DNA of 64,000 bases from Acidimicrobiia bacterium (GTDB taxonomy: Bacteria; Actinomycetota; Acidimicrobiia; Spongiisociales; ZC4RG35). The notes under the pieces were generated by a model. The model ran no database searches. It had not been told where the DNA came from and saw nothing but the letters and a program-made list of their open reading frames with translations. The stretch lies in NCBI GenBank assembly GCA_035304485.1, contig DATGPZ010000082.1:570-64569 (forward strand), in the 5' to 3' direction. Each line of letters begins with the position of its first letter. Within the stretch, counting starts at the first letter, position 1. This document shows positions 1-64,000 of the stretch, one piece after another. The translations under genes and the position numbers were made by a program.

Positions 1-2
1 TC

Positions 3-155
3 GGTGAGGCGGGCACGATCGGATCCGCCCAGACGATCGTCAACGCGGTGGTGGACGCTCTCAGACCGCTGGGTGTGAAGCACGTAGACATGCCGCTGCG
101 TCCCAAACGGGTGTGGGAGGCGATCCAGGCCGCGCGAGCAGGGAGTGACAGCTGA
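3..155 (+). CDS. coxL: Partial CDS (3' end): molybdopterin-binding large subunit of an aerobic CO dehydrogenase / xanthine dehydrogenase family enzyme (CoxL-like)
   Basis: Frame-3 translation GEAGTIGSAQTIVNAVVDALRPLGVKHVDMPLRPKRVWEAIQAARAGSDS* resembles the conserved C-terminus of CoxL/XdhA large subunits. The stop overlaps the start of the next gene (coxM) as TGATG. Confidence 0.55.
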   Translation, partial: GEAGTIGSAQTIVNAVVDALRPLGVKHVDMPLRPKRVWEAIQAARAGSDS

Positions 156-1000
156 TGTATCCGAGAAAGTTCGACTATGTCGCCGCCACCAGCCTCGACG
201 AGGCGGTGTCCGCCCTGGCGAGCAGCGAGTTCGGCAAGGTGATGTCGGGTGGGATGTCGCTGCTCCCGATGATGAAGCTGCGGCTCCTGTCGCCGGAGAC
301 AGTGGTCGACATCGGCAGGATCCCCGGTCTCGACCAGATCAGCGATCGGGGGGACCACGTGGCGATCGGGGCGCTGGTCCGTCATGCCGAGGTCGCCGCA
401 TCCGACCTGCCCCGTGCCCTGACCGATGCCGCTGCCTGGACGGGCGACGTCCAGGTCAGAAACCGTGGCACGACCTGTGGAGCGGTCGCTCACAGCGACA
501 TCGCTGCGGACCAACCCGCCGCCGTGCTGGCGCTGGGGGCGACGATGGTGGCACAGGGACCCAACGGGACTCGGGAGATCGCCGCCGAGGACTTCTTCGT
601 CGACGCCATGACGTCGGCTCTGGAGCCCGAAGAGATCCTGACCGAGATCCGGATCCCCAAGGTGGGCGGCGCCACGGCTTACGACAAGCTCGGCCGACGC
701 GGCGGGCACACCGACTATGCGGTGGCCGGGGCGGCGGCCTGGGTCCAGAAGGACAACGGCTCGGTCTCTGCCTGTCGGGTGGCTCTCACTGGCGTCGGCA
801 CGAAAGCGACCCTGGCGCACGGTGTGGCCGAGGCTCTCGTCGGCACCGACGGGTCGGAGCAGGCCGTGAAGGAGGCGGCGAGCCGGGCCACTGAAGGGGT
901 GACGGTCCTGGAGGACTTGTACGGCTCGGAGGAGTACAAGGCCCACCTGGCCGAGGTCTTCACTCGCCGCGCCCTCACCCAAGCCCTCGCCCAACTGTGA
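155..1000 (+). CDS. coxM: FAD-binding medium subunit of CO dehydrogenase / xanthine dehydrogenase family (CoxM)
   Basis: 281 aa. FAD-binding PCMH-type domain with a CO dehydrogenase flavoprotein C-terminal domain. Start overlaps the coxL stop. Confidence 0.8.
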   Translation: MYPRKFDYVAATSLDEAVSALASSEFGKVMSGGMSLLPMMKLRLLSPETVVDIGRIPGLDQISDRGDHVAIGALVRHAEVAASDLPRALTDAAAWTGDVQVRNRGTTCGAVAHSDIAADQPAAVLALGATMVAQGPNGTREIAAEDFFVDAMTSALEPEEILTEIRIPKVGGATAYDKLGRRGGHTDYAVAGAAAWVQKDNGSVSACRVALTGVGTKATLAHGVAEALVGTDGSEQAVKEAASRATEGVTVLEDLYGSEEYKAHLAEVFTRRALTQALAQL

Positions 1001-1005
1001 GGCAT

Positions 1006-1062
1006 TCTTAAGACCGAAACGGGGCTTAAAACGCCCCGTTTCGGTCGAGAGAATCACACCGC
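1006..1062. repeat. Left terminal inverted repeat of the DUF559 cassette (contains an internal perfect hairpin)
   Basis: ttcttaagaccgaaacggggcttaaaacgccccgtttcggtcgagagaatcac. Its reverse complement recurs at about 2040-2096 with only a few indels/mismatches. The internal hairpin is aaacggggc-ttaaaa-gccccgttt. Confidence 0.6.
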
Positions 1063-1995
1063 AACGAAAGCACCCCGGCGGACCAGACGATTGCGGGCCC
1101 GGTGGATCCGGTCGACCACCACATCGGGCATCGTCCATATCTCGTAGTCCCAGACGACGACCACGGTGTATCCCGCCGCCTCGAGACGGGCGATGCGTTC
1201 GGCGTCCGCCTGTCGATGCGCCCAGGACGTGTGGTATCGCTCGCTGTGGATCTCGACGATGAGCGGGAGGTGGAGGTCGCAGTAGTCGACCCGCCCGATC
1301 CAGGAGGGTCCGTAGATATCGACCTGGCGTCGCAGGGTGGTGATGCCCCCGTCGGCGGCGATGATCTCGAATCGTCGCTCATTGTTGCTCTGGGGTGTCG
1401 GACTGTCATCATCGCGGTCCTCGAGGGCTCTGCGCATGAGACGGAGCCCGTTGCGGCCCTGTCGTGACATCTCCCAAGTGAAGTCCCATGCCTCGGCAAC
1501 GGTCAGGTCCCGATTGGCGAGGAAGTGGTCGAGGACCTGGAGGCCCTTCTGAGGTCCCTCGGATCCAAAGACGGTCAATGTGGTCAGGGCCGGAGCGGTG
1601 ACCGGGATGTCGAAGAGATGGGTCCGCTGTTCTGGAGGGATCCGGGTGAGATGGTGTACCCGGGCGGCCGCCGGGTCGGTGCGTTTGAGAGGCCGGCTCA
1701 CCGAGACATGGACGGGTTCCGGTCGAACGTGTTTCACACCCCACAGGGCAGCCGCGGTCAGATGTGACGCCATGGCGTCGTAGCCGACATCGAGGATCCC
1801 GGCCATCACCGTCTGCCACGGTGACGCTTCCGAGCCTCCAATTCGCAGGACTCTGGGCGTCAGGAACGTCAGGCGGCCGGAGCGGACGAGACGGCGGAGG
1901 GCCTTGCGGTCGTATCCGGCCTCCCGGGTCTGGCGACGGCTGATGAGCCCGTGCTGGCGTGCGGTGATCTCACGGATGGCGTTGAAGTCCGGCAT
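1054..1995 (-). CDS. DUF559 domain protein (Vsr/PD-(D/E)xK-like endonuclease-related)
   Basis: The 572-aa ORF in the track is over-extended. A typical DUF559 protein (313 aa) starts at MPDFNAIREITARQHGLISRRQ and has the conserved C-terminal block RVDYCDLHLPLIVEIHSERYHTSWAHRQADAERIARLEAAGYTVVVVWDYE. It sits between coxM and coxD on the opposite strand. Confidence 0.7.
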   Translation of the reverse strand: MPDFNAIREITARQHGLISRRQTREAGYDRKALRRLVRSGRLTFLTPRVLRIGGSEASPWQTVMAGILDVGYDAMASHLTAAALWGVKHVRPEPVHVSVSRPLKRTDPAAARVHHLTRIPPEQRTHLFDIPVTAPALTTLTVFGSEGPQKGLQVLDHFLANRDLTVAEAWDFTWEMSRQGRNGLRLMRRALEDRDDDSPTPQSNNERRFEIIAADGGITTLRRQVDIYGPSWIGRVDYCDLHLPLIVEIHSERYHTSWAHRQADAERIARLEAAGYTVVVVWDYEIWTMPDVVVDRIHRARNRLVRRGAFVAV

Positions 1996-2039
1996 ACAGG
2001 GCAACCTGTCACAGCCGGATGGCGGTGGGAAGGGGGTCG

Positions 2040-2096
2040 TGATTCTCCGCGTCAGAACGGGGCGTTTCGCGCCCCGTTCTGGTCTTAAGAACGCCA
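2040..2096. repeat. Right terminal inverted repeat of the DUF559 cassette
   Basis: gtgattctccgcgtcagaacggggcgtttcgcgccccgttctggtcttaagaa is the reverse complement of the left repeat, including the outer arms cttaagac and gagaatcac. Confidence 0.6.
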
Positions 2097-2109
2097 CTAG
2101 AGTGAGCGT

Positions 2110-2976
2110 GTGCGGTCGGTTGATGACGTCGTGGCAGCGTTCGAGGAACGCGGATACGTCGCCGACCGGAGCCTGGCGGTTTCGGTGCATCTCGCCCTGG
2201 AACTCGAGCGGCCCCTGTTCCTCGAGGGAGAGGCGGGAGTCGGAAAGACCGAGGTCGCCAAGGTCCTGGCGTCGATCTTCGACGAGCCCTTGATCCGGCT
2301 GCAGTGCTACGAGGGCCTGGACGTCAATCACGCGTTGTACGAATGGGACTACGCCCGCCAGATGCTGGCGATCCGTCTCATCGAGGCGGGGGGCGAGCAC
2401 AGCCACGCCGACGTCTCCGACATCATGTCGCGCGACTACCTGATCGCCCGTCCACTTCTCCAAGCCGTGGAACAGGCGGCGGGCGGTCGCCGGCCCGTGC
2501 TGCTGATCGATGAGCTGGATCGGGCGGACGAGGAGTTCGAGGCGTTCCTCCTCGAGTTGCTGTCCGACTTCCAAGTCACGATCCCCGAGGTAGGAACGAT
2601 CGCGGCCGAACGGCCTCCGATCGTCGTGATCACCTCCAATCGGACACGTGAGATCCACGACGCCCTCAAGCGTCGCTGCATTTACCAGTGGATCGACTAC
2701 CCCGACGTCGATCGGGAGGTGGCGATCGTCCGTCGGCGGATCCCCGATCTCGACGAGAAACTCGCCCGCCATCTGGCCGAGGCCATGAAGGACCTGCGGT
2801 CACTCGACCTGTTCAAGCCTCCGGGCGTGGCGGAGACACTCGATTGGGCACGGGCACTGCAGATTCTCGGAGCCGACGAACTTACCGACGAGGTGACCGA
2901 GGACACCCTGGGTGTGGTCTTGAAGTACCGCGAGGATGTCGAGACCGTCAAAGCGCATCGGGCTGCCTCGCTCTGA
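2110..2976 (+). CDS. coxD: MoxR-family AAA+ ATPase (CoxD-type CO dehydrogenase maturation factor)
   Basis: 288 aa. Walker A GEAGVGKT, Walker B LLIDELDRADEE, and a MoxR C-terminal region. GTG start. Confidence 0.8.
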   Translation: MRSVDDVVAAFEERGYVADRSLAVSVHLALELERPLFLEGEAGVGKTEVAKVLASIFDEPLIRLQCYEGLDVNHALYEWDYARQMLAIRLIEAGGEHSHADVSDIMSRDYLIARPLLQAVEQAAGGRRPVLLIDELDRADEEFEAFLLELLSDFQVTIPEVGTIAAERPPIVVITSNRTREIHDALKRRCIYQWIDYPDVDREVAIVRRRIPDLDEKLARHLAEAMKDLRSLDLFKPPGVAETLDWARALQILGADELTDEVTEDTLGVVLKYREDVETVKAHRAASL

Positions 2977-3099
2977 AGGGCACGAGTCCCCACGGGCGTG
3001 TACTCTCGGCAGAGGGTATGTGGACAACAGGATGCTCGGGGCGTGGACCTCCGATAGGGGCAGTACACCTGCCAGCCACTCGAAGGAGGAAACCCGACC

Positions 3100-4182
3100 G
3101 TGATCGACCCGATCGCCAAACTGCACAGCCCCACGGGCTCCCTCGTCAGCCTCTATGTGAACCGCCGGGCCCAGGCCACCCGCGCAGCCCTCACCCAACT
3201 CTTGAAGAGCCTCTCGCAGGCAAACGGCAACAAGTACCTCCGGCGTGACGCCGATCGCATCTTGCAGCTGGCCGACACCATCGAATCGGACCCTGCGCCT
3301 GCGGCTGCGGTCTTCGCGTCCCATCGAGACGGAATCTTCGAGTTCCTCCCTCTCACCCACGAGGTGGAAGACATCGCCACGGTCGGCCCGCGTCCTCATC
3401 TGCGTCCCCTTCGGTCGCAGCCTCGACCGATGCGGGTCGGGGTCATCGTGGCGGACACAGCTCGGGCCAGGACGTTTGCTATGTCGGGGGGCGTCCTGCA
3501 CGAGTACGGCGAAGAGTTGGTCGCTGAGCGCGGAAAGGAGAACTACGGGGGCTTTTCCGGCTACGAGGAGCAACGGAACCGGGCCCGGGCCGTCGAGCTG
3601 TCGGCCAACCTGTGGCGCCAGGCGGGTCGGCGCCTGCTCGAAGCGCATCGAGACCAGCCGTTGGAGCTCTTGGTCATCGCCGGCCACGACGAGGACTTCG
3701 ATTCGATCGCGGTCGAACTGCACCCCTACCTCCGTCAGCTTCCCCAGGAACGCCTCGTCTTCGACACCGGTGCTTTCAACCAGTCCAGCCTGGCGGAGGG
3801 CGTGGCGGCAGCGGTGGAGAGGGAGCGCCGCAGGCTCTCCGAGGAGCTCTTGGATCGGCTGCTGGCCGAGGCCGGTCGGGGCGGATCCGCCGTCACGGGA
3901 TTGGCGCCCGTGCTCGAGGCATGCAACGCCCACGCCGTCGAGCAACTCGTGGTGGCGGGTCCTTTCGTCAAACCCGGTGTGATGTGCGACGGCTGCGGCT
4001 GGCTCGCCCGGGATGGCGAGACCTGTCCCCTGTGTGAAACGCCTACCTTTCCGATCGATGATGTCGTGTCGGCAGCCATGGATGCGACGGTCGAAGCGGG
4101 GGGAAGGTCCGAAATCGTCCGGGTCGCTAGCCCCCTGGACGCGGACGGAGTCGGGGCCTTCCTTCGCTTCCGTGTTCGCTGA
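3100..4182 (+). CDS. Conserved hypothetical protein; possible eRF1/Pelota-like (baeRF-type) fold with a C-terminal CxxC...CxxC zinc ribbon
   Basis: 360 aa, good coding signal, located between coxD and coxE. C-terminal motif CDGCGWLARDGETCPLC. No confident family assignment from sequence alone. Confidence 0.5.
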   Translation: MIDPIAKLHSPTGSLVSLYVNRRAQATRAALTQLLKSLSQANGNKYLRRDADRILQLADTIESDPAPAAAVFASHRDGIFEFLPLTHEVEDIATVGPRPHLRPLRSQPRPMRVGVIVADTARARTFAMSGGVLHEYGEELVAERGKENYGGFSGYEEQRNRARAVELSANLWRQAGRRLLEAHRDQPLELLVIAGHDEDFDSIAVELHPYLRQLPQERLVFDTGAFNQSSLAEGVAAAVERERRRLSEELLDRLLAEAGRGGSAVTGLAPVLEACNAHAVEQLVVAGPFVKPGVMCDGCGWLARDGETCPLCETPTFPIDDVVSAAMDATVEAGGRSEIVRVASPLDADGVGAFLRFRVR

Positions 4183-4214
4183 ACATCGGTACCGGTTCGC
4201 AGTAGGGGTATGAC

Positions 4215-5324
4215 GTGGCGGGGGCGCTGATTCGGTTCGGGCGTCGTCTGCGGGATGAGGGCATCCCCGTAGGGCCCACCATCGCCGACGATCTGGCGAG
4301 TGCAGTCGACGTCGTCGGCCTGGCATCTGCTGAAGACACCTATCACGCTTTTCGGTCGATATGTGTGTCCAACGTGGATCAGATCCCGACGTTCGATCGC
4401 GTGTTCACCGAAGTGTTCGGGTGGTCGGGGCCTCCCCCCGGCCTCAGCTCGCTGGAAGAGCGCCGCCGGAGTTGGTCGATCGAGAGCGACGAAGGCGGAG
4501 AAGGCGACGGGTCGGAGCCCGAGGAGGAGACGGCTGTCGTGGGTGCCTCCTGGAACGAGCGGCTGGCCGACAAAGACTTCGCCGAGCTCACTCCAGAAGA
4601 AGAAGCTGCGGTTCGGGCCATGATCGCGACCATGATCTGGCGGCCGGCCGACACCCGATCCCGACGTCGCCGGCCCGCCTCGACGGGGGACCGCCCCGAC
4701 CCTCGGCGCACATTGCGGCGGTTGGTGGGAACCGAAGGGGACCTCCTGCTCCCCGCTTACACGGAAAGAAGGATCCGCCGCCGCCCCCTGCTGTTCATCG
4801 CCGACGTTTCCGGCTCGATGGAGCGGTACTCGGAGATGCTGCTCTACTTCGCGCATGCCGCTCGCGGTCGTTTGGGGCGACTGGAGGCGTTCGTCTTCTC
4901 GACCCGCCTGACCCGGATCACACGGCAGTTGGATCGACGCAGCCCGTCCGAGGCCATCGCTAGGGTGGCCGACGCGGTCCACGACTGGTCGGGAGGCACC
5001 CGTATCGGCCAAGCGTTGGCGGAGTTCAACCGGAGGTGGGCCCGGCGAGTGACGACCGGTGGCCCGATCGTCTTGATCGTGTCGGATGGATGGGACCGAG
5101 GTGACCCGGATCTGCTGGCCGAGGAGATGGCCAGGCTCTCGCGGTCGGTCCACCGGGTGGTCTGGCTCAACCCTCTCGCTTCTCGTCCTGGCTTCGCCCC
5201 CGAGACCCGCGGCATGCAGGCTGCCATGCCCTACGTCGATGACCTGCTGGCGGCGGGACGTCTCAGCGATCTCGCTTCCGTCATCGACCTCCTAGAGTCG
5301 GTTCCAGCGAGGAGAGCCAGATGA
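4215..5324 (+). CDS. coxE: VWA-domain protein CoxE (partner of the MoxR ATPase in Mo-Cu cofactor maturation)
   Basis: 369 aa. vWA MIDAS motif DVSGSM, and a CoxE-like N-terminal region. Confidence 0.8.
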
Positions 5325-5629
5325 GAGACGCATTGGCCATACGTCGAGAATGGAAGGAGAACGGCCTCGATGTCGCTTCCGCCACCGTCGTCCGGGTGGC
5401 CGGCCCTGCCCCGCGGCCGGTGGGCTCGCGTATGTTGATCTCGTCGGCGGGAGACATCGAGGGCAGTGTGTCCGGCGGATGCGTGGAGAACGACGTGTTC
5501 CTCCACGCTCAGGAGGTGTTGGCGAGTGGGGAGCCCCGACTCGTCACCTACGGGATATCCGACGACGACGCATTCGAGGTAGGACTCGCTTGCGGCGGCA
5601 CCATCCAGGTGTTCGTAGAGAAATGGTGA
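5321..5629 (+). CDS. xdhC: XdhC/CoxI N-terminal domain ORF (molybdenum cofactor insertion chaperone, N-domain only)
   Basis: 102 aa containing the canonical XdhC_CoxI motifs SGGCVE and [10 protein letters not shown]. It stops 7 nt after the ATG of the following XdhC C-domain ORF, which is in the -1 frame. Confidence 0.6.
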
Positions 5630-6399
5630 CAGAGCCGACGGAGGCCCTGGAGCGGATCCTCGCCGAAGAGGAGTACGGCGCTCAGCTGACCGTCCTGACC
5701 GGACCGGACGCCGGTGCCGTGGCGGTTCTCGACGCTGGTGGCGAAGTGCTCGCCGGTTCGGTCCCCGAGAGCATCCAGGAACCTCTCGTCGCCGATGCCC
5801 TCACCCTGATGGATCGCGAGATGCCGCTGACCGTCTCGTACGGTGAGGTCGATGTGTTCGTGGAGCCTTTGGTTCCCCGCCCCCGATTGGTCATCTTCGG
5901 TGCCGTCCACATCGCTCAGGCCCTGGCCCAGCACGCCTCCTTGCTCGGCTACCACGTCACCGTCTCGGACGCCAGATCGGCGTTCACGACCGAGGAGCGG
6001 TTCCCGGATGTGGACCACCTGGCGGTCGGGTGGCCCGATCAGGTCATCGACCAGATCGTCCTCGATCGGAGGACCTCGATCGTCGTGTTGAGTCACGACG
6101 CCCGTTTCGAGAATCCGCTGTGGCCGCTGATCTTGGAGAGCGACGTCCGCTACATCGGCGCGATGGGCAGCCGGCGAACGGCCGAGCGGCGGCGTGAGCG
6201 ACTACTCGAGGCCGGGTTCGACGCTTCTGCCGTCGACCGGATCCATGGGCCGATCGGTCTCGACATCGGAGCCGAGTCACCGGGGGAGGTCGCGGTGGCG
6301 ATCCTGGCGGAGATGATCTCCGAACACCGCCGACCCCACGAGCCGCTGGAACTCAAAGGCGAGGTGCGTCCCTTGGTCCCAGCTCATCGCGCCGGTTAG
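5623..6399 (+). CDS. xdhC: XdhC C-terminal Rossmann-like domain ORF, preceded by a degenerate second CoxI-like segment
   Basis: MVTEPTE... contains [35 protein letters not shown], typical of the XdhC_C NAD-binding-like domain. Split from the N-domain ORF by a frame change. Confidence 0.6.
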
Positions 6400-6447
6400 C
6401 GTTCACGGTTTCCCCATGATTCGTCTCGTGCACCCGGAGATGCCCGT

Positions 6448-7074
6448 ATGAACATCGCCGCCCTGGTTCTGGCTGCGGGTGGTTCATCGCGGTTGGGGCG
6501 TCCCAAGCAGCTCGAACCGTGGGGCGACACCACGCTTCTCGGACATGTCGTTCGCCAGGTGCGCGACTTTCCCGTCGAAGAGGTGTGGGTGGTTCTGGGC
6601 GCCGAAGCCGATCGAATCCTCGACACCGTGGATCTGGAGGGCTGCGGCGTCATCGAGAACCCCGAGTGGGAGGAGGGGATCGCTTCCTCCCTCCGGGTCG
6701 GGCTCGATGCCCTCACCCAGACCAGCCGGGCGGAAGCGGCCCTCGTGGTCATCGGGGACCAGCCGGACATCGATCGAGGGGTGGTGCAACACCTCGTCGA
6801 GACCTTCTCACGTAGCCCGCGTCCGGTCGCCATCCCGAAGTACCGTTACACGTGGGGGAACCCGGTGATCGTGGACCGGTCGCTGTGGCCACGGCTGATG
6901 AGTCTGGAGGGCGACGACGGAGCAAAGCGATTGTTCAAGGCGCACCCGGAATGGGTCGAGGAGGTATGGACGGATCACCTTCCGCCGCGGGACGTCGACA
7001 CCGAAGCCGACGTCGAAGAACTGCGGCCGAGACGGCTGGGTACCGCTACGGACGGGGGAGAAGAGCGGCGGTAG
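6448..7074 (+). CDS. mocA: MobA-like NTP transferase (molybdenum cofactor cytidylyltransferase, MocA-like)
   Basis: 208 aa. N-terminal LVLAAGGSSRLGRPKQL nucleotide-binding motif. In a cox/xdh cluster context. Confidence 0.75.
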   Translation: MNIAALVLAAGGSSRLGRPKQLEPWGDTTLLGHVVRQVRDFPVEEVWVVLGAEADRILDTVDLEGCGVIENPEWEEGIASSLRVGLDALTQTSRAEAALVVIGDQPDIDRGVVQHLVETFSRSPRPVAIPKYRYTWGNPVIVDRSLWPRLMSLEGDDGAKRLFKAHPEWVEEVWTDHLPPRDVDTEADVEELRPRRLGTATDGGEERR

Positions 7075-7114
7075 AGTGCTCGGGCCGCCACGGATTAGGA
7101 GCTATCGCGGAGTC

Positions 7115-7519
7115 ATGGCAAGGATCGATGAAATACGGTCGATGTCGCACAAGGAGGCGACACGGCTACGCAAGGCAGGGGTTCGAACGACGGAGGCGCT
7201 GCTCAAGAGGGCGGCGACGCGCTCCGGTCGCGCGGAGCTCTCGAAGGCCACCGATCTGCCGACCTCGGATCTCCTGAAATGGGCCAACGTGGCCGATCTG
7301 ATGCGGATCAAGGGCATCGGTGGTGAATATGCGGAGCTCTTGGGTCTGTGCGGCGTGAATACGATCAAAGAGTTGCGTCGCCGCAACGGCGTTGCCCTGA
7401 CTGCCAAGATCATGTCGGTCAACGGCCGCAAGGACCTGGTCCGGCGGCTCCCCACCGAGTCGATGGTGGAGACCTGGATCCAGCGCGCCTCCGAGCTGGA
7501 ACAGATCGTCAAGCACTGA
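7115..7519 (+). CDS. DUF4332-like helix-hairpin-helix protein
   Basis: Probable start MARIDEIRS. Contains MRIKGIGGEYAELLGLCGVNTIKEL. The stop codon is immediately followed by a GTCGGAAGTCGG heptamer tract. Confidence 0.55.
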   Translation: MARIDEIRSMSHKEATRLRKAGVRTTEALLKRAATRSGRAELSKATDLPTSDLLKWANVADLMRIKGIGGEYAELLGLCGVNTIKELRRRNGVALTAKIMSVNGRKDLVRRLPTESMVETWIQRASELEQIVKH

Positions 7520-7990
7520 GTCGGAAGTCGGTTTGCGTGGTGGAGGGGGTCGGTTGCCTGTCCGCGGGTGGTGACGGTTTCGGGGACCGGGCGGTTGGAT
7601 GGCCCCGCTGACTGGTCAGCTCACTTGGGGTAGCCGTGGGGGGTGTGGGGGCGTACCCCCACATGGTCAGCACTGTCGGAAGTCGGTTTGCGTGGTGGAG
7701 GGGGTCGGTTGCCTGTCCGCGGGTGGTGACGGTTTCGCGGACCGGGCGGTTGGATGGCCCCGTTGACTGGTCAGCTCGGTTGGGGTAGCCGTGGGGGTGT
7801 GGGGGAGTACCCCCACATGGTCAGCACTGCGGAGGTCGGTCTGCGTGGCGGAGGGGGTCCGTCGCCCCGCTCGCCTGGTTCGTGAGATTGCGGGAGGTCC
7901 GGTCGAGGGTTCGAGAAGGCCCGGTCGGCTCATCAGCTCGAGGCGGGTAGCTGAGGGGGAGTTGGGGAGTGCCGGCAGATGATCAGCACC
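7520..7990. repeat. Tandem repeat of about 150-bp units (two near-identical copies plus a degenerate third), MIRU/VNTR-like
   Basis: Unit = gtcggaagtcggtttgcgtggtggagggggtcggttgcctgtccgcgggtggtgacggtttcg...gtgggggcgtacccccacatggtcagcact, repeated at 7520 and 7670 with about 5 mismatches. The third copy (about 7820-7990) is about 60% similar. Each unit carries the hairpin gtggggg-ngta-cccccac. Confidence 0.85.
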
Positions 7991-8007
7991 GTGGAGATGG
8001 AAAGGGA

Positions 8008-8040
8008 CTGTGTGGAGGAGGGTCCCTCCACACAGTCCCT
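8008..8040. terminator. Perfect 13-bp-arm inverted repeat, likely a bidirectional terminator
   Basis: gactgtgtggagg-agggtcc-ctccacacagtc directly downstream of the HbhA-like gene stop (minus strand) and closing the convergent intergenic region. Confidence 0.45.
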
Positions 8041-8048
8041 TTCGGATT

Positions 8049-8585
8049 TCAGGAAGCCTTGGACTCCGTCGAGGAGGCCTTGGTCTCCGCCGGCTTCTTG
8101 GCGGCAGGCTTCTTGGCGGCCGACTTCTTCGCGGTGGCAGCCTTCTGAGTGGTCGCCTTGGCCGTGCCGGCCTTCTTGGCGGCAGGCTTCTTCGCAGCCG
8201 GCTTCGTTGCCGTGTCGGCATCGGCGGCCTTCTCGGTGGCGCCGTTCTCGGAAGCACCGTTCTCGGCGGCGCCTTCCGGTCGGAAGGAGGCTCGCCACGT
8301 GGTCAGCATGTCCTCGAGCTGGTCCCGCAGCTTCCCGACCTGCTCACGGGCCTGGTCGAAGTCGACCTTGGCCGTGATCTCGTCGACCACCTTGCGATCC
8401 GACAGCTTCTCGACAGCCTGTTCGCCTTCGGTGGCGAACTCTTCGAGTAGCTCCTTGGCTCGCCGGGTGACATCGTCCGAGCGGTTCTCGAGTTCCGCTC
8501 GCAGCTTCTCGAGGCGGGCGTTGACGGCCTTGGCGGCGACGATCGGCGCCCCGACGGCCGCGTAGACGGCATTCTTGGTCTTCAT
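8049..8585 (-). CDS. hbhA: Heparin-binding hemagglutinin-like protein (coiled-coil N-domain with a Lys/Ala-rich AKK repeat tail)
   Basis: 178 aa. C-terminal KPAAKKPAAKKAGTAKATTQKAATAKKSAAKKPAAKKPAETK repeats, and an N-terminal amphipathic helix region as in mycobacterial HbhA. Upstream XRE regulator, as in the hbhA locus. Confidence 0.55.
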   Translation of the reverse strand: MKTKNAVYAAVGAPIVAAKAVNARLEKLRAELENRSDDVTRRAKELLEEFATEGEQAVEKLSDRKVVDEITAKVDFDQAREQVGKLRDQLEDMLTTWRASFRPEGAAENGASENGATEKAADADTATKPAAKKPAAKKAGTAKATTQKAATAKKSAAKKPAAKKPAETKASSTESKAS

Positions 8586-8956
8586 GGTGACTCCTCCTGA
8601 GTGGGGTCGTCTTCGTTTCCAGAGGTCTCGATGAGCGTGCGGTACAGATCCAGAAGCACCTGTTTGTGGCGGGGGCTGAGGAGACGATCCGCTTCGATCG
8701 CCTCCACCACGGTGGGAGGGCTCCCGCCTTCCTCGATCAGGCCGGCCCGTGAATACATGGTCTCGGCCGAGATCGAGAGCGCTCGCGACAACTGCTTCAA
8801 AATATGTGCCGACGGGCGGCGAATCCCGCGTTCGATCTGACTCAGGTAGGGATTGGAGATCCCTGCCCGATCTGCCAACCGACGCAGCGACAGGTTCGCC
8901 CGCTGACGCTGCTGGCGGATGAAGTCGCCGAGATCAGTCGCCTGCTCGTCGTTCAC
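8582..8956 (-). CDS. XRE-family helix-turn-helix transcriptional regulator
   Basis: 124 aa. HTH LSLRRLADRAGISNPYLSQIERGIRRPS. Overlaps the hbhA-like start (ATGA). Confidence 0.75.
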   Translation of the reverse strand: MNDEQATDLGDFIRQQRQRANLSLRRLADRAGISNPYLSQIERGIRRPSAHILKQLSRALSISAETMYSRAGLIEEGGSPPTVVEAIEADRLLSPRHKQVLLDLYRTLIETSGNEDDPTQEESP

Positions 8957-9091
8957 ACCTTCAGGATACCGGAAGCTGCTAACTAATGCAAGCAGGATGT
9001 CTGCTCACAGCAACCTGAGGGAGGACGTCACCGACCTCGGTTGTGATCTGACGGGCGCGCAGGGCAAACTGCAGGTGACGAAAGGCCACAG

Positions 9092-10105
9092 ATGATCATC
9101 GTCATGAACAATTCTGCCACCGACGCCGAGGTCAAGGCGGTCGTGGAGCGACTCCAGTCGATCGGGTGCGAGGCCCATGTCTCGGTCGGTCAATATCGCA
9201 CGGTGATAGGCGCCCTGGGCGACCGCGAAGCCATCCGCCAGCTGCCCTGGGAGGCGATGGCCGGTGTGGAGAAGGCGGTTCCCGTCATGAAGCCGTTCAA
9301 GTTCGTCTCTCGGGAATTCCAGGCGGAGGACACCGTCATCGAGGTCCGCAATGCCGTGCTCGGCGGGGGCGGTTTCACCGCTATCGCCGGACCCTGTGCC
9401 GTGGAGAGCCGAGACCAACTGTTCCGCACGGCCGAGGCGGTGAAGAAGGCCGGCGCCACCATTCTGCGGGGCGACGCCTTCAAGCCACGTACCTCGCCGT
9501 ACTCGTTCCAAGGAATGGGCGAGGAAGGGCTCGAGCTGTTGGCGGCCGCCCGGGAGGAGTTCGACATGCCTTTCGTCGCCGAGGTCCTCGACCCCAGGGA
9601 CGTCGGCCTGGTCTCGTCCTACGCCGACATCCTGCGGATAGGCACCCGCAACATGGCCAACTTCACCCTTCTCACCGAGGTCGGGCGCCAGGACAAGCCG
9701 GTCCTTCTGAAGCGGGGCTTCACTGCCACCATCGAGGAGTGGTTGAACGCCGCCGAATACGTGTACAAGGAGGGCAACCAGCAGATCATCATGTCCGAGA
9801 GGGGTATTCGCACCTTCGAGACGGCTGCCCGCAACACGCTGGACATCACGGCCGTCCCCCTCTTGAAGGGCATGTCGCATCTGCCGGTCATCGTCGATCC
9901 TTCCCACTCCGGAGGCAAGCGTGAGCTGGTCTCCCCGCTCGCCCGGGCCGCGGTGGCGGTCGGCGCCGACGGGATCATGGTGGATGTGCACCCGACACCC
10001 GATACCGCTCTCGTCGATGGCGCCCAGGCGCTCCTCCCCTCCGAGTTCGTCGAGCTGATGCAGGTCGTCCGATCGATCTCGGAGATCGTCTCGGGAACGA
10101 ATTGA
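9092..10105 (+). CDS. 3-deoxy-7-phosphoheptulonate (DAHP) synthase, type I-beta, with N-terminal ferredoxin-like/ACT-type regulatory domain
   Basis: 337 aa. KDO8PS/DAHPS-family catalytic core (AGPCAVES, KPRTSPYSFQG, DPSH) preceded by an approximately 70-aa regulatory domain. Confidence 0.8.
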   Translation: MIIVMNNSATDAEVKAVVERLQSIGCEAHVSVGQYRTVIGALGDREAIRQLPWEAMAGVEKAVPVMKPFKFVSREFQAEDTVIEVRNAVLGGGGFTAIAGPCAVESRDQLFRTAEAVKKAGATILRGDAFKPRTSPYSFQGMGEEGLELLAAAREEFDMPFVAEVLDPRDVGLVSSYADILRIGTRNMANFTLLTEVGRQDKPVLLKRGFTATIEEWLNAAEYVYKEGNQQIIMSERGIRTFETAARNTLDITAVPLLKGMSHLPVIVDPSHSGGKRELVSPLARAAVAVGADGIMVDVHPTPDTALVDGAQALLPSEFVELMQVVRSISEIVSGTN

Positions 10106-11121
10106 GGGCGACCATCCTCGGCACCGGCCTGATCGGTGCCTCCGTCGGAGCCGGTCTGCGTGAAGCGGGCTGGAAAGTGACCGGTTGGGATCCCGAGCCC
10201 TCGCACCTACGGGAAGCGAGCGAGATGGGAGCGGTGGACGAGATCCTGACCGACTTTCCCGAACGGATCAGCGGCGAGGATCTGGTGGTGTTGGCCGGTC
10301 CGGTCAGGGCCATCCTCGCCTCGCTGGGAGAAATCGAGACCGATGCGCTCGTCACCGACGTCGCCTCGGTCAAGACGTCGGTCGTCTCGGCTTCCCGCCG
10401 GCCCGCCCGCTTCGTGGGTGGTCACCCGATGGCCGGCAGGGAGAGCTCAGGCCCGGGTGCGGCCAGTGCTGCCATGTTCAGGGGGGCGACATGGATCCTG
10501 ACCACGGACGGCGCCTCACCCGATGATCTCGCTACGTTGGAAGAAGTCGTGACGGCTCTGGGGGCGGTCCCGGTCCGCATGACCGCCCAAGCCCACGACG
10601 CGGCCGTGGCGGCCGTCAGCCACGTTCCTCAGGTGGTCGCCTCGGCGCTCGTCAATCTCGTCGCTCGGGAGGACACGGCTCTCTCCCTGGCGGCGGGCGG
10701 CTTTCGGGATCTGACTCGAATCGCACTCTCGGAACCGGCGTGGTGGAGCGACGTCCTGGCCGCCAACCGGGACTCCGTGGCCGGCCTGGTGCGGCGGCTC
10801 ACCGATGAGCTGACCGAATGGGCCGAGAAGATCGAGCGAGGTGATACCGAAGCCATCGCCTCGGGTCTGGAAGCTGCCCGAAGCACCCGGCGGAGCCTGG
10901 CACCGCCCGTGGCCGCCGTCCAGGTCGTACTCGAAGACCGACCGGGCGAGCTGGCGGGAGTCGGCATGGCGCTGGCGGAATCGGGCGTCGACATCCGCGA
11001 TCTCCAACTGCGACACGCCACCCGCGGGGGCGGCGGGGTGTTGACGCTGTCGGTGCGACCCGGTCAGGAGGAAGCACTCACTGAGGCCCTGGCCGAGCGC
11101 GGTTTCCGGCTCGTCGGGTGA
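10102..11121 (+). CDS. tyrA: Prephenate dehydrogenase with C-terminal ACT domain
   Basis: 339 aa. N-terminal Rossmann ILGTGLIGASVG, TyrA core, and a C-terminal ACT-like domain. ATGA-coupled to the DAHP synthase. Confidence 0.75.
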   Translation: MRATILGTGLIGASVGAGLREAGWKVTGWDPEPSHLREASEMGAVDEILTDFPERISGEDLVVLAGPVRAILASLGEIETDALVTDVASVKTSVVSASRRPARFVGGHPMAGRESSGPGAASAAMFRGATWILTTDGASPDDLATLEEVVTALGAVPVRMTAQAHDAAVAAVSHVPQVVASALVNLVAREDTALSLAAGGFRDLTRIALSEPAWWSDVLAANRDSVAGLVRRLTDELTEWAEKIERGDTEAIASGLEAARSTRRSLAPPVAAVQVVLEDRPGELAGVGMALAESGVDIRDLQLRHATRGGGGVLTLSVRPGQEEALTEALAERGFRLVG

Positions 11122-12312
11122 TCAGACCGCGGTATCGAGCAGCCGGTGCAGTGTGGCGGTCGCGGCTTTCAAGCCGACCTCGAGGGCACGTTCGTTGAAC
11201 ACGAAGCCGGCGGAGTGGAGGTCGCAGAACCCCGTGTCGGGAGCGGATCCGAGCCGCAGGAGAGCCCCCGGCACCACCTCCAGGTAGCGGGAGAAGTCCT
11301 CGGCGCCCATGCTGACGTCGGTGGTGGTGACCGCTTCGGGACCCAGGTTGTCCACTATCGCCTTGCGGGCCACGTCGATCAGACCCGGGTCGTTCACCAC
11401 GGGGGGTATACCCGGCTGGTGGGTCACGGTGACTTTGGCGCCGGTGGGGGCGACGATCTGCTCGGCCAGGTTCTCCAAGAGGAACGGAATCTCCTCCCAC
11501 AGGCCGCGGTCAAGGGTACGAATCGTTCCTCCCAGTTCGAGCCGGGTGGGTATCACGTTGTCGGCCGTCCCGCCTTCGATGCGCCCGAATACCACCACCA
11601 GCGGCCGGCGAGCATCGACCACGCGATCCAGCAAGGTCGGTAGCTCGGTCACCACCTTCCCCGCCGCATAGACGAGGTCGGCCGTCTGATGGGGCCGGGC
11701 CGTGTGGCCCCCCGGCCCTTCCAGGCGAATGTGGAATCGGTCGGCGGATCCGGTGATGGCGCCCGTCCGGAGGCCGACGGTCCCGGACCGCAGGCCAGGG
11801 TCGACATGGAAGGCGAGAATCGATTCCAGTTCTTCGACCACTCCCTCTTGGACCAGCGTCAGCGCCCCTCCAGGGAACGACTCTTCACCGGGCTGGAAGA
11901 TGACCCTCACCCGACCCGGCAGATCGAGCTGGGCGAGGATCAATGCCACACCGGCAGCGATGGCGGTGTGGGCGTCGTGACCGCAGGCGTGCATGACTCC
12001 CGGGATCTGAGAGGCATGCGGGTTGTCGGGCGGCTCGGCGATCGGCAGCGCGTCGAGATCTGCCCGAAAGCCCACGGCTCGGCGTCCCGTCCCGATATCG
12101 ACCGTGAGACCGGTCCCCGACGGACGAACCGTCGGTTCCAGGCCCCGATCGGAGAGCAGGGTGGCCACCCGCTGGGTGGTGGCGAACTCATTGAACGACA
12201 GCTCGGGGTTCCGGTGGATGGCGCGCCTCAACTCCACGACGGTGGGGAGCACCGTGGCGACCAGCCCCCGCAGCGTCTCTGCGGTGACCATGCCTCGACC
12301 AGGATAGTTCAC
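11122..12312 (-). CDS. M20-family amidohydrolase (N-acyl-amino-acid amidohydrolase / hippurate hydrolase-like)
   Basis: 396 aa. Metal-binding motifs HACGHD and GGTADNVIP typical of M20D peptidases. Confidence 0.75.
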   Translation of the reverse strand: MNYPGRGMVTAETLRGLVATVLPTVVELRRAIHRNPELSFNEFATTQRVATLLSDRGLEPTVRPSGTGLTVDIGTGRRAVGFRADLDALPIAEPPDNPHASQIPGVMHACGHDAHTAIAAGVALILAQLDLPGRVRVIFQPGEESFPGGALTLVQEGVVEELESILAFHVDPGLRSGTVGLRTGAITGSADRFHIRLEGPGGHTARPHQTADLVYAAGKVVTELPTLLDRVVDARRPLVVVFGRIEGGTADNVIPTRLELGGTIRTLDRGLWEEIPFLLENLAEQIVAPTGAKVTVTHQPGIPPVVNDPGLIDVARKAIVDNLGPEAVTTTDVSMGAEDFSRYLEVVPGALLRLGSAPDTGFCDLHSAGFVFNERALEVGLKAATATLHRLLDTAV

Positions 12313-12334
12313 CGGCGGATCCGGGCCGGTCGAG

Positions 12335-15073
12335 TCATGGGTAGAAGAGGTCCTCGAACACCCTCCTCGCCCGTCGTGTCACCCGTCGGTATTCCTCTCG
12401 CAGGTCGCCGCGTCGCTCGTAGCCGAGCGAAAGGGCCAGGCGCCATTCATCGGCGGGATCCCGGGGCAGGGCGTCGATGCGTCTGCCGGCTTGGAGGTAG
12501 AGACGATTGCGCACGTGGGTGCAGAACACGTACGCCTCTCGCAGGGTGGCGGCGTCCTCGGAGGTGACGATCTCGAGCCGCTCCAGGGAGTCGAGGCCTT
12601 CGAGCGTAGAAGTCCGGCGCACTTCCGGGAAGCGGCCTCCGTGTTCGAGCTGCAGGAGTTGGACGAGGAACTCCACGTCGACCAACCCTCCGGGTCCGAG
12701 TTTCAGATGGAAGTCCGGGTCTTCACCGATCGGGATCCGTTGCTTTTCGATGCGGGCCTTCATCTGGCGGATCTCGGTCGCGGTGGCGGAGGTGAACTCG
12801 CGTTCCCACAGGACTCGGGAAACTAGATCCATGAACCGCTGACCGAGGGCCGGATCACCGCCCCCGGGACGGGCCTTGATCAGCGCCTGGAACTCCCAGG
12901 TCTCGGCCCACCTCTCGTAATAGGCGGCAAACGACTCCAAGGACCTCACCAATGGCCCCGACCGGCCCTCGGGTCGCAGATCGGCGTCGAGCTCCCAGGC
13001 GACGCCGTCGGCGGCCGGATCGGTCAGCAGCCGTCGGAGCTGAGTTGCACGAGCGGTCGCCGCCGAGCTCTCGAGTCGCCCGTCGTGGACGTACATGAGG
13101 TCGAGGTCGGAGGCGTACGACATCTCCATCCCACCCCAGCCGCCCATGGCGATGACGGCGAAGCCGTCCCTGCCGATGAGGTCCACCGCGGCGGCGACGG
13201 CCGCATCCGCGGCCGCCGTCAGATCGGCCATCGTCCTCTCGACATCGGCCATACCCAGCAGATCGCGGGCTGCCACCCGGATGAACTGGCGCCGGGCGAA
13301 GCGTCGCAAGGTGCCGAGGTGCTCGGATTCGGGCCGGGCGGCCAGACGTTGCCGCAACCGGCGTTCCAGTTCGTCCTTAGGACGGAGGTCGGTCAGCTTC
13401 CTGTCGTCGTCGAGGTCCGGCACGAACTCCGGGATGCGGTCGAGATAGCGCCCTAGGAGCCGACTCGAGCCCAGCAGCAGCGCGAGACGCTGCCCCACCA
13501 CCGGGCGGTCGTGGAGGGTGGTGATCAGTTCGGCGTGGTCGGGCATGTTGGCGGCGAGAAGGCGCAACTGGTCCAACCCCAGGTCAGGGTCCGGGGCGTC
13601 GGCCAGCCAGTCGAGGATCAGGGGGAGCATCTGCTGCATGAGCCGGCTCCGACGCGAAAGTCCCGAAGTCAGCGATTCGAAGGTGCGGACCGCCCGGGCG
13701 ACGTCTCGGAACCCGAGGGCCTGTAGTCGCAACTCGGCGCCTTCCCGGCTGAGCCCGGTCGTGGGCGTGGCGGCGAAAGCCTCCAGCAGCGGTCGGAAGT
13801 AGAGCGCCTCGTGGATCCTCCGCACCCGAGAGCGATGGGTCACCAAATCCTGTTCGAAGGACTCCCGGGCGGTGCTGCCCGCCGTGTCCCGATAGCCCAT
13901 CGCCCGAGCCAGGCGGTCTCTTTCCTCGGCGTCGGTGGGAAGTATCTGCGTGGGCCGCAGCTCCCACAGCTGTAGGCGATGCTCCAGTGCCCGGAGCCAG
14001 CGGTAGGACTCCGCGAGCACGACGGCGTCGTCGGGGTCGACGTAACCACCGTCCGCCAACGCCTCCAGCAACCCCAGCGTGCCCGTCTGTCGCAGATCCT
14101 CATCGAACCGTCCGTGGACCAGTTGGAGCATCTGCACGGCGAATTCGATGTCGCGAATTCCGCCGGGAGATCGCTTGATGTCGCCGGGATCGGCTCCGGC
14201 TTCCACCCGAGCCTTGAGGATGCGGATGCTGCGTACCGTGTCGGGATTCAGGGTTTCGGGCCACAGAACCTCTTCCACCAGCTCCTGGAAGTGCTCGCCG
14301 ACCCCGCGATCGCCTGCCGCCCACCTGGCCTTCAGCAGGGCCTGGAACTCCCAGGGTTCCGCCCAACGCTCGTAGTAGGAGCGGTAGGCCTCGATCGATC
14401 GGGCGAGTGGACCGCGGCTCCCCTCGGGTCGCAGATCGGGATCGGCTCGCAACACGGCACCGTCGGGGCCGTTGGAGAGTTTACGGAGCAGCGAGGCGGC
14501 GGTGCGGGTGGCCAGCGCTGCCTCGGCCGACCCGCCCTCGAACGCGAACAAGAGGTCGATGTCGGACCAGTAGTTGAGCTCGGTTCCGCCCCACTTGCCC
14601 ATGGCGATCACGGCCAGAGGCGGCCCGCCGACCGGAGACTCCTCGGCCAGGGCCCGTTCGACCACCCGATCGGCCATCTCGGAGAGCAGACGCGTTCCTT
14701 CTGTCACATCGATGACACCGGCACCGTCGTCGCCTGCTACCTGGATCAACGTCGACCGTGCGAGCGACAGCAGGTCCTCATCGGCTCCGAACAGCCACTG
14801 CGGGTGGCGAACGAGCTGCCGCATGAGCTCCTTGCTCAGACCGGCCAGGTGCGCCACACGGCGAGTGGCGACCTCGTCGGCGAGCAGGTCGATGTCGTCG
14901 GGCAGAGCCTCCACGTAGTCGAGAAGACGGTGGATGGCACCGTCCGGGTCGGGGCCGCTCCACACGATCGCCAGCGGCTCGGCTGCGCGCGGATCCGACT
15001 CCCAACCGGTCGAAGCCAGGCGGAGCCGCACATCGCTTCCGAAGGGGGGCAGCCGGTTCATCGAGTCAAACAT
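12335..15073 (-). CDS. glnE: Bifunctional glutamine synthetase adenylyltransferase/adenylyl-removing enzyme
   Basis: 912 aa. Two tandem nucleotidyltransferase (GlnE) domains, each with the GGxGRxEL-type motif (MGGWGGMEMSYASDLD and MGKWGGTELNYWSDID). Confidence 0.85.
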   Translation of the reverse strand: MFDSMNRLPPFGSDVRLRLASTGWESDPRAAEPLAIVWSGPDPDGAIHRLLDYVEALPDDIDLLADEVATRRVAHLAGLSKELMRQLVRHPQWLFGADEDLLSLARSTLIQVAGDDGAGVIDVTEGTRLLSEMADRVVERALAEESPVGGPPLAVIAMGKWGGTELNYWSDIDLLFAFEGGSAEAALATRTAASLLRKLSNGPDGAVLRADPDLRPEGSRGPLARSIEAYRSYYERWAEPWEFQALLKARWAAGDRGVGEHFQELVEEVLWPETLNPDTVRSIRILKARVEAGADPGDIKRSPGGIRDIEFAVQMLQLVHGRFDEDLRQTGTLGLLEALADGGYVDPDDAVVLAESYRWLRALEHRLQLWELRPTQILPTDAEERDRLARAMGYRDTAGSTARESFEQDLVTHRSRVRRIHEALYFRPLLEAFAATPTTGLSREGAELRLQALGFRDVARAVRTFESLTSGLSRRSRLMQQMLPLILDWLADAPDPDLGLDQLRLLAANMPDHAELITTLHDRPVVGQRLALLLGSSRLLGRYLDRIPEFVPDLDDDRKLTDLRPKDELERRLRQRLAARPESEHLGTLRRFARRQFIRVAARDLLGMADVERTMADLTAAADAAVAAAVDLIGRDGFAVIAMGGWGGMEMSYASDLDLMYVHDGRLESSAATARATQLRRLLTDPAADGVAWELDADLRPEGRSGPLVRSLESFAAYYERWAETWEFQALIKARPGGGDPALGQRFMDLVSRVLWEREFTSATATEIRQMKARIEKQRIPIGEDPDFHLKLGPGGLVDVEFLVQLLQLEHGGRFPEVRRTSTLEGLDSLERLEIVTSEDAATLREAYVFCTHVRNRLYLQAGRRIDALPRDPADEWRLALSLGYERRGDLREEYRRVTRRARRVFEDLFYP

Positions 15074-15161
15074 AGAGTGCCGCGGGTCTGGTGGCGGAAG
15101 ATCCCCTGCCGGAAGAGGTCTGGGCGATGGAGCAGGTCGGCGGCGCCTCTAACCTTCCCTC

Positions 15162-16817
15162 ATGGCACTGCGGGTGGCCGGCGCTCAGCTCAACCCCATC
15201 GTGGGGGACATCTCCGGGAACGAGGACAAGGTCACCGAGGCCATGGCGTGGGCCGAGGAAGAAGGCGCCGACGTTCTTCTCCTACCGGAGCTGGCGATAA
15301 CCGGGTATCCGCCTGAAGACCTGGTCCTGAGGAGAGAATTCGTCGACGCATCGGTGGCGGCGATCGAGCGGCTGGCCGCCCGTTCCGGGCGTGTCACCAC
15401 CGTGGTCGGATACGTCGATCGAGCCCAGCCTGCCCATCGAGGCGCAGCCGACGCGGCTCCTCGCTCGTTGGCGAACGCCGCCGCGGTGATGACGGGAGGA
15501 CGGCTCCTCGGGAGCTACCACAAGGTGTTGCTCCCCAATTACGGAGTCTTCGACGAGGACCGCTACTTCGTCCCCGGAGCGGATCCCGGCCGGGTCTGGG
15601 AGATCGGGGGAGTGACCGCCGGCGTGTCGGTGTGCGAAGACATCTGGTTGGTCGATGGCCCGCCACATCGACAGGCGCAGGCAGGCGCCCAGGTCCTCCT
15701 CAACATCAACGCCTCGCCCTTCCACCGCGGAAAGGCAGCGGAACGCGAACAGATGCTGTCAGAAAGAGCCAAGCGGGCAGGTGCCCCGGTCGTCTATCTC
15801 AACATGGTCGGCGGCCAGGACGAATTGGTGTTCGACGGAGCGAGCGTGGTGATGGCCGCCGATGGGACCCTTCTGCATCGATCCCCGCAGTTCGAGGAGG
15901 ATCGCTTCCTGGTCGAGGTGCCGCTCGACGGTGAAGGTCAGCGGATCGGGAAGCTGGCACCCCTCCTCGAACCCAGTGAGGAGATCTATGCCGCCGTCAG
16001 CACCGGACTGAGGGACTACATCGCCAAGAACGGCTTCGAGTCGGTGATCCTCGGCCTCTCGGGCGGAATCGACTCGGCCATGGTGGCGGTCATCGCTGCG
16101 GATGCTCTCGGCCCCGAGCGGGTGTGGGGGGTATCGATGCCGTCCCGGTTCAGCTCACCTGGGTCGATCGAGGACGCGCGGAAGCTGGCGGAGAATCTGG
16201 GGATCCGGTTCGACGTGGTGGGGATGGACGAGATCTTCGGGACCCACCTGTCCGCCCTGGAACCCCTGTTCGGTGATCGGCCGTTCGGGGTGGCCGAAGA
16301 GAATCTCCAGGCGCGGATTCGGGGAGCCATCCTCATGGCGTTGTCCAACGAGTTCGGCCCAATGGTGCTGGCCACCGGCAACAAGTCCGAGATGGCGGTC
16401 GGATACTCGACCATCTACGGCGACATGGTGGGCGGCTTCGCTCCGATCAAGGACGTGTTCAAGACGACGCTCTACGAACTCGCCGAGTGGCGGAACCGCC
16501 ACGAGGAGGTGGTGCCGCGGGCGACGATCGAGAAGCCGCCGTCGGCAGAGCTCCGGCCCGATCAGACCGATCAAGATTCCCTTCCTCCGTACGCATTGCT
16601 GGACGAGGTCCTCGACCGCTATATCGAGAGGGACATGGGCGCCGACGAGATCATCGCCGACGGATTCGATGCCGGCGTGGTCCACGAGGTGCTGCGCATG
16701 GTGGACCGAGCTGAGTACAAGCGCCGGCAGGCGGCGCCGGGAGTGAAGATCACGGTGAAAGCGTTCGGAAAGGACCGTCGCTTGCCGATAACCAACCGAT
16801 TCCGGAGTCAGTCATGA
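15162..16817 (+). CDS. nadE: Glutamine-dependent NAD+ synthetase (CN-hydrolase + NAD synthetase domains)
   Basis: 551 aa. N-terminal nitrilase-family domain and C-terminal ATP-PPase SGGIDS motif. Confidence 0.85.
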   Translation: MALRVAGAQLNPIVGDISGNEDKVTEAMAWAEEEGADVLLLPELAITGYPPEDLVLRREFVDASVAAIERLAARSGRVTTVVGYVDRAQPAHRGAADAAPRSLANAAAVMTGGRLLGSYHKVLLPNYGVFDEDRYFVPGADPGRVWEIGGVTAGVSVCEDIWLVDGPPHRQAQAGAQVLLNINASPFHRGKAAEREQMLSERAKRAGAPVVYLNMVGGQDELVFDGASVVMAADGTLLHRSPQFEEDRFLVEVPLDGEGQRIGKLAPLLEPSEEIYAAVSTGLRDYIAKNGFESVILGLSGGIDSAMVAVIAADALGPERVWGVSMPSRFSSPGSIEDARKLAENLGIRFDVVGMDEIFGTHLSALEPLFGDRPFGVAEENLQARIRGAILMALSNEFGPMVLATGNKSEMAVGYSTIYGDMVGGFAPIKDVFKTTLYELAEWRNRHEEVVPRATIEKPPSAELRPDQTDQDSLPPYALLDEVLDRYIERDMGADEIIADGFDAGVVHEVLRMVDRAEYKRRQAAPGVKITVKAFGKDRRLPITNRFRSQS

Positions 16818-17605
16818 AACCCATCGTTCTGGTCGACGGGCATCGGGACGCTCAGGTCCCCGCCACCGATTCCTCGGTTCTGCGAGGTGACGGCTGTTTC
16901 GAGGCCATACGCTCCTACGGTGGACGCCTCTTCCGCCTGGATCCCCACCTCGACCGCCTCGAGAGGAGTGCGGCCGCACTGGATCTGCCGATGCCGGATC
17001 GCGGTCGGATCGCCGCATGGGCAGAGGAAGTGGCAGCCGAGAGTGGCGATTCGGTGGTGCGGGTGGTCATCACCCGGGGCGGTGCGATCCCCGGGGCACC
17101 GGGCGATGGCCGATGCGTCGTGATAGCCCACGATGCGTCACCGGTGGGCCCGGTCACACTGTGGCCCGTGCGGGCTCCCTGGCACCCGGCCGGACGGGAA
17201 TGGGAACTCGCAGGTGCCAAGACCATCTCCTATGCCGCGAATCTGGCCGCCGGCCGTCGGGCTCAGAAGCACGGCGCCGACGATGCCCTGCTGCTGTCAG
17301 ACGACGGGACCGTGCTCGAGGGTCCTACGTTCGCCGTGGCATGGTGCCGCGACGGAGAGGTGATGACCCCGCCGCTTTCGCTCGGCATCCTCGACTCGAT
17401 CACCCGCCGGGCGGTGCTCGAGGTGTGGCCCGACGTGATCGAGAAGACCGACGTCCTCGAGGCCGTGCTGGAGGCAGATGAGGTGTTCGTGATGTCGACG
17501 GTCAAGGAGGTGTCTCCTGTCGTCGCCATCGGCGACAAGCGGTTCGAGCCCGGGCCGGTCACCCGGGAGGTCCATCAGCGATTCAGAGCGCTGGTAGGGC
17601 AGTGA
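16814..17605 (+). CDS. Class IV aminotransferase (branched-chain amino acid aminotransferase / aminodeoxychorismate lyase family)
   Basis: 263 aa. PLP fold-type IV family similarity. ATGA-coupled to nadE. Confidence 0.65.
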   Translation: MKPIVLVDGHRDAQVPATDSSVLRGDGCFEAIRSYGGRLFRLDPHLDRLERSAAALDLPMPDRGRIAAWAEEVAAESGDSVVRVVITRGGAIPGAPGDGRCVVIAHDASPVGPVTLWPVRAPWHPAGREWELAGAKTISYAANLAAGRRAQKHGADDALLLSDDGTVLEGPTFAVAWCRDGEVMTPPLSLGILDSITRRAVLEVWPDVIEKTDVLEAVLEADEVFVMSTVKEVSPVVAIGDKRFEPGPVTREVHQRFRALVGQ

Positions 17606-18918
17606 GGCCGGGGGATCCACCCCAGCCAGGCGACGAGTGTCTCGGCGGCCTCGGCCCGGGTCAGTTGGGCTGAATCGTTCGGTAGGTCCAGGCACAGAGC
17701 GGCGCCGTCGAGACGCGAGAAGACCTCGACAGCGGATTCAGCGGAGGCGTCGTCACCGGATCGGAGCGACGCCAGCATCCGAACCAGGTCCAGCTCGGTG
17801 AGCTCGTCACACGCCGGCTCGCAGTTCGGGTCGCCGCCCACCACCGCCTGGAGCCAGGTAGCAACGACCTGTCCGGTGGCGGGATCATCTGGGCAGGCGC
17901 CGATTCCCTCTCCGCACCAAACCGGAGCGCCCCGGGTGAGCAGCAGGTCGAGGGGGCGGACGGCATCGCTGGTCTCGACGTCGATGAAGGCACCCTCGAA
18001 GGTGGGATGGACCTGCTCGGCTGCTTCGAGGCTGGCACGCGGGTCCACCGACGTACCGGAAGGGTCGCGTAGTTCGAAATGCAGGTGATGTTCCGTGGTC
18101 TCGGCGTTGCCCGAGTCACCGTTCCATCCGATCACCTCGCCGGCTTTCACACGGTCGCCTTCCCTGAGATCGGGACGGATCCCGATACCGCTGCCGTCGT
18201 CGGTCCCGGCCGTGTCGTTGTTGAGATGGATGTAGAGCGTGGACCATCCGTCGTCGTGGCCGATGTGGACTCGATACCCGGAGATCCCGGTGTCTCCAGC
18301 GATCCGGGTGACGGTTCCGTCGGCCGCCGCCACCACGGGCTGCAGATGGGGAGCCGCGATGTCGTTTCCGAGGTGCAGGCGTCGCCCACCGTCCCGGGCG
18401 GCGCCGAAGGGTGATCCGATGTAGCCCTGTCCGGCGAGTGGAAACACGAGCGGATAGACGAAGGGTGTGTCGCACGGAGGCTCCGCCGGGGCCGTAGTGG
18501 TCGTGGTGGCCTCTTCGGTGGTGGGAGGGGCGGTCGTGGTGGGAACGCTGGTGGACGGAGTCGCTGCCTCGGTGGTGGAGGTGGTGCCCGTGGAGTCGGG
18601 CGTGGTCTGAGGTTCGGTCGATTCGGTGGGCGCTGTGGTCGTCGAGGTGGGAGCAGGGGTGGTGGTCGAGGGTGGGTCGGAGGCGACCGTGGTAGAAGAC
18701 GAAGACGTCGTGGGGGTCGTCGTCGATGTGGTGCTCGACGTGGTGGTCGACGTCGTGGTCGATGTGCTCGACGTGGTGGTGTCGGCGAAGAGGTCGTCGA
18801 TGGTGACCGGGGGACACATGGTCGACTCGGAGCCCCCGGCAGGTGCGATCGCCCACCCGCCGAGAAGCAGGAGGGTCACCACCGATACGACTGCGAGACC
18901 GTTTACCCTTTCCCCCAT
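17575..18918 (-). CDS. Secreted M23-family metallopeptidase with Ser/Thr-rich linker
   Basis: 447 aa. N-terminal signal/TM, a long T/S/P low-complexity linker, and M23 motifs HLGNDIAAP and HLHFEL. Confidence 0.75.
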   Translation of the reverse strand: MGERVNGLAVVSVVTLLLLGGWAIAPAGGSESTMCPPVTIDDLFADTTTSSTSTTTSTTTSSTTSTTTPTTSSSSTTVASDPPSTTTPAPTSTTTAPTESTEPQTTPDSTGTTSTTEAATPSTSVPTTTAPPTTEEATTTTTAPAEPPCDTPFVYPLVFPLAGQGYIGSPFGAARDGGRRLHLGNDIAAPHLQPVVAAADGTVTRIAGDTGISGYRVHIGHDDGWSTLYIHLNNDTAGTDDGSGIGIRPDLREGDRVKAGEVIGWNGDSGNAETTEHHLHFELRDPSGTSVDPRASLEAAEQVHPTFEGAFIDVETSDAVRPLDLLLTRGAPVWCGEGIGACPDDPATGQVVATWLQAVVGGDPNCEPACDELTELDLVRMLASLRSGDDASAESAVEVFSRLDGAALCLDLPNDSAQLTRAEAAETLVAWLGWIPRPHCPTSALNR

Positions 18919-19014
18919 GCCGGTGCCAGGCTACCCGACCACGGCCGAAACTGTCATCGCGGGAACCAAAGCGACGATGACCGGCGTTGAGGGGACAAGA
19001 GGAGACAAGATCGC

Positions 19015-19527
19015 ATGAAAAGGACAATCGTCACCGCCACTCTCCTGATGGGAGTTGTTCTGGTGTTGGGGGCGTGCGATTCCGACGAGGCCCAGATCAC
19101 CACCACGACGCTCGACGCTTCGCTGTTGACCACGACCACCACTGTCCCTGACCAGTCCAGCGAGACCACTCAGGCGCCCGGCACCACCCAGCCTCCGGCC
19201 GATCAGATCGAGAGCTGGGAAGTGATCAATCGCACCTCCGATGAGGAAGGCGAGACCCTCTACATCCTCGTGCCTCCCGGCAACTACTCCGACGTCAGCA
19301 TCGAGAACTTCCTCGGCACCCTCCTGGAGGAGGAGGCAGCCGTCGCGGGGGTCGAGGTGTTCGACGATCGAGCGGCTCTAGACGCAGCCCTGATCGATGA
19401 GAGCGAACGCACCGACGAACAGACCGCCCTCATCGACGAGCACCACCTGGTGAGTCTGAGGGAGGGACGTCAGGTCGATTTCCAGGGGCCGATGTCGGAC
19501 TACTCGGACTTCGTCCTCGGCTCCTGA
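19015..19527 (+). CDS. Hypothetical lipoprotein
   Basis: 170 aa. Signal peptide with lipobox LGAC, and a Thr-rich acidic mature region. Confidence 0.55.
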   Translation: MKRTIVTATLLMGVVLVLGACDSDEAQITTTTLDASLLTTTTTVPDQSSETTQAPGTTQPPADQIESWEVINRTSDEEGETLYILVPPGNYSDVSIENFLGTLLEEEAAVAGVEVFDDRAALDAALIDESERTDEQTALIDEHHLVSLREGRQVDFQGPMSDYSDFVLGS

Positions 19528-19529
19528 GC

Positions 19530-20936
19530 TCAGAGAACGAGGCTGGCGACGAGGAGAAAGCCTCCGAAGCCCATCACGTCGGTGACGAACGTGAGAAAGA
19601 TCGAGGAGGCGAGTGCCGGATCCAGCCCCAACCTGCGCAGCAGCAGCGGTATGGCCGCGCCGACCGTGGTGGCGACCGACAGGCTCGCCATGACCGCCAG
19701 CCCGATCGCCAACGCGATTCGGAGCGTGGATATGCCCTTTCCGTCCAGCACTTCGGATGCCACCAGCAGGTAGGTCACGAGCCCCGCAGCCAGTGATACC
19801 CCCAGCCCGACGAGCAGTCCGATTCTGAGTTGACGGCCGAGGATGGCGATGATCCTCGACACAGGAACGTCGTCGGAGGCGAGGGAGCGGATCACGACCG
19901 CCAGGCTCTGGGTTCCGGCGTTGCCTCCCAAGAGCGCCACCACTGGCATCAAGGCGGCCAGCACCGGGATTCGGGTGATGATCCCGGTTTGCTGTTCGAT
20001 CACCAGCGCCACCGCGAGGCCCAGGAGCAGGTTTATCAACAGCCAGGGGAGGCGCATCCGGGCCGACCGAAGCACGTTCGAGTAGACGTTCTCCTCCGCG
20101 CCGGCGCCGACTGCGGTGGCGAAGTCCTCCGACGCCTCCTCCTGAACGGCTTCCAGCACGGCGTCGGTGGTCACCATCCCCAGCAGCCGCCCGTCGTCGT
20201 CGGTGACCGGGACCCCGAAGAGGTGGTATCGCTGCACCAGCTCGGCCACTTCCTCCCGGTCGGCGAAAGCGGTCACCGAGACCGGATCGGCCACCATCGC
20301 CTCGTCGAGACCCGAACCGGGCCGCTCGAACACGAGGTCCCGGAAGGAGATGACGCCTTTGAGCCTGTGATCGTCGTCGATCACGTACACGTATGACAGG
20401 TCATCCAGCTCGTCGTTGAGGACCCGAATGCGCTCGATCGCCTCTCCCACCGTCAGACCGATGGGAAGGACGGCGACGTCCTGGCTCATCAGCCCACCGG
20501 CGGAGTCGGGGGGATAGACGAGGAGGCGACGGACCGCGTCTGCCTCCTCGGAGCTCATGGCTCCGAGAACGACCTCGGCTGCATCCTCGGGGAGCTCGCC
20601 GATCAAGTCGGCGGCGTCCTCGGGGTCCATGCTGTCGAGGGCCGATGCGGCCGTTTCGACTGGAAGCTCGACGAGGATGTCGGCTGCCAGCTCGGGTGAG
20701 ATCTCTTCCAAGATCACGGCCGCGTCACCCGGCTCCATGTCTCCGAGGAGTTCCACGGCCGCTTCCTCGGACAGCTCCTCCAACACGTCGGCGGCGTCGC
20801 CAGGGACCGACTCGACCAGGGCTTCCCATTCGGCCGGGCGCGTCTCGAGGTATTCCTCGACCTCTTCCCGGTCGACGCGTGCTGCTCGCAGCAAGGCGCG
20901 GGCGAGACGGCGCGGGCTCTGGAGCCGGAGCTTCAT
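19530..20936 (-). CDS. mgtE: Magnesium transporter MgtE
   Basis: 468 aa. MgtE N-domain, tandem CBS domains, and the C-terminal MgtE membrane domain. Confidence 0.85.
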   Translation of the reverse strand: MKLRLQSPRRLARALLRAARVDREEVEEYLETRPAEWEALVESVPGDAADVLEELSEEAAVELLGDMEPGDAAVILEEISPELAADILVELPVETAASALDSMDPEDAADLIGELPEDAAEVVLGAMSSEEADAVRRLLVYPPDSAGGLMSQDVAVLPIGLTVGEAIERIRVLNDELDDLSYVYVIDDDHRLKGVISFRDLVFERPGSGLDEAMVADPVSVTAFADREEVAELVQRYHLFGVPVTDDDGRLLGMVTTDAVLEAVQEEASEDFATAVGAGAEENVYSNVLRSARMRLPWLLINLLLGLAVALVIEQQTGIITRIPVLAALMPVVALLGGNAGTQSLAVVIRSLASDDVPVSRIIAILGRQLRIGLLVGLGVSLAAGLVTYLLVASEVLDGKGISTLRIALAIGLAVMASLSVATTVGAAIPLLLRRLGLDPALASSIFLTFVTDVMGFGGFLLVASLVL

Positions 20937-21063
20937 AGGTGGGTCAGATTAAGGGCAAGCGCGTGCGGAGACGCGTCAGGCTCGGCACCGTCCGTGCGGC
21001 ACCGATCACGGTCCGATGTGGATCGTCCCTAGCCGCCCGCGCGCCGGTGGGGCAGAGCGAACT

Positions 21064-21540
21064 TCATTCGCGATAGGGCTCGACTGCCTTTATCTCTACC
21101 GCGAACTCACCACCGGGTGCTTTGTAGGTGACCTTGTCGCCCACCCGCTTGCCCATCAGCGCCGATCCCAGTGGGCCGTCCGGTGAGGCCAGGAGCAATC
21201 CCGGCACCTTGTTCTCCACCGTGGCCACGAAGTACTGCAATTCGTCACCGTCGTCGTCCACCACGGTGACCACACTGCCGATCTGGACTGTGCCGTCGTC
21301 GGTCGCTTCACGGACCTCTGCTCGCTGCAGGAGAGCTTCGATCTGGCGAATACGAGCCTCCATGAGACCCTGGTCGTTCTTGGCGGCGTCGTAATCGGCG
21401 TTCTCGCGCAGGTCGCCATGGGACCGCGCCTCGGCGATGCGGGCTTCGATCTCCGCTCGACCCTCGGTCTTGAGATGCTCGAGCTCACGGGTGAGTTTCT
21501 CGTGAGCTTCGGGAGTAAGCCAGGTGGTCTCTTCCTTCAT
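21064..21540 (-). CDS. greA: Transcription elongation factor GreA
   Basis: 158 aa. GreA coiled-coil N-domain and FKBP-like C-domain. Confidence 0.9.
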   Translation of the reverse strand: MKEETTWLTPEAHEKLTRELEHLKTEGRAEIEARIAEARSHGDLRENADYDAAKNDQGLMEARIRQIEALLQRAEVREATDDGTVQIGSVVTVVDDDGDELQYFVATVENKVPGLLLASPDGPLGSALMGKRVGDKVTYKAPGGEFAVEIKAVEPYRE

Positions 21541-21616
21541 GAGCGCGAAACGTTAGAGCTGCGCAGGCCCTACGGCTACTTCATCGGGCCGGGGTCAGAG
21601 GCGATACCGTGGAGAC

Positions 21617-22642
21617 ATGGAAGAGATCCGCCTCACGGCGTTCAGTCACGGCGCTGGTTGAGCCTGCAAGCTCGGCAGCGCCGAGCTGGCACAGGTTCTG
21701 TCGCCGTTGAAAACCCACCCCGCTGTGACCCATCCCGATCTGGTGGTCGGCCTGGGCACGGCTGACGATGCCGGAGTCTTCTTGGTCCCCGGCTCGCCCG
21801 AGCGCGCCCTCGTCCAGACGGTGGATTTCTTCACGCCGATCGTGGACGACCCGGGTGATTGGGGGCGGATCGCGGCTGCCAACGCTCTCTCGGACGTCTA
21901 TGCGATGGGGGGTTCACCTCTGACCGCCCTCCAGCTCCTGGGCTGGCCGCGAGACACGATTCCTTTCGAAGTGGCGACGCAGGTGTTGCGAGGTGGCGCC
22001 GACAAGATGGTCGAGGCCGGGTGCGTGATAGTGGGTGGCCATTCCATCGACGATGCCGAGCCGACCTTTGGCTTCGCCGTGACGGGGATGGTGGCGGTGT
22101 CGGAGGTGGTGACGAATGCAGGGGCGCGACCGGGCGACTCGCTGGTGCTGACCAAGCCTCTCGGGTCGGGCGTGGTCGCCACCGCCCACAAAGCCGGCCG
22201 ATGTCCCCCGGACGTTCTCGAGGAGATGGTCGACGTGATGGCGCGACTCAACCGGGTCGCCGGTGAAGCTCTTGCCTCTCATGGCGCCCACGCAGCCACC
22301 GACGTGACCGGCTTCGGACTGCTGGGCCACCTGTTGGAGATGGTCGACGCCTCGGGTGTGGGCGCCGAGGTCCAAACAGAGGCTGTCCCGGTCGTGGAAG
22401 GCGTTCGTGGGCTCTGGGAGGAGGGGTTCTACCCAGGAGGTAGCCGCCGCAACCTGGAGGCGATCCGAGCCCGGGTGGGAGGTGAGTCTCCGGTTCTCCC
22501 GTTGCTGGCCGACGCCCAAACATCCGGGGGCCTCCTGGTCGCTCTGCCTCCCGATCGGGTGGAGGGGTATGTCGAGGCGGTCCCCGGCGCCACGGTCATC
22601 GGTCGCGTCACGGATCGGCCGGGAACGCTGGACCTCACTTGA
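21617..22642 (+). CDS. selD: Selenide, water dikinase (selenophosphate synthetase) with in-frame UGA selenocysteine codon at 21659-21661
   Basis: The track ORF starts at TTG 21707 and lacks the catalytic N-terminus. Extending upstream in frame to ATG 21617 gives [28 protein letters not shown], which aligns to the E. coli SelD N-terminus ([18 protein letters not shown]) with the UGA at the Cys/Sec17 position. A hairpin agctcggc-agc-gccgagct lies about 6 nt downstream of the UGA. Confidence 0.8.
21662..21690 (+). other. Candidate SECIS-like stem-loop immediately 3' of the selD UGA
   Basis: Perfect 8-bp stem agctcggc/gccgagct starting about 6 nt after the UGA. Confidence 0.45.
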
Positions 22643-22694
22643 CTCCAGCCCCCGGTTGTCAGGAGACAGCGCCTACGTAGTTACCGTGACGGTC

Positions 22695-23120
22695 ATGGAG
22701 CCCCGCGAGCGTCTCCGTCACATCGCCAACGCGCTATCGATCCCCTCGGTCCAGCGTCACATCTTCTTGTGTGCCGGCCAGAGCACGCCGAAGTGTGCGC
22801 CGCGCGAAATCACGGACGAAGTGTGGGCGCATCTCAAGAGCCGGCTCAAGCGACTGGGGCTGGCGACGGCGCCGCCCCGCTGGCGTGACAACCAATCACT
22901 CGAGGCGGATCCGGAACCGCGGGGCGAAGGGCGGGTGCTGCGGAGCAAGGTCGACTGTCTTCGGATATGCGAGTCCGGGCCGATCTGTGTCGTCTATCCG
23001 GAAGGTACCTGGTACTTCGGGGTGACCGTCGAGGTCATGGACCGGATCATCGACGAGCATCTGATCGGAGGCCGACCCGTCACCGACCACGTCTTTGCCA
23101 CAGGAGGCCTGGGATGGTGA
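22695..23120 (+). CDS. Thioredoxin-like [2Fe-2S] ferredoxin family protein
   Basis: 141 aa from MEPRERL. Motifs [13 protein letters not shown] and [20 protein letters not shown] match TRX-like ferredoxins. The longer track ORF is over-extended. Confidence 0.6.
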
Positions 23121-24019
23121 AGTGGCTCCGGCGTGGGCTCGTGGCCTGGGTGTTGGCGCGCTTGTTGGGACCTGCCGTCACCCCGAGTTTCCGACCCGGC
23201 CAGGAGCATCCCTGGCGAGTGCCGGGGCGCACGGTGTTCGTGGGAGACAACGAGTTCCTCGTGCGCGAAGTGGGCGACCCCGAGGCTCCGCCCATCGTTC
23301 TCCTCCACGGTTTGGCGGGGTCCTCGCTGGCCGAGTGGTACCGCGTGGGGCGTCTGCTGGCCACGACCCACCGGGTCGTGATCGTCGACAATCGGAGCCA
23401 CGGGCTCTCACCGCAGAGTCGCGGACGGTTCGAAGTCGAGGACGTGGCGGACGAAGTGGCGGCGATCCTGGACATCCTCGAGGTGGGTCCGGCCACCGTC
23501 GTCGGGTACTCGATGGGCGGCACCATCGCCCAGGCCCTGGCCTACCGCCATCCCGGGCGAGTCAAAGCCCTGGTCCTCATCGCCACGTTCGCCGGCCATC
23601 CGCGCCTGCATCGACTGTTCCGGGTGGCGGGACTGATGCTGGCTCGCGGGTGGGAGCGGCTCACGGGGACGGGCACACCCGAAGTCCGATTCGCCTACCT
23701 GCTCGGTACTGGCGCGGTGGACCGAGAGCACGCTCGCTGGTTGTGGGAAGAGACCCATCGCCGGGACCCGGATGCCGGTGCCCAAGCCGCTTTCGCCATG
23801 ATGCGGTTCGATGGTCGAGAGTGGCTGGGGCGGTTGAAGCTTCCGGTCACGGTCGTGATCCCCTCCCGCGACCAGCTGGTTCCGCCGCTGTGGCAGTACC
23901 GGCTGGCGGGTGAGTTGGCCGACGCCGAGGTCGTCGAGGTGACGGGGGCGCGACATGAGCTGCCCTGGACCCACCCCGAGCTGGTGGCCGAAGTGATCGA
24001 ACGCGCGGCGAAGGTCTGA
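23117..24019 (+). CDS. Alpha/beta-fold hydrolase
   Basis: Start MVKWLRRG. Nucleophile elbow GYSMGG, HGLAGS oxyanion-region motif. ATGGTGA-coupled to the ferredoxin gene. Confidence 0.65.
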
Positions 24020-24025
24020 TCGGTT

Positions 24026-26512
24026 TCAGCCGGTCGGATCGAGAATCAGCGTGGCGTCGGCGTCGAAGCCGGCGGGGTCGAAAGGCAGGGGTCGGGTCCG
24101 GCCCGCTACCCAGTCCTCGTTCATGTCGAAGTAGTTGCGGTGGAAGACGTGGCCGGACTGTCCGGTGGTGTGTACACCGACCGAGTTCGCCAGGTCCGAG
24201 AGGTCGATGACCATTCGCATCGACGGGAGCGAGGCGACCTCGTAGCCCTCCGAGGCGATCCAGCCGCTGGCATTCACGATCGACGACCCACCGCTCACAT
24301 CGGGGGTGGCGGAGCGATTGAAGAGGCGCTCGATCGGAGCGATTCCCGACTGTCCGAGGGTCTGGTTCTCGAAGTCGGCACGGTGGAGATCGCCCCATCT
24401 CCACGAATCGGGGTCATCTCCCAACGCTTCGAGTAGCTCCGCCTGAGCGGCCGAGGCGGCGCGGTGGAGGATGTCGTCGCGGGTCTCGGGTTCCTCGGTG
24501 CCAGTGTCGTCCCACCAGGCCGCTTGCGGATCGTCGAGCAGGCGGCGCACGATCTCGAAGTAGCGGCTGTTGCCACCGGCGGCGTGGTCCTCAGGGAGTT
24601 CCTCGAACGTCGAACCCAGGAGATGTCTCCACACGGCGGCATACGCGGCCGCTCCGGGGCTGTCGGCGTCCATCTGATATGGCCGCTCGCTCGCTTGCCA
24701 CGCCGTCAGGACACTCATCAGGTCATCCAGGGCGGGGTCGTCGACGTGGTCGAGGAGGGCCGGGACCACGAAGGTTGCAGAGGCGTCGTGGTTGTCCATT
24801 TGGATACGCGACATGTCATCGACCGTGAGGTCGTCGCCGGCCTCGGACAGCAAGTCGGCGATTCGTTTCGCCCGGTAGCCGTAGTCGTGGTCTACCCCGA
24901 TGAACACCGGGTAGTCGTCGCCAACTACCGGTTGGTTGGCGGTCACGATCATCCCCGAAGGAGGATCCAGCACGGATGGGAGGTCCTCGAACGGGACCAG
25001 GCCCGTCCATTCGTGGTCGGAGGTCCAACCCGGCACCGGATAGCGTCCATCTCCGGATCGGCGGATCGGTATCTCGCCAGTGGCCTGATATCCGATGTGG
25101 CCGTCGACGTCGGCGTAGACCAGGTTCTGAGGTGCTATGTCGAAGAGGGAGGCGGCCTCCCGGAACTCCTCCCAGTCGGAGGCGAGGTTGATCTGGAGCA
25201 AGGCCTGGAAGAGCGTGGCAGGTTCCAGGGCCTGCCACGCGAGGGCCACCTCGTAGTCGGAATCGTCGGGAGACAGGTCCTCTTCGATCCCGTCGACGGT
25301 TCCGAAGCGACCCGAGATGATCGGGCCGTGTCGGGTAGTGCGGACCTCGATATCGACATCGGCACCACCCGCGACGGCGATGGTCTCGGTCCGGATCTCC
25401 ATTTCCTCCCATTCGTCGTCGACCATGTACCGGTCGCCGTCGACCCGTTCGACGAACAGGTCCATCGTGTCTGGTCCCTCGTTGGTGACTCCCCAGGCGA
25501 TGCGTTCGTTGTGGCCGATCACCACGCCCGGAGCACCCGGAAAGGTGAACCCCGTCACGCGGAACGGGCAGTCCTCGCTGACCTCCTCGCACCACAGGGT
25601 CGCCTGATACCAGATCGACGGCAGCTGTATTCCCAGATGAGGATCGTCGGCCAGGATCGGGGCACCGGTGGCGGTCCGAGAACCCGCCACCACCCAGCTG
25701 TTGGACCCGATCCCCTCGAAAGGCCCGCCCAGCGGTCCGACCACCGAGGCGTTGGAGGCCGCCCGCGCCAGAGCCTCGTGTGCGGCAGCAGGCAGCGTCG
25801 GCCCCGTTCGTTGCGCGGTCAGATGATCCCCGACGATCGGCGGATGGTCGGTTCGGTGTGGGGGATACAGGTCCTCGGCCATGGCCTCGCCCAGTTCGGA
25901 AGCGACGGCGGTGCGGGCGATCTCCTCCTCCAGATTGGAACGCAGGTCCCAGGCCATCACGTGGGCCCATGTCAGCGAATCGACCGGATCCCACGGTTCC
26001 GGGCGGTATCCCCGGTTCTGGATTCCCAATACCCCGTACTCGAAGGACAAGGCGGTGCCTCCGGGACGTTCCGCCAAGTAGGCATTCACTCCCGCGGCGT
26101 ATGCGTCGAGGACCTCCCGTGTCTCTTCCGGCATGGTGTCGTAGGCGGCCTGGGCGGCGTGCTCGAATCCGAGGGTTCGGAGAAAGATGTCGGTCTCCAC
26201 CTGCCCGGAGCCGAACATCTCGGAGAGCCTGCCGGCGCCGATGTGCCGCCAGGTGTCCATCTGCCAGAACCGGTCCTGGGCGTGCACGTAGCCCTGGGCC
26301 ATGAAGAGGTCGGCGGTGTTGGAAGCAGTGATGTGAGGGATGCCGGCCCGATCCCGCATGACCGTCACGGGGCTCTGTAGTCCGGGAACCTCGATCTCGC
26401 CGTCGACCACGGGAAACGACCGCCGAACCATCCAGGTGCCGACCCCGATTCCGATCAGGATCAGCACCAGCAGCGTGACGACGAGACCACGGAGTATGCG
26501 CATCGGAGCCAC
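24026..26512 (-). CDS. Penicillin acylase family protein (Ntn-hydrolase, penicillin amidase-like)
   Basis: 828 aa. N-terminal TM/signal. Conserved penicillin amidase blocks (FMAQGYVHAQDRFWQMD, SNSWVVAG). Confidence 0.8.
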   Translation of the reverse strand: MAPMRILRGLVVTLLVLILIGIGVGTWMVRRSFPVVDGEIEVPGLQSPVTVMRDRAGIPHITASNTADLFMAQGYVHAQDRFWQMDTWRHIGAGRLSEMFGSGQVETDIFLRTLGFEHAAQAAYDTMPEETREVLDAYAAGVNAYLAERPGGTALSFEYGVLGIQNRGYRPEPWDPVDSLTWAHVMAWDLRSNLEEEIARTAVASELGEAMAEDLYPPHRTDHPPIVGDHLTAQRTGPTLPAAAHEALARAASNASVVGPLGGPFEGIGSNSWVVAGSRTATGAPILADDPHLGIQLPSIWYQATLWCEEVSEDCPFRVTGFTFPGAPGVVIGHNERIAWGVTNEGPDTMDLFVERVDGDRYMVDDEWEEMEIRTETIAVAGGADVDIEVRTTRHGPIISGRFGTVDGIEEDLSPDDSDYEVALAWQALEPATLFQALLQINLASDWEEFREAASLFDIAPQNLVYADVDGHIGYQATGEIPIRRSGDGRYPVPGWTSDHEWTGLVPFEDLPSVLDPPSGMIVTANQPVVGDDYPVFIGVDHDYGYRAKRIADLLSEAGDDLTVDDMSRIQMDNHDASATFVVPALLDHVDDPALDDLMSVLTAWQASERPYQMDADSPGAAAYAAVWRHLLGSTFEELPEDHAAGGNSRYFEIVRRLLDDPQAAWWDDTGTEEPETRDDILHRAASAAQAELLEALGDDPDSWRWGDLHRADFENQTLGQSGIAPIERLFNRSATPDVSGGSSIVNASGWIASEGYEVASLPSMRMVIDLSDLANSVGVHTTGQSGHVFHRNYFDMNEDWVAGRTRPLPFDPAGFDADATLILDPTG

Positions 26513-26588
26513 AATCTAGACATCCCGCCGGGAACCGCACCTGCGTCGCGACTTGTCCTAAGGGCGGCCCCCGGGCGATAGTTGAACG

Positions 26589-26765
26589 ATGTCGGGCCTC
26601 CTCCCCGTCGTGTCGGCGCACTTGGGCGGGATCGACGAGATCGCCGTCTTCGTAGTCCCGGCTGCGCTCGTGATCATGTTCATGCGACGGCAAGAGCGCC
26701 GGGCTCGTGAGAGACAGGCGGCGGAAGCCGCCCACGACGTCGAGAGGCCTGCCAGCGACCACTAA
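26589..26765 (+). CDS. Possible small (58 aa) single-pass membrane protein
   Basis: ATG-initiated ORF MSGLLPVVSAHLGGIDEIAVFVVPAALVIMFMRRQERRAR... in the penicillin acylase / membrane protein intergenic region. Below the ORF-track size cutoff. No homology evidence. Confidence 0.25.
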   Translation: MSGLLPVVSAHLGGIDEIAVFVVPAALVIMFMRRQERRARERQAAEAAHDVERPASDH

Positions 26766-26777
26766 GCTCCTGACCCG

Positions 26778-28010
26778 ATGAGTGATCAGCTCACCGCAGC
26801 CGCTCAGGCGATGAACGTCCCCGAGCCCATCGTCGAACGCTCGGCCCGCGCCAGGGCCGAGGCGAGCGGTTCTAGCTATGAAGAGGTTCTCGCCGCCTGG
26901 GCTGGGGGTCAGGCCGTGGCCGCCTCGGCACCCGCTCCGGTCGCCGAGGAGGCTCCACCTCCTACCTCCGAACCCGAGCCGGAAGCACCGGCCGAACAGG
27001 CCCCGGCCGCTCCGGCGGCGCCGGAAGCACAGCCGGCTCCGATTCCCGTCGCGGCCGCCGTGGAGGTCGCCGAGGAAGAGGAGGAAGACGTCGAGCCGCT
27101 CCCGCTCGGTGTCCGCGTCTCCCTGGCGGGCAAGATCGGTGCCTGGACCGGGGCCGTCCTGGGCCTCCTCGGATTCGTGCTGGCCTCGACGTGGCTCCTG
27201 GGAGCCGCCTCTGTCGCCGGCGAGGAAGGTGCCTACGGGCCTGCGGTCGAGGTGACCACCTCTCGCGTCTTCCTCGGGGTGGCGTTGCTCTCCATCGTGT
27301 TCGGTGTCGTCGTCGCCAGCTTCAGCCGGGCCGCCGCCGCTTGGCTTCGGCCAGGTGCTCGCCTGGAGGGGCGGTTCACCGCGACGGTCGTTCTGGGAGC
27401 CGTGCTCGGCCTGGTACTCGGCATCGTCGCCGGCGCGGTCATGACCTCGGCTTTCGGCGAACCGCTCGAGGGCAGCGAGGGCATGGCACTGATGCGAGTG
27501 ATCCCGAGCATCTTCGTGGTCCTGATCGGGGGCGCCTTGTTGGGGTGGGTGACCGCCGCCCTGGTCCAGGTGATCGGTGTTCCGGCGGGCATCGACGAGG
27601 AGTCCGCCGCCGAAGTCGCCGATGTCCGGGGGCGTCTCGCCGCGGCCGTCAGTATCCCGGTGGTCGCGATCCTCATCCTGGCGACCCTGGTCCTGCCTCT
27701 CGGCATCGTGTTCATCCGCTCGAACGAGATGACAGGCGGAGCTGCCGCTCTCCTCGCGGTCTTTGCCGCTGGATCCATCCTCGGGGTGGCTTCTCTCTCC
27801 GCCAGCCGTCCGACCATGAAGGTCGGTTTGGGTGAGTTCTTGGTGGCGGCGGCAGGCATCGCCACGGTGGTCTTGATCATCTTCGCGGTCGTCCAGACTC
27901 AAGCCGGGCCCTCCGAGGAGGAAGCCGAGGGGGAGGCCACCGAGACCACGGTGACCGAAGAGGGCGCCACCGACGACACCGAGGCCGTGCTTCGGTACCA
28001 CTTCGCCTGA
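26778..28010 (+). CDS. Hypothetical polytopic membrane protein with Pro/Ala-rich linker
   Basis: 410 aa. Soluble N-terminal segment, PAPEAQPAP low-complexity linker, then 6 or more predicted TM helices. Adjacent to the caa3 oxidase operon. Confidence 0.5.
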   Translation: MSDQLTAAAQAMNVPEPIVERSARARAEASGSSYEEVLAAWAGGQAVAASAPAPVAEEAPPPTSEPEPEAPAEQAPAAPAAPEAQPAPIPVAAAVEVAEEEEEDVEPLPLGVRVSLAGKIGAWTGAVLGLLGFVLASTWLLGAASVAGEEGAYGPAVEVTTSRVFLGVALLSIVFGVVVASFSRAAAAWLRPGARLEGRFTATVVLGAVLGLVLGIVAGAVMTSAFGEPLEGSEGMALMRVIPSIFVVLIGGALLGWVTAALVQVIGVPAGIDEESAAEVADVRGRLAAAVSIPVVAILILATLVLPLGIVFIRSNEMTGGAAALLAVFAAGSILGVASLSASRPTMKVGLGEFLVAAAGIATVVLIIFAVVQTQAGPSEEEAEGEATETTVTEEGATDDTEAVLRYHFA

Positions 28011-28209
28011 GCCGGCTCCTTCGAGACGATCGTCGGCCACCCAGCACATCGACGGGGCGTCGAATGGTCGGCGATGCGCCGGGATTCCCGAACGGATTCG
28101 AGGACGGGCCCTTTCCAGGCGCAGGGAGACGACCTCTCCCGTCGAGGATGGTCGATCTGGTGGGCTCTCGGTCCTGGGTCCCCGACCCTCGTGCCGGCCG
28201 GTGGCCGGG

Positions 28210-28524
28210 TCAGGCTGCCCGGATGACGATGATTCCCATCGCCGCCAGCACCACGCCGTAGAGGAACAGCGCCATGACGAATCCGGCGCCGAAGAAGCGG
28301 TTGAGCAGGGGCCGTTCGAAGCGTAGGTGCATGTACCAGCCCACCACGATCACGAACTTGAGGAGGGCGAGGATGATGAGGAGAACGACGTTGATGGTTC
28401 CCAGCTCCAGCGCCTCGTCGATGTAGAAGAGAGCGACCTCGATGGCCGTGAGCACCGCCAGGAGACCGGCGATCTTCCAGTACTGGCCGATGGTTGGATG
28501 CTGATGTTCGGTGTGCTCAGCCAT
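28210..28524 (-). CDS. ctaF: Cytochrome c oxidase subunit IV (caa3-type, CtaF-like)
   Basis: 104 aa, 3 TM helices. Position is downstream of ctaE. Confidence 0.6.
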   Translation of the reverse strand: MAEHTEHQHPTIGQYWKIAGLLAVLTAIEVALFYIDEALELGTINVVLLIILALLKFVIVVGWYMHLRFERPLLNRFFGAGFVMALFLYGVVLAAMGIIVIRAA

Positions 28525-28562
28525 GGCAGCTCACTCCCGACTCCTCGATACCGACTTGCGAC

Positions 28563-29186
28563 TCACCCGAGCCTCGCCGCATCGATCAGATAGACGACCG
28601 TGAAGATGACGATCCAGATGATGTCGACGAAGTGCCAGTAGAGACCGACCATCTCGAGGTTCATTCCCCGCTTCTCGGAGAGGCTCCCCTTGAAACGGGA
28701 GATGCCCCACAGAGAGAGGAGCATGACGATCCCCACGGCGACGTGGAAGCCGTGGAAGCCGGTGAGCATGTAGAACGCCGAGGTCACCGGGTTGGTGGTC
28801 AGCTTCATGTCGTAGTGGGTGATGAACTCCGTGAACTCGAAGACCTGGCCCGCCAGGAACACCGAGCCCAGGGCGGCAGTGGCGAATATCCACGTCCGGG
28901 CTTGCGCCTGGTCGTCCCTGGAGAGGGCGTTGTGGGCCAGCACCATCGTCAGTGAGCTCATCAGCAACACGAACGAGCTCACCGAGGTGAAGGGGATGTC
29001 GTAGATCTCCGCCGGGTAGATCGAGAACCCGGGTCGGTAGGTGTAGAGCAGGTAGTTGGTGATCAGGGCTCCGAAGAAGAGGAACTCGGAGCTGAGGAAG
29101 ACCCACATGCCCAGCTTGCGGTTGTCGACCCCGGTCGATTCGTGCTCGGCGTGTGCCACGGTGCCCTCGTGGGCCAGGTCGGCCAT
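28563..29186 (-). CDS. ctaE: Cytochrome c oxidase subunit III
   Basis: 207 aa. Conserved COX3 blocks (GFHGFHV, YWHFVD). Confidence 0.85.
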   Translation of the reverse strand: MADLAHEGTVAHAEHESTGVDNRKLGMWVFLSSEFLFFGALITNYLLYTYRPGFSIYPAEIYDIPFTSVSSFVLLMSSLTMVLAHNALSRDDQAQARTWIFATAALGSVFLAGQVFEFTEFITHYDMKLTTNPVTSAFYMLTGFHGFHVAVGIVMLLSLWGISRFKGSLSEKRGMNLEMVGLYWHFVDIIWIVIFTVVYLIDAARLG

Positions 29187-31252
29187 CAGTGCTCCTCCTC
29201 AGGGGCGTCGACTACGGAGGCGAGCTCGGCCTCCTCCTCGGGCTCCTCGTGATGAGGGTGCTCGTCCTCCACCGGCTCCACGCCCCAGCCGATGAAGGCG
29301 ATCAGCATCAGCAGGGCACCTGCCGCCATCAGGGCCTTGCCCCAGGCCTGGACGTGGTAGATGGTTCCCCAGCCGATCAAGGGCGTTGCCATGCCTACCA
29401 GGAAGGGGAAGTACGACGGGTTGGGCAGGTGGACCGGCTCCGGCGGGTTGGTCCCGGTCTCTTCGAGCTCGGCGATCAAGCGGTCGGCATCTTCCCGCCT
29501 AACTGCCCGGCCCTCGTCGTCCTCGGCGTACTTGCGACGCCAGAAGTCGTCGAGTGACTCGATGACCGGGTTGACGCCGAAGTTGTATTCGGGGGTCGGG
29601 TTGGGAGTCGTCCACTCGACCGTGCGTGCGTCCCAGGGATCCAGGCCCGATGGCTCACCGTGAGTCTTGGAACGCCACCAGTTGTACATGAAGACCAGGA
29701 TCGACAGGGCGATGAGGAAGGCACCCACTGTCTCGACTTGGTTCCAGAGCTCCAAGCCCGCCTCTTCCGGGTACTTCCAAGTCCGCCGGACCATCCCCTG
29801 GAGGCCGAGCCAGTGCATCGGCCCGAAAGTGAGGTTCATTCCGATGAACATCAGCCAGAAGTGGATCTTTCCGAGCCGCTCGTTCATCAGGCGCCCGCGG
29901 AGCTTCGGGTACCAGAAGTAGAGGCCGGAGAAGAGTCCGAAGATGGCGCCGCCGAAGAGGACGTAGTGGAAGTGCGCCACGATGTAGTAGGTGTCGGTCT
30001 GCTGCCAGTCCGAGGGGACGATCGAGTGGGTCACGCCGGACAGACCGCCGATCACGAACAACGCCACGAAACCGACCGAGAACAGCATCGCGGTGTTGAA
30101 CTTGATCTTTCCCATCCACATAGTGCCGAGCCAGTTGAAGATCTTGATCCCCGTCGGTACGGCGATCGTCATGGTGGAGAGGCCGAAGGCTGCCTGGGCG
30201 ACAGGGCTGATGCCCGAGGCGAACATGTGGTGGGCCCACACGCCGAAACCGAGGAAGGCGATGGCGGCTCCGGCGAAGACGACGGCCGAGTAGCCGAACA
30301 GCGGCTTGCGGCTGAACACCGGGATGACCTCAGACACGATGCCCATTGCCGGGAGGATCAGGATGTAGACCTCGGGGTGGCCGAACAGCCAGAACATGTG
30401 CTGCCACAGGATGGGGTCACCCCCCGCCGACGCTTGGAAGAACACGGTTCCGAACTGGCGGTCGAAGGTGGCCATGAAGAGGGCCACGGCGATGATCGGC
30501 AGCGAGAAGAGCATCAGGAAGGCCACGATCGTCGTCATCCACGAGAACACCGGGGCCCGCAGGAGTCGCATGCCCTTGGCCCGCATGTTGAAGAAGGTGA
30601 CGATGAAGTTGACGGACGAGATGAGCGACGCCAACCCCAGGATCTGGAGGCCTATCGCCCAGTAGTCCATGGCAGTGCCGGCCGAGTAGAACGGACCGGC
30701 ATGGGGTTGGTATCCGAACCACCCACCGTTCGGCGAGTCGGCGAGGAAGTTGAATCCGCCCGGGCCTCCGTTCACGGGGATGTTCCCGGTGGCGAGGCCG
30801 TCGGGCGAGATCGGCGCGAGGGCGTTGCCGAAGATGAAGGTCGAGTAGAGGAAGATGCCTCCGAAGAAGAAGATCCACCAGGAGAGGGCGTTCAGACGGG
30901 GGAAGGCCACGTCCCGGGCACCCAACTGCAGGGGCAGCAGGTAGTTGAAGAACGCCGCACTCACCGGCATCACGAAGAGGAAGATCATCGTGGTGCCGTG
31001 CATCGTGAAAAGCGAGTTGTAGGCGCCGGCCGTCAGGAACTCCGATTCGGCCTGGGCGAGGTGGACCCGCAGCAACAGGGCCTCGATGCCGCCGAGGAGG
31101 AAGAAGAAGAAGGCGGCGTAGCCGTACATGATGCCGATCCGCTTGTGATCGACTGTCGTGATCCACGACCACAGGCCCCGCTCGCCGCGGGGTTTCCGGT
31201 AGATGGTCGTGACCGGTCGTTCGGCAACCAGTCGTTCGGCAACCTCAGTCAT
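29186..31252 (-). CDS. ctaD: Cytochrome c oxidase subunit I with approximately 110-aa C-terminal extension (2 extra TM helices plus acidic tail)
   Basis: 688 aa. Heme-copper oxidase subunit I core (WFFGHPEVY, HHMF), followed by an additional hydrophobic segment and a His/Glu-rich tail. Confidence 0.85.
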   Translation of the reverse strand: MTEVAERLVAERPVTTIYRKPRGERGLWSWITTVDHKRIGIMYGYAAFFFFLLGGIEALLLRVHLAQAESEFLTAGAYNSLFTMHGTTMIFLFVMPVSAAFFNYLLPLQLGARDVAFPRLNALSWWIFFFGGIFLYSTFIFGNALAPISPDGLATGNIPVNGGPGGFNFLADSPNGGWFGYQPHAGPFYSAGTAMDYWAIGLQILGLASLISSVNFIVTFFNMRAKGMRLLRAPVFSWMTTIVAFLMLFSLPIIAVALFMATFDRQFGTVFFQASAGGDPILWQHMFWLFGHPEVYILILPAMGIVSEVIPVFSRKPLFGYSAVVFAGAAIAFLGFGVWAHHMFASGISPVAQAAFGLSTMTIAVPTGIKIFNWLGTMWMGKIKFNTAMLFSVGFVALFVIGGLSGVTHSIVPSDWQQTDTYYIVAHFHYVLFGGAIFGLFSGLYFWYPKLRGRLMNERLGKIHFWLMFIGMNLTFGPMHWLGLQGMVRRTWKYPEEAGLELWNQVETVGAFLIALSILVFMYNWWRSKTHGEPSGLDPWDARTVEWTTPNPTPEYNFGVNPVIESLDDFWRRKYAEDDEGRAVRREDADRLIAELEETGTNPPEPVHLPNPSYFPFLVGMATPLIGWGTIYHVQAWGKALMAAGALLMLIAFIGWGVEPVEDEHPHHEEPEEEAELASVVDAPEEEH

Positions 31253-31295
31253 GACCTGTTCCCTCCGCTGGAGTCGCCCCTATTCGCCCCGGGAC

Positions 31296-31323
31296 GAACT
31301 TCCGACTTCCGACTTCCGACTTC
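31296..31323 (-). repeat. (GTCGGAA)4 heptamer tract in the ctaC-ctaD intercistronic spacer
   Basis: Plus strand ttccgac x4 ends directly at the ctaC stop codon (minus-strand reading: TGA GTCGGAA GTCGGAA GTCGGAA GTCGGAA). About 45 nt upstream of the ctaD RBS GGAGGG. Confidence 0.9.
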
Positions 31324-31327
31324 CGAC

Positions 31328-32416
31328 TCATTGGTTGCTCCTCAACCAAGCCACCAGTGCGTCGATATCCGACTCCGTCAGACCCAGATCCGGCATGAAG
31401 CTCCCCGGCTTGACGCTCGGCGGATCGGCCAGCCAGCGCTTCAGAGCTTCCTCGAAGTCCTCGCCTTGAGTCGGCAGGACGGCGCCGGCGAAGCGGGTCC
31501 GGTACTCGTCGCCGAAGTGGGTGAGGTTGGGGCCGTTGAACATGTCGCGCTCGACCACGTTGTCCTGGTCGTCGCCCGGCAGATCGAGGGCGTGACACTG
31601 CACGCACTGGCCCTGTTGGAACACCTGGAGGCCATCGAATTCCGGAGTCCCTTCTTCCGGCAACGGCGCCGGCTCGAGTTGCCGGGCGATCCAGGCCTCG
31701 AATTCGGCCCGGTCGACCGCCTCGACTTGCGCCCGCATGAGTGAGTGGGACAGGCCGCAGAACTCGGCACAGTGGGCGTGATAGGTCCCGGGCTGGTCTG
31801 CCTGGAGGCGAAGAACGGTCTCCTGGCCCGGGATCAAGTAGCGCTTGCCGTTGAGCTTCGGCACCCAGAAGTTGTGCACGACGTCTTCGGAGGAGAGCAC
31901 GGCACACACCTCTTCGTCGGCTGGGATCACCATGGTGTTCGCCGTTTCGATCTCACGACCTTCCGGGATGCCTTCGAGGTTGGCGTAACGGAACTCGAAC
32001 CACCACTGGTGCCCGATCACCTCCACCCGCATGGCGTCGGGGTCGCATTCCGTGAGGTCGAAGACCGTCTGCACGGTGGGGACGGCGATAGTGGCGAGGA
32101 CGAGAGCCGGAACCACGGTCCAGATCACCTCGAGCTTGGCGTTTCCGTGGATCTGGCGAGGCTCTTTTCGCCCCGGGCGGTCCCGGAACAGGATGGCGGC
32201 GACGATGATCGCCGCCTGCACGAAGATGAACACTCCGGCCGCAATCCAGAAGACAGGCCAGAAGAGGTCGTCGATCGCCCGGGCGAACGGCCCTTGAGGG
32301 TCGAGCGAGTCGAGAGGAGCATTCTCGACCGTCGGCTCGATGAACTGACAGGCCGACACCGCCAACAGCAGGGCGGAGAGACCGATGAGGCGGAGGAATC
32401 TAGCTGGTGATCCCAT
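31328..32416 (-). CDS. ctaC: Cytochrome c oxidase subunit II with fused C-terminal cytochrome c domain (caa3-type)
   Basis: 362 aa. CuA site HAHCAEFCGLSH. C-terminal heme c motif CVQCH. Confidence 0.85.
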   Translation of the reverse strand: MGSPARFLRLIGLSALLLAVSACQFIEPTVENAPLDSLDPQGPFARAIDDLFWPVFWIAAGVFIFVQAAIIVAAILFRDRPGRKEPRQIHGNAKLEVIWTVVPALVLATIAVPTVQTVFDLTECDPDAMRVEVIGHQWWFEFRYANLEGIPEGREIETANTMVIPADEEVCAVLSSEDVVHNFWVPKLNGKRYLIPGQETVLRLQADQPGTYHAHCAEFCGLSHSLMRAQVEAVDRAEFEAWIARQLEPAPLPEEGTPEFDGLQVFQQGQCVQCHALDLPGDDQDNVVERDMFNGPNLTHFGDEYRTRFAGAVLPTQGEDFEEALKRWLADPPSVKPGSFMPDLGLTESDIDALVAWLRSNQ

Positions 32417-32459
32417 CGGGCCGCATCATACGGTGCGGCGATTGCAGGACCAACCTAGG

Positions 32460-33296
32460 TCAGCTGGTCAGGGCGCCGAGTGATTCTTCGAGCTCGACAG
32501 GGTCGAGGGTTCCTTCGTAGCGGGCCGTGATCACGCCGTCAGCGTCGGTCACGAAAACCCATGGCTCGGAAGGGAGTCCCCAGGCGTTCACCGCCTCGAC
32601 AGGGATCAGCTCCTCGAACGATTGGGCGTCGAGGTTCTCGTAGACCTCCACGTGGATGAAATCCACATCTGGATACGCCGGGGCGAGCTCCTTTACGTTG
32701 TCGAGCACGGGGCCACAGGTTTGGGAAGTGCAAAAGGCGGGGGTGGCGAAAACGACCACCGTCGGTCGGTCGTCGGTCAGAGCCTCGTCGAGCGACAGAC
32801 GGTAGAGCTCGGGATCCGGCTCGGGGTCCGTCGTGATCTCGGACAGCTCGAACTCGTCGGCGGTTCGGGTGGCAACGGCGGGGCCTTTCTCGCCTACCTG
32901 GGGCATCGGAGTGTCTTCGACCACCGTCAGCGGAACCGGTTCGGTGGGCGAAAAGCCTTCGGCCGCCACCGACACGGTCCAGTTGCCGGCCTCCGGCAGG
33001 TCCACATCGACCCGGTACAGGCCCCGCTGGTCGGGGATGGCCCATACGAATTCGAGGCCAACCTCTTTCTCGTCGCCGCTGGGCGAGGTGAAGGTGGCGC
33101 TGGCTTCGATTTCGGGGTCGGCCAGGAACGCCTGGGTATCCGGATCGACGATTCCCAACAGGACCCGCTGGTTGCCCACCGCCAGCGAGGCGGGAGCACT
33201 GGCGACGAGGGCGATGGGCTGGGTGCCGCCCGAGCAAGCCGCCAGCACGGCGAGTAGGAGGACGAGTGAGACGAGGGCGCTCCAGCGACGGACCAT
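32460..33296 (-). CDS. Thioredoxin-fold lipoprotein (TlpA/SCO-like), candidate cytochrome oxidase assembly factor
   Basis: Probable start MVRRW with lipobox LAAC. N-terminal beta-rich domain, and a C-terminal thioredoxin-like domain with FCTSQTC. Divergent from ctaB and upstream of ctaC. Confidence 0.5.
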   Translation of the reverse strand: MVRRWSALVSLVLLLAVLAACSGGTQPIALVASAPASLAVGNQRVLLGIVDPDTQAFLADPEIEASATFTSPSGDEKEVGLEFVWAIPDQRGLYRVDVDLPEAGNWTVSVAAEGFSPTEPVPLTVVEDTPMPQVGEKGPAVATRTADEFELSEITTDPEPDPELYRLSLDEALTDDRPTVVVFATPAFCTSQTCGPVLDNVKELAPAYPDVDFIHVEVYENLDAQSFEELIPVEAVNAWGLPSEPWVFVTDADGVITARYEGTLDPVELEESLGALTS

Positions 33297-33328
33297 GTCG
33301 AGGTCGAGTCTGGCGCTTGTGACAGATT

Positions 33329-34312
33329 GTGCCAACAGAGCCAGGTGCCGGATCATCATCTTTCGGCCGCCGGCGCGAATGTGAGGTATTCCCTTCTGCC
33401 GGTAGCCTTGGTCCTACCGTGGAAGCTCCGGTCGTCGTCGTCGATCCTGTGGTTCGCAGGGGTGTGGTCTCCTCCTATCTGGCCCTGACCAAACCTCGGA
33501 TCATCGAACTGCTCCTCATCACCACCGTCCCATCGATGGTCCTCGCCGCCGGTGGATGGCCGGGATGGTGGCCGGTGGTCGCCACCCTCGTTGGTGGCAG
33601 CCTCTCGGCAGGGGGCGCCAACGCCATCAACAACTGGTTCGACCGAGACATCGACGAGATCATGCGGCGTACCCGTCGCCGTCCTCTGCCCCGACACCGA
33701 ATCACCCCCGAGGCGGCGCTCGTCTTCGGCATCGGATTGGGAGTGGCCGGGTTCGTGTGGCTGTGGGCTTTCACGAATCTCCTGGCGGCGGTTCTTTCGA
33801 CCGCCGCGCTGCTGTTCTACGTGTTCGTCTACACCATGGGTCTGAAGCGGCGTTCGAGTCAGAACATCGTGATCGGGGGAGCGGCCGGTGCCGTGCCCGC
33901 CCTGGTGGGCTGGGCCGTCGTCACCGGCGAGCTCGCCCTGCCGGCCTGGATCCTCTTCGCTCTCGTGTTCTACTGGACCCCGCCTCACTTCTGGGCGCTG
34001 GCGTTGCGGTATCGGGACGATTACGAAGCGGCCGGCGTGCCGATGCTCCCGGTCGTCAAAGGAGTCGAGGCGACCGTCAATTCGATACTGATGTACTCGG
34101 GAACGATGGTCCTGGTGTCGTTGATGCTGGTTCCCGCGGCGGGCATGGGATGGGCCTACCTGGCCGCGGCGGTGGCTGCCGGAGCCTGGTTCATGTGGGG
34201 AGCCTGGCGGGTGCGGGTGGATCCCTCGCGAGCGATGCGGCTCTTCACCGATTCCACCGTCTATCTGACCATCGTCTTCGGCGCGGTCGTCCTGGACGTG
34301 TTCCTGCGATGA
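33329..34312 (+). CDS. ctaB: Protoheme IX farnesyltransferase (heme O synthase)
   Basis: 327 aa. UbiA-family motifs NNWFDRDID. The N-terminal 30 aa may be over-called. Confidence 0.8.
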   Translation: MPTEPGAGSSSFGRRRECEVFPSAGSLGPTVEAPVVVVDPVVRRGVVSSYLALTKPRIIELLLITTVPSMVLAAGGWPGWWPVVATLVGGSLSAGGANAINNWFDRDIDEIMRRTRRRPLPRHRITPEAALVFGIGLGVAGFVWLWAFTNLLAAVLSTAALLFYVFVYTMGLKRRSSQNIVIGGAAGAVPALVGWAVVTGELALPAWILFALVFYWTPPHFWALALRYRDDYEAAGVPMLPVVKGVEATVNSILMYSGTMVLVSLMLVPAAGMGWAYLAAAVAAGAWFMWGAWRVRVDPSRAMRLFTDSTVYLTIVFGAVVLDVFLR

Positions 34313-34407
34313 TCGACGGCGCCGTCATCTTCTTCGTATGGCTCTTCCCGACAGCGGTGGTCAGCTACCTGGTGTGGAGGGCAGTGCGAGCGCGGAGTGA
34401 TCGGTGA
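34309..34407 (+). CDS. Possible 32-aa single-TM peptide translationally coupled between ctaB and lgt
   Basis: MIDGAVIFFVWLFPTAVVSYLVWRAVRARSDR. ATGA overlap with the ctaB stop, and GTGATG overlap with the lgt start. Confidence 0.3.
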   Translation: MIDGAVIFFVWLFPTAVVSYLVWRAVRARSDR

Positions 34408-35306
34408 TGTTCGCCCACATCTCCTACCCGCCGATCCCCCTCTTCGAGGTGGGCCCATTGACGATGTCGCTCCATGGCGTGTTCGCCGCCATCGGCTTCC
34501 TGGTCGGTGCCTGGCTCGCCACCAAGGAGGTGCGCCGTCTCGGTCTCGACGCCGAAGCGTATCAATCGGCCCTCACGTGGGGTCTGATCGGGGCCCTGAT
34601 CGGTGCTCGCTATTTCACGACGCCGGCCGCGCTCCTCGACGGGGTTCCACTGGCCCAGGCTCTGAATCCCCTCCAGGGGAACTTCTCGATAATGGGCGGG
34701 TTCGCCGGTGGCATCATCGGCGGCCTGCTGCGGATGCGGAAGCTGGACCTACCGGTCCTCCCCACCCTGGACGCATCGACTTTCGGCCTGGCGATAGGCA
34801 CGGTCGTCGGCAGGATCGGAGATCTCGCCATCGTCGAGCATCTGGGCCGTCCCACCACGGCGCCGTGGGGTTACGGAATCAAACCCGGTTACGACGTCGC
34901 GCCCCAGCACGATCTCCTCGAGTGCACCGCCGATCAGGCGTTGGCCAACGGCTTGTGTCCCGTTCCCGATTTCGCCGCCGCCGGAGCCGTCGAGCCCGGT
35001 GCCGCCGGTATCTATCACCACGTCGCCGCCTACGACATGCTCGGCGCGGCCCTTCTCCTCGGGCTGCTCTATCTGTTGACCCGTCGATTCCAGCTGCCAC
35101 CGGGACGTCTCTTCTTCCTCTGGGTGGCCTGGTACGGGTTCCAGCGATTCCTCCTCGACTCCCTGCGCTTCGGTCTGGGGGACGCCACCGTCGGCCCGTT
35201 CACCTGGAACCAGGTTTCGGGACTGGCGGCTGGCATCGGTGGCCTGGTTCTCGCTTGGTGGATCGGACGCCGCCAGAGGGAGCCCGCCACCATGCCGGAC
35301 GCCTGA
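34404..35306 (+). CDS. lgt: Prolipoprotein diacylglyceryl transferase
   Basis: 300 aa. Lgt signature GGxxGGxxG-like IMGGFAGGIIGG. Polytopic. Confidence 0.75.
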   Translation: MMFAHISYPPIPLFEVGPLTMSLHGVFAAIGFLVGAWLATKEVRRLGLDAEAYQSALTWGLIGALIGARYFTTPAALLDGVPLAQALNPLQGNFSIMGGFAGGIIGGLLRMRKLDLPVLPTLDASTFGLAIGTVVGRIGDLAIVEHLGRPTTAPWGYGIKPGYDVAPQHDLLECTADQALANGLCPVPDFAAAGAVEPGAAGIYHHVAAYDMLGAALLLGLLYLLTRRFQLPPGRLFFLWVAWYGFQRFLLDSLRFGLGDATVGPFTWNQVSGLAAGIGGLVLAWWIGRRQREPATMPDA

Positions 35307-35435
35307 GTGTTGCCAGGACCGTCGCCGTCGATTACTGTGCCCTTCCACATGTCAGCTCGTCGTTTCTTCGGCTATCTCGTCTTTACCGGGTCCGGACCCG
35401 GGTTGACGTGATGGCCTGACGAAACGAGACCACCA

Positions 35436-35470
35436 CCGACCCGGAGCCGGACGCTCCGGGTTTTTTCATT
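35436..35470 (+). terminator. Rho-independent terminator-like hairpin plus U-tract in the lgt/DAHP synthase spacer
   Basis: cccggag-ccggacg-ctccggg followed by tttttt, 30 nt upstream of the DAHPS-CM start codon. Could terminate lgt or act as an attenuator for the aro gene. Confidence 0.4.
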
Positions 35471-35499
35471 CCCGGGGCGTCTTCTCCCAGGAGAAACCA

Positions 35500-36564
35500 A
35501 TGGAACGCAAAGCCCACAAGACCCCCGGCCGTCCTCCCACCATCGTCTCGGTGGGGAAGGTGAGAATCGGACACGACCCGTTCGTCGTCATCGCCGGTCC
35601 GTGCGCCATCGAGTCGGCTGAACAGATCCATGAAGTCGCCGAGGCCGCCGCCGAGGGCGGCGCCTCGATCCTGCGCGGCGGCGCTTGGAAGTCGACTTCG
35701 TCCCCCTACGACTTCCGCGGCATGGGTCAGGAGGCGGTCGACCAGCTGGCGGCGGCGGGCGAGGAGGTCGGCCTTCCCACCGTGACCCAGGTGCTCGAGG
35801 CCTCCCACGTCGAGATCGCCGCCGAGAAGATCGACATGCTCGAGATCGCTTCCGGGAACATGCAGGACTTCGAGCTGTTGCGCCAGGCCGGTCGGAGCGG
35901 CCGTCCGGTTCTGCTGCGGCGCGGGCCCTCGGCGACGCTCGACGAATGGCTGTGGGCGGCGGAGTACCTCTTGGCCGAGGGGAACGATCAGGTCGTCCTG
36001 GTCGAAAGAGGGATTCGCACCTTCGGCGCCGCCGGGGCAGACACCCTCGACATCGGAGCGGTTCCCTCGATGAAGGAGACCACCCACCTGCCCGTGATGG
36101 TCGATCCTTCTCACAGCGCCGGGGGCGCTCGGCGAGTTCGACCTCTGGCGCTCGCAGCCCAGGGCGTTGGTGCCGACGGCGTCATCCTGGAGGTCCATCC
36201 CGATCCTGAGGTGGCTCGGGTCTCGCTGAACCAGATCGGTCTCGGTGAGTTCGAGGACCTGATGACAGCCCTCGGAATCTCTCGTGTCCGTCGTCACATC
36301 GACCAGATCGATCGTCAGATCGTCCGGTTGCTGGCTCGGCGACAGGAGCTGGCCCTGGAGATCGGCCGGGTCAAATTGACGCGCAACCTCCCTGTCTACA
36401 TCCCCGACCGTGAGAGTGAGCTCCTGGCAGTCGTGCGCGACGAGGCGGAGCATCTCGGGGTGGCCGTGGAGCACATCGAGGAGCTCTTCAACCTGGTGTT
36501 GGCCGAGTCGAAGCGTCTACAGCACGAGATGCGACAGATGGAGGCAGCGGCTCCGGCGAGTTGA
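35500..36564 (+). CDS. Bifunctional DAHP synthase (type I-beta) / chorismate mutase (C-terminal AroQ domain)
   Basis: 354 aa. DAHPS/KDO8PS core (AGPCAIES, KSTSSPYDFRG, DPSH), plus a C-terminal AroQ-type chorismate mutase helix RRHIDQIDRQIVRLLARRQELALEIGRVK. Confidence 0.8.
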   Translation: MERKAHKTPGRPPTIVSVGKVRIGHDPFVVIAGPCAIESAEQIHEVAEAAAEGGASILRGGAWKSTSSPYDFRGMGQEAVDQLAAAGEEVGLPTVTQVLEASHVEIAAEKIDMLEIASGNMQDFELLRQAGRSGRPVLLRRGPSATLDEWLWAAEYLLAEGNDQVVLVERGIRTFGAAGADTLDIGAVPSMKETTHLPVMVDPSHSAGGARRVRPLALAAQGVGADGVILEVHPDPEVARVSLNQIGLGEFEDLMTALGISRVRRHIDQIDRQIVRLLARRQELALEIGRVKLTRNLPVYIPDRESELLAVVRDEAEHLGVAVEHIEELFNLVLAESKRLQHEMRQMEAAAPAS

Positions 36565-36606
36565 CGAGTTCGAGCAGAGGGAACTGGAGCTGCTTTCCTC
36601 TACGGG

Positions 36607-37386
36607 ATGACTGACCGACCGGTACGCATCGCCGTCCAACTGCAACCCCAGCATGCCGACTACCGGGCCCTCCGCCAGGCCGTCGACCGGGCAGAGGAGC
36701 TGGGTGTCGATGCCGTGTTCACCTGGGACCACTTCTTTCCGTTGAGAGGAGATCCGGAAGGGAAGCACTTCGAGTGTTGGACGATGTTGGCGGCGTGGGC
36801 CCAGCAGACAGAACGGGTCGAGATCGGCGCCCTCGTGACCTGCAACTCCTACCGAAACCCCGATCTCTTGGCCGACATGGCCAGGACGGTGGACCACATC
36901 TCGGAGGGTCGCTTGATCTTCGGAATCGGCGCCGGATGGTTCGAGAAGGACTACGAGGAGTACGGGTACGACTTCGGCACCCCGAAGAGCCGTCTCGACG
37001 ACCTGGAGGCCGCCCTTCCTCGGATCGAGCGGCGTTGGTCGAAGCTCAATCCGCCTCCGACTCGCGACATCCCGGTCATGATCGGAGGTGGGGGCGAGAA
37101 GCGGACCCTTCGACTGGTGGCCCAGTACGCCGACATCTGGCACGGATTCGGCACTCCGGAGACGATCGCCCACAAGCACGCCGTGCTGGACGGCCATTGT
37201 GAGGCGATCGGTCGAGATCCCGACGAGATCGAACGTTCGGCGGGTGCCCGCCCTCACGATGTCGAGACCGGTGACGCCTACTACGAAGTAGGAACCCGCC
37301 TCCTCACTCTGGGCTTCTCGGGACCCGAGTACGACCTCGACCCGGTGGCGGACTGGGTCGCCTGGCGGGACGAACGCAATCGCTGA
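36607..37386 (+). CDS. LLM-class F420-dependent oxidoreductase
   Basis: 259 aa. Luciferase-like TIM barrel family similarity (short F420-dependent subgroup). Confidence 0.65.
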   Translation: MTDRPVRIAVQLQPQHADYRALRQAVDRAEELGVDAVFTWDHFFPLRGDPEGKHFECWTMLAAWAQQTERVEIGALVTCNSYRNPDLLADMARTVDHISEGRLIFGIGAGWFEKDYEEYGYDFGTPKSRLDDLEAALPRIERRWSKLNPPPTRDIPVMIGGGGEKRTLRLVAQYADIWHGFGTPETIAHKHAVLDGHCEAIGRDPDEIERSAGARPHDVETGDAYYEVGTRLLTLGFSGPEYDLDPVADWVAWRDERNR

Positions 37387-37403
37387 CCAGAGGTAGAACC
37401 GGC

Positions 37404-38018
37404 CTACGAGCTGGTGGTGGGCCGGTCGGTCCTCAGGAGGTCACCCGCCGCCGCCAGGATCTCATGGAGGGCGAGCTGTCGGGTCATGCCCGGCTCGCCC
37501 ACCACCACTTGGAGACCGTAGGCGTCGGCCAAGGCGATGATCGTCCTCGCCACCAGATCAACGGGTAGCGCGGGGGAGAAGACCCCAGCGTCCATCCCGG
37601 CCTCGATGATCGAGGAGTAGATCTCGACCTGACGTTCGTGCAGCGTGGATGAGAGCTCCCGATACGTCTCGATGAAGCTCGGCTCCCCGGCGAACTGGTA
37701 CATGATGATCGAATCGACGTCGTCCGGCCCGGTGGGCAGGTCCTGCAGCACGGCGTCGGTGAGGCGAGTCCAGGGATCCCGGCTGCCTTCGAGGACCCGA
37801 GGTGCTTCGGTGAGATAGAGCTGGGCCTGACGTTCGTAGACGTCGACGAGGAGCTCCTTGAGGTCGGGGTAGTAGTAGCTGACGGCGGGCCCGGTCATTC
37901 CCGCCTCCTCGGCGACGTCCTTGAGTCGCAATGCTCCCAGACCCCGGGTGGCGATCGCTCGTTGAGCCGCCTCCATCAGTTCGCGACGGCGCTTTTCCTG
38001 CTTCTTTGGGCGGGCCAA
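37404..38018 (-). CDS. TetR/AcrR-family transcriptional regulator
   Basis: 204 aa. N-terminal HTH LRLKDVAEEAGMTGPAVSYYY. Divergent from the SAHH-like operon. Confidence 0.8.
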   Translation of the reverse strand: MARPKKQEKRRRELMEAAQRAIATRGLGALRLKDVAEEAGMTGPAVSYYYPDLKELLVDVYERQAQLYLTEAPRVLEGSRDPWTRLTDAVLQDLPTGPDDVDSIIMYQFAGEPSFIETYRELSSTLHERQVEIYSSIIEAGMDAGVFSPALPVDLVARTIIALADAYGLQVVVGEPGMTRQLALHEILAAAGDLLRTDRPTTSS

Positions 38019-38125
38019 GGTCTCCTCTCAGAACGGGCGGCACCCTCCGTGGCCGGCTGGAGCATCTATTGGGGCGGCCCGCATAGTTTTTTGTGCAGCA
38101 TAAAGAATCATGCCAGGCTACGGCA

Positions 38126-39385
38126 ATGGAATCGGCAGCAGACCGCTCCCGGATCTTGGATCCCTCGCTCCATCCGGAGGGATCTCTGGCCATCGCCTGG
38201 GCCCGGCGGCATTCTCCCGTTCTCACGGGTCTGGTGGCTTCCACGTTCGAAGACGGTTCCCTGGAAGGAGTACGGGTGGCGGTGGTCGTCCACCTGGAGG
38301 CGAAGACGGCCCTCCTCGCCAGTGTGCTGGCCGATGCCGGAGCCGAGGTGGTGGTGGCCGGCAGCAACCCCCATTCCACGCGGGACGAGATCGCGGCGGC
38401 GCTCGTAGAACGAGGAATCGAAGTCCATGCCACCCGGGGCAGCGACTACGGAACCTGGGAGAAGGATTTACTGGCGGTCGCCGATCGCGAACCGATGTAC
38501 ATCGTCGACGACGGTGCCGAGCTCACGATCCGGATCGCCCGGCAGCGTCCCGACCTCTACCGCCGCCTCCGGGGGGTATCCGAGGAGACCACCACCGGCG
38601 TGGAGCGGCTGCGTCGCCTGGAAGCCGAAGGCAATCTCCCCTTCCCGGCGATGGCGGCCAACGACGCCGCTTGCAAGCACCTCTTCGACAACCGCTATGG
38701 AACCGGGCAATCCACCGTCCAGGCGGTGCTCCAACTCACCAACTTCGTCATGGCCGGCAAAGAAGTGGCGGTCGTCGGTTATGGCTGGGTGGGTCGAGGA
38801 ATCGCGACATACGTGCGAGCCATGGGCGGTCGCGTGTCGGTGATCGAGGTCGACCCGGTGAAGGGACTGGAGGCGCTCATGGAGGGCCATGAAGTCGGAT
38901 CGGCGGCTTCGGTCCTCCCCACGGCCGACATCGTCATCACCGCCACGGGCGGCATGCGTGCGATCGGAATGCGTGACTTTCCCCACCTCAAGCCCAACGT
39001 GGTGCTGGCCAATGCCGGTCATCACGATCTCGAGATAGACGTGGCCGCCCTGGAAGAGCAAGCGGGCGCGCCGCGCCAGGTGAGGCCCGGTGTCGATCGC
39101 TACGAGTGGAACGGAAAACCGATCAACGTCCTGTCGAAGGGTGCTCTGGTCAACATCGCCGGAGGCCTCGGGCACCCCATCGAGATCATGGACCTGTCCT
39201 TCTCCGTGCAGGGTCTCTCCCTCCACGAACTCGTCGTCAACGACCTCGATCCGGGAGTCCACATTCTGCCCAAACCTCTCGATGACGCCATCGCCCGGGC
39301 TCGCCTGGAGGCGGAAGGCGTCCACCTCGACTCACTCTCCTCCGAGCAAGTCGACGACATGGGCGACTGGATCGGAGGACGCTGA
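38126..39385 (+). CDS. Adenosylhomocysteinase-like protein A (divergent SAHH paralog)
   Basis: SAHH family blocks are conserved (ISEETTTGV, PAMAANDAACKHLFDNRYG, GYGWVGRGIA, HHDLEID, GHP), but the canonical STQDH block is STRDE. Start taken at MESAADR. Confidence 0.75.
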   Translation: MESAADRSRILDPSLHPEGSLAIAWARRHSPVLTGLVASTFEDGSLEGVRVAVVVHLEAKTALLASVLADAGAEVVVAGSNPHSTRDEIAAALVERGIEVHATRGSDYGTWEKDLLAVADREPMYIVDDGAELTIRIARQRPDLYRRLRGVSEETTTGVERLRRLEAEGNLPFPAMAANDAACKHLFDNRYGTGQSTVQAVLQLTNFVMAGKEVAVVGYGWVGRGIATYVRAMGGRVSVIEVDPVKGLEALMEGHEVGSAASVLPTADIVITATGGMRAIGMRDFPHLKPNVVLANAGHHDLEIDVAALEEQAGAPRQVRPGVDRYEWNGKPINVLSKGALVNIAGGLGHPIEIMDLSFSVQGLSLHELVVNDLDPGVHILPKPLDDAIARARLEAEGVHLDSLSSEQVDDMGDWIGGR

Positions 39386-40656
39386 TGGCCGATCGGACTT
39401 CCGACATCGTCGACCCGTCCTTGGCGGAGGCCGGTCGTTCCCGAATCGACTGGGCGGCCGATTTCATGCCTGCCCTAGCCGCCGTCTCGGCCGACCCGTC
39501 GGCGGAGGTCCTGCGGGGGCGCCGGGTCGGGGTGGTGCTCACGCTCGAGCCCAAGACTGCGAACCTGGCCCTGGCACTCCATCGCTCTGGCGCCGAAGTC
39601 TCGGTCTTCTGTTCGGGCACACACACTTCCGACGACGTCGCAGCGGCGCTCGACCGCGCCGGCGTCGCGACCTTCGCTCGCTCTGACGCCGATGCAGCGG
39701 TGGACCAGAGACTCCTCGATCGGTTCCTCGATCAACGCATCGAGTTCCTCATCGATGACGGGGCCGCCACCGCTCGACACATGCATACCCACCGCCGCGA
39801 TGCTCTGGAGTCCTTGGTGGGCATCGCCGAAGAGACCACCAGCGGTGTTCGTCCCTTGCGAGTCATGGCCGACGAGGGTGCTCTGGCAGTACCCGCGATC
39901 GCCGTGAACGACGCTGCCTGCAAGCAGTTGTTCGACAACGTCTACGGGACTGGCCAGTCGGTCGTCATGACGCTCCTCGACCTCACCAACACCCAGCTGC
40001 AGGGAAAGCTGGTGGTGGTCGTGGGTTACGGGTACGTCGGCAGGGGGATCGCCGACACAGCTCACGCCCTGGGGGCTCGGGTCGTGGTCACGGAGGTCGA
40101 CCCGGTTCGGGCCCTCCAGGCCCTGCACGACGGCTATCGAGTCGAGACCCTCGAGGCCGCCTCCCGAGAGGGGGACGTCTTCTTCACGGCGACGGGTATC
40201 GGGTACAGCCTCACCGGCGACCACATCCGGTCGATGAAAGACGGAGCCATGGTGGCCGTCGGCGGAGCGGGACCTCCCGAGGTGTCACTCGACGGAGGAA
40301 ATCCCGTTGTCAGGGGAGGGTTCGCCCGCTCTCAGGTGCGCGTCCTACAGGTCGCTTCCGACCGGGAGGTGCACCTCATCGCGGACGGCGAGTGCTGCAA
40401 CGTCGCCGCTGCCGAGGGGAATCCGATCGAGATCATGGATCTCTCCCTGGCCGTCCAGTTTCGAGCAGTCGTCTACCTGGCTCAGCACGCTGCCGGCATG
40501 GCGCCTGGGGTCTACCCGGTGCCGCCCGAGGTCGACGACCAAGTCGCTCGTGCCGTTCTCGGAGCCCGGGGGATCGAGATCGATGTTCCGACGGCCGCGC
40601 AGATTTCTCACGCAACCAACTGGAACGAGTCCATCGACGAGAAGGAAGCCAATTGA
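39385..40656 (+). CDS. Adenosylhomocysteinase-like protein B (second divergent SAHH paralog)
   Basis: 423 aa. Same SAHH blocks (AEETTSGV, AVNDAACKQLFDNVYG, GYGYVGRGIA). STQDH is replaced by TSDDV. TGATG-coupled to paralog A. Confidence 0.75.
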   Translation: MADRTSDIVDPSLAEAGRSRIDWAADFMPALAAVSADPSAEVLRGRRVGVVLTLEPKTANLALALHRSGAEVSVFCSGTHTSDDVAAALDRAGVATFARSDADAAVDQRLLDRFLDQRIEFLIDDGAATARHMHTHRRDALESLVGIAEETTSGVRPLRVMADEGALAVPAIAVNDAACKQLFDNVYGTGQSVVMTLLDLTNTQLQGKLVVVVGYGYVGRGIADTAHALGARVVVTEVDPVRALQALHDGYRVETLEAASREGDVFFTATGIGYSLTGDHIRSMKDGAMVAVGGAGPPEVSLDGGNPVVRGGFARSQVRVLQVASDREVHLIADGECCNVAAAEGNPIEIMDLSLAVQFRAVVYLAQHAAGMAPGVYPVPPEVDDQVARAVLGARGIEIDVPTAAQISHATNWNESIDEKEAN

Positions 40657-42005
40657 CCAACACCATCGCTCGCGGCCTTCGCCTCCTGGCTCTGGTCGCT
40701 TCTATCGCCGTCCTGGCCGCTTGTGGATCGGCCGAGGAAGGATCCAACAGCACGGCATCGAACGGAGCCGATGACCAGACCGCCACCACTCCGGCCGGTG
40801 GTTCGGGTGAGTCGGTGACGCTCGAGGTCTGGAGCTGGTTGCCGAACGACCACGAGAACGGACCCGACACATATGCCCAGATCTTCGACGCCTTCGAGGA
40901 GGCGAATCCGGGTGTGACCATCGAGCTCACCGCCTCTCCCTACACGACCTTCTGGGACTCGTGGCGGAACGCCTCGATCGCCCAGGTGGGCCCGGACGTC
41001 ATCTCCATGTACGGCGGTGCCACCGCCGGCGGCTATGCGTCCTCGCTGGTCCCGCTCCAGGACCTGCTCTCGCCGGAAACCGCCGAGAATCTCCGGTTCA
41101 TCGACTCGACCGTGAGCCCGGACGGGAATCTCTACGTCGCTCCCGCCGGCTCTTACGCCTACTACCTCCTCTACAACGCCCAGATGCTTTCCGACGCCGG
41201 ACTCGACCCGGACCAGGCATTCGCTACTTGGGACGATCTGCTGGCGACGTGTGAGGCTCTCTCGGCTCAGGGAACAACCCCCTTCGCCTCGGGGTGGAGC
41301 GACGGGTACGAGCTCGAGGGATACATGTACATCTTCATGACCCAGTTGCTGGACGACGAGGGCTTCGAATCCTTCGTCACCGGCCAGCTCCCGCTCACCG
41401 ATGAGCGATTCGCAGAAGGCATGAACCACATCGTCGAGATGAACGAAGCCGGCTGCTTCTCGGAGGAGAGCCTCGGTATGACGATGTACTACGACGCATT
41501 CGACGAGGTCATCGCCGGCGAGGCGGTCGCCTTCCCGGCCGGCGGCGGCGACACGGCCGTGTCGGCCGAGGAGAACAACGGCGAGGGCAGCATGGTGGTG
41601 GCCCCGTTCCCGATGGTTCCCGGTTCTCCCCACGAACGCATCTCGGATGCCGGTCCCAACCAGGGATGGTCGGTGACCAACTGGGCGGTCGACCAGGACC
41701 TGGCGGTCGCCCTGATCGAGCACATCCTCTCGCCGGAGTCCCAGCAGTTGCTGTGGGAGAACACCGACCTTCCGCCAAACCGCTCCGATCTGGCGGTCGA
41801 ATCAGACCACCCGCTCTTCGACGACTACCTGGGAATCATCGAGCACCCCACCAACCGGACGACGTTCATGGCCTTCACCGATGCCGCTCTGGCGATCTTC
41901 CAGAGGGAGGCCAGCAACCTGATCGCCGGACGGACGAGCGTCGAAGCCATCCTGGAAGAGGCCGATGCCGCCCAGCAGCGGGCACTGAGCGAACTCGGTC
42001 AGTAG
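40653..42005 (+). CDS. ABC transporter substrate-binding lipoprotein (family 1, sugar/nucleoside-type)
   Basis: TTG start with RBS gaaggaag. Lipobox LAAC. SBP_bac_1-like. The 537-aa track ORF is over-extended upstream. Confidence 0.7.
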   Translation: MTNTIARGLRLLALVASIAVLAACGSAEEGSNSTASNGADDQTATTPAGGSGESVTLEVWSWLPNDHENGPDTYAQIFDAFEEANPGVTIELTASPYTTFWDSWRNASIAQVGPDVISMYGGATAGGYASSLVPLQDLLSPETAENLRFIDSTVSPDGNLYVAPAGSYAYYLLYNAQMLSDAGLDPDQAFATWDDLLATCEALSAQGTTPFASGWSDGYELEGYMYIFMTQLLDDEGFESFVTGQLPLTDERFAEGMNHIVEMNEAGCFSEESLGMTMYYDAFDEVIAGEAVAFPAGGGDTAVSAEENNGEGSMVVAPFPMVPGSPHERISDAGPNQGWSVTNWAVDQDLAVALIEHILSPESQQLLWENTDLPPNRSDLAVESDHPLFDDYLGIIEHPTNRTTFMAFTDAALAIFQREASNLIAGRTSVEAILEEADAAQQRALSELGQ

Positions 42006-42024
42006 CGCCCGGAGGCTGAACGGG

Positions 42025-42912
42025 GTGCGCTGGGGAAGGGACAGAGCAGAACCGGCACGGTCGGCCCTCTTGGTGGGGCCGGCCGTGCTCCTCGTTGCCG
42101 CCATCCTCTACGGCCCCACCTTGTATGTCGGCTTCCAGTCGTTCTTCGACTGGCGACCCAACTCTCCAAGCCCTTTCGTGGGTCTGGACAATTACCTGAC
42201 GGTCCTGGGATCGGATTCCTTCCAGACCGTCATGTGGAACCAGTTCGTCCTCATCCTGGGGCTTCCGCTGTGGGTCATCGTGCCCCTGATGATCACGTTC
42301 CTGCTCCACAAGGATGTCAAGGCTCCCGGTCTGTGGCGGACCATCTACTTCGTGCCCGCGGTGCTCTCCCCGGCTCTGGTCGGCATCCTGTTCCGCGCTC
42401 TCCTCGGGTCGGACGGAGTCGTCAATGCCGGGTTGCGGAAGATAGGGCTCGACTGGCTGGCACTCGGCTGGTTGACCGAGCCTCATCTGGTCAAACCGGT
42501 CATCATCGTTCTCATCCTCTGGGCCCAGGTCGGAGTCGGGGTGGTGATCTTCAGCGCCGCCCTCAGCGCCGTCCCCGAGGAGCTCTTCGAGGCGGCCGAA
42601 CTCGACGGTGCCGGTTGGTGGACCCGGCTCACACGGATTGCGGTCCCATCGATCAAGGACGCCATCTGGTTGTGGGTGGGATTCCAGGTGATCGCCATCT
42701 TCCTCTTCATGTTCGGCTGGGTCTACGTCCTCACCGGAGGTGGGCCCGGCCTGGCCTCCACCACCATCGATTTCCTCGTGTATCAGGAGGTGTTCCGGTT
42801 CGGCTTCTTCCCGACGGCCGCCGCCATGTCGATGTTGATGGTGCTGGTCCTCCTGGCACTGTTCGGGGTCCCGGCAGCCTTGGTCCGGCGCCGCATGCGG
42901 GGGACGTCGTGA
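42025..42912 (+). CDS. ABC transporter permease (MalF/UgpA-like)
   Basis: 295 aa, 6 TM, EAA-like loop. Confidence 0.75.
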   Translation: MRWGRDRAEPARSALLVGPAVLLVAAILYGPTLYVGFQSFFDWRPNSPSPFVGLDNYLTVLGSDSFQTVMWNQFVLILGLPLWVIVPLMITFLLHKDVKAPGLWRTIYFVPAVLSPALVGILFRALLGSDGVVNAGLRKIGLDWLALGWLTEPHLVKPVIIVLILWAQVGVGVVIFSAALSAVPEELFEAAELDGAGWWTRLTRIAVPSIKDAIWLWVGFQVIAIFLFMFGWVYVLTGGGPGLASTTIDFLVYQEVFRFGFFPTAAAMSMLMVLVLLALFGVPAALVRRRMRGTS

Positions 42913-43733
42913 CCCGGAAGATGCGAGTGACGCTGAGGACCTCGGTGGCGGCTCTGCTCGCCATCCCCTTCCTCGTCCCGTTCTTCTTCCTGATCACGAT
43001 GTCGATCCGGACGGAAGCCGACTACCGGGCCGATCCGGTCGGATTGCCGACCACCTTCACATGGGACCACCTGACCGACGCCTGGGAGCGAGCCGATCTG
43101 GGTAGTGGGCTCGTCAACTCGCTGATCACCTCCGCCGTCGGTGTGGTGGTGGCATGTCTCGTCAGCATGGCGGCGGCGTACTGGTTTTCGATCCACCGGA
43201 CTCGCCGCGCGGACCGGCTCCGCTGGGCGATCGTCGTGGGCTACGCCTTCCCGGCGGTCATATGGCTGATCCCACTCTTCGTGATCGCTGCTCGCAACGG
43301 GCTCACCAACAACTTGATCGTCCTGGGTCTCGTGTATGGGGCATCGAACATCCCGTTCGGCGTGTACATGATCCACTCCTTCTATCGCCAGGTCCTCCGG
43401 AGCGAGATCATGGACGCGGCGGCTCTCGACGGGGCGGGGACCCTCCAGACCTTTCGCTGGATCGCTCTGCCCCTTGCACGTCCGGCGGTGGCCGCGCTGG
43501 CGGCGCTGGTGTTCGTGTGGTCGTTCGGCGACCTCTTGTTCGCGGTCACCTTTCTGCAGGACTCCTCGAAGTGGACCATCCCCATCGCAGCCGCCACTCT
43601 CGTCAGCCGCCAGACCATCACCCCTCAGGGTCAAGCGGCCGCTGCCCTGGTGGCATTGGCGCCGAGCTTGGTGGTCGTTCTCGTCGCCCAACGGGCATTG
43701 GTCCGTGGGTTCGGCGGAGGGAGTGCGGACTGA
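42909..43733 (+). CDS. ABC transporter permease (MalG/UgpE-like)
   Basis: GTG start overlapping the upstream stop. EAA motif EIMDAAALDGAG. Confidence 0.75.
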   Translation: MTRKMRVTLRTSVAALLAIPFLVPFFFLITMSIRTEADYRADPVGLPTTFTWDHLTDAWERADLGSGLVNSLITSAVGVVVACLVSMAAAYWFSIHRTRRADRLRWAIVVGYAFPAVIWLIPLFVIAARNGLTNNLIVLGLVYGASNIPFGVYMIHSFYRQVLRSEIMDAAALDGAGTLQTFRWIALPLARPAVAALAALVFVWSFGDLLFAVTFLQDSSKWTIPIAAATLVSRQTITPQGQAAAALVALAPSLVVVLVAQRALVRGFGGGSAD

Positions 43734-45025
43734 TGGCCGTTCAGCTCATCAGTGCCGACGTGGTGGTGCCTGTCGCCGGCCCGGCGATCGACGGCGGCGC
43801 CGTGGCGATCGAGGGCGGTCGGGTGGTCGAGGTTGGGACCCGTCGCCGACTTCGGACCGAATTCCCGGAGGCAGAGGAACGTCACCACCGGGGCGTCGTC
43901 ACACCCGGTCTCGTCAATGCCCATACTCACCTGCAGTTCACCTCCTTCGCCGAGATCGGTCGCCAGATCCACGACGGGTTCGAGGAATGGTCGGTCGTCT
44001 TCGATCGCAAGTACGGGCAGAGGGCGCCCCGTGAGGACTGGTACGGAGCCGTGCTCGCAGGAGCTCGCCTCGCTCTGGCGACCGGAACCACGACGGTGGC
44101 GGAGATAAGCACCGACTTCGAGGCCGTTCCGGCAGTGAGAGAAGCTGGCCTGGGTGGAGTCGTATATCTCGAGGCCCTCGGCCACACCTGGGACGCCTGG
44201 GAAGGAGGGGAGCGGGCCCGCTATCTGGCTGCCCTCGAGGATGCCCTCTCGATCCAGGACGACCGCGTCCGGATCGGGGTCTCCCCGCACGCTCCCTACT
44301 CGCTCGACACCGACGTGCTCACCGATATGGCTGCCATTGCCCGCGACCGGGGCATGCGAGTCCACACCCATCTGGGCGAGTCCGCATACGAGGACGAATA
44401 CTGCATGTTCGCCACGGGGCCTCTCGCCGACTTCGTGCGGGGATTCGGTCGAGGATTCCAGATCGTCGTCGAGGGCGGATGTGGTGTCGGCACGGTCGAG
44501 TTCAGCCACCGGATCGGTCTGCTGGGGCCCGACACCCACGTCGCCCACGGCATCTATCTGGACGAGCCGGGACGTGCCCTGCTGCGCGAACTCGACATCC
44601 CCGTCGCCCTGTGTCCCCGCTCGAACGAGGTGATCGGCCTGAAGGAGCCGCCGGTGGCTGCGTATCTGCGAGAGGGCAATCCGGTGGCGGTCGGCACGGA
44701 TTCGCTCGCCTCGTCCCCGTCTCTCGATCTCCTCGAGGACGTAACCGTGCTGTATCGGCTCGCCCAGGAGCAGGGATATGACGAGCCAGACCTGGCAGAG
44801 CGTCTATTTCGGGCTGCCACCCGTGGGGGCGCGTACGCCCTCGGCCTGGACCATCCCGAAGGCGTCGGTGCTCTCGCCCCCGGCCGGCAGGCCGACATCG
44901 CCGTCTTCGATATGGCAGTGACCGCCGACCACGCCCTGGAGGCGTTGGTACGGGAAGGCGCCGGTCGATGCGTCGCCACCTATGTGGGTGGAGAGGCGAT
45001 GACGGTTTCGACCGAATCGAGCTGA
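43733..45025 (+). CDS. Amidohydrolase-superfamily deaminase (MtaD / guanine deaminase / chlorohydrolase subgroup)
   Basis: Start MAVQLISADVVVP (TGATG coupling). Metal ligands VNAHTHLQF and HTHLGES. GTDSLASSPSLD matches the MtaD-type GTDG..SN..LD block. Confidence 0.75.
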   Translation: MAVQLISADVVVPVAGPAIDGGAVAIEGGRVVEVGTRRRLRTEFPEAEERHHRGVVTPGLVNAHTHLQFTSFAEIGRQIHDGFEEWSVVFDRKYGQRAPREDWYGAVLAGARLALATGTTTVAEISTDFEAVPAVREAGLGGVVYLEALGHTWDAWEGGERARYLAALEDALSIQDDRVRIGVSPHAPYSLDTDVLTDMAAIARDRGMRVHTHLGESAYEDEYCMFATGPLADFVRGFGRGFQIVVEGGCGVGTVEFSHRIGLLGPDTHVAHGIYLDEPGRALLRELDIPVALCPRSNEVIGLKEPPVAAYLREGNPVAVGTDSLASSPSLDLLEDVTVLYRLAQEQGYDEPDLAERLFRAATRGGAYALGLDHPEGVGALAPGRQADIAVFDMAVTADHALEALVREGAGRCVATYVGGEAMTVSTESS

Positions 45026-45047
45026 GCGAATCCGACGCTCGACGACC

Positions 45048-45410
45048 TCACCGGCCTGATTCGTCGTCGCCGGAGCCTCGTCCGCCTGGACGGATCCGGC
45101 TGGACAGTTCGTCGTAGTTCGTGGACGGGTGGAACTCCAGTCCTGCCCGAAACGACGCCCGGCCGATCAGATGGGCGCCGACGGGAGCCGTCATGAACTG
45201 GAAGACGATCACCAGCAACAGCTTGACGACCGCACCGGTGGCCGGGATGGCGATGGCGGCTCCGATCAGGGTCAACGCCAGACCGAGGGTCGTGGCTTTG
45301 GTGGCGGCATGCATTCGCGACAGCACGTCCCCGAAGCGGTTGATCCCGAGGGCCGCGATGGCCGCCAGCATGGCGCCTACCACGATCGATATCGAGGCGA
45401 GGGCCTCCAT
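45048..45410 (-). CDS. mrpG: Na+/H+ antiporter Mrp subunit G
   Basis: 120 aa. MnhG-like. Last gene of the mrp operon. Confidence 0.7.
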   Translation of the reverse strand: MEALASISIVVGAMLAAIAALGINRFGDVLSRMHAATKATTLGLALTLIGAAIAIPATGAVVKLLLVIVFQFMTAPVGAHLIGRASFRAGLEFHPSTNYDELSSRIRPGGRGSGDDESGR

Positions 45411-45676
45411 CAGGCCCCCCGCCGTTCGATGTACTTGGCGACGAGTGACGTTCCGGTGAACCCCAGGAGAGCCGTCACCACCATCGCGTCGAGGAACGTG
45501 TCTTGACCGGTTCGTGCCGCGAGGACGGCGAGGCTCAGCACGATCATGATCAGAAGAGCATCCAGTGCCACGATCCGGTCGGCCAGAGAACCGCCCCGCA
45601 CCAACCGGAGGAGACAGAGGGCCGCTGCGAGGCCCAGCAGGCCCAGGGCAACAGTGGTGGCGAACTCCAGCATCAA
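45410..45676 (-). CDS. mrpF: Mrp antiporter subunit F
   Basis: 88 aa. MnhF-like, 3 TM. Confidence 0.7.
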   Translation of the reverse strand: MMLEFATTVALGLLGLAAALCLLRLVRGGSLADRIVALDALLIMIVLSLAVLAARTGQDTFLDAMVVTALLGFTGTSLVAKYIERRGA

Positions 45677-46170
45677 CTGCCTCCCCTGGGAGTGCGTTCC
45701 GGAAACGCGGCCATGGCCAGTCTCTCGAGGTGGAGCAGTTCTTCCCGGCCTGCCTCGACCGATTCGAGATGGAGGACGTGGACCACGAGCGTCATCGTCT
45801 CCTCGATCACCTCGAGGGTCAGGGTGCCCGGAGTGAGGGAATCCATGTTGGCGACGAGTGAGGCGATTCGCGGCGACCGGGTCGTGAGCGGAACCGCGAT
45901 GACGGCCGCGTTGATGTGATCACGCGGGGTCAGGACCTCCCAGGCGAGAACCGCCGTCGCCTCGACGAGTTTCTTGACGAAGTGACCCACCAGCCGGAGG
46001 AACGCGATCGGACGAAACCCGTGGCTGACTTCGGGAGGATGGCTGGGTATCAGGAAAGTGGCGAGAGAGCCCGCCAGGATTCCGCCCGCCAGATTGGCCC
46101 AGCTGAAGTCCTCCCAGAGAGCCATCCACACCAGGGTGAGCCAGGTGATAGTGAGCGCCGTCCTTCTCAT
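45673..46170 (-). CDS. mrpE: Mrp antiporter subunit E
   Basis: 165 aa. MnhE-like. Confidence 0.7.
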   Translation of the reverse strand: MRRTALTITWLTLVWMALWEDFSWANLAGGILAGSLATFLIPSHPPEVSHGFRPIAFLRLVGHFVKKLVEATAVLAWEVLTPRDHINAAVIAVPLTTRSPRIASLVANMDSLTPGTLTLEVIEETMTLVVHVLHLESVEAGREELLHLERLAMAAFPERTPRGGS

Positions 46171-47660
46171 GCTCCCAACACCGCTTCGATGTACTTGGTG
46201 GAGTCCGCCATGACAGCCGCGGCGGTCTGGCCGAGGTCGTAGAGGGGCGTGGCGAACACGACGAAGGCCAGACCGGCGGCGACCAGGACGGCGGTCGACC
46301 CGACCATCAGGGCCGACAATCCGGTTTCGGGATCGTTTTGCCCGGCAGATTCAGGTACCGGATCGATCGGTGCCCCCCAAAAGGCCCCGGCCCAGATCTT
46401 GGTCATCGAGAAGAGCGTGAGAATGCTCACGGCTAGAGAGACCGCCACGGTGACATTCGCACCCGCCGCCAGCCCGCTCTGCACTAGTGACAGCTTGGCC
46501 ACGAACCCCGACATCGGGGGGACGCCGGCGAGGCTCAGGGCAGGAATGAGAAACAACGCTGCGATGAACGGACTGGAGTGCTGAAGTCCGCCCAGCCTCC
46601 TCAACTCGCCTGTGCCCGCTCGTTCCTCGATCAGGCCACCTACCAGGAACAAGGTCGTCTTCACGACGATGTGATGGACGACGTAGAAGACGGTGGCGGC
46701 CAGCCCCGCGGTCGTGAAGAGCCCAAGGCCGAAGATCATGTAGCCGATCTGACTGACGATGTGGAAGCTCAGGATTCGCTTGACATCGTTCTGGGCGATG
46801 GCTCCCAACACGCCCACCGCCATCGTGAGAGAGGCCACCACCAGGAGGAGGCTCGAACTCTCGTCGCTTCCGAAGAGCAGTGTCTGGGAGCGGATGATGG
46901 CGTAGACCCCGACCTTGGTGAGGAGACCGGCGAAGATGGCGGTGATCGGGGCGGCTGCGGTCGGATACGAATCGGGTAGCCAGAAGAAGAGGGGGAAGAT
47001 CGCGGCCTTGATTCCGAATACGACGAGGAAGAGGAGGCCGAGGGCGGAGCGAAGGCCCGGGTCGATCTCCGGCAACCTGACGGCGAGATCCGCCATGTTG
47101 ACCGATCCGGTGGCGGCGTAGACGAGACCCACCGCCGTGATGAACAGGGTCGAGGCGAGGAGGCTGATGACGACGTAGGTCGTGCCATGTCGTACCTGAG
47201 CTCGAGACCCTCCGAGCGTGATCAGCACGTAGCTGGCGACCAGCGTGACTTCGAAAGCCACGAACAGGTTGAAGAGGTCACCGGTCGTGAAGCACGCGGA
47301 CACGCCGGCCGCCAAGACCATGTACACCGGATGGAAGAACAGTTCCGTGTCGTTGGTCCGTGGACTCCCCGTCGCGTAGAGCAAGACCGCCAGGAGCATC
47401 GTGGATGAAACGGTCAGCATGATGGCCGAGAACAGGTCGACGACGAGCGTGATCCCGAGAGGGCTCTCCCAACCGCCGACCTCGACGACCACGAGCGCGC
47501 CGTCGCGGGTGGCCATCAACAGAGCCACCGAAACGGCCAGGGTCGCGGTCAGGGCGGTGATTCCCACAACACGCCGCAGACGCGTGAACCGCCCTAGGCC
47601 CAATGAGATGGCGGCGGCCGCCAGCGGAAGGACGATCGGGACCAGGGGACTGATCGTCAT
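46167..47660 (-). CDS. mrpD: Mrp antiporter subunit D (NuoN/NuoM-like)
   Basis: 497 aa. Proton-conducting membrane transporter family. Confidence 0.85.
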   Translation of the reverse strand: MTISPLVPIVLPLAAAAISLGLGRFTRLRRVVGITALTATLAVSVALLMATRDGALVVVEVGGWESPLGITLVVDLFSAIMLTVSSTMLLAVLLYATGSPRTNDTELFFHPVYMVLAAGVSACFTTGDLFNLFVAFEVTLVASYVLITLGGSRAQVRHGTTYVVISLLASTLFITAVGLVYAATGSVNMADLAVRLPEIDPGLRSALGLLFLVVFGIKAAIFPLFFWLPDSYPTAAAPITAIFAGLLTKVGVYAIIRSQTLLFGSDESSSLLLVVASLTMAVGVLGAIAQNDVKRILSFHIVSQIGYMIFGLGLFTTAGLAATVFYVVHHIVVKTTLFLVGGLIEERAGTGELRRLGGLQHSSPFIAALFLIPALSLAGVPPMSGFVAKLSLVQSGLAAGANVTVAVSLAVSILTLFSMTKIWAGAFWGAPIDPVPESAGQNDPETGLSALMVGSTAVLVAAGLAFVVFATPLYDLGQTAAAVMADSTKYIEAVLGA

Positions 47661-48085
47661 TCCGCTGGCTCCTGCGCTTCAGCCTCCATCCGCTCTCGCT
47701 TCTCCCTGGCCTCTTCACTTCGGGCGAAGCGGGCGACGGCAGCGGCGATCCGGCGGTCTTCGACGTCGTCTTCGACTTCGTCGGATCGGTTGAGAAGCCA
47801 ACTGCGATATGCGAGAGCCAGAAGAAAGGCGTTCACCCCAAACGTGATCACGATGGCGGTCAGGGCGAGGGCCTGTGGCAGGGGGTCTGCCACAGCCGAT
47901 GGCTCGTCGAGTCCCACGATCGGCGGTCGTCCGGCCCGTCCGCCCGCCATCAGCAACAGGAGGTTGGCTCCATGCCCGAGCACGGCGAGTCCGAGAACGA
48001 TCCGGCTCAGATTGCGCTGCAGGAGCAGATACGTTCCGGCTCCGTACAGCACCGCGATGGTGACGGCCATGGCAACGACGATCAT
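47657..48085 (-). CDS. mrpC: Mrp antiporter subunit C (NuoK-like)
   Basis: Start MIVVAMAV. 142 aa, 3 TM. The longer track ORF is over-extended. Confidence 0.7.
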   Translation of the reverse strand: MIVVAMAVTIAVLYGAGTYLLLQRNLSRIVLGLAVLGHGANLLLLMAGGRAGRPPIVGLDEPSAVADPLPQALALTAIVITFGVNAFLLALAYRSWLLNRSDEVEDDVEDRRIAAAVARFARSEEAREKRERMEAEAQEPAE

Positions 48086-48513
48086 TCCGTCGGGTCCTGT
48101 TCTCCGAGGGCGACGACCAGGGCCGTCGAGAGACCGACCACCACCAAGAAAACCCCGATATCGAACGGAAGGGCGCTGGTGGCCTTGACCTGTCCGAGCA
48201 CAGGCAGTTCCAACGTCAGCTTCGCCCCGTCGAGAAAGGTCTCTCCCCACACCCATCCCAGGAGCCCGGTAGTGATCGCCAGGGCCAGGCCGGTTCCCAT
48301 CAGCGCCTCTGATGGGAGTGCGACTACCTCCACGATCCCGGTCTTGCCTCGAGCCACGAAGCGCAGAGTCACGGCTATTCCCACTACGAGGCCGGCGACG
48401 AAGCCGCCGCCGGGTGCGTTGTGTCCCGTAAAGAGGAGGAACAGGGCGAAGACCAGGGCGGTTCGTGCGATGAGGTCGACGATGATGTCGAGGATGAGGG
48501 AACGGTGGATCAT
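48082..48513 (-). CDS. mrpB: Mrp antiporter subunit B
   Basis: MIHRSLILDIIVDL..., 143 aa, the C-terminal portion of the 650-aa track ORF. ATGA-coupled to mrpA. Confidence 0.65.
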   Translation of the reverse strand: MIHRSLILDIIVDLIARTALVFALFLLFTGHNAPGGGFVAGLVVGIAVTLRFVARGKTGIVEVVALPSEALMGTGLALAITTGLLGWVWGETFLDGAKLTLELPVLGQVKATSALPFDIGVFLVVVGLSTALVVALGEQDPTE

Positions 48514-50828
48514 CGATCGTCTTCCGTCATCTCGGGCGACAGGAGCCGATCGCCGTCGTCGCGACCGGCTCGAATCAAGGCGACCGCTCCCAGCGCTACC
48601 ACCGTCAGCACCGTGATTTCTCCGAGAGTGTCGAACCCTCGGAAGTCGGTGAGGATCACATTGACGACGTTGCGCCCCCCACCCTCCGGTTCGGCCAGTG
48701 TCATGTAGCGCCCGATGAGGGGCGAGTCCACCCGGCCGGCTGCCGCCCAGAATCCGAATGCTCCTGCCGTCAGCCCGGTCAACACTGAGATGATCAGCCG
48801 GTTGACCTGGCGCAGCTTCCATTCGATGTTCTCGAATTGGTCGGGCAGATGGCGCAGGACCATGACGAACAGGGCGAGCGTCAGAGTTTCGATCAGGAGC
48901 TGGGTCAGAGCGAGATCGGGTGCTCCCTGGATGACGAACAGAACCGCCACTCCGTATCCGACGGCTCCGAGAGAGAGTACGGCCGCCAATCGCCGCTGGA
49001 CCACGGTGGTCCAGAGTGCGGCGACGATCACAAGTGTCGCAGTCAAGGCCTGCCAGGGGGATTCCGTCAGTACCACGATGTCGGGTGTGAACCAGTGGCG
49101 GATCAGGACCGCACCGGGGACGACGATCGCCGTCGTGATGATCACACCGAGGTAGATCGGGAGAGAGCCATTCTGCACGACACCCGTGACGCGGTCGGCC
49201 AGGCGGTTGAGGTTCTTGATGGACGCCGAGTACACGGCGGTGGCCTCCGGGAGCCGGCGCGTGAGCCGATGCAAGGTCCTGAGAGGTCTTTTCCAGACCA
49301 GCAGACCTGCGCCGATGGCCAGGGCCGACAAGAGAAGGGGCATCCCGAATCCATGCCAAAGGGCGAGGTGTTCTTCGGAGGCTCCGGTAGCGACCGCTTC
49401 CGCCGCCGCTCCCACCAATCCGTCCTCGAGGGCTGGAAAGAGGCCACCCACGAGTGAGACGAGAGCGAGTAGGGCCGGAGCCAGGAGGAATGGCCACGTC
49501 GGATGCGGCACTTCCTTCCCAACGGTTTCGTCGGCGGGATCGGTGCCGTAGCTTCCGAAGGCGCCGAAGAAGTAGCGGAGGCCATATGCCGTTGTGAGGA
49601 TGGAGCCGAGGACCACGCCGGCGGTCGCTCCTCCTGAGACATGGAGGAGCGATTCGAGAGCGCTCTCCTTGGCCACGAAGCCCAGCAGTGGTGGCAGGCC
49701 GATCATCGAAGCCGTCACCACTGCTGCGACGCCAGCAGTGGCGGGCAGGCGGCGGCCCAGTCCATCCAGCCGCCGTATGTCGCGGGTGTGAGCCTGGTGG
49801 TCCACGATTCCGACCGTCATGAACAGAGCGGCTTTGAAGACGGCGTGGGCGAGGATCATCGCCATCCCAGCGAACGTGACGGCGGGAATGCCGAACCCCA
49901 CCAGAACCATGATGAATCCCAGTTGGGATACGGTTCCCTGAGCGAGGATCAGCTTCAGGTCGTGTTGAGACAGAGCTCTCCAACCGCCGACGAGCATCGT
50001 CACGAGCCCCACCGTCACCACGACTGGCCGCCACCAGAAGAACGCCGGAGCGAATGCGAAGGCGAGCCGGGCTACCAGGTAGATGCCCGCTTTCACCATC
50101 GTGGCGGAATGGAGATAGGCGCTCACGGGTGTCGGCGCCGACATGGCTCCCGGCAGCCAGAAATGGAAAGGGAACTGGGCCGACTTGGTGAAGGCACCGA
50201 GCAGGATGAGGCCGAGGCCTGCTCCGACTGCCGTGTTCACAGGAGGGTCCGCCACGATGGCGGACATCGAGTATGACCCGGCCTCCTGGGCGACGAGGAC
50301 GATCCCGGCCAGCATGGCCAGGCCGCCGCCGGCGGTGACGAGCAGAGCTTGGAGTGCTCCCGACCGAGCGCCGGCGGATCGGTCTTCGAAACCGATGAGC
50401 AGGTAGGAGGTGATGGAAGTGAGCTCCCAGAACGAGAAGAGGACCAGGAGGTTGTCGGCCACCACCAACCCGAACATCGAGCCGGCGAATCCCACCAAGT
50501 AGGCGGTGAAGCGGCCGAGATCGTCACGCTCTGCGAAATACCGCCACCCGTAGACGAAGATGGCGCAGCCGATGGCTCCGACCAGGAGCACCATCAGGGC
50601 TCCCAGTCCATCGAGGCGCAGGGAAAGATCCACGCCGAGGTCGGGTACCCACGAGATCTCGGTGGTGGAGACGCGGCCTTCCAACACCGCACCCACACCC
50701 ATCAGCAGCCATACGAGGGATGCCAGCGGTGCCAGGGCACCAACCAACATCACCCGACGCCCGAGGCGCTGTCCCAGAATGGCGGCAGCCGCCGCCACCA
50801 ATACATGGACGGTCAGAACTCCGATCAC
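48510..50828 (-). CDS. mrpA: Mrp antiporter subunit A (NuoL-like)
   Basis: 772 aa. NuoL/MnhA family with C-terminal MrpB-like extension. Confidence 0.85.
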   Translation of the reverse strand: MIGVLTVHVLVAAAAAILGQRLGRRVMLVGALAPLASLVWLLMGVGAVLEGRVSTTEISWVPDLGVDLSLRLDGLGALMVLLVGAIGCAIFVYGWRYFAERDDLGRFTAYLVGFAGSMFGLVVADNLLVLFSFWELTSITSYLLIGFEDRSAGARSGALQALLVTAGGGLAMLAGIVLVAQEAGSYSMSAIVADPPVNTAVGAGLGLILLGAFTKSAQFPFHFWLPGAMSAPTPVSAYLHSATMVKAGIYLVARLAFAFAPAFFWWRPVVVTVGLVTMLVGGWRALSQHDLKLILAQGTVSQLGFIMVLVGFGIPAVTFAGMAMILAHAVFKAALFMTVGIVDHQAHTRDIRRLDGLGRRLPATAGVAAVVTASMIGLPPLLGFVAKESALESLLHVSGGATAGVVLGSILTTAYGLRYFFGAFGSYGTDPADETVGKEVPHPTWPFLLAPALLALVSLVGGLFPALEDGLVGAAAEAVATGASEEHLALWHGFGMPLLLSALAIGAGLLVWKRPLRTLHRLTRRLPEATAVYSASIKNLNRLADRVTGVVQNGSLPIYLGVIITTAIVVPGAVLIRHWFTPDIVVLTESPWQALTATLVIVAALWTTVVQRRLAAVLSLGAVGYGVAVLFVIQGAPDLALTQLLIETLTLALFVMVLRHLPDQFENIEWKLRQVNRLIISVLTGLTAGAFGFWAAAGRVDSPLIGRYMTLAEPEGGGRNVVNVILTDFRGFDTLGEITVLTVVALGAVALIRAGRDDGDRLLSPEMTEDDR

Positions 50829-50946
50829 GGGTGGCGGGTCGGTAGATCGGGTCCTGTCACTACGGTGCTCCTCGGTCTGCGCCCACCATCTGTTCTGGTG
50901 CGCCCTGACGGATTATGGCGATGTGGTCGGGGTCCCCCAAGTCGAT

Positions 50947-52083
50947 CTACAACCCTGTCAGTGTGTCGTCGATCAACATGTCGACGACCCGCTCGAGGGC
51001 CTCTCGCTGGGATGCACCTGCGTCCAACGCCTGCCGATAGGTGTCCAGTTGACGTTGGGCGGAGGTGCCCTCCTTGGCGATGGTCCTTATGTGGTTGAGC
51101 TCTTCGGTGATCCCGAGTCGGCGGGCGTCCACCTCCGTCAACGCGAGCAGTTCCTCCACCAAGTCACGGAACTCGACCAGCTCCCCGCGCCCGTAGTCCA
51201 TCAGGGTTCCCTGCACCCCGTAGCGTTGCGCTCGCCACATGTTCTCGGAGATGAGCATGGGGGCGTAGGTGCGCCAGCGCTTGTTCTCGGTACGGAGCCG
51301 AAACAACATCTCCAAGAGTGACAGATAGAGAGCGGCCACCGCGATGGCGTCGATGAGGCGAGTGCACACGTCGGCGGCCCGCATCTCGAGCGTTGGATAT
51401 TTGTCAGAGGGGCGGATGTCCCACCACAGTTTCGAGGCGTCCTCGATGATGCCTGCCCTGACCAGAACCGCCACGTGCCGTTCGTACTCCGACCAAGAAC
51501 TGAACTCTTCCGGAATCCCCGTCCGCGGCATGGTCTGGAAGACGGAAAGCCGGTAGCACTTCAGACCGGTCTCGCGGCCGGTCCAGAAGGGCGAGGAGGT
51601 GGAGAGGGCGAGTATGTGGGGCAGGAAATAGCGGACCTGGTTCATCAGATCGATTCGGAGGTCCGGATCGTCGATTCCCACATGGACATGCATGCCACAT
51701 ATGACCAGACGCCGGGCGACCTGCTGGAAGTCCGAAGCCAAGCGGTCGTAGCGGGCGTCCTCCGTGTGTTCCTGATCCCACCACTGGGCGAACGGGTGGG
51801 TCGAGGAGGCCAGGATCGCGGCGCCGAATCGGGATACGACGTCCGATAGATCCCGACGCAACCGTGCCAGATCCTCGTGAGCCTCCCGAAGCGTCCGGCT
51901 CTTGCGGGTGCCCACTTCGATCTGGGCCTTCAGGAACTCGGGGCCCACCTGGGGTCCGAGAACCTCGCGAAGCCCTTCCCAGAGCTCAGGATCGGGATGG
52001 ACCACGAGCTCTCGGGTCTCGCGGTCCACGAGGAGATACTCCTCCTCGATCCCGATCGTGAAAGGTGGTCGTGTAACCGCCAA
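50947..52083 (-). CDS. ybdK: Carboxylate-amine ligase, glutamate-cysteine ligase family 2 (YbdK-like)
   Basis: 378 aa. GCS2 family N-terminal IGIEEEYLLVD. Confidence 0.8.
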   Translation of the reverse strand: MAVTRPPFTIGIEEEYLLVDRETRELVVHPDPELWEGLREVLGPQVGPEFLKAQIEVGTRKSRTLREAHEDLARLRRDLSDVVSRFGAAILASSTHPFAQWWDQEHTEDARYDRLASDFQQVARRLVICGMHVHVGIDDPDLRIDLMNQVRYFLPHILALSTSSPFWTGRETGLKCYRLSVFQTMPRTGIPEEFSSWSEYERHVAVLVRAGIIEDASKLWWDIRPSDKYPTLEMRAADVCTRLIDAIAVAALYLSLLEMLFRLRTENKRWRTYAPMLISENMWRAQRYGVQGTLMDYGRGELVEFRDLVEELLALTEVDARRLGITEELNHIRTIAKEGTSAQRQLDTYRQALDAGASQREALERVVDMLIDDTLTGL

Positions 52084-52110
52084 CTCGCCTCCTCCGGAAC
52101 CGCATCCACC

Positions 52111-52710
52111 CTACCGGGAGTCGAGTACCTCCCGTCGCCGCTGCTCGACCTCGTCTCGCACCCAGCAGTCAGCGTGGTGGTCATTGACCAGACCCATCGC
52201 CTGCATGAACGCGTATGCCGTCGTGGGTCCGACGAAGGTCCATCCCCGCCGCTTCAAGTCGCTCGCCAGCGCGATCGAACCGGCCGTCGTGGCCGGAACC
52301 ACCTCGGGCAGGCCCCGAAACTCGGCGAAGCGACTGAAGTAGGTGAACAGCGAGCCGGTTTCCGCTCTGAGTTCCTGGGCCCGGGCGGCGTTGTTGATGG
52401 CCGAGCGGATCTTTCCCTCGTGGCGGACGATGCCGGCATCGTCGAGGAGGCGGGCCACGTCGGCATCGTCGAAGCGGGCCACCTCGTCCAGGTCGAAGCC
52501 TGCGAAGGCCTCGCGGAAGGCGGGCCGTTTTCGCAGGATCGTCAACCAGGACAGACCCGCCTGAAACCCTTCCAGGCACAGCTTCTCGAAGAGCCGGTGG
52601 TCTTCGGTGACCGGAAACCCCCACTCGGTGTCGTGGTAGTCCCGGTAGAGGGCCGGTTCGGCTCCCCAGGCGCATCTCTCGTGTCCGTCCTCGCCGCGGA
52701 TCGTCCGGTG
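52111..52710 (-). CDS. tag: DNA-3-methyladenine glycosylase I
   Basis: Start MHRTIRGEDGHERCAWG. Tag zinc-binding and HhH family similarity. The track ORF is over-extended by 31 aa. Confidence 0.75.
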   Translation of the reverse strand, partial: HRTIRGEDGHERCAWGAEPALYRDYHDTEWGFPVTEDHRLFEKLCLEGFQAGLSWLTILRKRPAFREAFAGFDLDEVARFDDADVARLLDDAGIVRHEGKIRSAINNAARAQELRAETGSLFTYFSRFAEFRGLPEVVPATTAGSIALASDLKRRGWTFVGPTTAYAFMQAMGLVNDHHADCWVRDEVEQRRREVLDSR

Positions 52711-52778
52711 CATCGACGGCAGTATGCCAACTCTGATTCGATCCGACGGAGGCAGCGGTTGCGTACGGTGTACTGGAC

Positions 52779-54290
52779 ATGGAGAAGAGAACCCGCGCAG
52801 CAACGGCCGGCTCGCTGGCCGCGATGGCTGCCTTCGGAGCGAGTGAGCTGACGGCCGGGCTGCTCGGATCGGTGCCGTCGTTGGTCGAGTCCATCGGTGA
52901 TGTGATCGTCGATACCGTCCCGACGCCCATCAAAGACTGGGCGATAGCGGTGTTCGGGGTATACGACAAGCTCGCGCTCATCATCGGGATCATCGCGGTG
53001 GGCCTCCTGGTGGGGGCGGTGGTTGGGCTTCTCGCTGCCGGCAAGCGATGGGTGGGTCCCTTCGTGTTCGTCGTCTTCGGCGTAGCAGGGGTGGTCGCGG
53101 CGGTGTCCCAAGGCGAGTCGCTGTTGGGCTCAGTAGTCGGCGCGGCGGTGGCGGTGGCGGTCGGTGTGGTCGTGCTCGACTTCCTCCTCGAGCGCGCCGA
53201 GAGGCCTTCGCCCGAGATGGACGAGTCGCGGCGGAGGTTCCTCGTGACAGCAGGAGCGACGGTGGTGGTGGTCGCTCTCGCCGCCGGCACCGGTCGCATG
53301 CTGATCGGTCGGAGTCGTCGCCTGGCGGCACGCCGGGGAGCGGTGGACCTGCCGTCTCCTGTCGAGGCCGCCCCTGCGCCGGCTCCGGAGATGCAGATGG
53401 ACGTCGAAGGGCTGAGCTCGCTCGTCACCTCCAACTCGGACTTCTACCGAATCGACACCGCCCTTTCGATACCCCAGGTGGATATCGAGACGTGGACCTT
53501 GAAGATCACAGGAATGGTGGACCGGCCATACGAGATGGACTTCGAGGAGCTCCTGGCGATGGACATGGTCGAGCGCTACGTGACTCTCTCCTGCGTCTCC
53601 AACCGAGTGGGCGGGGATCTGGTGGGCAACGCCAAGTGGCTAGGGGTCCCACTGTCGGCGGTGCTCGATCGAGCAGGTGTGATCCCGGGAGCGAGCCAGG
53701 TCGTGGGCCGCGCCGTCGACGGCTTCACCGTCGGCTTTCCCACCCAAGCCGTGTACGACGGACGGGAGGCGCTGGTCGCGGTGGGGATGAACGGAGAGCC
53801 CCTCCCGGCCGAGCACGGCTTTCCGGCCAGGCTGGTCGTGGCCGGGCTGTACGGATACGTGTCAGCCACGAAATGGCTGGCCGAGATCGAGCTGACCACA
53901 TGGGACGACTTCGATGCCTATTGGGTCCCGAGAGGATGGTCGAAGGTCGGTCCGGTGAAGACCCAGTCGCGCATCGACACTCCGCGGTCGGGCGAACAGA
54001 TCGGCACCGAGCCGCGTGCCATCGCCGGGGTGGCATGGGCGCCGAACGTGGGCATCGAGCGTGTCGAGGTCCAGATCGACGACCAGGCCTGGGTGGAAGC
54101 GGAACTGGCGGAGTCCCTGGCCGATGACTCGTGGCGCCAGTGGAAGCTGGATTGGGCTCCTACGGCGGGACAGCACAGGATCCGAGTTCGGGCCACCGAC
54201 AAGTCCGGGTACACACAGACGGACCAGATGGCGCCGCCTGCGCCCGATGGAGCGACCGGCTGGCACACCATCCGTGTAACCGTCACCTGA
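52779..54290 (+). CDS. Membrane-anchored molybdopterin-dependent oxidoreductase (sulfite oxidase family, with C-terminal Ig-like domain)
   Basis: 503 aa. 3-4 N-terminal TM helices, then the SO-family Moco domain (VTLSCVSNRVGG with the conserved Cys). The stop is followed immediately by a GTCGGAA tract. Confidence 0.75.
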   Translation: MEKRTRAATAGSLAAMAAFGASELTAGLLGSVPSLVESIGDVIVDTVPTPIKDWAIAVFGVYDKLALIIGIIAVGLLVGAVVGLLAAGKRWVGPFVFVVFGVAGVVAAVSQGESLLGSVVGAAVAVAVGVVVLDFLLERAERPSPEMDESRRRFLVTAGATVVVVALAAGTGRMLIGRSRRLAARRGAVDLPSPVEAAPAPAPEMQMDVEGLSSLVTSNSDFYRIDTALSIPQVDIETWTLKITGMVDRPYEMDFEELLAMDMVERYVTLSCVSNRVGGDLVGNAKWLGVPLSAVLDRAGVIPGASQVVGRAVDGFTVGFPTQAVYDGREALVAVGMNGEPLPAEHGFPARLVVAGLYGYVSATKWLAEIELTTWDDFDAYWVPRGWSKVGPVKTQSRIDTPRSGEQIGTEPRAIAGVAWAPNVGIERVEVQIDDQAWVEAELAESLADDSWRQWKLDWAPTAGQHRIRVRATDKSGYTQTDQMAPPAPDGATGWHTIRVTVT

Positions 54291-54331
54291 GTCGGAAGTC
54301 GGACTGAGTCGGAAGTCGGAAGTCGGAAGTC
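54291..54331 (+). repeat. (GTCGGAA)n heptamer tract (2 + 4 copies) starting at the stop codon of the Mo-oxidoreductase gene
   Basis: tga gtcggaa gtcggac tga gtcggaa gtcggaa gtcggaa gtcggaa. Confidence 0.9.
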
Positions 54332-54335
54332 GGAA

Positions 54336-54721
54336 GACGCGTCTCACGTTCGAGTTCGTCGCGCGGTCCACCTTCGTCGGCGGGCGCGTCGGCGGTCCCG
54401 GTCATCACATGAGAGCGTTCCAAGCCGTCCTTGTCGCCCCGACGCGTCGACATCCAGCCGCAACACACAATGACCTCGCAATCCGTCCGATGGCGTCGAC
54501 GCGTCGACGGATCGGAGTGAGGCGTGCTGGTCTGCTCGCGGGACGAAGGGTCGGCCGATGCGTCGGTGATCCCGGCCATCACATGAGAGCGTTCCAAGCC
54601 GTCCTTGTCGCCCCGACGTGTCGCCGTCCAGCCGCAGCACACAATGATCTCGCGATCCGTCCGATGGCGTCGACGCGTCGACGGATCGGAGTGAAGCGTG
54701 CTGGTCTGCTCGCGGGCCGAT
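54336..54721. repeat. Two tandem copies of an approximately 181-bp unit, each carrying the 16-bp palindrome CGTCGACGCGTCGACG
   Basis: catcacatgagagcgttccaagccgtccttgtcgccccgacg...tccgatggcgtcgacgcgtcgacggatcggagtga[ag]gcgtgctggtctgctcgcggg occurs at about 54406 and about 54587 with about 93% identity. Confidence 0.85.
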
Positions 54722-54748
54722 TCCGACTTCCGACTTCCGTCTTCCGAC
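54722..54748 (-). repeat. (GTCGGAA)4 heptamer tract in inverted orientation, starting at the stop codon of the minus-strand gene 54749..55723
   Basis: Plus strand ttccgac ttccgac ttccgtc ttccgac tta. Read on the minus strand this is TAA GTCGGAA GACGGAA GTCGGAA GTCGGAA. Confidence 0.9.
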
Positions 54749-55723
54749 TTATTCGGCGTCTTGGGCGGAGACGGCCCAGGCGATGCCTTCGCTCGGGGAT
54801 TCGATCGCAACTCGCAACCACCATCCGATCTCGGGGCTGCCGTCGTGCCACAGGTACCAGCCGAGATCGTGGACGGCGTCACCGAGCCGATCCGGATCCG
54901 GCGGCCATTCCTCCCCGCCCAACTCGGTTGCCAGCCACCAAGCCGAGAAGCGTCCGGCGGCTCCTCCCCGGCGGCGTCCATGTGCCCCGCCGGAGGCTGC
55001 CGCCCAGGCGATCCAGGCCAGGGCTGTAGCCGGATCCACCCGCCTCAATGCGGCCCTTCGCAGCCCAAGTGCAGCCACCGCCCGCGACGCGTCACCCTCC
55101 ACGCATGTCGCCACGGAGCGTCCGTTGGACGAGTCGACCCAGTGTTCCGTGACCGCCTGCAGCGCCCGGATTCCGTCGGGGTCGTCGACGGGGGGACCGG
55201 GCTCGGGCAGCTCCTCGAAACTCCACTCCGGGAAGGGCGGGGTGGGCTCCTCCACTCGATCCGAGTGATAGATCGGAAATGTATATCGGGACTCCCAGTC
55301 GAGGAGCCGGAGGGGCAACTCCATGATCATCGAGTCGACGGATGCTCCCTCCAGGTCTTCGCCTCTCACCACCCTCTCATGAGCCACGAAGGCGCGTTCG
55401 GGGCCATCTTCCAGATGGGCGTCCAAATCGTCCCACGTGAGTCTGCCGGCGACCACCTCTGGCAGTGGCCCGAGGGTGAAGCGGGTGGGCCCCTCGGTGA
55501 CGGCCGGCCCGGCCGACTCCGGCGGACCGTCCAGCGCCAGGCGGTAGCGGATGTACTCGGGGATCGCCCAGAGTTGCTTGCCGCGCTCTACCGCTTCCTC
55601 ACACAGCAGGCGAACGGTGCGCATCGTCTGCCAATCCCGTCCCTGGACGAGGCCGTCCACGATCCTGACCAACTCGTCGGTGTCAGAACCCTCGATGGCT
55701 CTCCGGATCCTCTCGTCGGTCAT
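54749..55723 (-). CDS. Conserved hypothetical protein (Trp-rich C-terminus)
   Basis: 324 aa with consistent coding signal. No recognisable domain. ATGA-coupled to the downstream sulfurtransferase. Confidence 0.5.
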   Translation of the reverse strand: MTDERIRRAIEGSDTDELVRIVDGLVQGRDWQTMRTVRLLCEEAVERGKQLWAIPEYIRYRLALDGPPESAGPAVTEGPTRFTLGPLPEVVAGRLTWDDLDAHLEDGPERAFVAHERVVRGEDLEGASVDSMIMELPLRLLDWESRYTFPIYHSDRVEEPTPPFPEWSFEELPEPGPPVDDPDGIRALQAVTEHWVDSSNGRSVATCVEGDASRAVAALGLRRAALRRVDPATALAWIAWAAASGGAHGRRRGGAAGRFSAWWLATELGGEEWPPDPDRLGDAVHDLGWYLWHDGSPEIGWWLRVAIESPSEGIAWAVSAQDAE

Positions 55724-56544
55724 CGCGGGTCGGGGCCTGTGACCACGGGGAGCTCGGTGCGCGACCAGTCGGAGAACGAGCCCGGGTAGAGCCGAGGTCG
55801 TGGAAGCCCGGCGATCTCCATGGCGAGGGCGACATGGCAGGCCGTCACGCCGCTTCCACAGGAGACGATCACCGGCCGACGGTCCGCTCCCAAGGCGGAG
55901 AGCTGGTCCCGGAGTGTGGGTGCGGCCTTGAATCGCCCGTTGACGTCGAGGCTCTCCTCCCAGGGGTAGTTCACTGCGCCCGGAATATGACCTGCCTTGG
56001 GGTCGACGGGTTCGGTTTCGCCTCGATAGCGGTCGGGTGATCGAGCGTCCAGGAGGAGGTGGCTCCTCTCGTGTCTCACGAGCTCACGGTCCACTACGCC
56101 GGTGAAACCACGGGACGGCGCGGGATAGTGGGCGGGAATCGGTGCCTGCTCTCCCGATTCGACGCGGAAGCCGGCGTCGACCCATGCGTTCCATCCGCCG
56201 TCCAGGACCGCGACGTGGCCACGGTGGCCGATCGCCTCGAGCATCCACCAGAGGCGAGCCGCCACCCCGCCGCCGGTGTCGTCGTATACGACGACGTCGT
56301 CCCCTGGACGCAGACCGAACCCACCGAGTGTGGAGGCGAAATCGGCTGGGTCGGGGAGGGGATGACGTCCCGGCCCGGTGCCTGTGAGATCACGTTCCAC
56401 GTCCACGAACAAGGCACCTGGGATGTGTGCCTCCAGATAGCGCTTACGACCCGCCTCCGGATCGGTCAGGTCCCAACGGAGGTCGAACAGCGCTACTCGA
56501 CCGAGACTCTCGAGAAGCCGTGGGGCGTCGATCAGCGGACTCAC
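55720..56544 (-). CDS. Tandem-rhodanese sulfurtransferase (thiosulfate/3-mercaptopyruvate sulfurtransferase)
   Basis: 274 aa. Active-site loop CGSGVTACH. Confidence 0.8.
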   Translation of the reverse strand: MSPLIDAPRLLESLGRVALFDLRWDLTDPEAGRKRYLEAHIPGALFVDVERDLTGTGPGRHPLPDPADFASTLGGFGLRPGDDVVVYDDTGGGVAARLWWMLEAIGHRGHVAVLDGGWNAWVDAGFRVESGEQAPIPAHYPAPSRGFTGVVDRELVRHERSHLLLDARSPDRYRGETEPVDPKAGHIPGAVNYPWEESLDVNGRFKAAPTLRDQLSALGADRRPVIVSCGSGVTACHVALAMEIAGLPRPRLYPGSFSDWSRTELPVVTGPDPR

Positions 56545-56765
56545 GACCCTCCCTTGCGGAACACGAGGTTGAGAATGATCGAGATCACGATCGACACGAT
56601 GATCATCGATGTGATCGGGAAGTAGAAAGAGGTGCGCTCGCCCTCGTGGCGGATGTCACCGGGCAGATTCCCGAACCACGAGAGCAGCCACGGAGCGAAT
56701 CGCAGGATGGCTCCGAGGGCCACGACCGCGGCACCGATCCACATGAGGAGGGTTCCAGTTCTCAC
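56541..56765 (-). CDS. DUF2905-family small membrane protein
   Basis: 74 aa, two TM, FYFPITSMIIVSIVISIILNL. Confidence 0.55.
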   Translation of the reverse strand: MRTGTLLMWIGAAVVALGAILRFAPWLLSWFGNLPGDIRHEGERTSFYFPITSMIIVSIVISIILNLVFRKGGS

Positions 56766-56830
56766 GTCGACCTCGACCCGTCGAGACTCTCCATGCCCGG
56801 GATGGTAGAGAGGGGCTGGGCCCTCCTACA

Positions 56831-57676
56831 GTGAGCGGGGTGAAGCTCCATCTCATCGACGGCACCTTCGAACTGTTTCGGGCGTTCTACGGGCGCAAGG
56901 ACACCCGGCTTTCCCCCGACGGCATGGACGTGAACGCCACCCACGGGGTCCTGACCACCGCCATGAACCTGCTCCAGGAGCCGGGAGTCACCCACCTGGC
57001 AGCTGCCTTCGACACCATCATCGAATCTTTCCGAAACGACCTGTTCGCCGGCTACAAAACGGGCGAGGGCGTCGATCCGGCGCTCTTGGCCCAGTTTCCG
57101 CTTGCCGAGGAGGTGCTTGACGCCGCCGGGGTGACCGTGTGGGGAATGGTCGAATACGAGGCCGATGATGCCATCGCCACCGCCGCCGCTCGTTGGGTCG
57201 ACGAGGTCGATCAGGTCGTCATCTGCTCGCCCGACAAGGACCTCATGCAATGTGTCGTGTCCGATCGGATCGTGGTGTGGGACCGGATGCGGGATCGGTG
57301 GTTCGACGAGGCCGCCGTCGAGGAGAAGTTCGGGGTTCCGCCCGCTTCGATCCCCGACTACCTCGCACTCGTCGGCGACACCGCCGACGGGGTTCCAGGG
57401 CTGCCCGGGTGGGGTGCAAAGTCCACGGCCGCGGTACTCAGGCGCTGGGGTTCGATCGAGGAAATACCAGACGATCCGTCCGACTGGGAGGTGACCGTGC
57501 GGGGGGCCGAGAAGCTAGCCGCGGTCTTGGCAGAAAACCGGGAAGCCGCGCTCCTGTTCAAAGACCTGACCACCCTGAGACGCGACGTCCCCCTCGAGGA
57601 GTCTCTAGACGATCTGGAATGGCGAGGGGCAAGCGAGCCCGCGTTCTCCCAGATCTGTGAGCGTCTCGGATTCTGA
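56831..57676 (+). CDS. 5'-3' exonuclease (FEN/Pol I N-terminal domain family)
   Basis: 281 aa. MSGVKLHLIDGTFELFRAFY, acidic catalytic residues, H3TH motif. Confidence 0.75.
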   Translation: MSGVKLHLIDGTFELFRAFYGRKDTRLSPDGMDVNATHGVLTTAMNLLQEPGVTHLAAAFDTIIESFRNDLFAGYKTGEGVDPALLAQFPLAEEVLDAAGVTVWGMVEYEADDAIATAAARWVDEVDQVVICSPDKDLMQCVVSDRIVVWDRMRDRWFDEAAVEEKFGVPPASIPDYLALVGDTADGVPGLPGWGAKSTAAVLRRWGSIEEIPDDPSDWEVTVRGAEKLAAVLAENREAALLFKDLTTLRRDVPLEESLDDLEWRGASEPAFSQICERLGF

Positions 57677-57685
57677 GGTTCAACG

Positions 57686-58414
57686 GTGGGGGAGGTAGCA
57701 CTTCGTTTCTATGCCGAGCTCAACGATCTCGTCCCGCGCCCTCGCCTGACCCGGTCCTTCGTCGGCTCACCGAGCGTGAAGGATCTCATCGAGGCTGCCG
57801 GAGTTCCCCACACCGAGGTCGACCTCGTATTGGTCGACGGTCAGCCGGTCTCGTTCGACCACCGAGTGACGGATGGGGCGAGGATCGCGGTGTTCCCGGT
57901 CTTCGAGACCTTCGATATAGCCACGGTCACCAAGGTGCGGCCCCGACCGCTCCGATCGATCCGGTTCGTCGCCGACGGTCACCTTGGAAAACTGGCCCGC
58001 TATCTCCGGCTGCTGGGCTTCGACACCGACTACTCGGCGCAACGGGACGACGCCGAACTGGTCGCGATTTCCGTGGGGGAGAGTCGCATTCTCCTGACAC
58101 GGGACAGGGAGCTCCTGAAGCACGGTTCCCTCACCCACGGGCTGCTCGTCCGAGCAACCGATCCGGACGAGCAGCTGGTGGAGATCGTCGCCCGGTTGGA
58201 CCTGAGGCGGGCCATGCGACCCTTCTGCCGATGCATGTCCTGCAACGGCGAGATCGCCACTGCAGCCCGAGACGATGTCGCCGATCTGCTTCCGCCGGCG
58301 GTGCGGGCCGTGCAGGACGAGTTTCGTCGCTGTTCGAGATGTGGCCGGATCTATTGGCGCGGGTCGCACGCTCGCAGGCTGGAAGAGCTGGTGGAACGGG
58401 TCCGCGAGCCCTGA
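57686..58414 (+). CDS. Mut7-C RNase domain protein with N-terminal ubiquitin-like (MoaD/ThiS-like) domain and C-terminal zinc ribbon
   Basis: 242 aa. PIN-like Mut7-C core (DGHLGKLARYLRLLGFD). CxxC...CxxC tail. Confidence 0.65.
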   Translation: MGEVALRFYAELNDLVPRPRLTRSFVGSPSVKDLIEAAGVPHTEVDLVLVDGQPVSFDHRVTDGARIAVFPVFETFDIATVTKVRPRPLRSIRFVADGHLGKLARYLRLLGFDTDYSAQRDDAELVAISVGESRILLTRDRELLKHGSLTHGLLVRATDPDEQLVEIVARLDLRRAMRPFCRCMSCNGEIATAARDDVADLLPPAVRAVQDEFRRCSRCGRIYWRGSHARRLEELVERVREP

Positions 58415-58446
58415 AGATCAGCGCCTGCGACCGGTTCCGGTATGGG

Positions 58447-59874
58447 TCAGAGCCACCTTCGGATCGCAGACGAGGCCGCCAGGTGTCCGCTCATGCCGTG
58501 GGTTCCGCCTCCCGGTGGGGTGGAAGACGAGCACAGGAAGACCCGATCCAGGGGCGTGGTGTATGGATCGAGCCGGTAGGCGGGGCGGAAGACGAGTTGG
58601 CGGACGGTGTGGGCGCCCCCGGTGATGTCGCCTCCGATCAGGTTCGGATTGGCCGCCTCCAGGTCTGCTGGAGTGTGGACCCGCCGGCCGGCGACGACGT
58701 CTGGAAAGCCCGGGGCCATCTCGGTGATCAGCGCTTCGATGCGGTGCACGAAGTCCGTGGTGGAGCCGTTGGGTACATGGGCGTAGGCCCACAGCGTGTG
58801 GTGGCGTCCGTCCGTGCGGGACGAGTCGAAGATGCTCGGCTGGCACACCAAGGTGAAGGGGCGGGCGGCTTCGCGGCCGCTCCATGTGGCGGATTCGGCG
58901 GCGGCGATGGCAGTGGCCGATCCTCCCAGGTGGATCGTCCCTGCCCGGGCCAGGTCGGGGTTCGACCATGGGACCGGCTCCGTGAGGGCGTAGTCGACCT
59001 TGAAGGCGCCAGGACTGGGCCGGAACCGCCGGTAGCGACGCAAGAAGGTCTCGGGCACGCGTCCTTCGAGCAGTCGCGCCAGGGAGGGCGGTGACACGTC
59101 GGCCAGTACGATCCGCGACCGAGGTAGTTCAGCCAGATCTTCGATGCGGCGTCCGGTTTCGATCTTTCCACCCAAGTCCTCGAGGTAGCGCGCCATGGCG
59201 TTGGCCAGCGCTTGGGAACCTCCCCGGACGAACGGCCACCCATACCGGTGCCCCGTGGCCGTGAGGGTGAGGGCGAAGGCGGTGGTGAACGGACGGGTGA
59301 GGGGAAGGAAGGCATGGGCGGCGCAACCCGCCAGGAGGGCGGCGGCCTTCTCGGTCTTCATGCGGGCCGCGGTGGTCGTCATCGGAAGCATCGCTCTCAG
59401 CCCGAACCGGACCAGGTCGACGGGGTGGCGCGGCCACGACAGGATCGGTCCCAGGACGTTTTCTTCGAGGTGCTCCCACCTCTCCACCACCGTTCCCACC
59501 AGGCTGCGGTATCGGTCGGCGTCAGGGCCGAGTCCGTCGGCGGTCGCGTCGACCGAACGATGCAGCAGGCCGGCTTCTGACGGCGAGACGGGATGTGCGA
59601 GCAGGACTTCGGGATGGACCCACTCCACGCCGTACTCCTCCAAGGGAAGCGACCGCATGAAAGGGGACCCCGCGCCGAGCGTGTGGATCGTCGAGCACAG
59701 ATCGTGGGTCAGGCCCGGTAGCGTCAGCTCCGCACTGTGGAGCCCGCCGCCGATCGTGTCGGCCGCTTCGACGATCAGCACCGAGCCACCCTCGCGGGCG
59801 ATGGTGATGGCGGCGGCGAGGCCGTTGGGGCCGGAGCCGATGACCACCGCATCCAGTTCGGTTCCGACGCTCAT
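58447..59874 (-). CDS. FAD/NAD(P)-binding oxidoreductase, phytoene desaturase (CrtI)-like
   Basis: Start MSVGTELDAVVIGSGPNGLAAA (dinucleotide-binding motif). The 520-aa track ORF is over-extended by 45 aa. Confidence 0.7.
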   Translation of the reverse strand: MSVGTELDAVVIGSGPNGLAAAITIAREGGSVLIVEAADTIGGGLHSAELTLPGLTHDLCSTIHTLGAGSPFMRSLPLEEYGVEWVHPEVLLAHPVSPSEAGLLHRSVDATADGLGPDADRYRSLVGTVVERWEHLEENVLGPILSWPRHPVDLVRFGLRAMLPMTTTAARMKTEKAAALLAGCAAHAFLPLTRPFTTAFALTLTATGHRYGWPFVRGGSQALANAMARYLEDLGGKIETGRRIEDLAELPRSRIVLADVSPPSLARLLEGRVPETFLRRYRRFRPSPGAFKVDYALTEPVPWSNPDLARAGTIHLGGSATAIAAAESATWSGREAARPFTLVCQPSIFDSSRTDGRHHTLWAYAHVPNGSTTDFVHRIEALITEMAPGFPDVVAGRRVHTPADLEAANPNLIGGDITGGAHTVRQLVFRPAYRLDPYTTPLDRVFLCSSSTPPGGGTHGMSGHLAASSAIRRWL

Positions 59875-60032
59875 TCCTCCGGCTCCCACACGATGTCCCA
59901 GCGATCGTTGCAATCCGAGCAGCGATACGACAGCACCGTCCCCGGCTCGAGAGGCTCGTCTTCGGGAAGGAACGTGATCAGATGACAGACCCCGCCACAG
60001 TCGACACAAGTGATGGTGTCGGGGGAGTTCAC
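59871..60032 (-). CDS. Possible 53-aa zinc-ribbon protein translationally coupled between nhaA and the CrtI-like gene
   Basis: VNSPDTITCVDCGGVCHLITFLPEDEPLEPGTVLSYRCSDCNDRWDIVWEPEE. GTGA overlap with the nhaA stop and ATGA overlap with the downstream start. Below the ORF-track cutoff. Confidence 0.4.
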   Translation of the reverse strand: MNSPDTITCVDCGGVCHLITFLPEDEPLEPGTVLSYRCSDCNDRWDIVWEPEE

Positions 60033-61411
60033 GAGGAAAGGGCGGCGGACTCTGCGTCGGTCTCCGGAACGGAGTTCTCAGTCGACAAGAGAACCACGGC
60101 GCCGAGGATGGCGGCGATGATGGATCCGGCGAAGATTCCGACCTTGGCGATGTCGCCCAGGCGAGGATCGTCGAACGCCAGAGCTGTCACGAACAAAGCG
60201 ACGGTGAAGCCGATTCCCGCCACCAAGCCCAAGCCGATGATGTGAGGCCAGCGTGTCCCGACTGGCATCCTTCCGATGCGAAGACGAACGGCCAGCCAGG
60301 TGAACAGCGTGATGCCGATCGGCTTTCCGAAGAGGAGGCCCAATCCCACCCCGAGCGATACCGGATGGGTGATGAGGTCGGCGACGTCGGTGCCTGCGAA
60401 GGAGACTCCTGCATTGGCCAGAGCGAATAGCGGAATGACGACGAACGATGACCAGGGCAGCATCTTGTGCTCCAAGCGGGCGAGGGGCGAAACGGACTCG
60501 CGCGAGATCTCGGTGAGCAGCATGGCCTCGTGGTCGGCGTGCTCACGATCTTCGACCGTGTCTCCCAACGGGTACATGTCGAGGATCTGTCGGGCCCTGC
60601 GGTCGAGCTCTTCGGGTGAATACAAGGGGCGAGCTGGAGTGAGCAAGCCCAAGGCGACGCCAGCCAGTGTGGCATGGACTCCAGACTCGAGCAGGGCGAA
60701 CCAGATGGCTATCGCCACCGGCCAGTAGAAGGCCAGGGAGCGGACTCCGACCCTCTGGGCGAGGGTGACCACACCCAGACCGGCCACGGCCCCGATGAGC
60801 CAAACGAAGCTCAGATCGGAGGTGTAGAAGATGGCGATTACGAGGATCGCCCCGACGTCATCGGCGATCGCCAGGGCGAGGATGAACAGCTTCCCCGCCG
60901 CGGGAACCCTCCTGCCGAGCAGGGACAGCACACCGACCGCGAAGGCGATATCGGTGGCCATCGGGATCCCCCAACCACTTCCGGCACCGGGAGTTCCGCT
61001 CGCCAAGGCCACATAGATCGATGCGGGCACGACCATGCCGCCGAGAGCAGCCATCACAGGAAGAGCTGCCACCTTCGGGTCCCGCAGTTCACCCAGCACC
61101 AACTCCCGCTTGATCTCCAGGCCGACGACGAAGAAGAAGATCGCCATCAAGCCATCGTTGACCATGTGACCGAAGGACTCCTCCAGATGGATGGGCCCGA
61201 ACTGAAACTCGACGATCAGCTCTTCGAACAGGTGGAAGTAGCTGTCCGCGTAGGACGAGTTGGCCCATACCAGGGCCACCGCCGCTGCCACCAGGAGCAC
61301 TATGCCTGAGCCGGCCTCGATCTGGGTGAAGCGTTTGAACGGCTGAACGAAGACCCGCGGGACGAACCGGTTCGAGTTCGCCCAGGTCGAGTGACGCTGG
61401 TCGAAGGTCAT
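60029..61411 (-). CDS. nhaA: Na+/H+ antiporter NhaA
   Basis: 460 aa. NhaA family, 12 TM. Confidence 0.85.
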   Translation of the reverse strand: MTFDQRHSTWANSNRFVPRVFVQPFKRFTQIEAGSGIVLLVAAAVALVWANSSYADSYFHLFEELIVEFQFGPIHLEESFGHMVNDGLMAIFFFVVGLEIKRELVLGELRDPKVAALPVMAALGGMVVPASIYVALASGTPGAGSGWGIPMATDIAFAVGVLSLLGRRVPAAGKLFILALAIADDVGAILVIAIFYTSDLSFVWLIGAVAGLGVVTLAQRVGVRSLAFYWPVAIAIWFALLESGVHATLAGVALGLLTPARPLYSPEELDRRARQILDMYPLGDTVEDREHADHEAMLLTEISRESVSPLARLEHKMLPWSSFVVIPLFALANAGVSFAGTDVADLITHPVSLGVGLGLLFGKPIGITLFTWLAVRLRIGRMPVGTRWPHIIGLGLVAGIGFTVALFVTALAFDDPRLGDIAKVGIFAGSIIAAILGAVVLLSTENSVPETDAESAALSS

Positions 61412-61426
61412 GGCGGGGACACGTTA

Positions 61427-62455
<1,029 letters not shown>

Positions 62456-62555
62456 AGTCCCTCCTTGGCTCGGTTTTCTGGACGCTAGCGCCTCGTGGGG
62501 CCCTGACGTTTTCCGACTCGCTGTCCGAACCGTTGGGGCATATGGTCGCCTCAAA

Positions 62556-62987
62556 ATGGCCCAGTCGATCACAGCTTCGAAGCCCGTGGTGAAGCCCCGC
62601 TCGCGGGTGGTGCGGGGAATCTACTTCTGTCTCGGCCTCTTCTGCCTGGCCATGACCTATTTGAGTTGGCTGCCCGGGATCCCCACGTTCGATTTCGTGA
62701 TTCTGGCCGCCTTCTTCTTCGCCCGATCGTCCGACCGGTTCCACGACTGGCTCATCAACCACCGGGTGTTCGGGAAGATGATCGCCGCCTATCGGGGCGC
62801 GGGTCTCACCCGGCGCGTCAAGACCGTGGCTGCGATCGGAATCGTGCTCTCCCTCTCCTTCTCGGGGATCTTCCTCGTGGACAACACCGTGGTGAGGGTG
62901 ATCCTGGTTCTGGTGGGCCTGTATGCCCTGTGGTTCGTGTTCAGCCGGCCCACCCGAGAACCGGACGAAGGCGACCAGCCCATCTGA
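62556..62987 (+). CDS. DUF454 (YbaN-like) inner membrane protein
   Basis: 143 aa from MAQSITASKP, with two hydrophobic hairpins. Confidence 0.55.
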   Translation: MAQSITASKPVVKPRSRVVRGIYFCLGLFCLAMTYLSWLPGIPTFDFVILAAFFFARSSDRFHDWLINHRVFGKMIAAYRGAGLTRRVKTVAAIGIVLSLSFSGIFLVDNTVVRVILVLVGLYALWFVFSRPTREPDEGDQPI

Positions 62988-63085
62988 GGTCGAAACGGCC
63001 TGACTCCCTCGGCGAGGGACCTGTTCCAGCATCGACCGGCCGCCGATGAAGCTGCCGGCCTCGGTCGGCTCTAGCGTGTCCCAGG

Positions 63086-64000
63086 ATGTTTCGCCGGATC
63101 GGATTGGGGACCGTGCTCGCGACGACGATGACGTCGTCGACTTTCGCTCCCGTCATCTTCGCCGTCCTGGCTACTCCGCTCCGAGAAGAGTTCGGCGCCG
63201 CTCGCTGGCAGATCGGCGCCCTGGTGACCGTCGTCACGGCGGTAGGCGCCGTCCTTTCGCCGATGGCGGGAAGCTTCGCCGACCGCTTCGCCCCCAGCCA
63301 GTCGACCGCACTCACCATCAGCGTGGCGGGGATCAGCTACCTGGCGATCAGCCTCGCTCCGAGTTATCTGTGGGTGGCGGCGGCATCGCTGTTGTCCGGC
63401 GTCGCCCAAGCGATGGGAAACCCCTCGACCAACCGGCTCATCATGACCCAGGCGCCGGTCGGCCGTCGGGGATTGCTCACCGGTGTGAAGCAATCGGGCG
63501 TACAGGCGGGAAACGTGATGGGCGGGCTCCTGCTACCGCTGGGGGCGGCCAGCGTCCTGGGCTGGCGCGGGACGGTGGCGATGGTGGTGGTGCTTCCGCT
63601 CCTGGGATTGACACTTCTCGGGCTCCTGATTCGAGGAAGCGAGAAGCCGGGCCGCTCCGAGCCGGCGCCCGCGTCTCGTAGCTCGTCGGTCGTCCTGCGC
63701 TTGGCCCTCTACGGTGCGACCATCGGGGCCACGAACGGAGCTCTCACCACCTACGTGCCTTCGTACTCGCAGGAAACGTTCGGCTTCGACACGACGACGG
63801 GCGGGTTGCTCTTCGCAGTGTGTGGCATCGTCGCATTCGTGACTCGGCTATCTGCCGGACATCTGTCGGAGCGATTCTTCGGACACCATCGCACGCTGAT
63901 GGGCATGGCGATGCTCACGGCGCTGGCGGGTGTGCTCCTGGCTTCCGCCCCCAGCGGAGCTTGGCTCTGGCCGGCGGCGGTGTGCGTAGGACTCGGGCCC
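63086..64000 (+). CDS. MFS transporter (5' partial; continues beyond the window)
   Basis: Open frame from ATG 63086 to the window end. MFRRIGLGTVLATTMTSSTFAPVIF..., with multiple TM helices. Not in the ORF track because no stop is reached. Confidence 0.6.
   Translation, partial: MFRRIGLGTVLATTMTSSTFAPVIFAVLATPLREEFGAARWQIGALVTVVTAVGAVLSPMAGSFADRFAPSQSTALTISVAGISYLAISLAPSYLWVAAASLLSGVAQAMGNPSTNRLIMTQAPVGRRGLLTGVKQSGVQAGNVMGGLLLPLGAASVLGWRGTVAMVVVLPLLGLTLLGLLIRGSEKPGRSEPAPASRSSSVVLRLALYGATIGATNGALTTYVPSYSQETFGFDTTTGGLLFAVCGIVAFVTRLSAGHLSERFFGHHRTLMGMAMLTALAGVLLASAPSGAWLWPAAVCVGLGP

What the first reader, a model, noticed from the sequence alone, without database searches (positions are those of the whole stretch)
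1005..2098. DUF559 endonuclease-like gene flanked by approximately 55-bp terminal inverted repeats, inserted into the cox operon between coxM and coxD
The 1.09-kb segment between coxM (stop 1000) and coxD (start 2110) carries a single minus-strand DUF559 gene. It is bounded by near-identical inverted repeats (left ttcttaagaccgaaacggggcttaaaacgccccgtttcggtcgagagaatcac; right is its reverse complement with 3-4 differences). Each repeat itself contains a perfect hairpin. The gene stop lies inside the left repeat. The architecture (one ORF plus TIRs, opposite strand, interrupting an otherwise co-directional maturation operon) looks like a mobile or selfish cassette rather than a native cox component. 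DUF559 genes are multi-copy in many actinobacteria, but their mobility has not been clearly described.
Basis: seen in the sequence. Interest (0 to 1): 0.65.

Follow-up and report, generated by a model that had tools for sequence, protein, structure and literature searches.

The report
Palindrome-bounded nuclease gene cassette in cox cluster
A 1.1-kb single-gene unit, encoding a DNA-binding protein fused to a homing-endonuclease-type nuclease and bracketed by two copies of one long palindrome, settled long ago between two CO-dehydrogenase genes; it belongs to a very large family of similarly bracketed gene cassettes for which I found no published description.

Summary
A 313-aa minus-strand gene (1054-1995) lies between coxM and coxD. 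It is flanked by 57-nt inverted repeats (1001-1057 and 2039-2095), and each repeat contains a strong hairpin. The arms are 77% alike, not "3-4 differences".

The protein is an AbiEi-like DNA-binding module fused to a DUF559/Vsr nuclease whose fold matches the homing endonuclease I-Bth0305I.

The unit is old and fixed here:
- Orthologues at 60-75% identity occupy the same site in at least eight related Acidimicrobiia species.
- They are under purifying selection (dN/dS 0.09-0.30).
- The two arms of each genome evolve in concert.
- Two nested species lack the gene but keep one arm.

The unit has also moved, arms included. Its sister lineage sits at a ligA locus with the same ends, and an empty version of that site has no arm.

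Among distant homologues from metagenomes, 49 of 53 loci carry matching palindromes on both sides, against 0 of 56 control windows. The units usually abut the stop codons of neighbouring genes. No copies were found on plasmids or phages, there is no target duplication, and there are no multi-copy bursts.

Best reading: an ancient, rarely mobile selfish cassette family. That the protein acts on its own palindromic ends is inferred, not shown.

The parts
155..1000 (+). coxM (CO dehydrogenase flavoprotein subunit). Left neighbour; its stop codon ends at 1000, directly abutting the left arm.
   Evidence: Pfam FAD_binding_5 2e-44 and CO_deh_flav_C 1e-20.
1001..1057 (.). Left (gene-distal) arm of the inverted repeat. 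Outer end GGCATTCTTAAGACC, hairpin 1012-1046 (14-bp stem, 7-nt loop), inner end GAGAATCAC, which contains the gene's stop codon.
   Evidence: The hairpin is supported by covariation across 20 homologous arms.
1054..1995 (-). 313-aa gene: an AbiEi-like winged-helix plus AbiEi C-terminal-like domain fused to a DUF559/Vsr-type (EDxHD-like) nuclease.
   Evidence: Pfam. PADLOC AbiEi 9e-25. AF2 model with pLDDT 90. Foldseek matches 6y8q, 1zel, 3r3p and 3hrl. PDB profile search: 3hrl 4.9e-6, 3r3p 0.017. Invariant R235, D237, S251, H255, D264. dN/dS 0.09-0.30.
1996..2038 (-). Probable promoter or regulatory stretch of the cassette gene. Contains the TGTGACA motif (2007-2013, read on the minus strand), an ACAGGT hexamer 8 nt before the ATG, and ACCCCCTTCC (complement of 2028-2037).
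   Evidence: TGTCACA-type motif about 20-30 nt upstream of the start in many family members; ACCCCCTTCC in the window subfamily. The function is inferred.
2039..2095 (.). Right (gene-proximal) arm. Inner end GTGATTCTC, hairpin 2053-2081 (12-bp stem, 5-nt loop), outer end GGTCTTAAGAACGCC.
2098..2103 (+). TAGAGT, a -10-like hexamer 6 nt upstream of the coxD GTG. Suggests coxD has its own, leaderless-type promoter just outside the cassette.
   Evidence: By inspection, a TANNNT hexamer 6-9 nt before the coxD start in most of the 33 related loci, filled or empty. Inferred, not tested.
2110..2976 (+). coxD (MoxR-type AAA ATPase). Right neighbour.
   Evidence: Pfam AAA_5 3e-11 and AAA 8.5e-9. Synteny.

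Best explanation
Window 1001-2095 is one self-contained cassette. It is a member of a very large chromosomal family found mainly in Acidimicrobiia and other Actinomycetota. Each member is about 1.05-1.2 kb and consists of a palindromic arm, a short promoter region, a roughly 310-aa gene, and a second copy of the same palindrome.

Shown:
- The cassette entered the spacer between the coxSLM and coxD transcription units in the ancestor of a clade.
- It has since been inherited vertically, with its nuclease motif and its arms conserved.
- It was lost once by a deletion that left a solo arm.
- Related cassettes sit at unrelated loci with the same ends, so the unit moves, rarely, with its arms.
- The arms are strong hairpin-forming palindromes that sit right against the neighbours' stop codons.
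- The two arms of one unit stay alike while diverging between genomes.

Inferred:
- The encoded protein works as a homodimer that recognises its own palindromes. AbiEi proteins bind inverted repeats in their promoters. The I-Bth0305I nuclease is a homodimer with a roughly 60-bp footprint on a pseudopalindromic target.
- The upstream arm would act as an operator for autorepression.
- The pair of arms would define the ends at which the nuclease cuts, with host repair or recombination moving or copying the unit.
- As RNA or DNA hairpins, the arms would also insulate the cassette and replace the terminator of the flanking host gene. That would make the insertion harmless and allow long persistence.
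For: Anatomy and protein.

Same site across a clade:
- Orthologues at 60-75% identity sit between coxM and coxD.
- All carry 39-61-nt inverted arms.
- The protein tree is broadly congruent with the Cox tree.
- dN/dS is 0.09-0.30 with dS mostly above 1.

Behaviour of the arms:
- Concerted evolution: within-genome arm identity averages 0.82, against 0.71 and 0.67 for orthologous arms between genomes.
- Hairpin covariation: 87% of cells paired, 11 of 20 pairs with compensatory changes, 0 of 500 shuffles as good.

Movement with the arms:
- The sister lineage L109 lies between a hypothetical gene and ligA, with GCTTTTTATGACC...GGTCATAAAAAGC ends.
- The empty version of that site (L192/L193) has a 74-nt gap with no arm.
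- L040 and L111 have the same type of ends in other contexts.
- The end motif occurs in 870 kb of fetched DNA only at the ends of DUF559 genes, as +/- pairs about 1.08-1.12 kb apart wherever both ends are on the contig.

Family-wide:
- 49 of 53 distant homologue loci have matching flanking palindromes, against 0 of 56 displaced control windows.
- Stop codons of neighbours face the unit 35 times against 7, at gaps of 0-36 nt.
- The family holds 4,991 clusters at 50% identity with E<=1e-30.

Literature: AbiEi binds inverted repeats (PMC7319586). I-Bth0305I is a homodimer with a 60-bp footprint and a pseudopalindromic site (PMC3239194).
Against: - No binding or cleavage data exist. The link between the protein and the arms is an inference from relatives.
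- No target-site duplication was found, and no recognised transposase or recombinase fold.
- There are no multi-copy or identical copies at different loci.
- No homologue was found on plasmids or in viral contigs.
- Proteins at 75-80% identity or more always share flanking genes. Mobility is therefore very rare, and persistence under purifying selection could reflect a benefit to the host rather than selfishness.
- In many other subfamilies the arms align better as direct than as inverted repeats. One mechanism may not fit all members.
- The trees are neighbour-joining without bootstrap, and they are built from the flanking genes themselves.
Confidence: 0.6

Rival explanations
1. This is an ordinary host gene, for example a defence, Abi-like or repair nuclease. 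It happens to be insulated by a bidirectional terminator on each side and has an operator upstream. The arms stay alike through gene conversion. The gene reached different loci passively, by horizontal transfer or illegitimate recombination, and has no mobility of its own.
For: - Long vertical inheritance with dN/dS of 0.09-0.30.
- Single copy; absent from plasmids and phages.
- The arms abut neighbours' stop codons, where terminators belong.
- The window arms have A-tract / GC stem / U-rich tails.
- The AbiEi module is a known autoregulator (PMC7319586).
- GC content equals that of the surroundings.
Against: - Independent terminators have no reason to be copies of each other in 49 of 53 loci, nor to travel with the gene to unrelated loci.
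- The right arm lies upstream of two divergent genes, which is not a terminator position.
- The terminator scan calls neither arm.
- Stems of 15-25 bp without U-tracts are common in the family.
Confidence: 0.25
2. The gene inserted into a host terminator hairpin with a long target duplication, as described for restriction-modification genes. On this reading the two arms are duplicated host sequence, not element ends.
For: - Many family members have arms that are better direct than inverted repeats, some 97-98% identical (L139, L182).
- Units sit at the 3' ends of genes.
- Stems differ completely between proteins that are 70% identical but sit at different loci (L156 and L173).
- There is precedent in PMC2853133.
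Against: - For the window's subfamily the arms are clearly inverted (L032: 93% inverted against about 70% direct).
- The same ends occur at unrelated loci (cox, ligA and others).
- The empty ligA site has no hairpin.
- The single hairpin in L030/L033 matches the arms of its nearest filled relatives and is phylogenetically nested, so it is a remnant rather than a target.
Confidence: 0.1
3. This is a RAYT/REP-like arrangement: a domesticated nuclease flanked by its cognate palindromes, which are also dispersed around the genome as non-autonomous repeats.
For: The gene is flanked by paired palindromes, is single-copy and is vertically inherited, as RAYTs are. Some units have tandemly duplicated arms (L139, L153, L163, L177).
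Against: - No further copy of the arm in the 64-kb window, even allowing 2 mismatches.
- None within 3 kb either side of 40 other units.
- None in 870 kb of related loci.
- The protein is not a HUH/Y1 enzyme.
Confidence: 0.03
4. This is an invertible (phase-variable) segment. The inverted repeats are recombination sites that flip the gene.
For: Inverted repeats flank the gene. In one set of related loci the unit lies in the opposite orientation next to the same neighbour (L143 against L137 and L145).
Against: - The promoter lies inside the unit, so inversion would switch nothing.
- No invertase gene is nearby.
- Orientation is constant in all cox-clade genomes.
- In the L143 case the longer, promoter-side arm moved with the gene, which points to reinsertion of the whole unit.
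Confidence: 0.02

Closest known systems
Free-standing homing endonuclease genes of the EDxHD/Vsr-like family (prototype I-Bth0305I; PMC3239194)
   Same: - The C-terminal nuclease fold matches (3r3p, TM 0.69-0.71; profile E 0.017).
- Both have a multidomain layout with an N-terminal DNA-binding part.
- The prototype is a homodimer that covers about 60 bp of a pseudopalindromic site, which is similar in size and symmetry to the 50-60-bp arms.
- Both are single-gene selfish-looking units in conserved gene neighbourhoods.
   Different: - I-Bth0305I lives in a phage group I intron and has no flanking repeats.
- Here the DNA-binding part is an AbiEi module.
- The unit is intergenic and bracketed by twin palindromes.
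- Its distribution in the cox clade is vertical rather than sporadic, and the gene has not decayed.
[quoted passage not shown]
   Same: - Compact nuclease-gene units with 26-65-bp imperfect inverted repeats unique to the unit.
- No transposase gene.
- Insertion detected by comparison with empty sites.
- A direct-repeat variant also exists.
   Different: - Those were isolated cases with 8-bp target duplications.
- Here there is one gene and no methyltransferase.
- Each arm is itself a long hairpin.
- No target duplication was found.
- The architecture recurs across thousands of protein clusters.
AbiEi antitoxin of type IV AbiE toxin-antitoxin systems (PMC3985639, PMC7319586)
   Same: The N-terminal 200 aa match AbiEi by sequence (9e-25) and by fold (6y8q and Rv2827c). 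AbiEi proteins bind inverted repeats upstream of their own gene.
   Different: No AbiEii (DUF1814) toxin gene is adjacent. Instead, a nuclease is fused in cis. A palindrome is present downstream of the gene as well as upstream.
RAYT genes flanked by REP/REPIN palindromes; IS200/IS605 ends (from my own knowledge, not tested against a paper here)
   Same: A single-copy nuclease-type gene is bracketed by hairpin-forming repeats that co-evolve with it. Inheritance is long-term and vertical.
   Different: The enzyme fold is different (PD-(D/E)XK/Vsr, not HUH). No dispersed copies of the palindromes were found.

Membership tests
DUF559 / Vsr-like (EDxHD) nuclease | Sequence match to the family model above its curated threshold | tested here: met
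   PF04480: 27.5 bits against a cut-off of 20.6. Profile against PDB chain 3hrl: E 4.9e-6.
DUF559 / Vsr-like (EDxHD) nuclease | Vsr-type nuclease fold | tested here: met
   The AF2 model (pLDDT 90) matches 3r3p and 3hrl with target TM of 0.69-0.71.
DUF559 / Vsr-like (EDxHD) nuclease | Conserved acidic and histidine catalytic residues | tested here: met
   E206, D237, H255 and D264 are invariant and E248 is at least 90% conserved in 45 homologues at 33-85% identity. The exact mapping onto the EDxHD residues was not verified.
DUF559 / Vsr-like (EDxHD) nuclease | DNA cleavage activity | not testable with these tools
   Needs biochemistry.
AbiE type IV toxin-antitoxin system | AbiEi antitoxin domains (wHTH plus C-terminal domain) | tested here: met
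   PF13338 at 33.4 bits and PF09407 at 25.2 bits, both above cut-off. PADLOC AbiEi 9e-25. Foldseek 6y8q at 4.8e-5.
AbiE type IV toxin-antitoxin system | Adjacent AbiEii (DUF1814 nucleotidyltransferase) toxin gene in a bicistronic operon | tested here: not met
   The neighbours are coxM and coxD in the window and in all orthologous loci.
Homing endonuclease gene | Presence/absence at the same site in close relatives, with an intact target in the empty allele | tested here: inconclusive
   L030 and L033 lack the gene. However, their spacer is a solo arm left by a deletion.
Homing endonuclease gene | Sporadic distribution that is incongruent with host phylogeny | tested here: not met
   The cox-clade proteins are monophyletic and broadly congruent with the Cox tree; r is 0.70 for pairwise identities.
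Insertion sequence / DNA transposon with terminal inverted repeats | Terminal inverted repeats that bound the unit and move with it | tested here: met
Insertion sequence / DNA transposon with terminal inverted repeats | A transposase of a recognised family (DDE, HUH, serine or tyrosine) | tested here: not met
   Only AbiEi and DUF559 domains were found.
Insertion sequence / DNA transposon with terminal inverted repeats | Target-site duplication | tested here: not met
   The bases outside the ends do not repeat in the window, L031, L040, L045 or L109.
Insertion sequence / DNA transposon with terminal inverted repeats | Several near-identical copies per genome | tested here: inconclusive
   None in the 64-kb window or in the fetched flanks. 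Identical proteins are always found in one context. Whole genomes could not be scanned.
Intrinsic bidirectional terminator | Short GC-rich stem-loop followed by a U-tract on both strands, at the 3' end of a transcription unit | tested here: inconclusive
   - A GC stem with A/U-rich shoulders is present.
- The consensus scan calls neither arm.
- The right arm lies upstream of two divergent genes.
- Many family arms have 15-25-bp stems without a U-tract.
RAYT/REP system | Dispersed genomic copies of the flanking palindrome | tested here: not met

The most novel reading that the evidence does not exclude
AbiEi-DUF559 cassettes are a new class of autonomous mobile element. In this class a Vsr/EDxHD-type nuclease, fused to an AbiEi DNA-binding module, recognises the element's own long palindromic (hairpin or cruciform) ends. 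It mobilises the unit without a conventional transposase and without target duplication. The ends then double as replacement terminators for the host genes.
Probability: 0.3. Interest if true: 0.85.

Novelty: new variant of a known kind. Interest (0 to 1): 0.68.

Why it matters
DUF559/AbiEi-fusion genes are among the commonest unexplained genes in Actinomycetota. This profile alone finds about 5,000 clusters at 50% identity with E<=1e-30 and about 20,000 with E<=1e-10.

Showing that they almost always come as about 1.1-kb units bracketed by twin palindromes does three things:
- It gives the family a defined anatomy and a concrete hypothesis: the protein acts on its own ends.
- It provides ready substrates for biochemistry.
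- If the nuclease mobilises the unit, it adds a transposase-free route of gene mobility, and possibly new long-site, palindrome-specific nucleases.

For annotation of cox clusters, it shows that the gene between coxM and coxD is a passenger sitting at an operon boundary. It is not a maturation factor.

Tried and rejected
- **Exact-sequence look-up** of the window protein found nothing. The source was reached through CoxM and CoxD instead.
- **L018/L019** looked like short-gap 'empty' contigs but simply start inside the gene.
- **Plasmids**, **IMG/VR viral contigs**, **PHROGs** and **Rfam** gave no relevant match.
- **Terminator and promoter scan** called nothing at the arms.
- **A universal end motif** (TTYT...ARAA) was tested. 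It is enriched (14 of 94 arms against 2 of 940 background) but not general.
- **Target-site duplication** was looked for by eye at five units and not found.
- **Dispersed REP-like copies** were not found.
- **L030/L033 as virgin target sites** was rejected after phylogeny and arm matching.
- **Multi-locus identical copies:** P0003 and P0100 each occur in a single context.
- **Literature searches** for DUF559, MTES_1575 and AbiEi together with inverted repeats found no description of this architecture.
Full report
**1. Checking the observation**

The window begins at the end of coxL. coxM runs 155-1000 and coxD 2110-2976. A baeRF-family gene and coxE follow.

The only convincing gene in the 1.1-kb gap is on the minus strand, 1054-1995, 313 aa. 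It has AbiEi_4, AbiEi_1 and DUF559 matches above Pfam's thresholds. The 572-aa ORF in the mechanical list only reflects the absence of a stop codon antisense to coxD.

The repeat finder gives arms at 1001-1057 and 2039-2095, 57 nt, 77% complementary. Each arm holds a perfect stem of 14 bp (left) or 12 bp (right). The left arm region folds at -39.4 kcal/mol, z -8.6. The core pattern and the outer motif each occur only at these two places in 64 kb, against chance expectations of 0.06 and 0.18.

There are 12 differences in the quoted 53 nt, and four of them are compensatory in the stem.

**2. The protein**

- PADLOC matches AbiEi at 9e-25 over residues 3-146.
- An AlphaFold model built on 45 homologues has pLDDT 90.
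- In Foldseek, the first 200 or so residues match the AbiEi antitoxin (6y8q) and Rv2827c (1zel). The C-terminal domain matches the catalytic domain of the homing endonuclease I-Bth0305I (3r3p, target TM 0.69-0.71) and the DUF559 structure 3hrl.
- A profile search of PDB sequences agrees: 3hrl 4.9e-6, 3r3p 0.017.
- In 45 homologues at 33-85% identity, E206, R208, Q224, R235, D237, S251, H255 and D264 are invariant, and E248 is nearly so.
- No AbiEii toxin gene is adjacent.

**3. Same site across a clade**

Homologues at 75, 71, 66 and 62% identity all lie between coxM and coxD on the opposite strand.

A scan of species-representative genomes with CoxM returned 79 Acidimicrobiia loci. tblastn shows the gene in the window species and in L031, L032, L034, L035, L036 and L045, where CoxM is 83-88% identical. 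L026 also carries it.

All of these have 39-61-nt inverted arms with the outer end G(C/G)TTTTTAT-(GACC/CAGC).

The cassette proteins form one clade whose topology broadly follows the CoxL+M+D tree. dN/dS is 0.09-0.30 with dS mostly above 1. GC content equals that of the flanks. This is an old, vertically inherited insertion under purifying selection.

**4. The arms are constrained and evolve in concert**

- Within a genome the two arms are on average 82% alike. Orthologous arms between genomes are 71% (left) and 67% (right) alike.
- On 20 arms, the hairpin is paired in 87% of cells, and 11 of 20 pairs show compensatory changes. No shuffle out of 500 reaches the observed score, and slid controls pair at only 38-55%.
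- Symmetry could reflect hairpin or cruciform formation, or binding of a symmetric dimer. Covariation alone cannot separate these.

**5. "Empty" sites**

L030 and L033 (CoxM 87-89% identical) have only 65 nt between coxM and coxD, containing one hairpin. They are nested inside the filled clade, next to L031.

Their hairpin matches the arms of their nearest filled relatives, with scores of 26-35. For L034 the match includes the inner GCAG and the outer CATAA. It does not match the arms of L035, L036 or L045 (scores 23 or less).

The right junction can be derived from a filled one by a 10-bp slippage between CATAA repeats. I therefore read these sites as secondary deletions that kept one arm.

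More distant relatives have short gaps with unrelated hairpins, or other genes in the gap: rhodanese, a PIN-like gene, or a hydrolase plus Hsp20.

By inspection, most of the 33 loci have a TANNNT hexamer 6-9 nt before the coxD start, whether filled or empty. The cassette therefore sits at a boundary between transcription units, not inside an operon.

**6. The unit has moved with its arms**

In the complete chromosome OZ244213.1, a protein 62% identical to the window's (the sister lineage of the cox clade) lies between a hypothetical gene and ligA. It is bounded by GCTTTTTATGACC... and ...GGTCATAAAAAGC.

A relative with the same two neighbours (L192/L193) has them convergent with a 74-nt gap that contains no arm and no strong hairpin. 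L190 has a DUF2339 gene in that position.

The same chromosome also carries a 36%-identical family member just after coxM's own terminator, with 75-nt arms of the same type. L111 (48% identity, yet another context) has ends GTTTCTTAGGATCGAAACG, which resemble the window's CATTCTTAAGACCGAAACG.

In 870 kb of fetched DNA the end motif occurs only at the ends of these genes, as +/- pairs about 1.08-1.12 kb apart wherever both ends are on the contig. No target duplication is visible at any of these units.

**7. The family**

A metagenome scan with the alignment gave 80 loci at 30-75% identity.

- Flanking repeats with z of 7-41 occur at most of these loci, with unit spans of 1.05-1.2 kb.
- With a fixed score threshold, 49 of 53 testable loci pass, against 0 of 56 same-size windows displaced along the same contigs. 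The maximum control score is 28 and the median real score is 69.
- Arm sequences differ between subfamilies, but the two arms of a unit are 80-98% alike. Some arms are tandemly doubled.
- No extra copies lie within 3 kb on either side.
- In the window's subfamily the arms are inverted. In several other subfamilies they align better as direct repeats of a palindrome.
- Units lie 0-36 nt from their neighbours and face stop codons 35 times against 7. This rests on heuristic ORF calls.
- Proteins at 75-80% identity or more share flanking genes. Pairs at 57-73% identity often do not.
- In one set of related loci the whole unit lies in the opposite orientation beside the same neighbour.
- A TGTCACA-type motif about 20-30 nt upstream of the start recurs across the family.
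- The profile finds 4,991 clusters at 50% identity with E<=1e-30 and 20,495 with E<=1e-10.
- There is no homologue in PLSDB plasmids or in IMG/VR. Identical proteins always occur in a single context.

**8. Interpretation**

Shown:
- This is a self-contained, palindrome-bounded, single-gene cassette of foreign origin.
- It is ancient at this site and maintained by selection.
- It belongs to a large family whose members occupy many unrelated intergenic sites, mostly at the 3' ends of genes, and carry their ends with them.

Inferred:
- The protein recognises its own arms. AbiEi proteins bind inverted repeats (PMC7319586). I-Bth0305I is a homodimer footprinting about 60 bp on a pseudopalindromic site (PMC3239194).
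- The upstream arm would serve as an operator, and both arms as the ends used in rare mobilisation through host repair.
- The hairpins would also replace the neighbours' terminators, so insertions are tolerated.

The main rival is a non-mobile host gene with terminators on both sides. It explains the persistence and the low copy number. It does not explain why the two arms are copies of each other nearly everywhere, nor why they travel with the gene.

Long target duplication (PMC2853133) may apply to the direct-repeat subfamilies, but not here.

**9. Novelty and limits**

I found no paper describing this architecture. The closest concepts are EDxHD homing endonucleases, inverted-repeat-flanked restriction-modification units, and RAYT/REP.

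Limits of this analysis:
- The trees are neighbour-joining without support values, and they are built from the flanking genes themselves.
- ORF contexts are heuristic.
- Whole genomes could not be scanned for extra arm copies.
- No biochemical data exist.

Noticed in passing
window 3100-4182: A 360-aa gene of the bacterial eRF1-like baeRF_family10 sits between coxD and coxE. It is conserved at that position in all related cox clusters examined. That is an unusual partner for CO-dehydrogenase maturation genes.
   Followed up: no
L038, L039, L049, L060, L067, L077, L086, L093, L107 (the gap after coxM): The coxM-coxD spacer is a hot spot for unrelated inserted genes in other Acidimicrobiia. Found there: rhodanese-like genes (five loci), a PIN-like gene, an alpha/beta hydrolase plus Hsp20, and a membrane protein.
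   Followed up: partly
window 2098-2103 and the equivalent positions in L030-L108: By inspection, a TANNNT hexamer lies 6-9 nt upstream of the coxD start codon in most of the 33 relatives examined. This suggests a leaderless coxD transcript with its own promoter.
   Followed up: partly
L014:1, L017:1; L005-L009 ends: Short-read metagenome contigs of this species repeatedly break at the hairpin arms. For example, L014 starts at CAGAACGGGG of the right hairpin. This is probably an assembly effect of the palindromes.
   Followed up: no
L139:33-144 and 1200-1311; L153, L163, L177, L124: Some family members carry two tandem copies of the hairpin on one or both sides of the gene. In L139 each side has a 112-nt double hairpin, and the two sides are 97% identical as direct repeats.
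   Followed up: partly
L143 versus L137 and L145: Proteins 75% identical lie beside the same right-hand neighbour gene, but with the whole unit in the opposite orientation. The longer promoter-side arm is inverted along with the gene.
   Followed up: partly
L172:~170-225: Four tandem copies of GGTCAGAGCCT lie between the upstream arm and the TGTCA motif of one family member.
   Followed up: no
L026 (GCA_965612075.1): Its CoxL is only 69% identical to the window species' CoxL, while CoxM and CoxD are 82-83% identical. This places it oddly in the concatenated tree. It may reflect a replaced or paralogous coxL.
   Followed up: no

Follow-up and report, generated by a model that had tools for sequence, protein, structure and literature searches.

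An Acidimicrobiia selD gene with an in-frame UGA in an overlooked N-terminal segment very probably encodes a Sec-type selenophosphate synthetase

Sec-type SelD is textbook selenium biology, and both Cys17 and Lys20 are essential in E. coli SelD. In known Sec-type SelD proteins of bacteria and archaea, the UGA occupies the same column of the same family, the SECIS lies inside the coding sequence, and Cys-type orthologues are found in related species. The earliest description of the Sec form is that of Guimaraes et al. in 1996, as cited in bioRxiv 10.64898/2026.04.03.716425, and SelD and FdhA are the most widespread bacterial selenoprotein families (PMC1794560). In the Actinomarinales, an order of the Acidimicrobiia, SelD takes the Sec form in about half of the genomes and the Cys form in the rest (bioRxiv 10.64898/2026.04.03.716425). 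The bacterial SECIS model describes a loop of 3–9 nt on a stem of 4–16 bp, with a G in the first two loop positions (usually GG or GU), a UGA-to-loop distance of 16–37 nt, and a minimum free energy (MFE) of −7.5 kcal/mol or lower (PMC13188914).

We analyzed a stretch of 64,000 nucleotides from an Acidimicrobiia bacterium, hereafter the window, which has a GC content of 65.7% and carries a selD gene that is very probably of this kind. Nothing essential distinguishes this gene from known Sec-type selD genes, except that the window copy is publicly annotated only as a protein of 305–311 aa. Its catalytic loop is the same as that of the E. coli and Aquifex enzymes (...SHGAG-C/U-xCK...), with the UGA of the window in place of the E. 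coli Cys17. The likeness to the Actinomarinales lies in the shared class and in the occurrence of both forms at one syntenic site: Sec-type in the window and in the TGA orthologue loci of other lineages (L102, L104, L106, L197, L198, and L199), and Cys-type in L001. The gene order in which greA is followed by selD, the ferredoxin-like gene, and the hydrolase gene was common to the five TGA lineages on contigs showing neighbours; the TGA locus of L197, on a 1.6-kb contig, stands outside the five with confirmed synteny. By contrast with the streamlined marine genomes of the Actinomarinales (~1.1 Mb), the window lineage has ~66% GC and large contigs. In addition, selA, selB, and selC were shown in complete Actinomarina genomes, whereas none of the three was found in the 64 kb plus flanks of the window lineage. 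The features of the gene are as follows.

21617–22642, plus strand: full selD coding sequence, 341 codons plus stop with predicted Sec at codon 15, based on translation, TIGR00476, and the match to E. coli SelD.
21617–21706, plus strand: N-terminal segment absent from ORF and gene calls, containing the glycine-rich catalytic loop SHGAG-U-ACK.
21659–21661, plus strand: in-frame UGA, codon 15, presumably read as Sec, aligned with E. coli Cys17.

The ATG at 21617–21619 is the first start codon of the open frame, and the mechanically called ORF begins at TTG 21707 and ends at the stop codon 22640–22642. Public gene calls at the locus start either at this TTG (311 aa) or at GTG 21725 (305 aa, P0229). 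When the UGA was written as C, the 341-aa protein scored 391.9 bits against the TIGR00476 selD equivalog (cut-off 125) and covered profile positions 1–309 of 311, as compared with 355.5 bits for the short 311-aa ORF, whose match begins at profile position 30; the N-terminal segment is worth +36 bits. The protein also passed NF002098 (354.7 bits vs a cut-off of 299), and the PurM-like pair AIRS (PF00586) and AIRS_C (PF02769) is on record for the called product. Among solved structures, the best match was E. coli SelD (3u0o, E = 2.7e-77, residues 3–321), and Aquifex aeolicus SelD (PDB 2yye and 2zod) showed full-length homology (E = 3.4e-59). In the alignment to these structures, the UGA column corresponds to E. 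coli Cys17 and to the equivalent Aquifex position. SHGAG-U15-AC-K18 of the window aligns residue for residue with SHGAG-C17-GC-K20 of E. coli, including the conserved Lys three residues after the UGA position.

An earlier sequence-only reading of this DNA had placed the start at ATG 21617, noted the in-frame UGA, and pointed out that an ORF starting at TTG 21707 lacks the catalytic loop, all of which are present in the sequence. It had further assigned the N-terminal extension to SelD and the UGA to the Cys17 site; the TIGR00476 match from profile position 1 (a gain from 355.5 to 391.9 bits) and the 3u0o alignment agree with both assignments. Its central proposal, that selD encodes a selenoprotein, was borne out by the family match, by the Cys17 column, and by retention of both the TGA and the RNA that follows it in six other lineages. 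On this comparative evidence, selD is very probably a genuine Sec-type selenide, water dikinase (selenophosphate synthetase) gene whose UGA lies in the missed N-terminal segment.

To follow the TGA across assemblies, we used an exact look-up of the GreA protein, which identified 22 contigs carrying the locus. Assemblies containing this species include ENA ERZ27256727, ERZ23398518, ERZ23575717, ERZ23579493, ERZ23329302, and ERZ23461240. Identity to the window was ~99.8% in six independent ENA assemblies, with 20–44 mismatches each per 12–20 kb, and the ATG, the TGA, and the hairpins described below were identical in all six of these same-species assemblies, which excludes a base-calling error. 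Because a short gene call is an imperfect proxy for TGA (L094 and L100 are TGT genes that were called short) and is no proof of it, clusters were verified at the DNA level. The selD DNA was fetched for six short-called clusters (P0269, P0274, P0253, P0248, P0249, and P0261), and each had TGA at the same codon, after a conserved M-x-x-(I/V)-RLT-x-(F/Y)-SHG-(A/S)-G. TGA was thus found in 7/7 short-called lineages of the window's clade checked in this way. Over the full gene, SelD of L102, L104, and L106 shares 72–74% amino acid and 69–71% nucleotide identity with that of the window, and in all three the frame stays open both before and after the TGA. An inactivating lesion would not persist across ~30% nucleotide divergence with the frame kept intact, which argues that the gene is not a pseudogene.

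The codon at the UGA column was then tallied more widely. Among the genome loci listed as matches to the query peptide HGAGCACK, 74/80 had TGY and 6/80 had TGA. In metagenome data, where the query was the post-UGA part of the protein only, 66 of the 75 readable loci among the matches listed had TGA and nine had TGY, indicating that Sec-type SelD is very common. The closest SelD proteins in reference genomes, among the matches listed, all came from Acidimicrobiia metagenome-assembled genomes, with at most 67% identity. An apparent finding that the closest relatives are all Cys-type was discarded as an artefact of the Cys-favouring query HGAGCACK: in a protein search, the nearest SelD homologues (66–74% identity) comprised full-length Cys-type proteins together with many clusters called at 296–315 aa.

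We next considered the sequence 3' of the UGA, which contains the following features.

21662–21703, plus strand: 42-nt stretch in which synonymous change is suppressed, from comparison with Sec- and Cys-type orthologues.
21669–21687, plus strand: hairpin H1, 8 bp with loop AGC, MFE −14.3 kcal/mol.
21688–21705, plus strand: hairpin H2, GGCACAG-GUU-CUGU(C)GCC with a bulged C at 21702, MFE −7.7 kcal/mol.
21695–21697, plus strand: GUU, the apical loop of H2, 33 nt downstream of the UGA.

In the 42 nt after the UGA, Sec-type orthologues had two or three differences from the window, in genes that differ by about 30% of nucleotides overall. By contrast, the syntenic Cys-type (TGT) orthologue L001 had 13 differences, with neighbour genes as close to those of the window as are the neighbours at Sec-type loci. 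Among the window, L102, L104, and L106, the amino acids of the 15 codons from the TGA were all identical, and so were 91% of codon comparisons, as against 52% in the rest of selD and 60% in the 14 upstream codons; codon columns identical in all four genes made up 20% overall. In 13-codon sliding windows, 11/13 columns were identical in the four genes only over the TGA and the codons that follow it, and most other positions gave 0–5. When three further lineages were added, variation was confined to the Ser codon of the H1 loop, to loop position 3 in H2, and to a small number of stem substitutions, all of which keep pairing across lineages (U for C opposite G, and G for A opposite U). These comparisons point to selection at the RNA level downstream of the UGA in TGA-type genes.

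The arms of H1 are AGCTCGGC (21669–21676) and GCCGAGCT (21680–21687). The perfect 8-bp stem described in the sequence-only reading is therefore real, starting 7 nt after the TGA rather than about 6; its proposed role as the bacterial SECIS element is less probable, given that it is paired equally in Cys-type genes (see below). The fold suggested in the same reading also yielded a structure, with an MFE of −26.8 kcal/mol for 21656–21715, only modestly beyond what shuffling gives (z = −1.9; 9/200 shuffled sequences at least as stable), so that the comparative evidence carries the case for the element. Over 48 nt downstream, the MFE of the window was −25.0 kcal/mol, compared with −15.6 ± 4.3 kcal/mol in Cys-type genes. 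We rejected downstream folding energy as a sole discriminator between the two types, because 3/74 Cys-type genes were equally stable. The single-sequence MFE favours, over H1 plus H2, a long hairpin with a lower stem around H1; this long hairpin (lower stem columns 2–8/34–40 enclosing H1) was also rejected, as it showed no covariation beyond column conservation in Sec-type genes.

For the comparative analysis, distinct 60-mers from the matches listed (73 Sec-type and 82 Cys-type) were aligned in codon register without gaps. The two sets differ in phylogeny and were shaped by the search patterns, so that group statistics overstate independence, and coding constraints contribute to the pairing patterns in the comparison. 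H2 was paired in 77.7% of cells in the 73 Sec-type genes listed, against 65.2 ± 1.2% after shuffling, a value reached in 0/500 shuffles; the same genes had 57 double-sided changes vs 23 expected and a covariation score of 0.339 vs 0.178. In the 82 Cys-type genes listed, by contrast, H2 pairing was 47.6% vs 48.2% when shuffled. The H2 loop was GUU, GUC, GUA, or GGUCU at +35/36 in 46/73 Sec-type selD genes among the matches listed. H1 behaved differently: it was paired in 67.6% of Sec-type and 67.7% of Cys-type cells in the same two sets, and its covariation was weak (19 double changes vs 16.5 expected). The H1 loop corresponds to a Ser codon that varies freely among orthologues (AGC, AGT, TCC, or TCG), and the hairpin is also present in the Cys-type genes L001 and L002. 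Its occurrence in Cys-type genes is explained by the codons for K-L-G-x-x-E-L (AAG CTC GGn ... nnC GAG CTG), which are self-complementary. L001 retains H1, but its H2 region has a folding energy of just −0.4 kcal/mol.

H2 agrees with the bacterial SECIS model in all four respects, with its GUU loop, its distance of 33 nt, its stem, and its energy; the energy margin is small (−7.7 against a threshold of −7.5 kcal/mol, with a bulge in the stem). Like the bSECISearch model and the fdhF SECIS, H2 has a 3-nt loop that starts with G-U, is closed by G-C, and stands on an upper stem of at least 4 bp. It differs from the model in that its loop lies close to the upper limit of the UGA-to-loop distance and a stronger hairpin, H1, stands between it and the UGA. 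The CAGGUUCUG apex of H2 also resembles the GCAGGUCUGC apex of the E. coli fdhF SECIS. A search of the window against Rfam returned no SECIS match and no other RNA family. This result carries little weight, because the SECIS models in Rfam are for the most part eukaryotic and cover bacterial elements poorly (bioRxiv 10.64898/2026.04.03.716425). Taken together, the Sec-specific pairing and covariation favour H2, with moderate confidence, as the core of the SECIS.

The alternative that fares best keeps the gene Sec-type and moves the element, so that the SECIS would be H1, or a composite of H1 and H2, instead of H2 alone. In the window's clade H1 is a perfect 8-bp stem of −14.3 kcal/mol, its synonymous sites are conserved along with those of H2, its mean MFE is lower in Sec-type genes than in Cys-type ones (−7.4 vs −4.1 kcal/mol), and the AGC loop of the window has G at position 2. 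Against the SECIS rules, H1 has the stem and the energy, but the 15 nt between the UGA and its loop is just under the 16–37 nt range, and the loop is UCC or UCG in orthologues. Together with the equal pairing in Cys-type genes and the weak covariation, these features leave H1 as a possible but rather doubtful SECIS. It may instead serve as a clade-specific helper or spacer.

With H2 as the preferred core, we propose the following model. Translation would start at ATG 21617, and the UGA at 21659–21661 would be recoded to Sec within the glycine-rich catalytic loop, at the site of E. coli Cys17. The recoding signal would be an RNA element within the coding region, just 3' of the UGA. In this element, H2 (21688–21705) would be the most likely SelB-binding core, presenting its GUU loop 33 nt after the UGA, and H1 (21669–21687), between the UGA and H2, would be largely a by-product of the K-L-G-S-A-E-L codons that may act as a spacer or helper.

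Such recoding calls for selA, selB, and selC. An ARAGORN search of the 64-kb window detected no tRNA-Sec and no tRNA of any kind, and a Pfam map of its ~54 predicted proteins contained no SelA and no SelB. Exact-protein look-ups led to longer contigs, on which the flanks beyond the window (3.9 kb to the left and 7.6 kb to the right) likewise lacked selA, selB, and tRNA-Sec. In relatives, tRNA-Sec adjoins selD (L019, L022, and L023), and in L023 selD, tRNA-Sec, selB, and selA stand in a row. Candidates for the SelA of this species, retrieved with the SelA of a relative as the query (P0209, P0088, and P0090), belonged to other samples or species and were set aside. The tetranucleotide correlation of L188 with the window was 0.969, compared with at least 0.987 within the species. 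The conserved UGA and the SECIS make a strong case that selA, selB, and selC would be encoded elsewhere in this genome.

The lack of this machinery in the window and its flanks is what speaks for decoding of the UGA without SelA, SelB, and tRNA-Sec, through near-cognate suppression or a code reassigned to Trp, Cys, or Gly. We consider this very unlikely. TGA ends most of the ~57 predicted genes in the window and is the usual stop here, indicating that the genetic code is not reassigned. Moreover, SelB-dependent recoding predicts a conserved, covarying hairpin specific to TGA-type genes, which plain read-through does not, and tRNA-Sec, selB, and selA exist in relatives of the class.

Highly improbable, too, is a real start downstream of the UGA, at TTG 21707 or GTG 21725, that would yield a shortened but functional SelD-like enzyme without Sec. 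All public gene calls agree on such a product, of 311 or 305 aa. It would nevertheless be without the glycine-rich loop, the Sec/Cys residue, and the Lys residue, and it loses 36 bits against the family model. The sequence-only reading had named orthologues that start downstream of the UGA with a Cys-free N terminus, or an upstream region not conserved at the protein level, as evidence that would count against its selenoprotein proposal. The 14 codons 5' of the TGA are conserved at the protein level in all orthologues and in Cys-type homologues. Finally, a nonsense mutation or base-calling error that makes selD a pseudogene is barely credible: the closest matches in the first genome scan were Cys-type only (59–67% identity, among the matches listed) and no Sec machinery was found nearby, but six independent assemblies share the TGA, which recurs in six other lineages with intact frames and suppressed downstream synonymous change, and the Cys-only neighbourhood was the HGAGCACK artefact, the window's clade being mostly short-called or TGA-type.

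To examine how the Sec and Cys forms are related, we constructed a neighbor-joining (NJ) tree without support values from the 120 nearest SelD proteins and the translated loci. In this tree, the window's clade contained 27 short calls, four confirmed TGA genes, and six Cys-type genes, and the Cys-type L001 group was nested inside the clade. The simplest reading is that the Sec form would be ancestral and was later converted from Sec to Cys. Zhang et al. (2006) reported Sec-to-Cys as the direction for SelD and described remnant SECIS-like structures after Cys codons (PMC1794560). L001 fits this picture, having kept H1 and lost H2. A more speculative reading, which we regard as improbable, is that the clade uses a two-hairpin recoding signal, in which the palindrome imposed by the codons of H1 would have been perfected and recruited beside H2. 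If this were true, Cys-type genes would carry half a SECIS, which would explain how Sec and Cys are swapped in place at one locus. The same data would also allow reversion from Cys to Sec, which the 2006 survey did not observe for SelD (PMC1794560).

The surroundings of selD were also surveyed. Upstream and divergent lie mgtE and greA. The selD operon consists of selD, a gene for a small Cys-rich relative of thioredoxin-like [2Fe-2S] ferredoxins, and an alpha/beta hydrolase gene, and is followed by a penicillin amidase gene and then by the cox operon; this Acidimicrobiia lineage carries cox and CO-dehydrogenase-type operons. A search upstream of selD for a sigma-70 consensus promoter found none. 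One conserved element was noted in the intergenic region.

21605–21610, plus strand: conserved TACCGT, ending 6 nt before the ATG, a possible −10 hexamer of the TANNNT type.

TACCGT lies within the block CGATACCGT, which is kept in the orthologous intergenic regions of both Sec- and Cys-type loci. If it is a −10 hexamer, it would suggest a leaderless selD mRNA. Neither YqeB nor YqeC, which together with SelD mark the selenium-cofactor trait of molybdenum hydroxylases, was found within the window; the XdhC-like and MocA-like proteins encoded at 5350–7071 gave sub-cut-off matches to the XdhC and MocA models and none to YqeB or YqeC. A search of the window for other TGA-interrupted genes yielded antisense shadow frames and neighbouring genes only.

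The selD gene of the window is a previously mis-called Sec-type SelD. The arrangement is well known and is routinely shortened by gene callers, and known selenium biology is unchanged by this example. The public calls of this gene and of its relatives in the clade encode proteins of 296–315 aa without the catalytic loop. Pipelines that rely on such calls would score the organisms as SelD-defective, or Sec decoding would be overlooked. The comparison of the two hairpins further indicates that a perfect stem after a UGA does not by itself indicate a SECIS, and that comparison with Cys-type genes is what identifies the Sec-specific hairpin. For the organism, the gene would mark an uncultured aerobic Acidimicrobiia lineage as a Sec user, in which other selenoprotein genes are likely to have been mis-called as well.

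Downstream of selD, the window carries two further genes:

22695-23120 (+), small Cys-rich ORF, 3' of selD
23117-24019 (+), alpha/beta hydrolase gene

The order selD, Cys-rich ORF, alpha/beta hydrolase is kept in the window, in the syntenic locus L001, which has a Cys-type selD, and in the Sec-type loci L102, L104, L106 and L199; across Acidimicrobiia, the arrangement was found with both types of selD. The conserved Cys-rich product spans 141-154 aa across loci and is a distant relative of thioredoxin-like [2Fe-2S] ferredoxins that does not reach the family cut-offs. Neighboring genes of this trio overlap by 4 nt in several loci, which suggests that the three genes form an operon.

Upstream, selD is separated from the divergent greA by a short region:

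21541-21616, greA-selD intergenic region (window)

Two blocks in this region are kept in both Sec-type and Cys-type orthologous loci: ACG(A/T)TAG, at about 21550-21557, and CGATACCGT, at 21602-21610. Within the latter, TACCGT is similar to a TANNNT -10 hexamer; its end is 6 nt 5' of the selD ATG. So short a distance between a -10-like element and the start codon would suggest that the selD mRNA is leaderless, and ACG(A/T)TAG may serve greA as the corresponding signal. A search for a sigma-70 consensus promoter found none.

Short selD calls also occurred at a Cys-type gene of another Acidimicrobiia species (L091-L100). This one TGT-containing gene is called as 347 aa in most assemblies and as 305 aa in two:

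L094 and L100, about 9590-10633 (-), selD, Cys-type (TGT), called short

Since these TGT genes were called at 305 aa, an in-frame TGA is not always behind a short selD call.

Elsewhere in the window are two genes read in one frame, the first ending in TGA, along with a rhodanese gene and a tandem pair:

56831-57676 (+), 5'-3' exonuclease gene, TGA stop
57686-58414 (+), Ub-Mut7C/Mut7-C RNase gene
55720-56544 (-), two-domain rhodanese, 3-mercaptopyruvate sulfurtransferase-like
38093-39385 (+), S-adenosylhomocysteine-hydrolase-like gene, first of the pair (AdoHcyase and AdoHcyase_NAD matches)
39385-40656 (+), S-adenosylhomocysteine-hydrolase-like gene, second of the pair (AdoHcyase and AdoHcyase_NAD matches)

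The exonuclease TGA is followed after 9 nt by the RNase gene; public calls treat the two as separate genes, and the TGA showed no sign of being a Sec site. The rhodanese, 33 kb away from selD, matched the selenite/tellurite-reduction rhodanese ExtH weakly (E = 2.7e-06).

A molybdenum hydroxylase operon extends into the left flank:

155-7074 of the window, plus 1014-3913 of the left flank (L087), CoxSML-type molybdenum hydroxylase operon

It is complete, with 2Fe-2S, MoCo-binding and FAD subunits. A baeRF-family protein and maturation genes of the AAA, CoxE-VWA, XdhC and MocA-like kinds accompany it, and the cluster also contains an AbiEi/DUF559 gene. The selenium-cofactor trait is marked by maturation genes of the YqeB/YqeC type, to which these do not belong.

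Three Cys-type relatives have tRNA-Sec directly 3' of selD:

L019 1037-1131, tRNA-Sec, adjoining selD
L022 3232-3326, tRNA-Sec, adjoining selD
L023 11050-14307, tRNA-Sec, then selB (596 aa) and selA (447 aa), 3' of selD

The L091-L100 species has the order selA-selB-dsrE-selD. Just 5' of selA, all sister assemblies of L091 encode an 835-aa DAO/FAO_M/GCV_T dehydrogenase; L091 itself (NCBI MAG GCA_036276875.1) has no gene on record at this span (3301-6001). Taken against the window, these arrangements indicate that some lineages keep the sel genes grouped around selD and that in the window's lineage they are dispersed.

Follow-up and report, generated by a model that had tools for sequence, protein, structure and literature searches.

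An operon joining two divergent adenosylhomocysteinase paralogs, an ABC importer and a cog0402-type deaminase in an Acidimicrobiia genome

Results

Organization of the locus

The window, by which we mean the whole 64,000-nucleotide stretch of Acidimicrobiia DNA that was analysed, has a GC content of about 65%, which is lower than the 70% given in the initial annotation. Between positions 36607 and 45025, Pfam and NCBIfam profile matches identified the same genes at the same positions as had been assigned previously:

36607-37386, + strand: F420-dependent LLM oxidoreductase (TIGR03856, 407 bits vs cutoff 244)
37404-38018, - strand: TetR-family regulator (Pfam TetR_N, 1.5e-7, plus TetR_C_6/17)
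38019-38125, no strand: divergent spacer with an AT-rich string inside, candidate promoter/operator (sequence reading)
38126-39385, + strand: SAHH-like A, 419 aa (NCBIfam NF004010, NF004005)
39385-40656, + strand: SAHH-like B, 423 aa (NCBIfam NF004005 cutoff passed)
40653-42005, + strand: CUT1 substrate-binding lipoprotein, SBP (SBP_bac_8, SBP_bac_1; lipobox LAAC read in the translation)
42025-42912, + strand: ABC permease 1, MalF/UgpA-like (BPD_transp_1; GlcT/UgpA likeness)
42909-43733, + strand: ABC permease 2, MalG/UgpE-like (BPD_transp_1; GlcU/MalG likeness)
43733-45025, + strand: cog0402-type metal-dependent deaminase, an amidohydrolase (Amidohydro_1, 2e-41)

The genes for A, B, the importer components and the deaminase form one translationally coupled operon, alongside which the TetR gene lies in divergent orientation. 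The proposed coupling through overlapping start and stop codons was borne out at four junctions: TGATG between A and B (1 nt overlap), TTGA between the stop of B and the start of the SBP gene, GTGA between the two permease genes, and TGATG between permease 2 and the amidohydrolase, whose correct start codon is the ATG at position 43733. The sole intergenic gap from A to the amidohydrolase consists of the 19 nt separating the SBP and permease 1 genes, and it contains GGAGG. The 419-aa start of A is confirmed by an identical database protein (P0121). In public assemblies, A, B and the deaminase from this operon are each present on >70 contigs. A literature search on the A/B/deaminase/importer module found no study.

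Paralog A has the residues of a short-form hydrolase

A is about 37% and B about 33% identical to human SAHH. The best PDB matches of A were the Thermotoga maritima SAHH and archaeal SAHH/SIHH enzymes, and its profile scores were 513.6 with NF004010 (cutoff 512), 497 with NF004005 (cutoff 275) and 429 with TIGR00936 (cutoff 497.6). In human numbering, A retains H55, E57, K59, D131, E156, K186, D190, N191, H301 and H353, and position 302 is also His. Its nucleobase motif is HLEAK, a full HxExK, and the HxTxE/Q motif of SAH-preferring AhcY is absent. In HxExK the Glu is directed to N1 and the Lys to O6 of inosine, and the motif tracks preference for SIH, whereas SAH-preferring enzymes have HxTxE/Q (Koeppl et al. 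2024, PMC10978960). Judged by these residues, A appears to be a catalytically complete short-form SAH/SIH hydrolase of the HxExK (6-oxopurine) type with a His-His gate. With the SIH-linked motif in A (PMC10978960), the pairing of a deaminase with an SAHH homolog, to which the initial annotation had drawn attention, proved to be the right frame. Since the ExK part of the motif is retained in both A and B, the deaminase step should precede cleavage.

A non-canonical mechanism had been proposed on the grounds that both paralogs replace the His of the STQDH block (STRDE in A). However, among 55 single-copy short-type SAHHs the block reads STQDD in 28, STNDK in 11 and STQDE in four. With these variants dominating, STRDE is nearly canonical, and active short-type enzymes, such as that of T. 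maritima (STQDD), do not conserve the His. The accompanying statement that both paralogs keep the HxDxEID and GHP histidines is correct for A but not for B, which has Thr55, Ala301 and Asn353. The residue-based argument thus fails on two counts: the STQDH His is irrelevant, and B is without three histidines that it was said to retain.

Paralog B lacks three active-site histidines

The loss of His55, His301 and His353 in B (T55, A301, G302 and N353 in human numbering) is common to 120 of its 120 best homologs. B retains E57, K59, D131, E155, E156, T157, K186, D190, N191 and a GYGxVGRG motif, and its nucleobase motif is TLEPK, in which ExK is kept and the His is lost. The NAD-binding Rossmann motif together with Asp131, Glu156, Lys186, Asp190 and Asn191 is present in both A and B and invariant across the B family, which also has invariant residues of its own (P58, S159, P163, D205, C344 and L362). 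B scored 419 with NF004005 (cutoff 275) and 350 with TIGR00936 (cutoff 497.6). In SAHH enzymology His55 and His301 serve the 5'-hydrolytic half-reaction, and standard SIH hydrolysis by B is therefore unlikely. Because it keeps the ribose and NAD residues and, of the two paralogs, is the one that is conserved (see below), B looks like an enzyme rather than a pseudoenzyme.

The deaminase

The metal and catalytic set of the deaminase (H64/H66, H213-x-x-E216, H272 and D323) is invariant in 121 family members, and the family also keeps a CPRSN motif. The protein scored below every NCBIfam cutoff, including those of the models for MTA/SAH deaminase (PRK15493, 73 bits vs 779), 5'-deoxyadenosine deaminase (115 vs 522), the aminofutalosine deaminase family (141 vs 320) and guanine deaminase (93 vs 375). 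It is no MtaD equivalog, and the earlier MtaD-like assignment was not supported. The closest PDB sequences were the MTA deaminase PA3170, 8-oxoguanine deaminase and aminofutalosine deaminases. These comparisons suggest a separate, unassigned cog0402 subfamily, whose nearest solved relatives include enzymes acting on 5'-modified adenosines (PA3170 and the aminofutalosine deaminases).

The importer

The SBP gave weak PDB matches, to sugar binders alone. Orthologs of the SBP occupy the same position in related loci L014, L015, L018-L021, L026 and L027, and the permease 1 orthologs of related loci are 50-59% identical. No MsiK-like ATPase was found within the 64-kb window; in the relatives L014 and L019 such an ATPase is encoded after the deaminase. 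Across the loci, four unrelated importer classes (CUT1 ABC, polar-amino-acid ABC or PAAT, ECF and MFS) were present in or beside the module, which suggests that the importer class is interchangeable. The same enzymes occur with differing importers, which speaks for uptake of the substrate from outside. An amino-acid moiety on the substrate would be in keeping with the PAAT binding protein, which resembles binders of polar amino acids. The S component of the ECF loci is RibU-like; this and the sugar-binder likeness of the CUT1 SBP count against the uptake scheme put forward in the Discussion.

The regulator, the spacer and the LLM gene

The AT-rich string catagttttttgtgcagcataaagaatcatgcc pointed out previously is present in the divergent spacer at 38082-38114. 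In this spacer, a candidate TetR operator/promoter, positions 38019-38125 contained no convincing TetR-operator-type palindrome (one weak inverted repeat, 71% complementary, has arms 72 nt apart), no match to a sigma-70-like promoter and no Rfam family. No clue to the ligand was found from an operator or riboswitch. The TetR protein matched no NCBIfam equivalog, and it is its divergent position that suggests a regulatory role. At related loci a LacI regulator stands in place of TetR.

Of the two flanking genes named in the initial annotation, the divergent TetR gene stands. The LLM and TetR genes converge, and no LLM orthologs adjoin the module at other loci except for a distant, 31%-identical LLM in L003/L004; the oxidoreductase is probably a neighbour outside the conserved module.

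Phylogeny and fate of the two paralogs

Neighbor-joining analysis (100 bootstraps) gave 100% support to each of four groupings: A, B, A and B as sisters, and A+B together with the T. maritima HxExK enzyme. The phylogeny called for earlier thus places A and B beside the inosine-preferring HxExK Thermotoga/archaeal branch and not with canonical AhcY. Across loci, A-A and B-B identities were correlated with r = 0.96.

A is degenerate in some loci, survives only as a Rossmann remnant in others, or forms a fusion with B. In L009/L010 A is catalytically dead, and it is altered in L021 and in one of the L027 copies; B is intact where A is a truncated remnant. In the ECF-type loci B is the sole intact paralog, so that a simple model in which A catalyses and B assists breaks down for them. 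A is fused to B at full length in L021 and P0053, and as a remnant in L033, L065 and P0032. These natural fusions favour the suggested A/B heteromer, as do the 1 nt overlap of the two genes and the correlation of their identities across loci, and the pattern as a whole points to decay of A to a scaffold in several lineages. Degeneration was never seen in B.

Conservation of the module

A deaminase ortholog (44-53% identity) adjoins B in 25 of 29 related loci, which is strong evidence for the co-conservation that had been predicted, and B rather than A appears to be the invariant partner of the deaminase. Three A-B loci are without an adjoining deaminase, and Sphaerisporangium rufum (L089) has the ECF genes and the deaminase with neither A nor B. 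The module recurs in many soil and marine bacteria: carriers are Acidimicrobiia, Micrococcales, Streptosporangiales, Nocardia, Kribbella and Nitriliruptoraceae, as well as MAGs of Pseudomonadales and Granulosicoccus and one Rhizobiales genome. Among the loci examined, none came from Streptomyces.

In L014 and L027, A is adjoined by an inosine/uridine nucleoside hydrolase gene. The module of Microbacterium (L090) and Plantibacter (L013) has as neighbours a Cys/Met PLP enzyme, LLM monooxygenases and an ACAD-like gene, and TauD/TauE are encoded near that of L003. Such neighbours would fit processing of the released products, although the sulfur-related ones are few and may be coincidence. Only in loci without a catalytic A is the deaminase followed by a Cupin_5 gene; those loci all come from Micrococcales, so the pattern is confounded by phylogeny. 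Acidimicrobiia also have solo A-like genes adjoining a purine nucleoside phosphorylase gene; this clade can be told apart by its Gln156 and lacks both B and a neighbouring deaminase.

Discussion

We think that the operon serves uptake and breakdown of a 5'-substituted adenosine, the best candidate being SAH or a close thio-nucleoside with an amino-acid-like tail (probability roughly 0.5). The lipoprotein and the two permeases would import the compound, driven by an ATPase from elsewhere in the genome; the cog0402 deaminase would convert the adenine base to hypoxanthine; and an A/B heteromer with tightly bound NAD+ would oxidize the 3'-OH and split off the 5' substituent. The products, inosine and a thiol (e.g. 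homocysteine), would enter purine and sulfur/methionine salvage, and TetR would presumably hold the operon off when substrate is absent. For this scheme we infer the substrate, the order of the steps, the stoichiometry of the heteromer, the chemistry of the histidine-less site of B and the control by TetR. SAH is no obvious environmental nutrient, which counts against reading the substrate as imported SAH.

A less likely alternative is that the same module acts on another modified or antibiotic nucleoside, on which B performs a different chemistry and A a second step or a scaffolding role. As B keeps the 3'-oxidation machinery alone, it could be an NAD-dependent C5'-lyase (yielding a 4',5'-didehydro nucleoside), an oxidative N-ribosidase or an epimerase. 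Such a role would suit the constant absence of H55, H301 and H353 beside conserved K186, D131, E156, D190, N191 and family-specific invariants, as well as the loci in which B is intact and A truncated, dead or altered (see above). SAHHs yield free base as a by-product (PMC10978960), which also speaks for it, as does the Cupin_5 gene where catalytic A is absent, although the restriction of that gene to Micrococcales weakens this point. Against it, A and B have in common the Glu-Lys pair for recognising a 6-oxopurine and both are of SIH-type hydrolase descent, A of the window is wholly intact and translationally coupled to B, and no biosynthetic or resistance genes were found near the operon.

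A more specific and rather unlikely proposal is that B represents a new enzyme class in the SAH-hydrolase fold, an obligate heteromeric NAD-dependent C5'-lyase acting on the deaminated thio-nucleoside with no His-mediated hydration, the reaction being finished by A or, in some Micrococcales, by the Cupin_5 protein. If this were true, many soil and marine Actinomycetota would have an unrecognised route by which sulfur and purine could be scavenged from SAH- or MTA-type compounds in the environment.

It is improbable that the enzymes recycle the cell's own SAH by the archaeal/Thermotoga route (SAH deaminase, then SIH hydrolase) with the transporters as passengers. The pairing of an HxExK-type enzyme with a cog0402 deaminase matches that route, the 64-kb window has no further SAHH homolog, and the solo A-like genes beside purine nucleoside phosphorylase suggest that a short HxExK-type enzyme may be the normal SAHH of Acidimicrobiia. 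However, that housekeeping-like clade is distinct from A (Gln156, no B, no adjacent deaminase), the transporter genes sit between B and the deaminase with overlapping stop and start codons, four importer classes recur with the module, and TetR or LacI regulators are typical of catabolic operons. Moreover, Nocardia, Kribbella and Streptosporangium normally carry a long canonical ahcY as well. A reading of A and B as plain AhcY duplicates with SAH as substrate, next to an unrelated guanine or cytosine deaminase, is highly improbable: the NCBI pipeline names both adenosylhomocysteinase, some sources name the amidohydrolase cytosine deaminase and both paralogs pass NF004005, but neither has HxTxE/Q, B is without three active-site histidines and fails TIGR00936, A and B form clades of their own with 100% bootstrap, and the deaminase, far below the guanine deaminase cutoff, is tightly syntenic with B.

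For annotation, the results mean that two families which pipelines label adenosylhomocysteinase co-evolve as a pair, have distinct active sites and belong with a deaminase and importers. With its oxidation residues and without the hydrolytic histidines, B also offers a natural experiment on which SAHH residues serve each half-reaction. Koeppl et al. (2024, PMC10978960) asked how SIH is handled in Actinomycetota whose canonical SAHH cannot process it; the module is a candidate answer, though with the reservation on Streptomyces made above. Ecologically, it may reflect widespread capture of sulfur and purine from SAM-derived waste.

Canonical AhcY (EC 3.3.1.1) has the fold, GxGxxG, Lys186, Asp190, Asn191, Asp131 and Glu156 in common with A and B. 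It differs in having HxTxE/Q and a His-Phe/Tyr gate, where A has HxExK and a His-His gate, and B has TxExK, an Ala-Gly gate and Asn replacing the GHP His. AHCYL1/IRBIT and AHCYL2 are likewise SAHH paralogs of altered function, without hydrolase activity, that form hetero-oligomers; AHCYL2 is stated to heteromerise with IRBIT in PMC4930912. Unlike A and B, these proteins act in animal signalling, carry N-terminal PEST extensions and are linked to neither a deaminase nor an importer.

PA3170 of Pseudomonas aeruginosa (PDB 4gbd) is the best PDB match of the amidohydrolase (2.6e-25), a weak one with 92.7 bits in two separate stretches. In its pathway a 5'-thio-adenosine is deaminated and the nucleoside is then cleaved by methylthioinosine phosphorylase. 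That follow-up enzyme, a phosphorylase, attacks the glycosidic bond and is not of the NAD-dependent SAHH type, and the Pseudomonas system, unlike the operon described here, is not known to have an importer operon.

The closest known system is the DadD/Tm0936 plus SIH hydrolase route of Methanocaldococcus and Thermotoga, which likewise combines a cog0402 deaminase with a short, C-terminally truncated HxExK SAHH homolog, and whose T. maritima enzyme is both best PDB match and sister of the A+B clade. It differs in that here there are two co-evolving paralogs, one without His55, His301 and His353, the deaminase comes from a separate subfamily, the genes are within importer operons under TetR or LacI control, and the carriers are mesophilic, belonging to the Actinomycetota and in some cases to the Proteobacteria. 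The module is a variant of this deaminase/SIH-hydrolase route.

Gene content of the operon

The genes proposed in the initial annotation were recovered by ORF listing and profile searches of the window:

36607-37386, + strand: F420-type LLM oxidoreductase
37404-38018, - strand: TetR regulator
38126-39385: SAH-hydrolase-like A
39385-40656: SAH-hydrolase-like B
40653-42005: CUT1 binding lipoprotein
42025-42912: first of two permeases
42909-43733: second permease
43733-45025: amidohydrolase

Overlapping start and stop codons, claimed for the operon throughout, were seen at four of the five junctions (TGATG, TTGA, GTGA and TGATG); the remaining one is a 19-nt gap with GGAGG inside. Both A and B have identical counterparts in public assemblies, and the amidohydrolase has one at 99% identity. 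The 90%-identity clusters of the three proteins include HLT96108, HLT96109 and HLT96113 from an Acidimicrobiia MAG, named at the source as adenosylhomocysteinase (twice) and amidohydrolase family protein, and the numbering gap between HLT96109 and HLT96113 agrees with the gene order of the operon.

The TetR regulator presumably controls the operon. In the divergent spacer, whose AT-rich string lies at 38082-38114, neither a convincing palindrome that could serve as TetR operator nor a sigma-70-like promoter was found, and an Rfam search gave no match in the window, including the spacer, or in seven related loci. The LLM gene was rejected as a member of the module because it is not co-conserved with it. 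The 64-kb window encodes neither an MsiK-like ATPase nor any SAHH homolog besides A and B. The flanking genes are housekeeping genes: cytochrome oxidase subunits, a UbiA-family gene, Lgt and a DAHP synthase-chorismate mutase fusion upstream, and an Mrp antiporter and a GCS2 gene downstream. The fusion (35500-36564), just upstream of the LLM gene, consists of a type I DAHP synthase with a type II chorismate mutase domain at its C terminus. Between the genes for cytochrome oxidase subunit II and the UbiA-family protein lies a 299-aa ORF (32460-33359, - strand) with no Pfam match at 1e-5.

Active-site residues of A and B

SAHH enzymes use His55 and His301 for the 5'-hydrolytic step and Lys186, Asp131 and Glu156 for oxidation and proton abstraction. 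Alignment to human SAHH, whose numbering is used here, showed that A keeps all of His55, Asp131, Glu156, Lys186, Asp190, Asn191, His301 and His353; at gate position 302 it carries His in place of Phe/Tyr. The B residues are Thr55, Ala301, Gly302 and Asn353, and B retains Asp131, Glu155/156, Thr157, Lys186, Asp190, Asn191 and the GYGxVGRG motif. The earlier claim of HxDxEID and GHP histidines in both paralogs is thus correct for A and wrong for B. The change to which that reading had given most weight, loss of the STQDH histidine, had to be abandoned as an argument: this position is variable among 55 single-copy short-type SAHHs (STQDD in 28, STNDK in 11, STQDE in four), and the T. maritima enzyme also has STQDD.

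The histidine losses of B are common to all 120 of its closest homologs, and B has invariant residues peculiar to it (Pro58, Ser159, Pro163, Asp205, Cys344 and Leu362). These features mark B as a distinct subfamily under purifying selection and not a decaying copy. From its residue pattern B is predicted to oxidise and eliminate but to skip the standard hydration, and its reaction may be of lyase type or of another kind.

Base specificity and phylogeny

SAHHs with an HxTxE/Q motif favour SAH and those with HxExK favour S-inosylhomocysteine (SIH); in the latter, Glu contacts N1 and Lys contacts O6 of inosine (Koeppl et al. 2024, PMC10978960). The corresponding motif is HLEAK in A and TLEPK in B, therefore the residues reading a 6-oxopurine are kept in both. 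Among solved structures the two proteins come closest to T. maritima SAHH and to archaeal SAHH/SIHH. In a neighbour-joining tree (100 bootstraps; T. maritima sequence represented by residues 2-405, taken from the HMMER alignment) the A clade, the B clade, their sister relationship and the grouping of A + B with the T. maritima HxExK enzyme each had 100% support. Neither paralog groups with the bona fide SAH-preferring AhcY enzymes.

The deaminase

The catalytic cog0402 set of the amidohydrolase is complete (His64/His66, His213-x-x-Glu216, His272 and Asp323) and invariant in 121 family members. The protein scored below all NCBIfam cutoffs, and its public names vary between amidohydrolase family protein, cytosine deaminase and aminodeoxyfutalosine deaminase. 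The closest solved structures are PA3170 MTA deaminase, 8-oxoguanine deaminase and aminofutalosine deaminases, with Tm0936 lower. It is a predicted deaminase of unassigned subfamily, and the characterised enzymes closest to it are mostly active on 5'-modified adenosines.

Conservation of the module

Local BLAST was applied to four neighbourhoods of B homologs, representing three distinct contexts, and to 80 genome loci found by scanning with a B profile. A B-type gene was present in 29 of the loci examined, and in 25 of these an amidohydrolase ortholog (44-53% identity) adjoins B, so the expected co-conservation in other genomes was found; one of the other four loci ends at a contig end. The following layouts were observed:

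A-B-deaminase, preceded or followed by polar-amino-acid ABC genes: Acidimicrobiia, Nitriliruptoraceae
A-B-CUT1 importer-deaminase, the arrangement seen in the window: Leucobacter, a Rhizobiales genome, a Pseudomonadales MAG, Kribbella, Acidimicrobiaceae
Remnant-B-ECF transporter-deaminase, the remnant being that of A: Rhizohabitans, Nonomuraea, Plantibacter, Nocardia fusca, Rathayibacter, Streptosporangium
A-B-deaminase-MFS

Recurrent accessories, identified by Pfam, were an ECF S component, a PAAT binding protein, a LacI regulator, an inosine/uridine nucleoside hydrolase and a Cupin_5 protein. A Kribbella contig (L027 1071-11176) carries two A-B pairs on opposite strands with the nucleoside hydrolase gene between them. 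In Microbacterium (L090 1-16556) and Plantibacter (L013 6415-8810) the module lies among genes of sulfur-scavenging type, encoding NtaA/SsuD-like LLM monooxygenases, an ACAD-like protein, a flavin reductase-GntR fusion and a Cys/Met PLP enzyme.

A reverse search starting from the deaminase yielded three contexts. B was found beside the deaminase in Microbacterium and Demequina; Sphaerisporangium rufum (L089 4500-9323) has ECF genes and a deaminase ortholog without A or B, therefore the link between B and the deaminase is strong but not absolute. The ~460-nt leader ahead of the ECF ATPase gene in this locus gave only chance-level matches to Rfam, none of them significant. In an Odinarchaeota MAG (L025 8552-11251) the gene immediately upstream of a canonical HxTxE SAHH encodes a distant amidohydrolase, 23% identical to that of the window.

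A as the variable partner of B

In the ECF-type loci the Rossmann domain of A survives ahead of B as a remnant of 110-370 aa, usually devoid of the glycine motif and the catalytic residues. The A proteins of L009 and L010 have lost His55, Asp131, Glu156, Asp190, Asn191 and His353, and in the Kribbella contig the A copy of the CUT1-importer pair is altered at positions 156 and 191. The ribose/NAD residues of B are never lost. Since decay is seen in A and not in B, the idea of B as no more than an inactive partner of A was discarded.

A putative physical complex of A and B is supported by gene fusions, by the one-nucleotide overlap of their reading frames and by the correlation of A-A with B-B identities across loci (r = 0.96). 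A full A-B fusion occurs in an Acidimicrobiaceae MAG (L021 8612-11215) as a single 867-codon stop-to-stop frame, with Gln55 and Gln156 in its A half; the database protein P0053, also a full fusion, looks like a 5'-truncated copy of it. Remnant-B fusions were found in L033, L065 and P0032. In such a complex B looks like the indispensable enzyme, with A ranging from co-catalyst to scaffold.

Immediately 3' of the deaminase, a Cupin_5 (DUF985) gene was seen only in Micrococcales loci with remnant or B-fused A (L013 15664-16242, L023 5733-6200, L033 12495-13001, L065 6109-6570 and L091 9302-9730). The Cupin_5 protein may take over a function of A, or its presence may be due simply to shared ancestry.

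A clade of solo A-like proteins (HxExK, His-His gate, Gln156), abundant in Acidimicrobiia, has neither B nor an adjoining deaminase. The gene is followed by a PNP_UDP_1 purine nucleoside phosphorylase gene in L085-L087 (9001-10990) and L092-L093 (6001-7990), and adjoins a Bmp-family nucleoside ABC transporter in L088 (7743-10305). This clade is probably the housekeeping form and the source of the paired A. A Myxococcota MAG (L052 7414-8625) has a degenerate SAHH-like gene (Val131, Ile156, Ser353) in divergent orientation beside its canonical SAHH gene, apparently an independent instance of decay in an SAHH paralog.

Proposed reaction and comparison with known systems

In the proposed pathway, the importer would bring in a 5'-substituted adenosine, the deaminase would turn its base into hypoxanthine, and the A/B enzyme would, by NAD-dependent 3'-oxidation and loss of the 5' group, yield inosine and a thiol. 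The strongest candidate for the substrate is SAH, given that the enzymes are derived from SIH-type hydrolases, that one of the importer classes is of amino-acid type, that nucleoside hydrolase genes accompany some loci, and that sulfur-metabolism genes (Cys/Met PLP enzyme, LLM and ACAD-like genes, TauD/TauE) adjoin the module in several. As clues to the ligand, the CUT1 binding protein matched only generic sugar binders and the PAAT binding protein generic polar amino-acid binders.

The literature search gave no account of bacterial SAHH paralogs that are arranged in tandem or lack the histidines, and a 2026 SAHH review makes no mention of them. SIH is not cleaved by the SAHHs of Streptomyces and may be a substrate of other enzymes there (Koeppl et al., PMC10978960). 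No Streptomyces carrier of the module was among the matches; the A/B-deaminase module is a candidate for the SIH-cleaving enzymes in Actinomycetota other than Streptomyces. The operon would represent a variant of the deaminase/SIH-hydrolase route.
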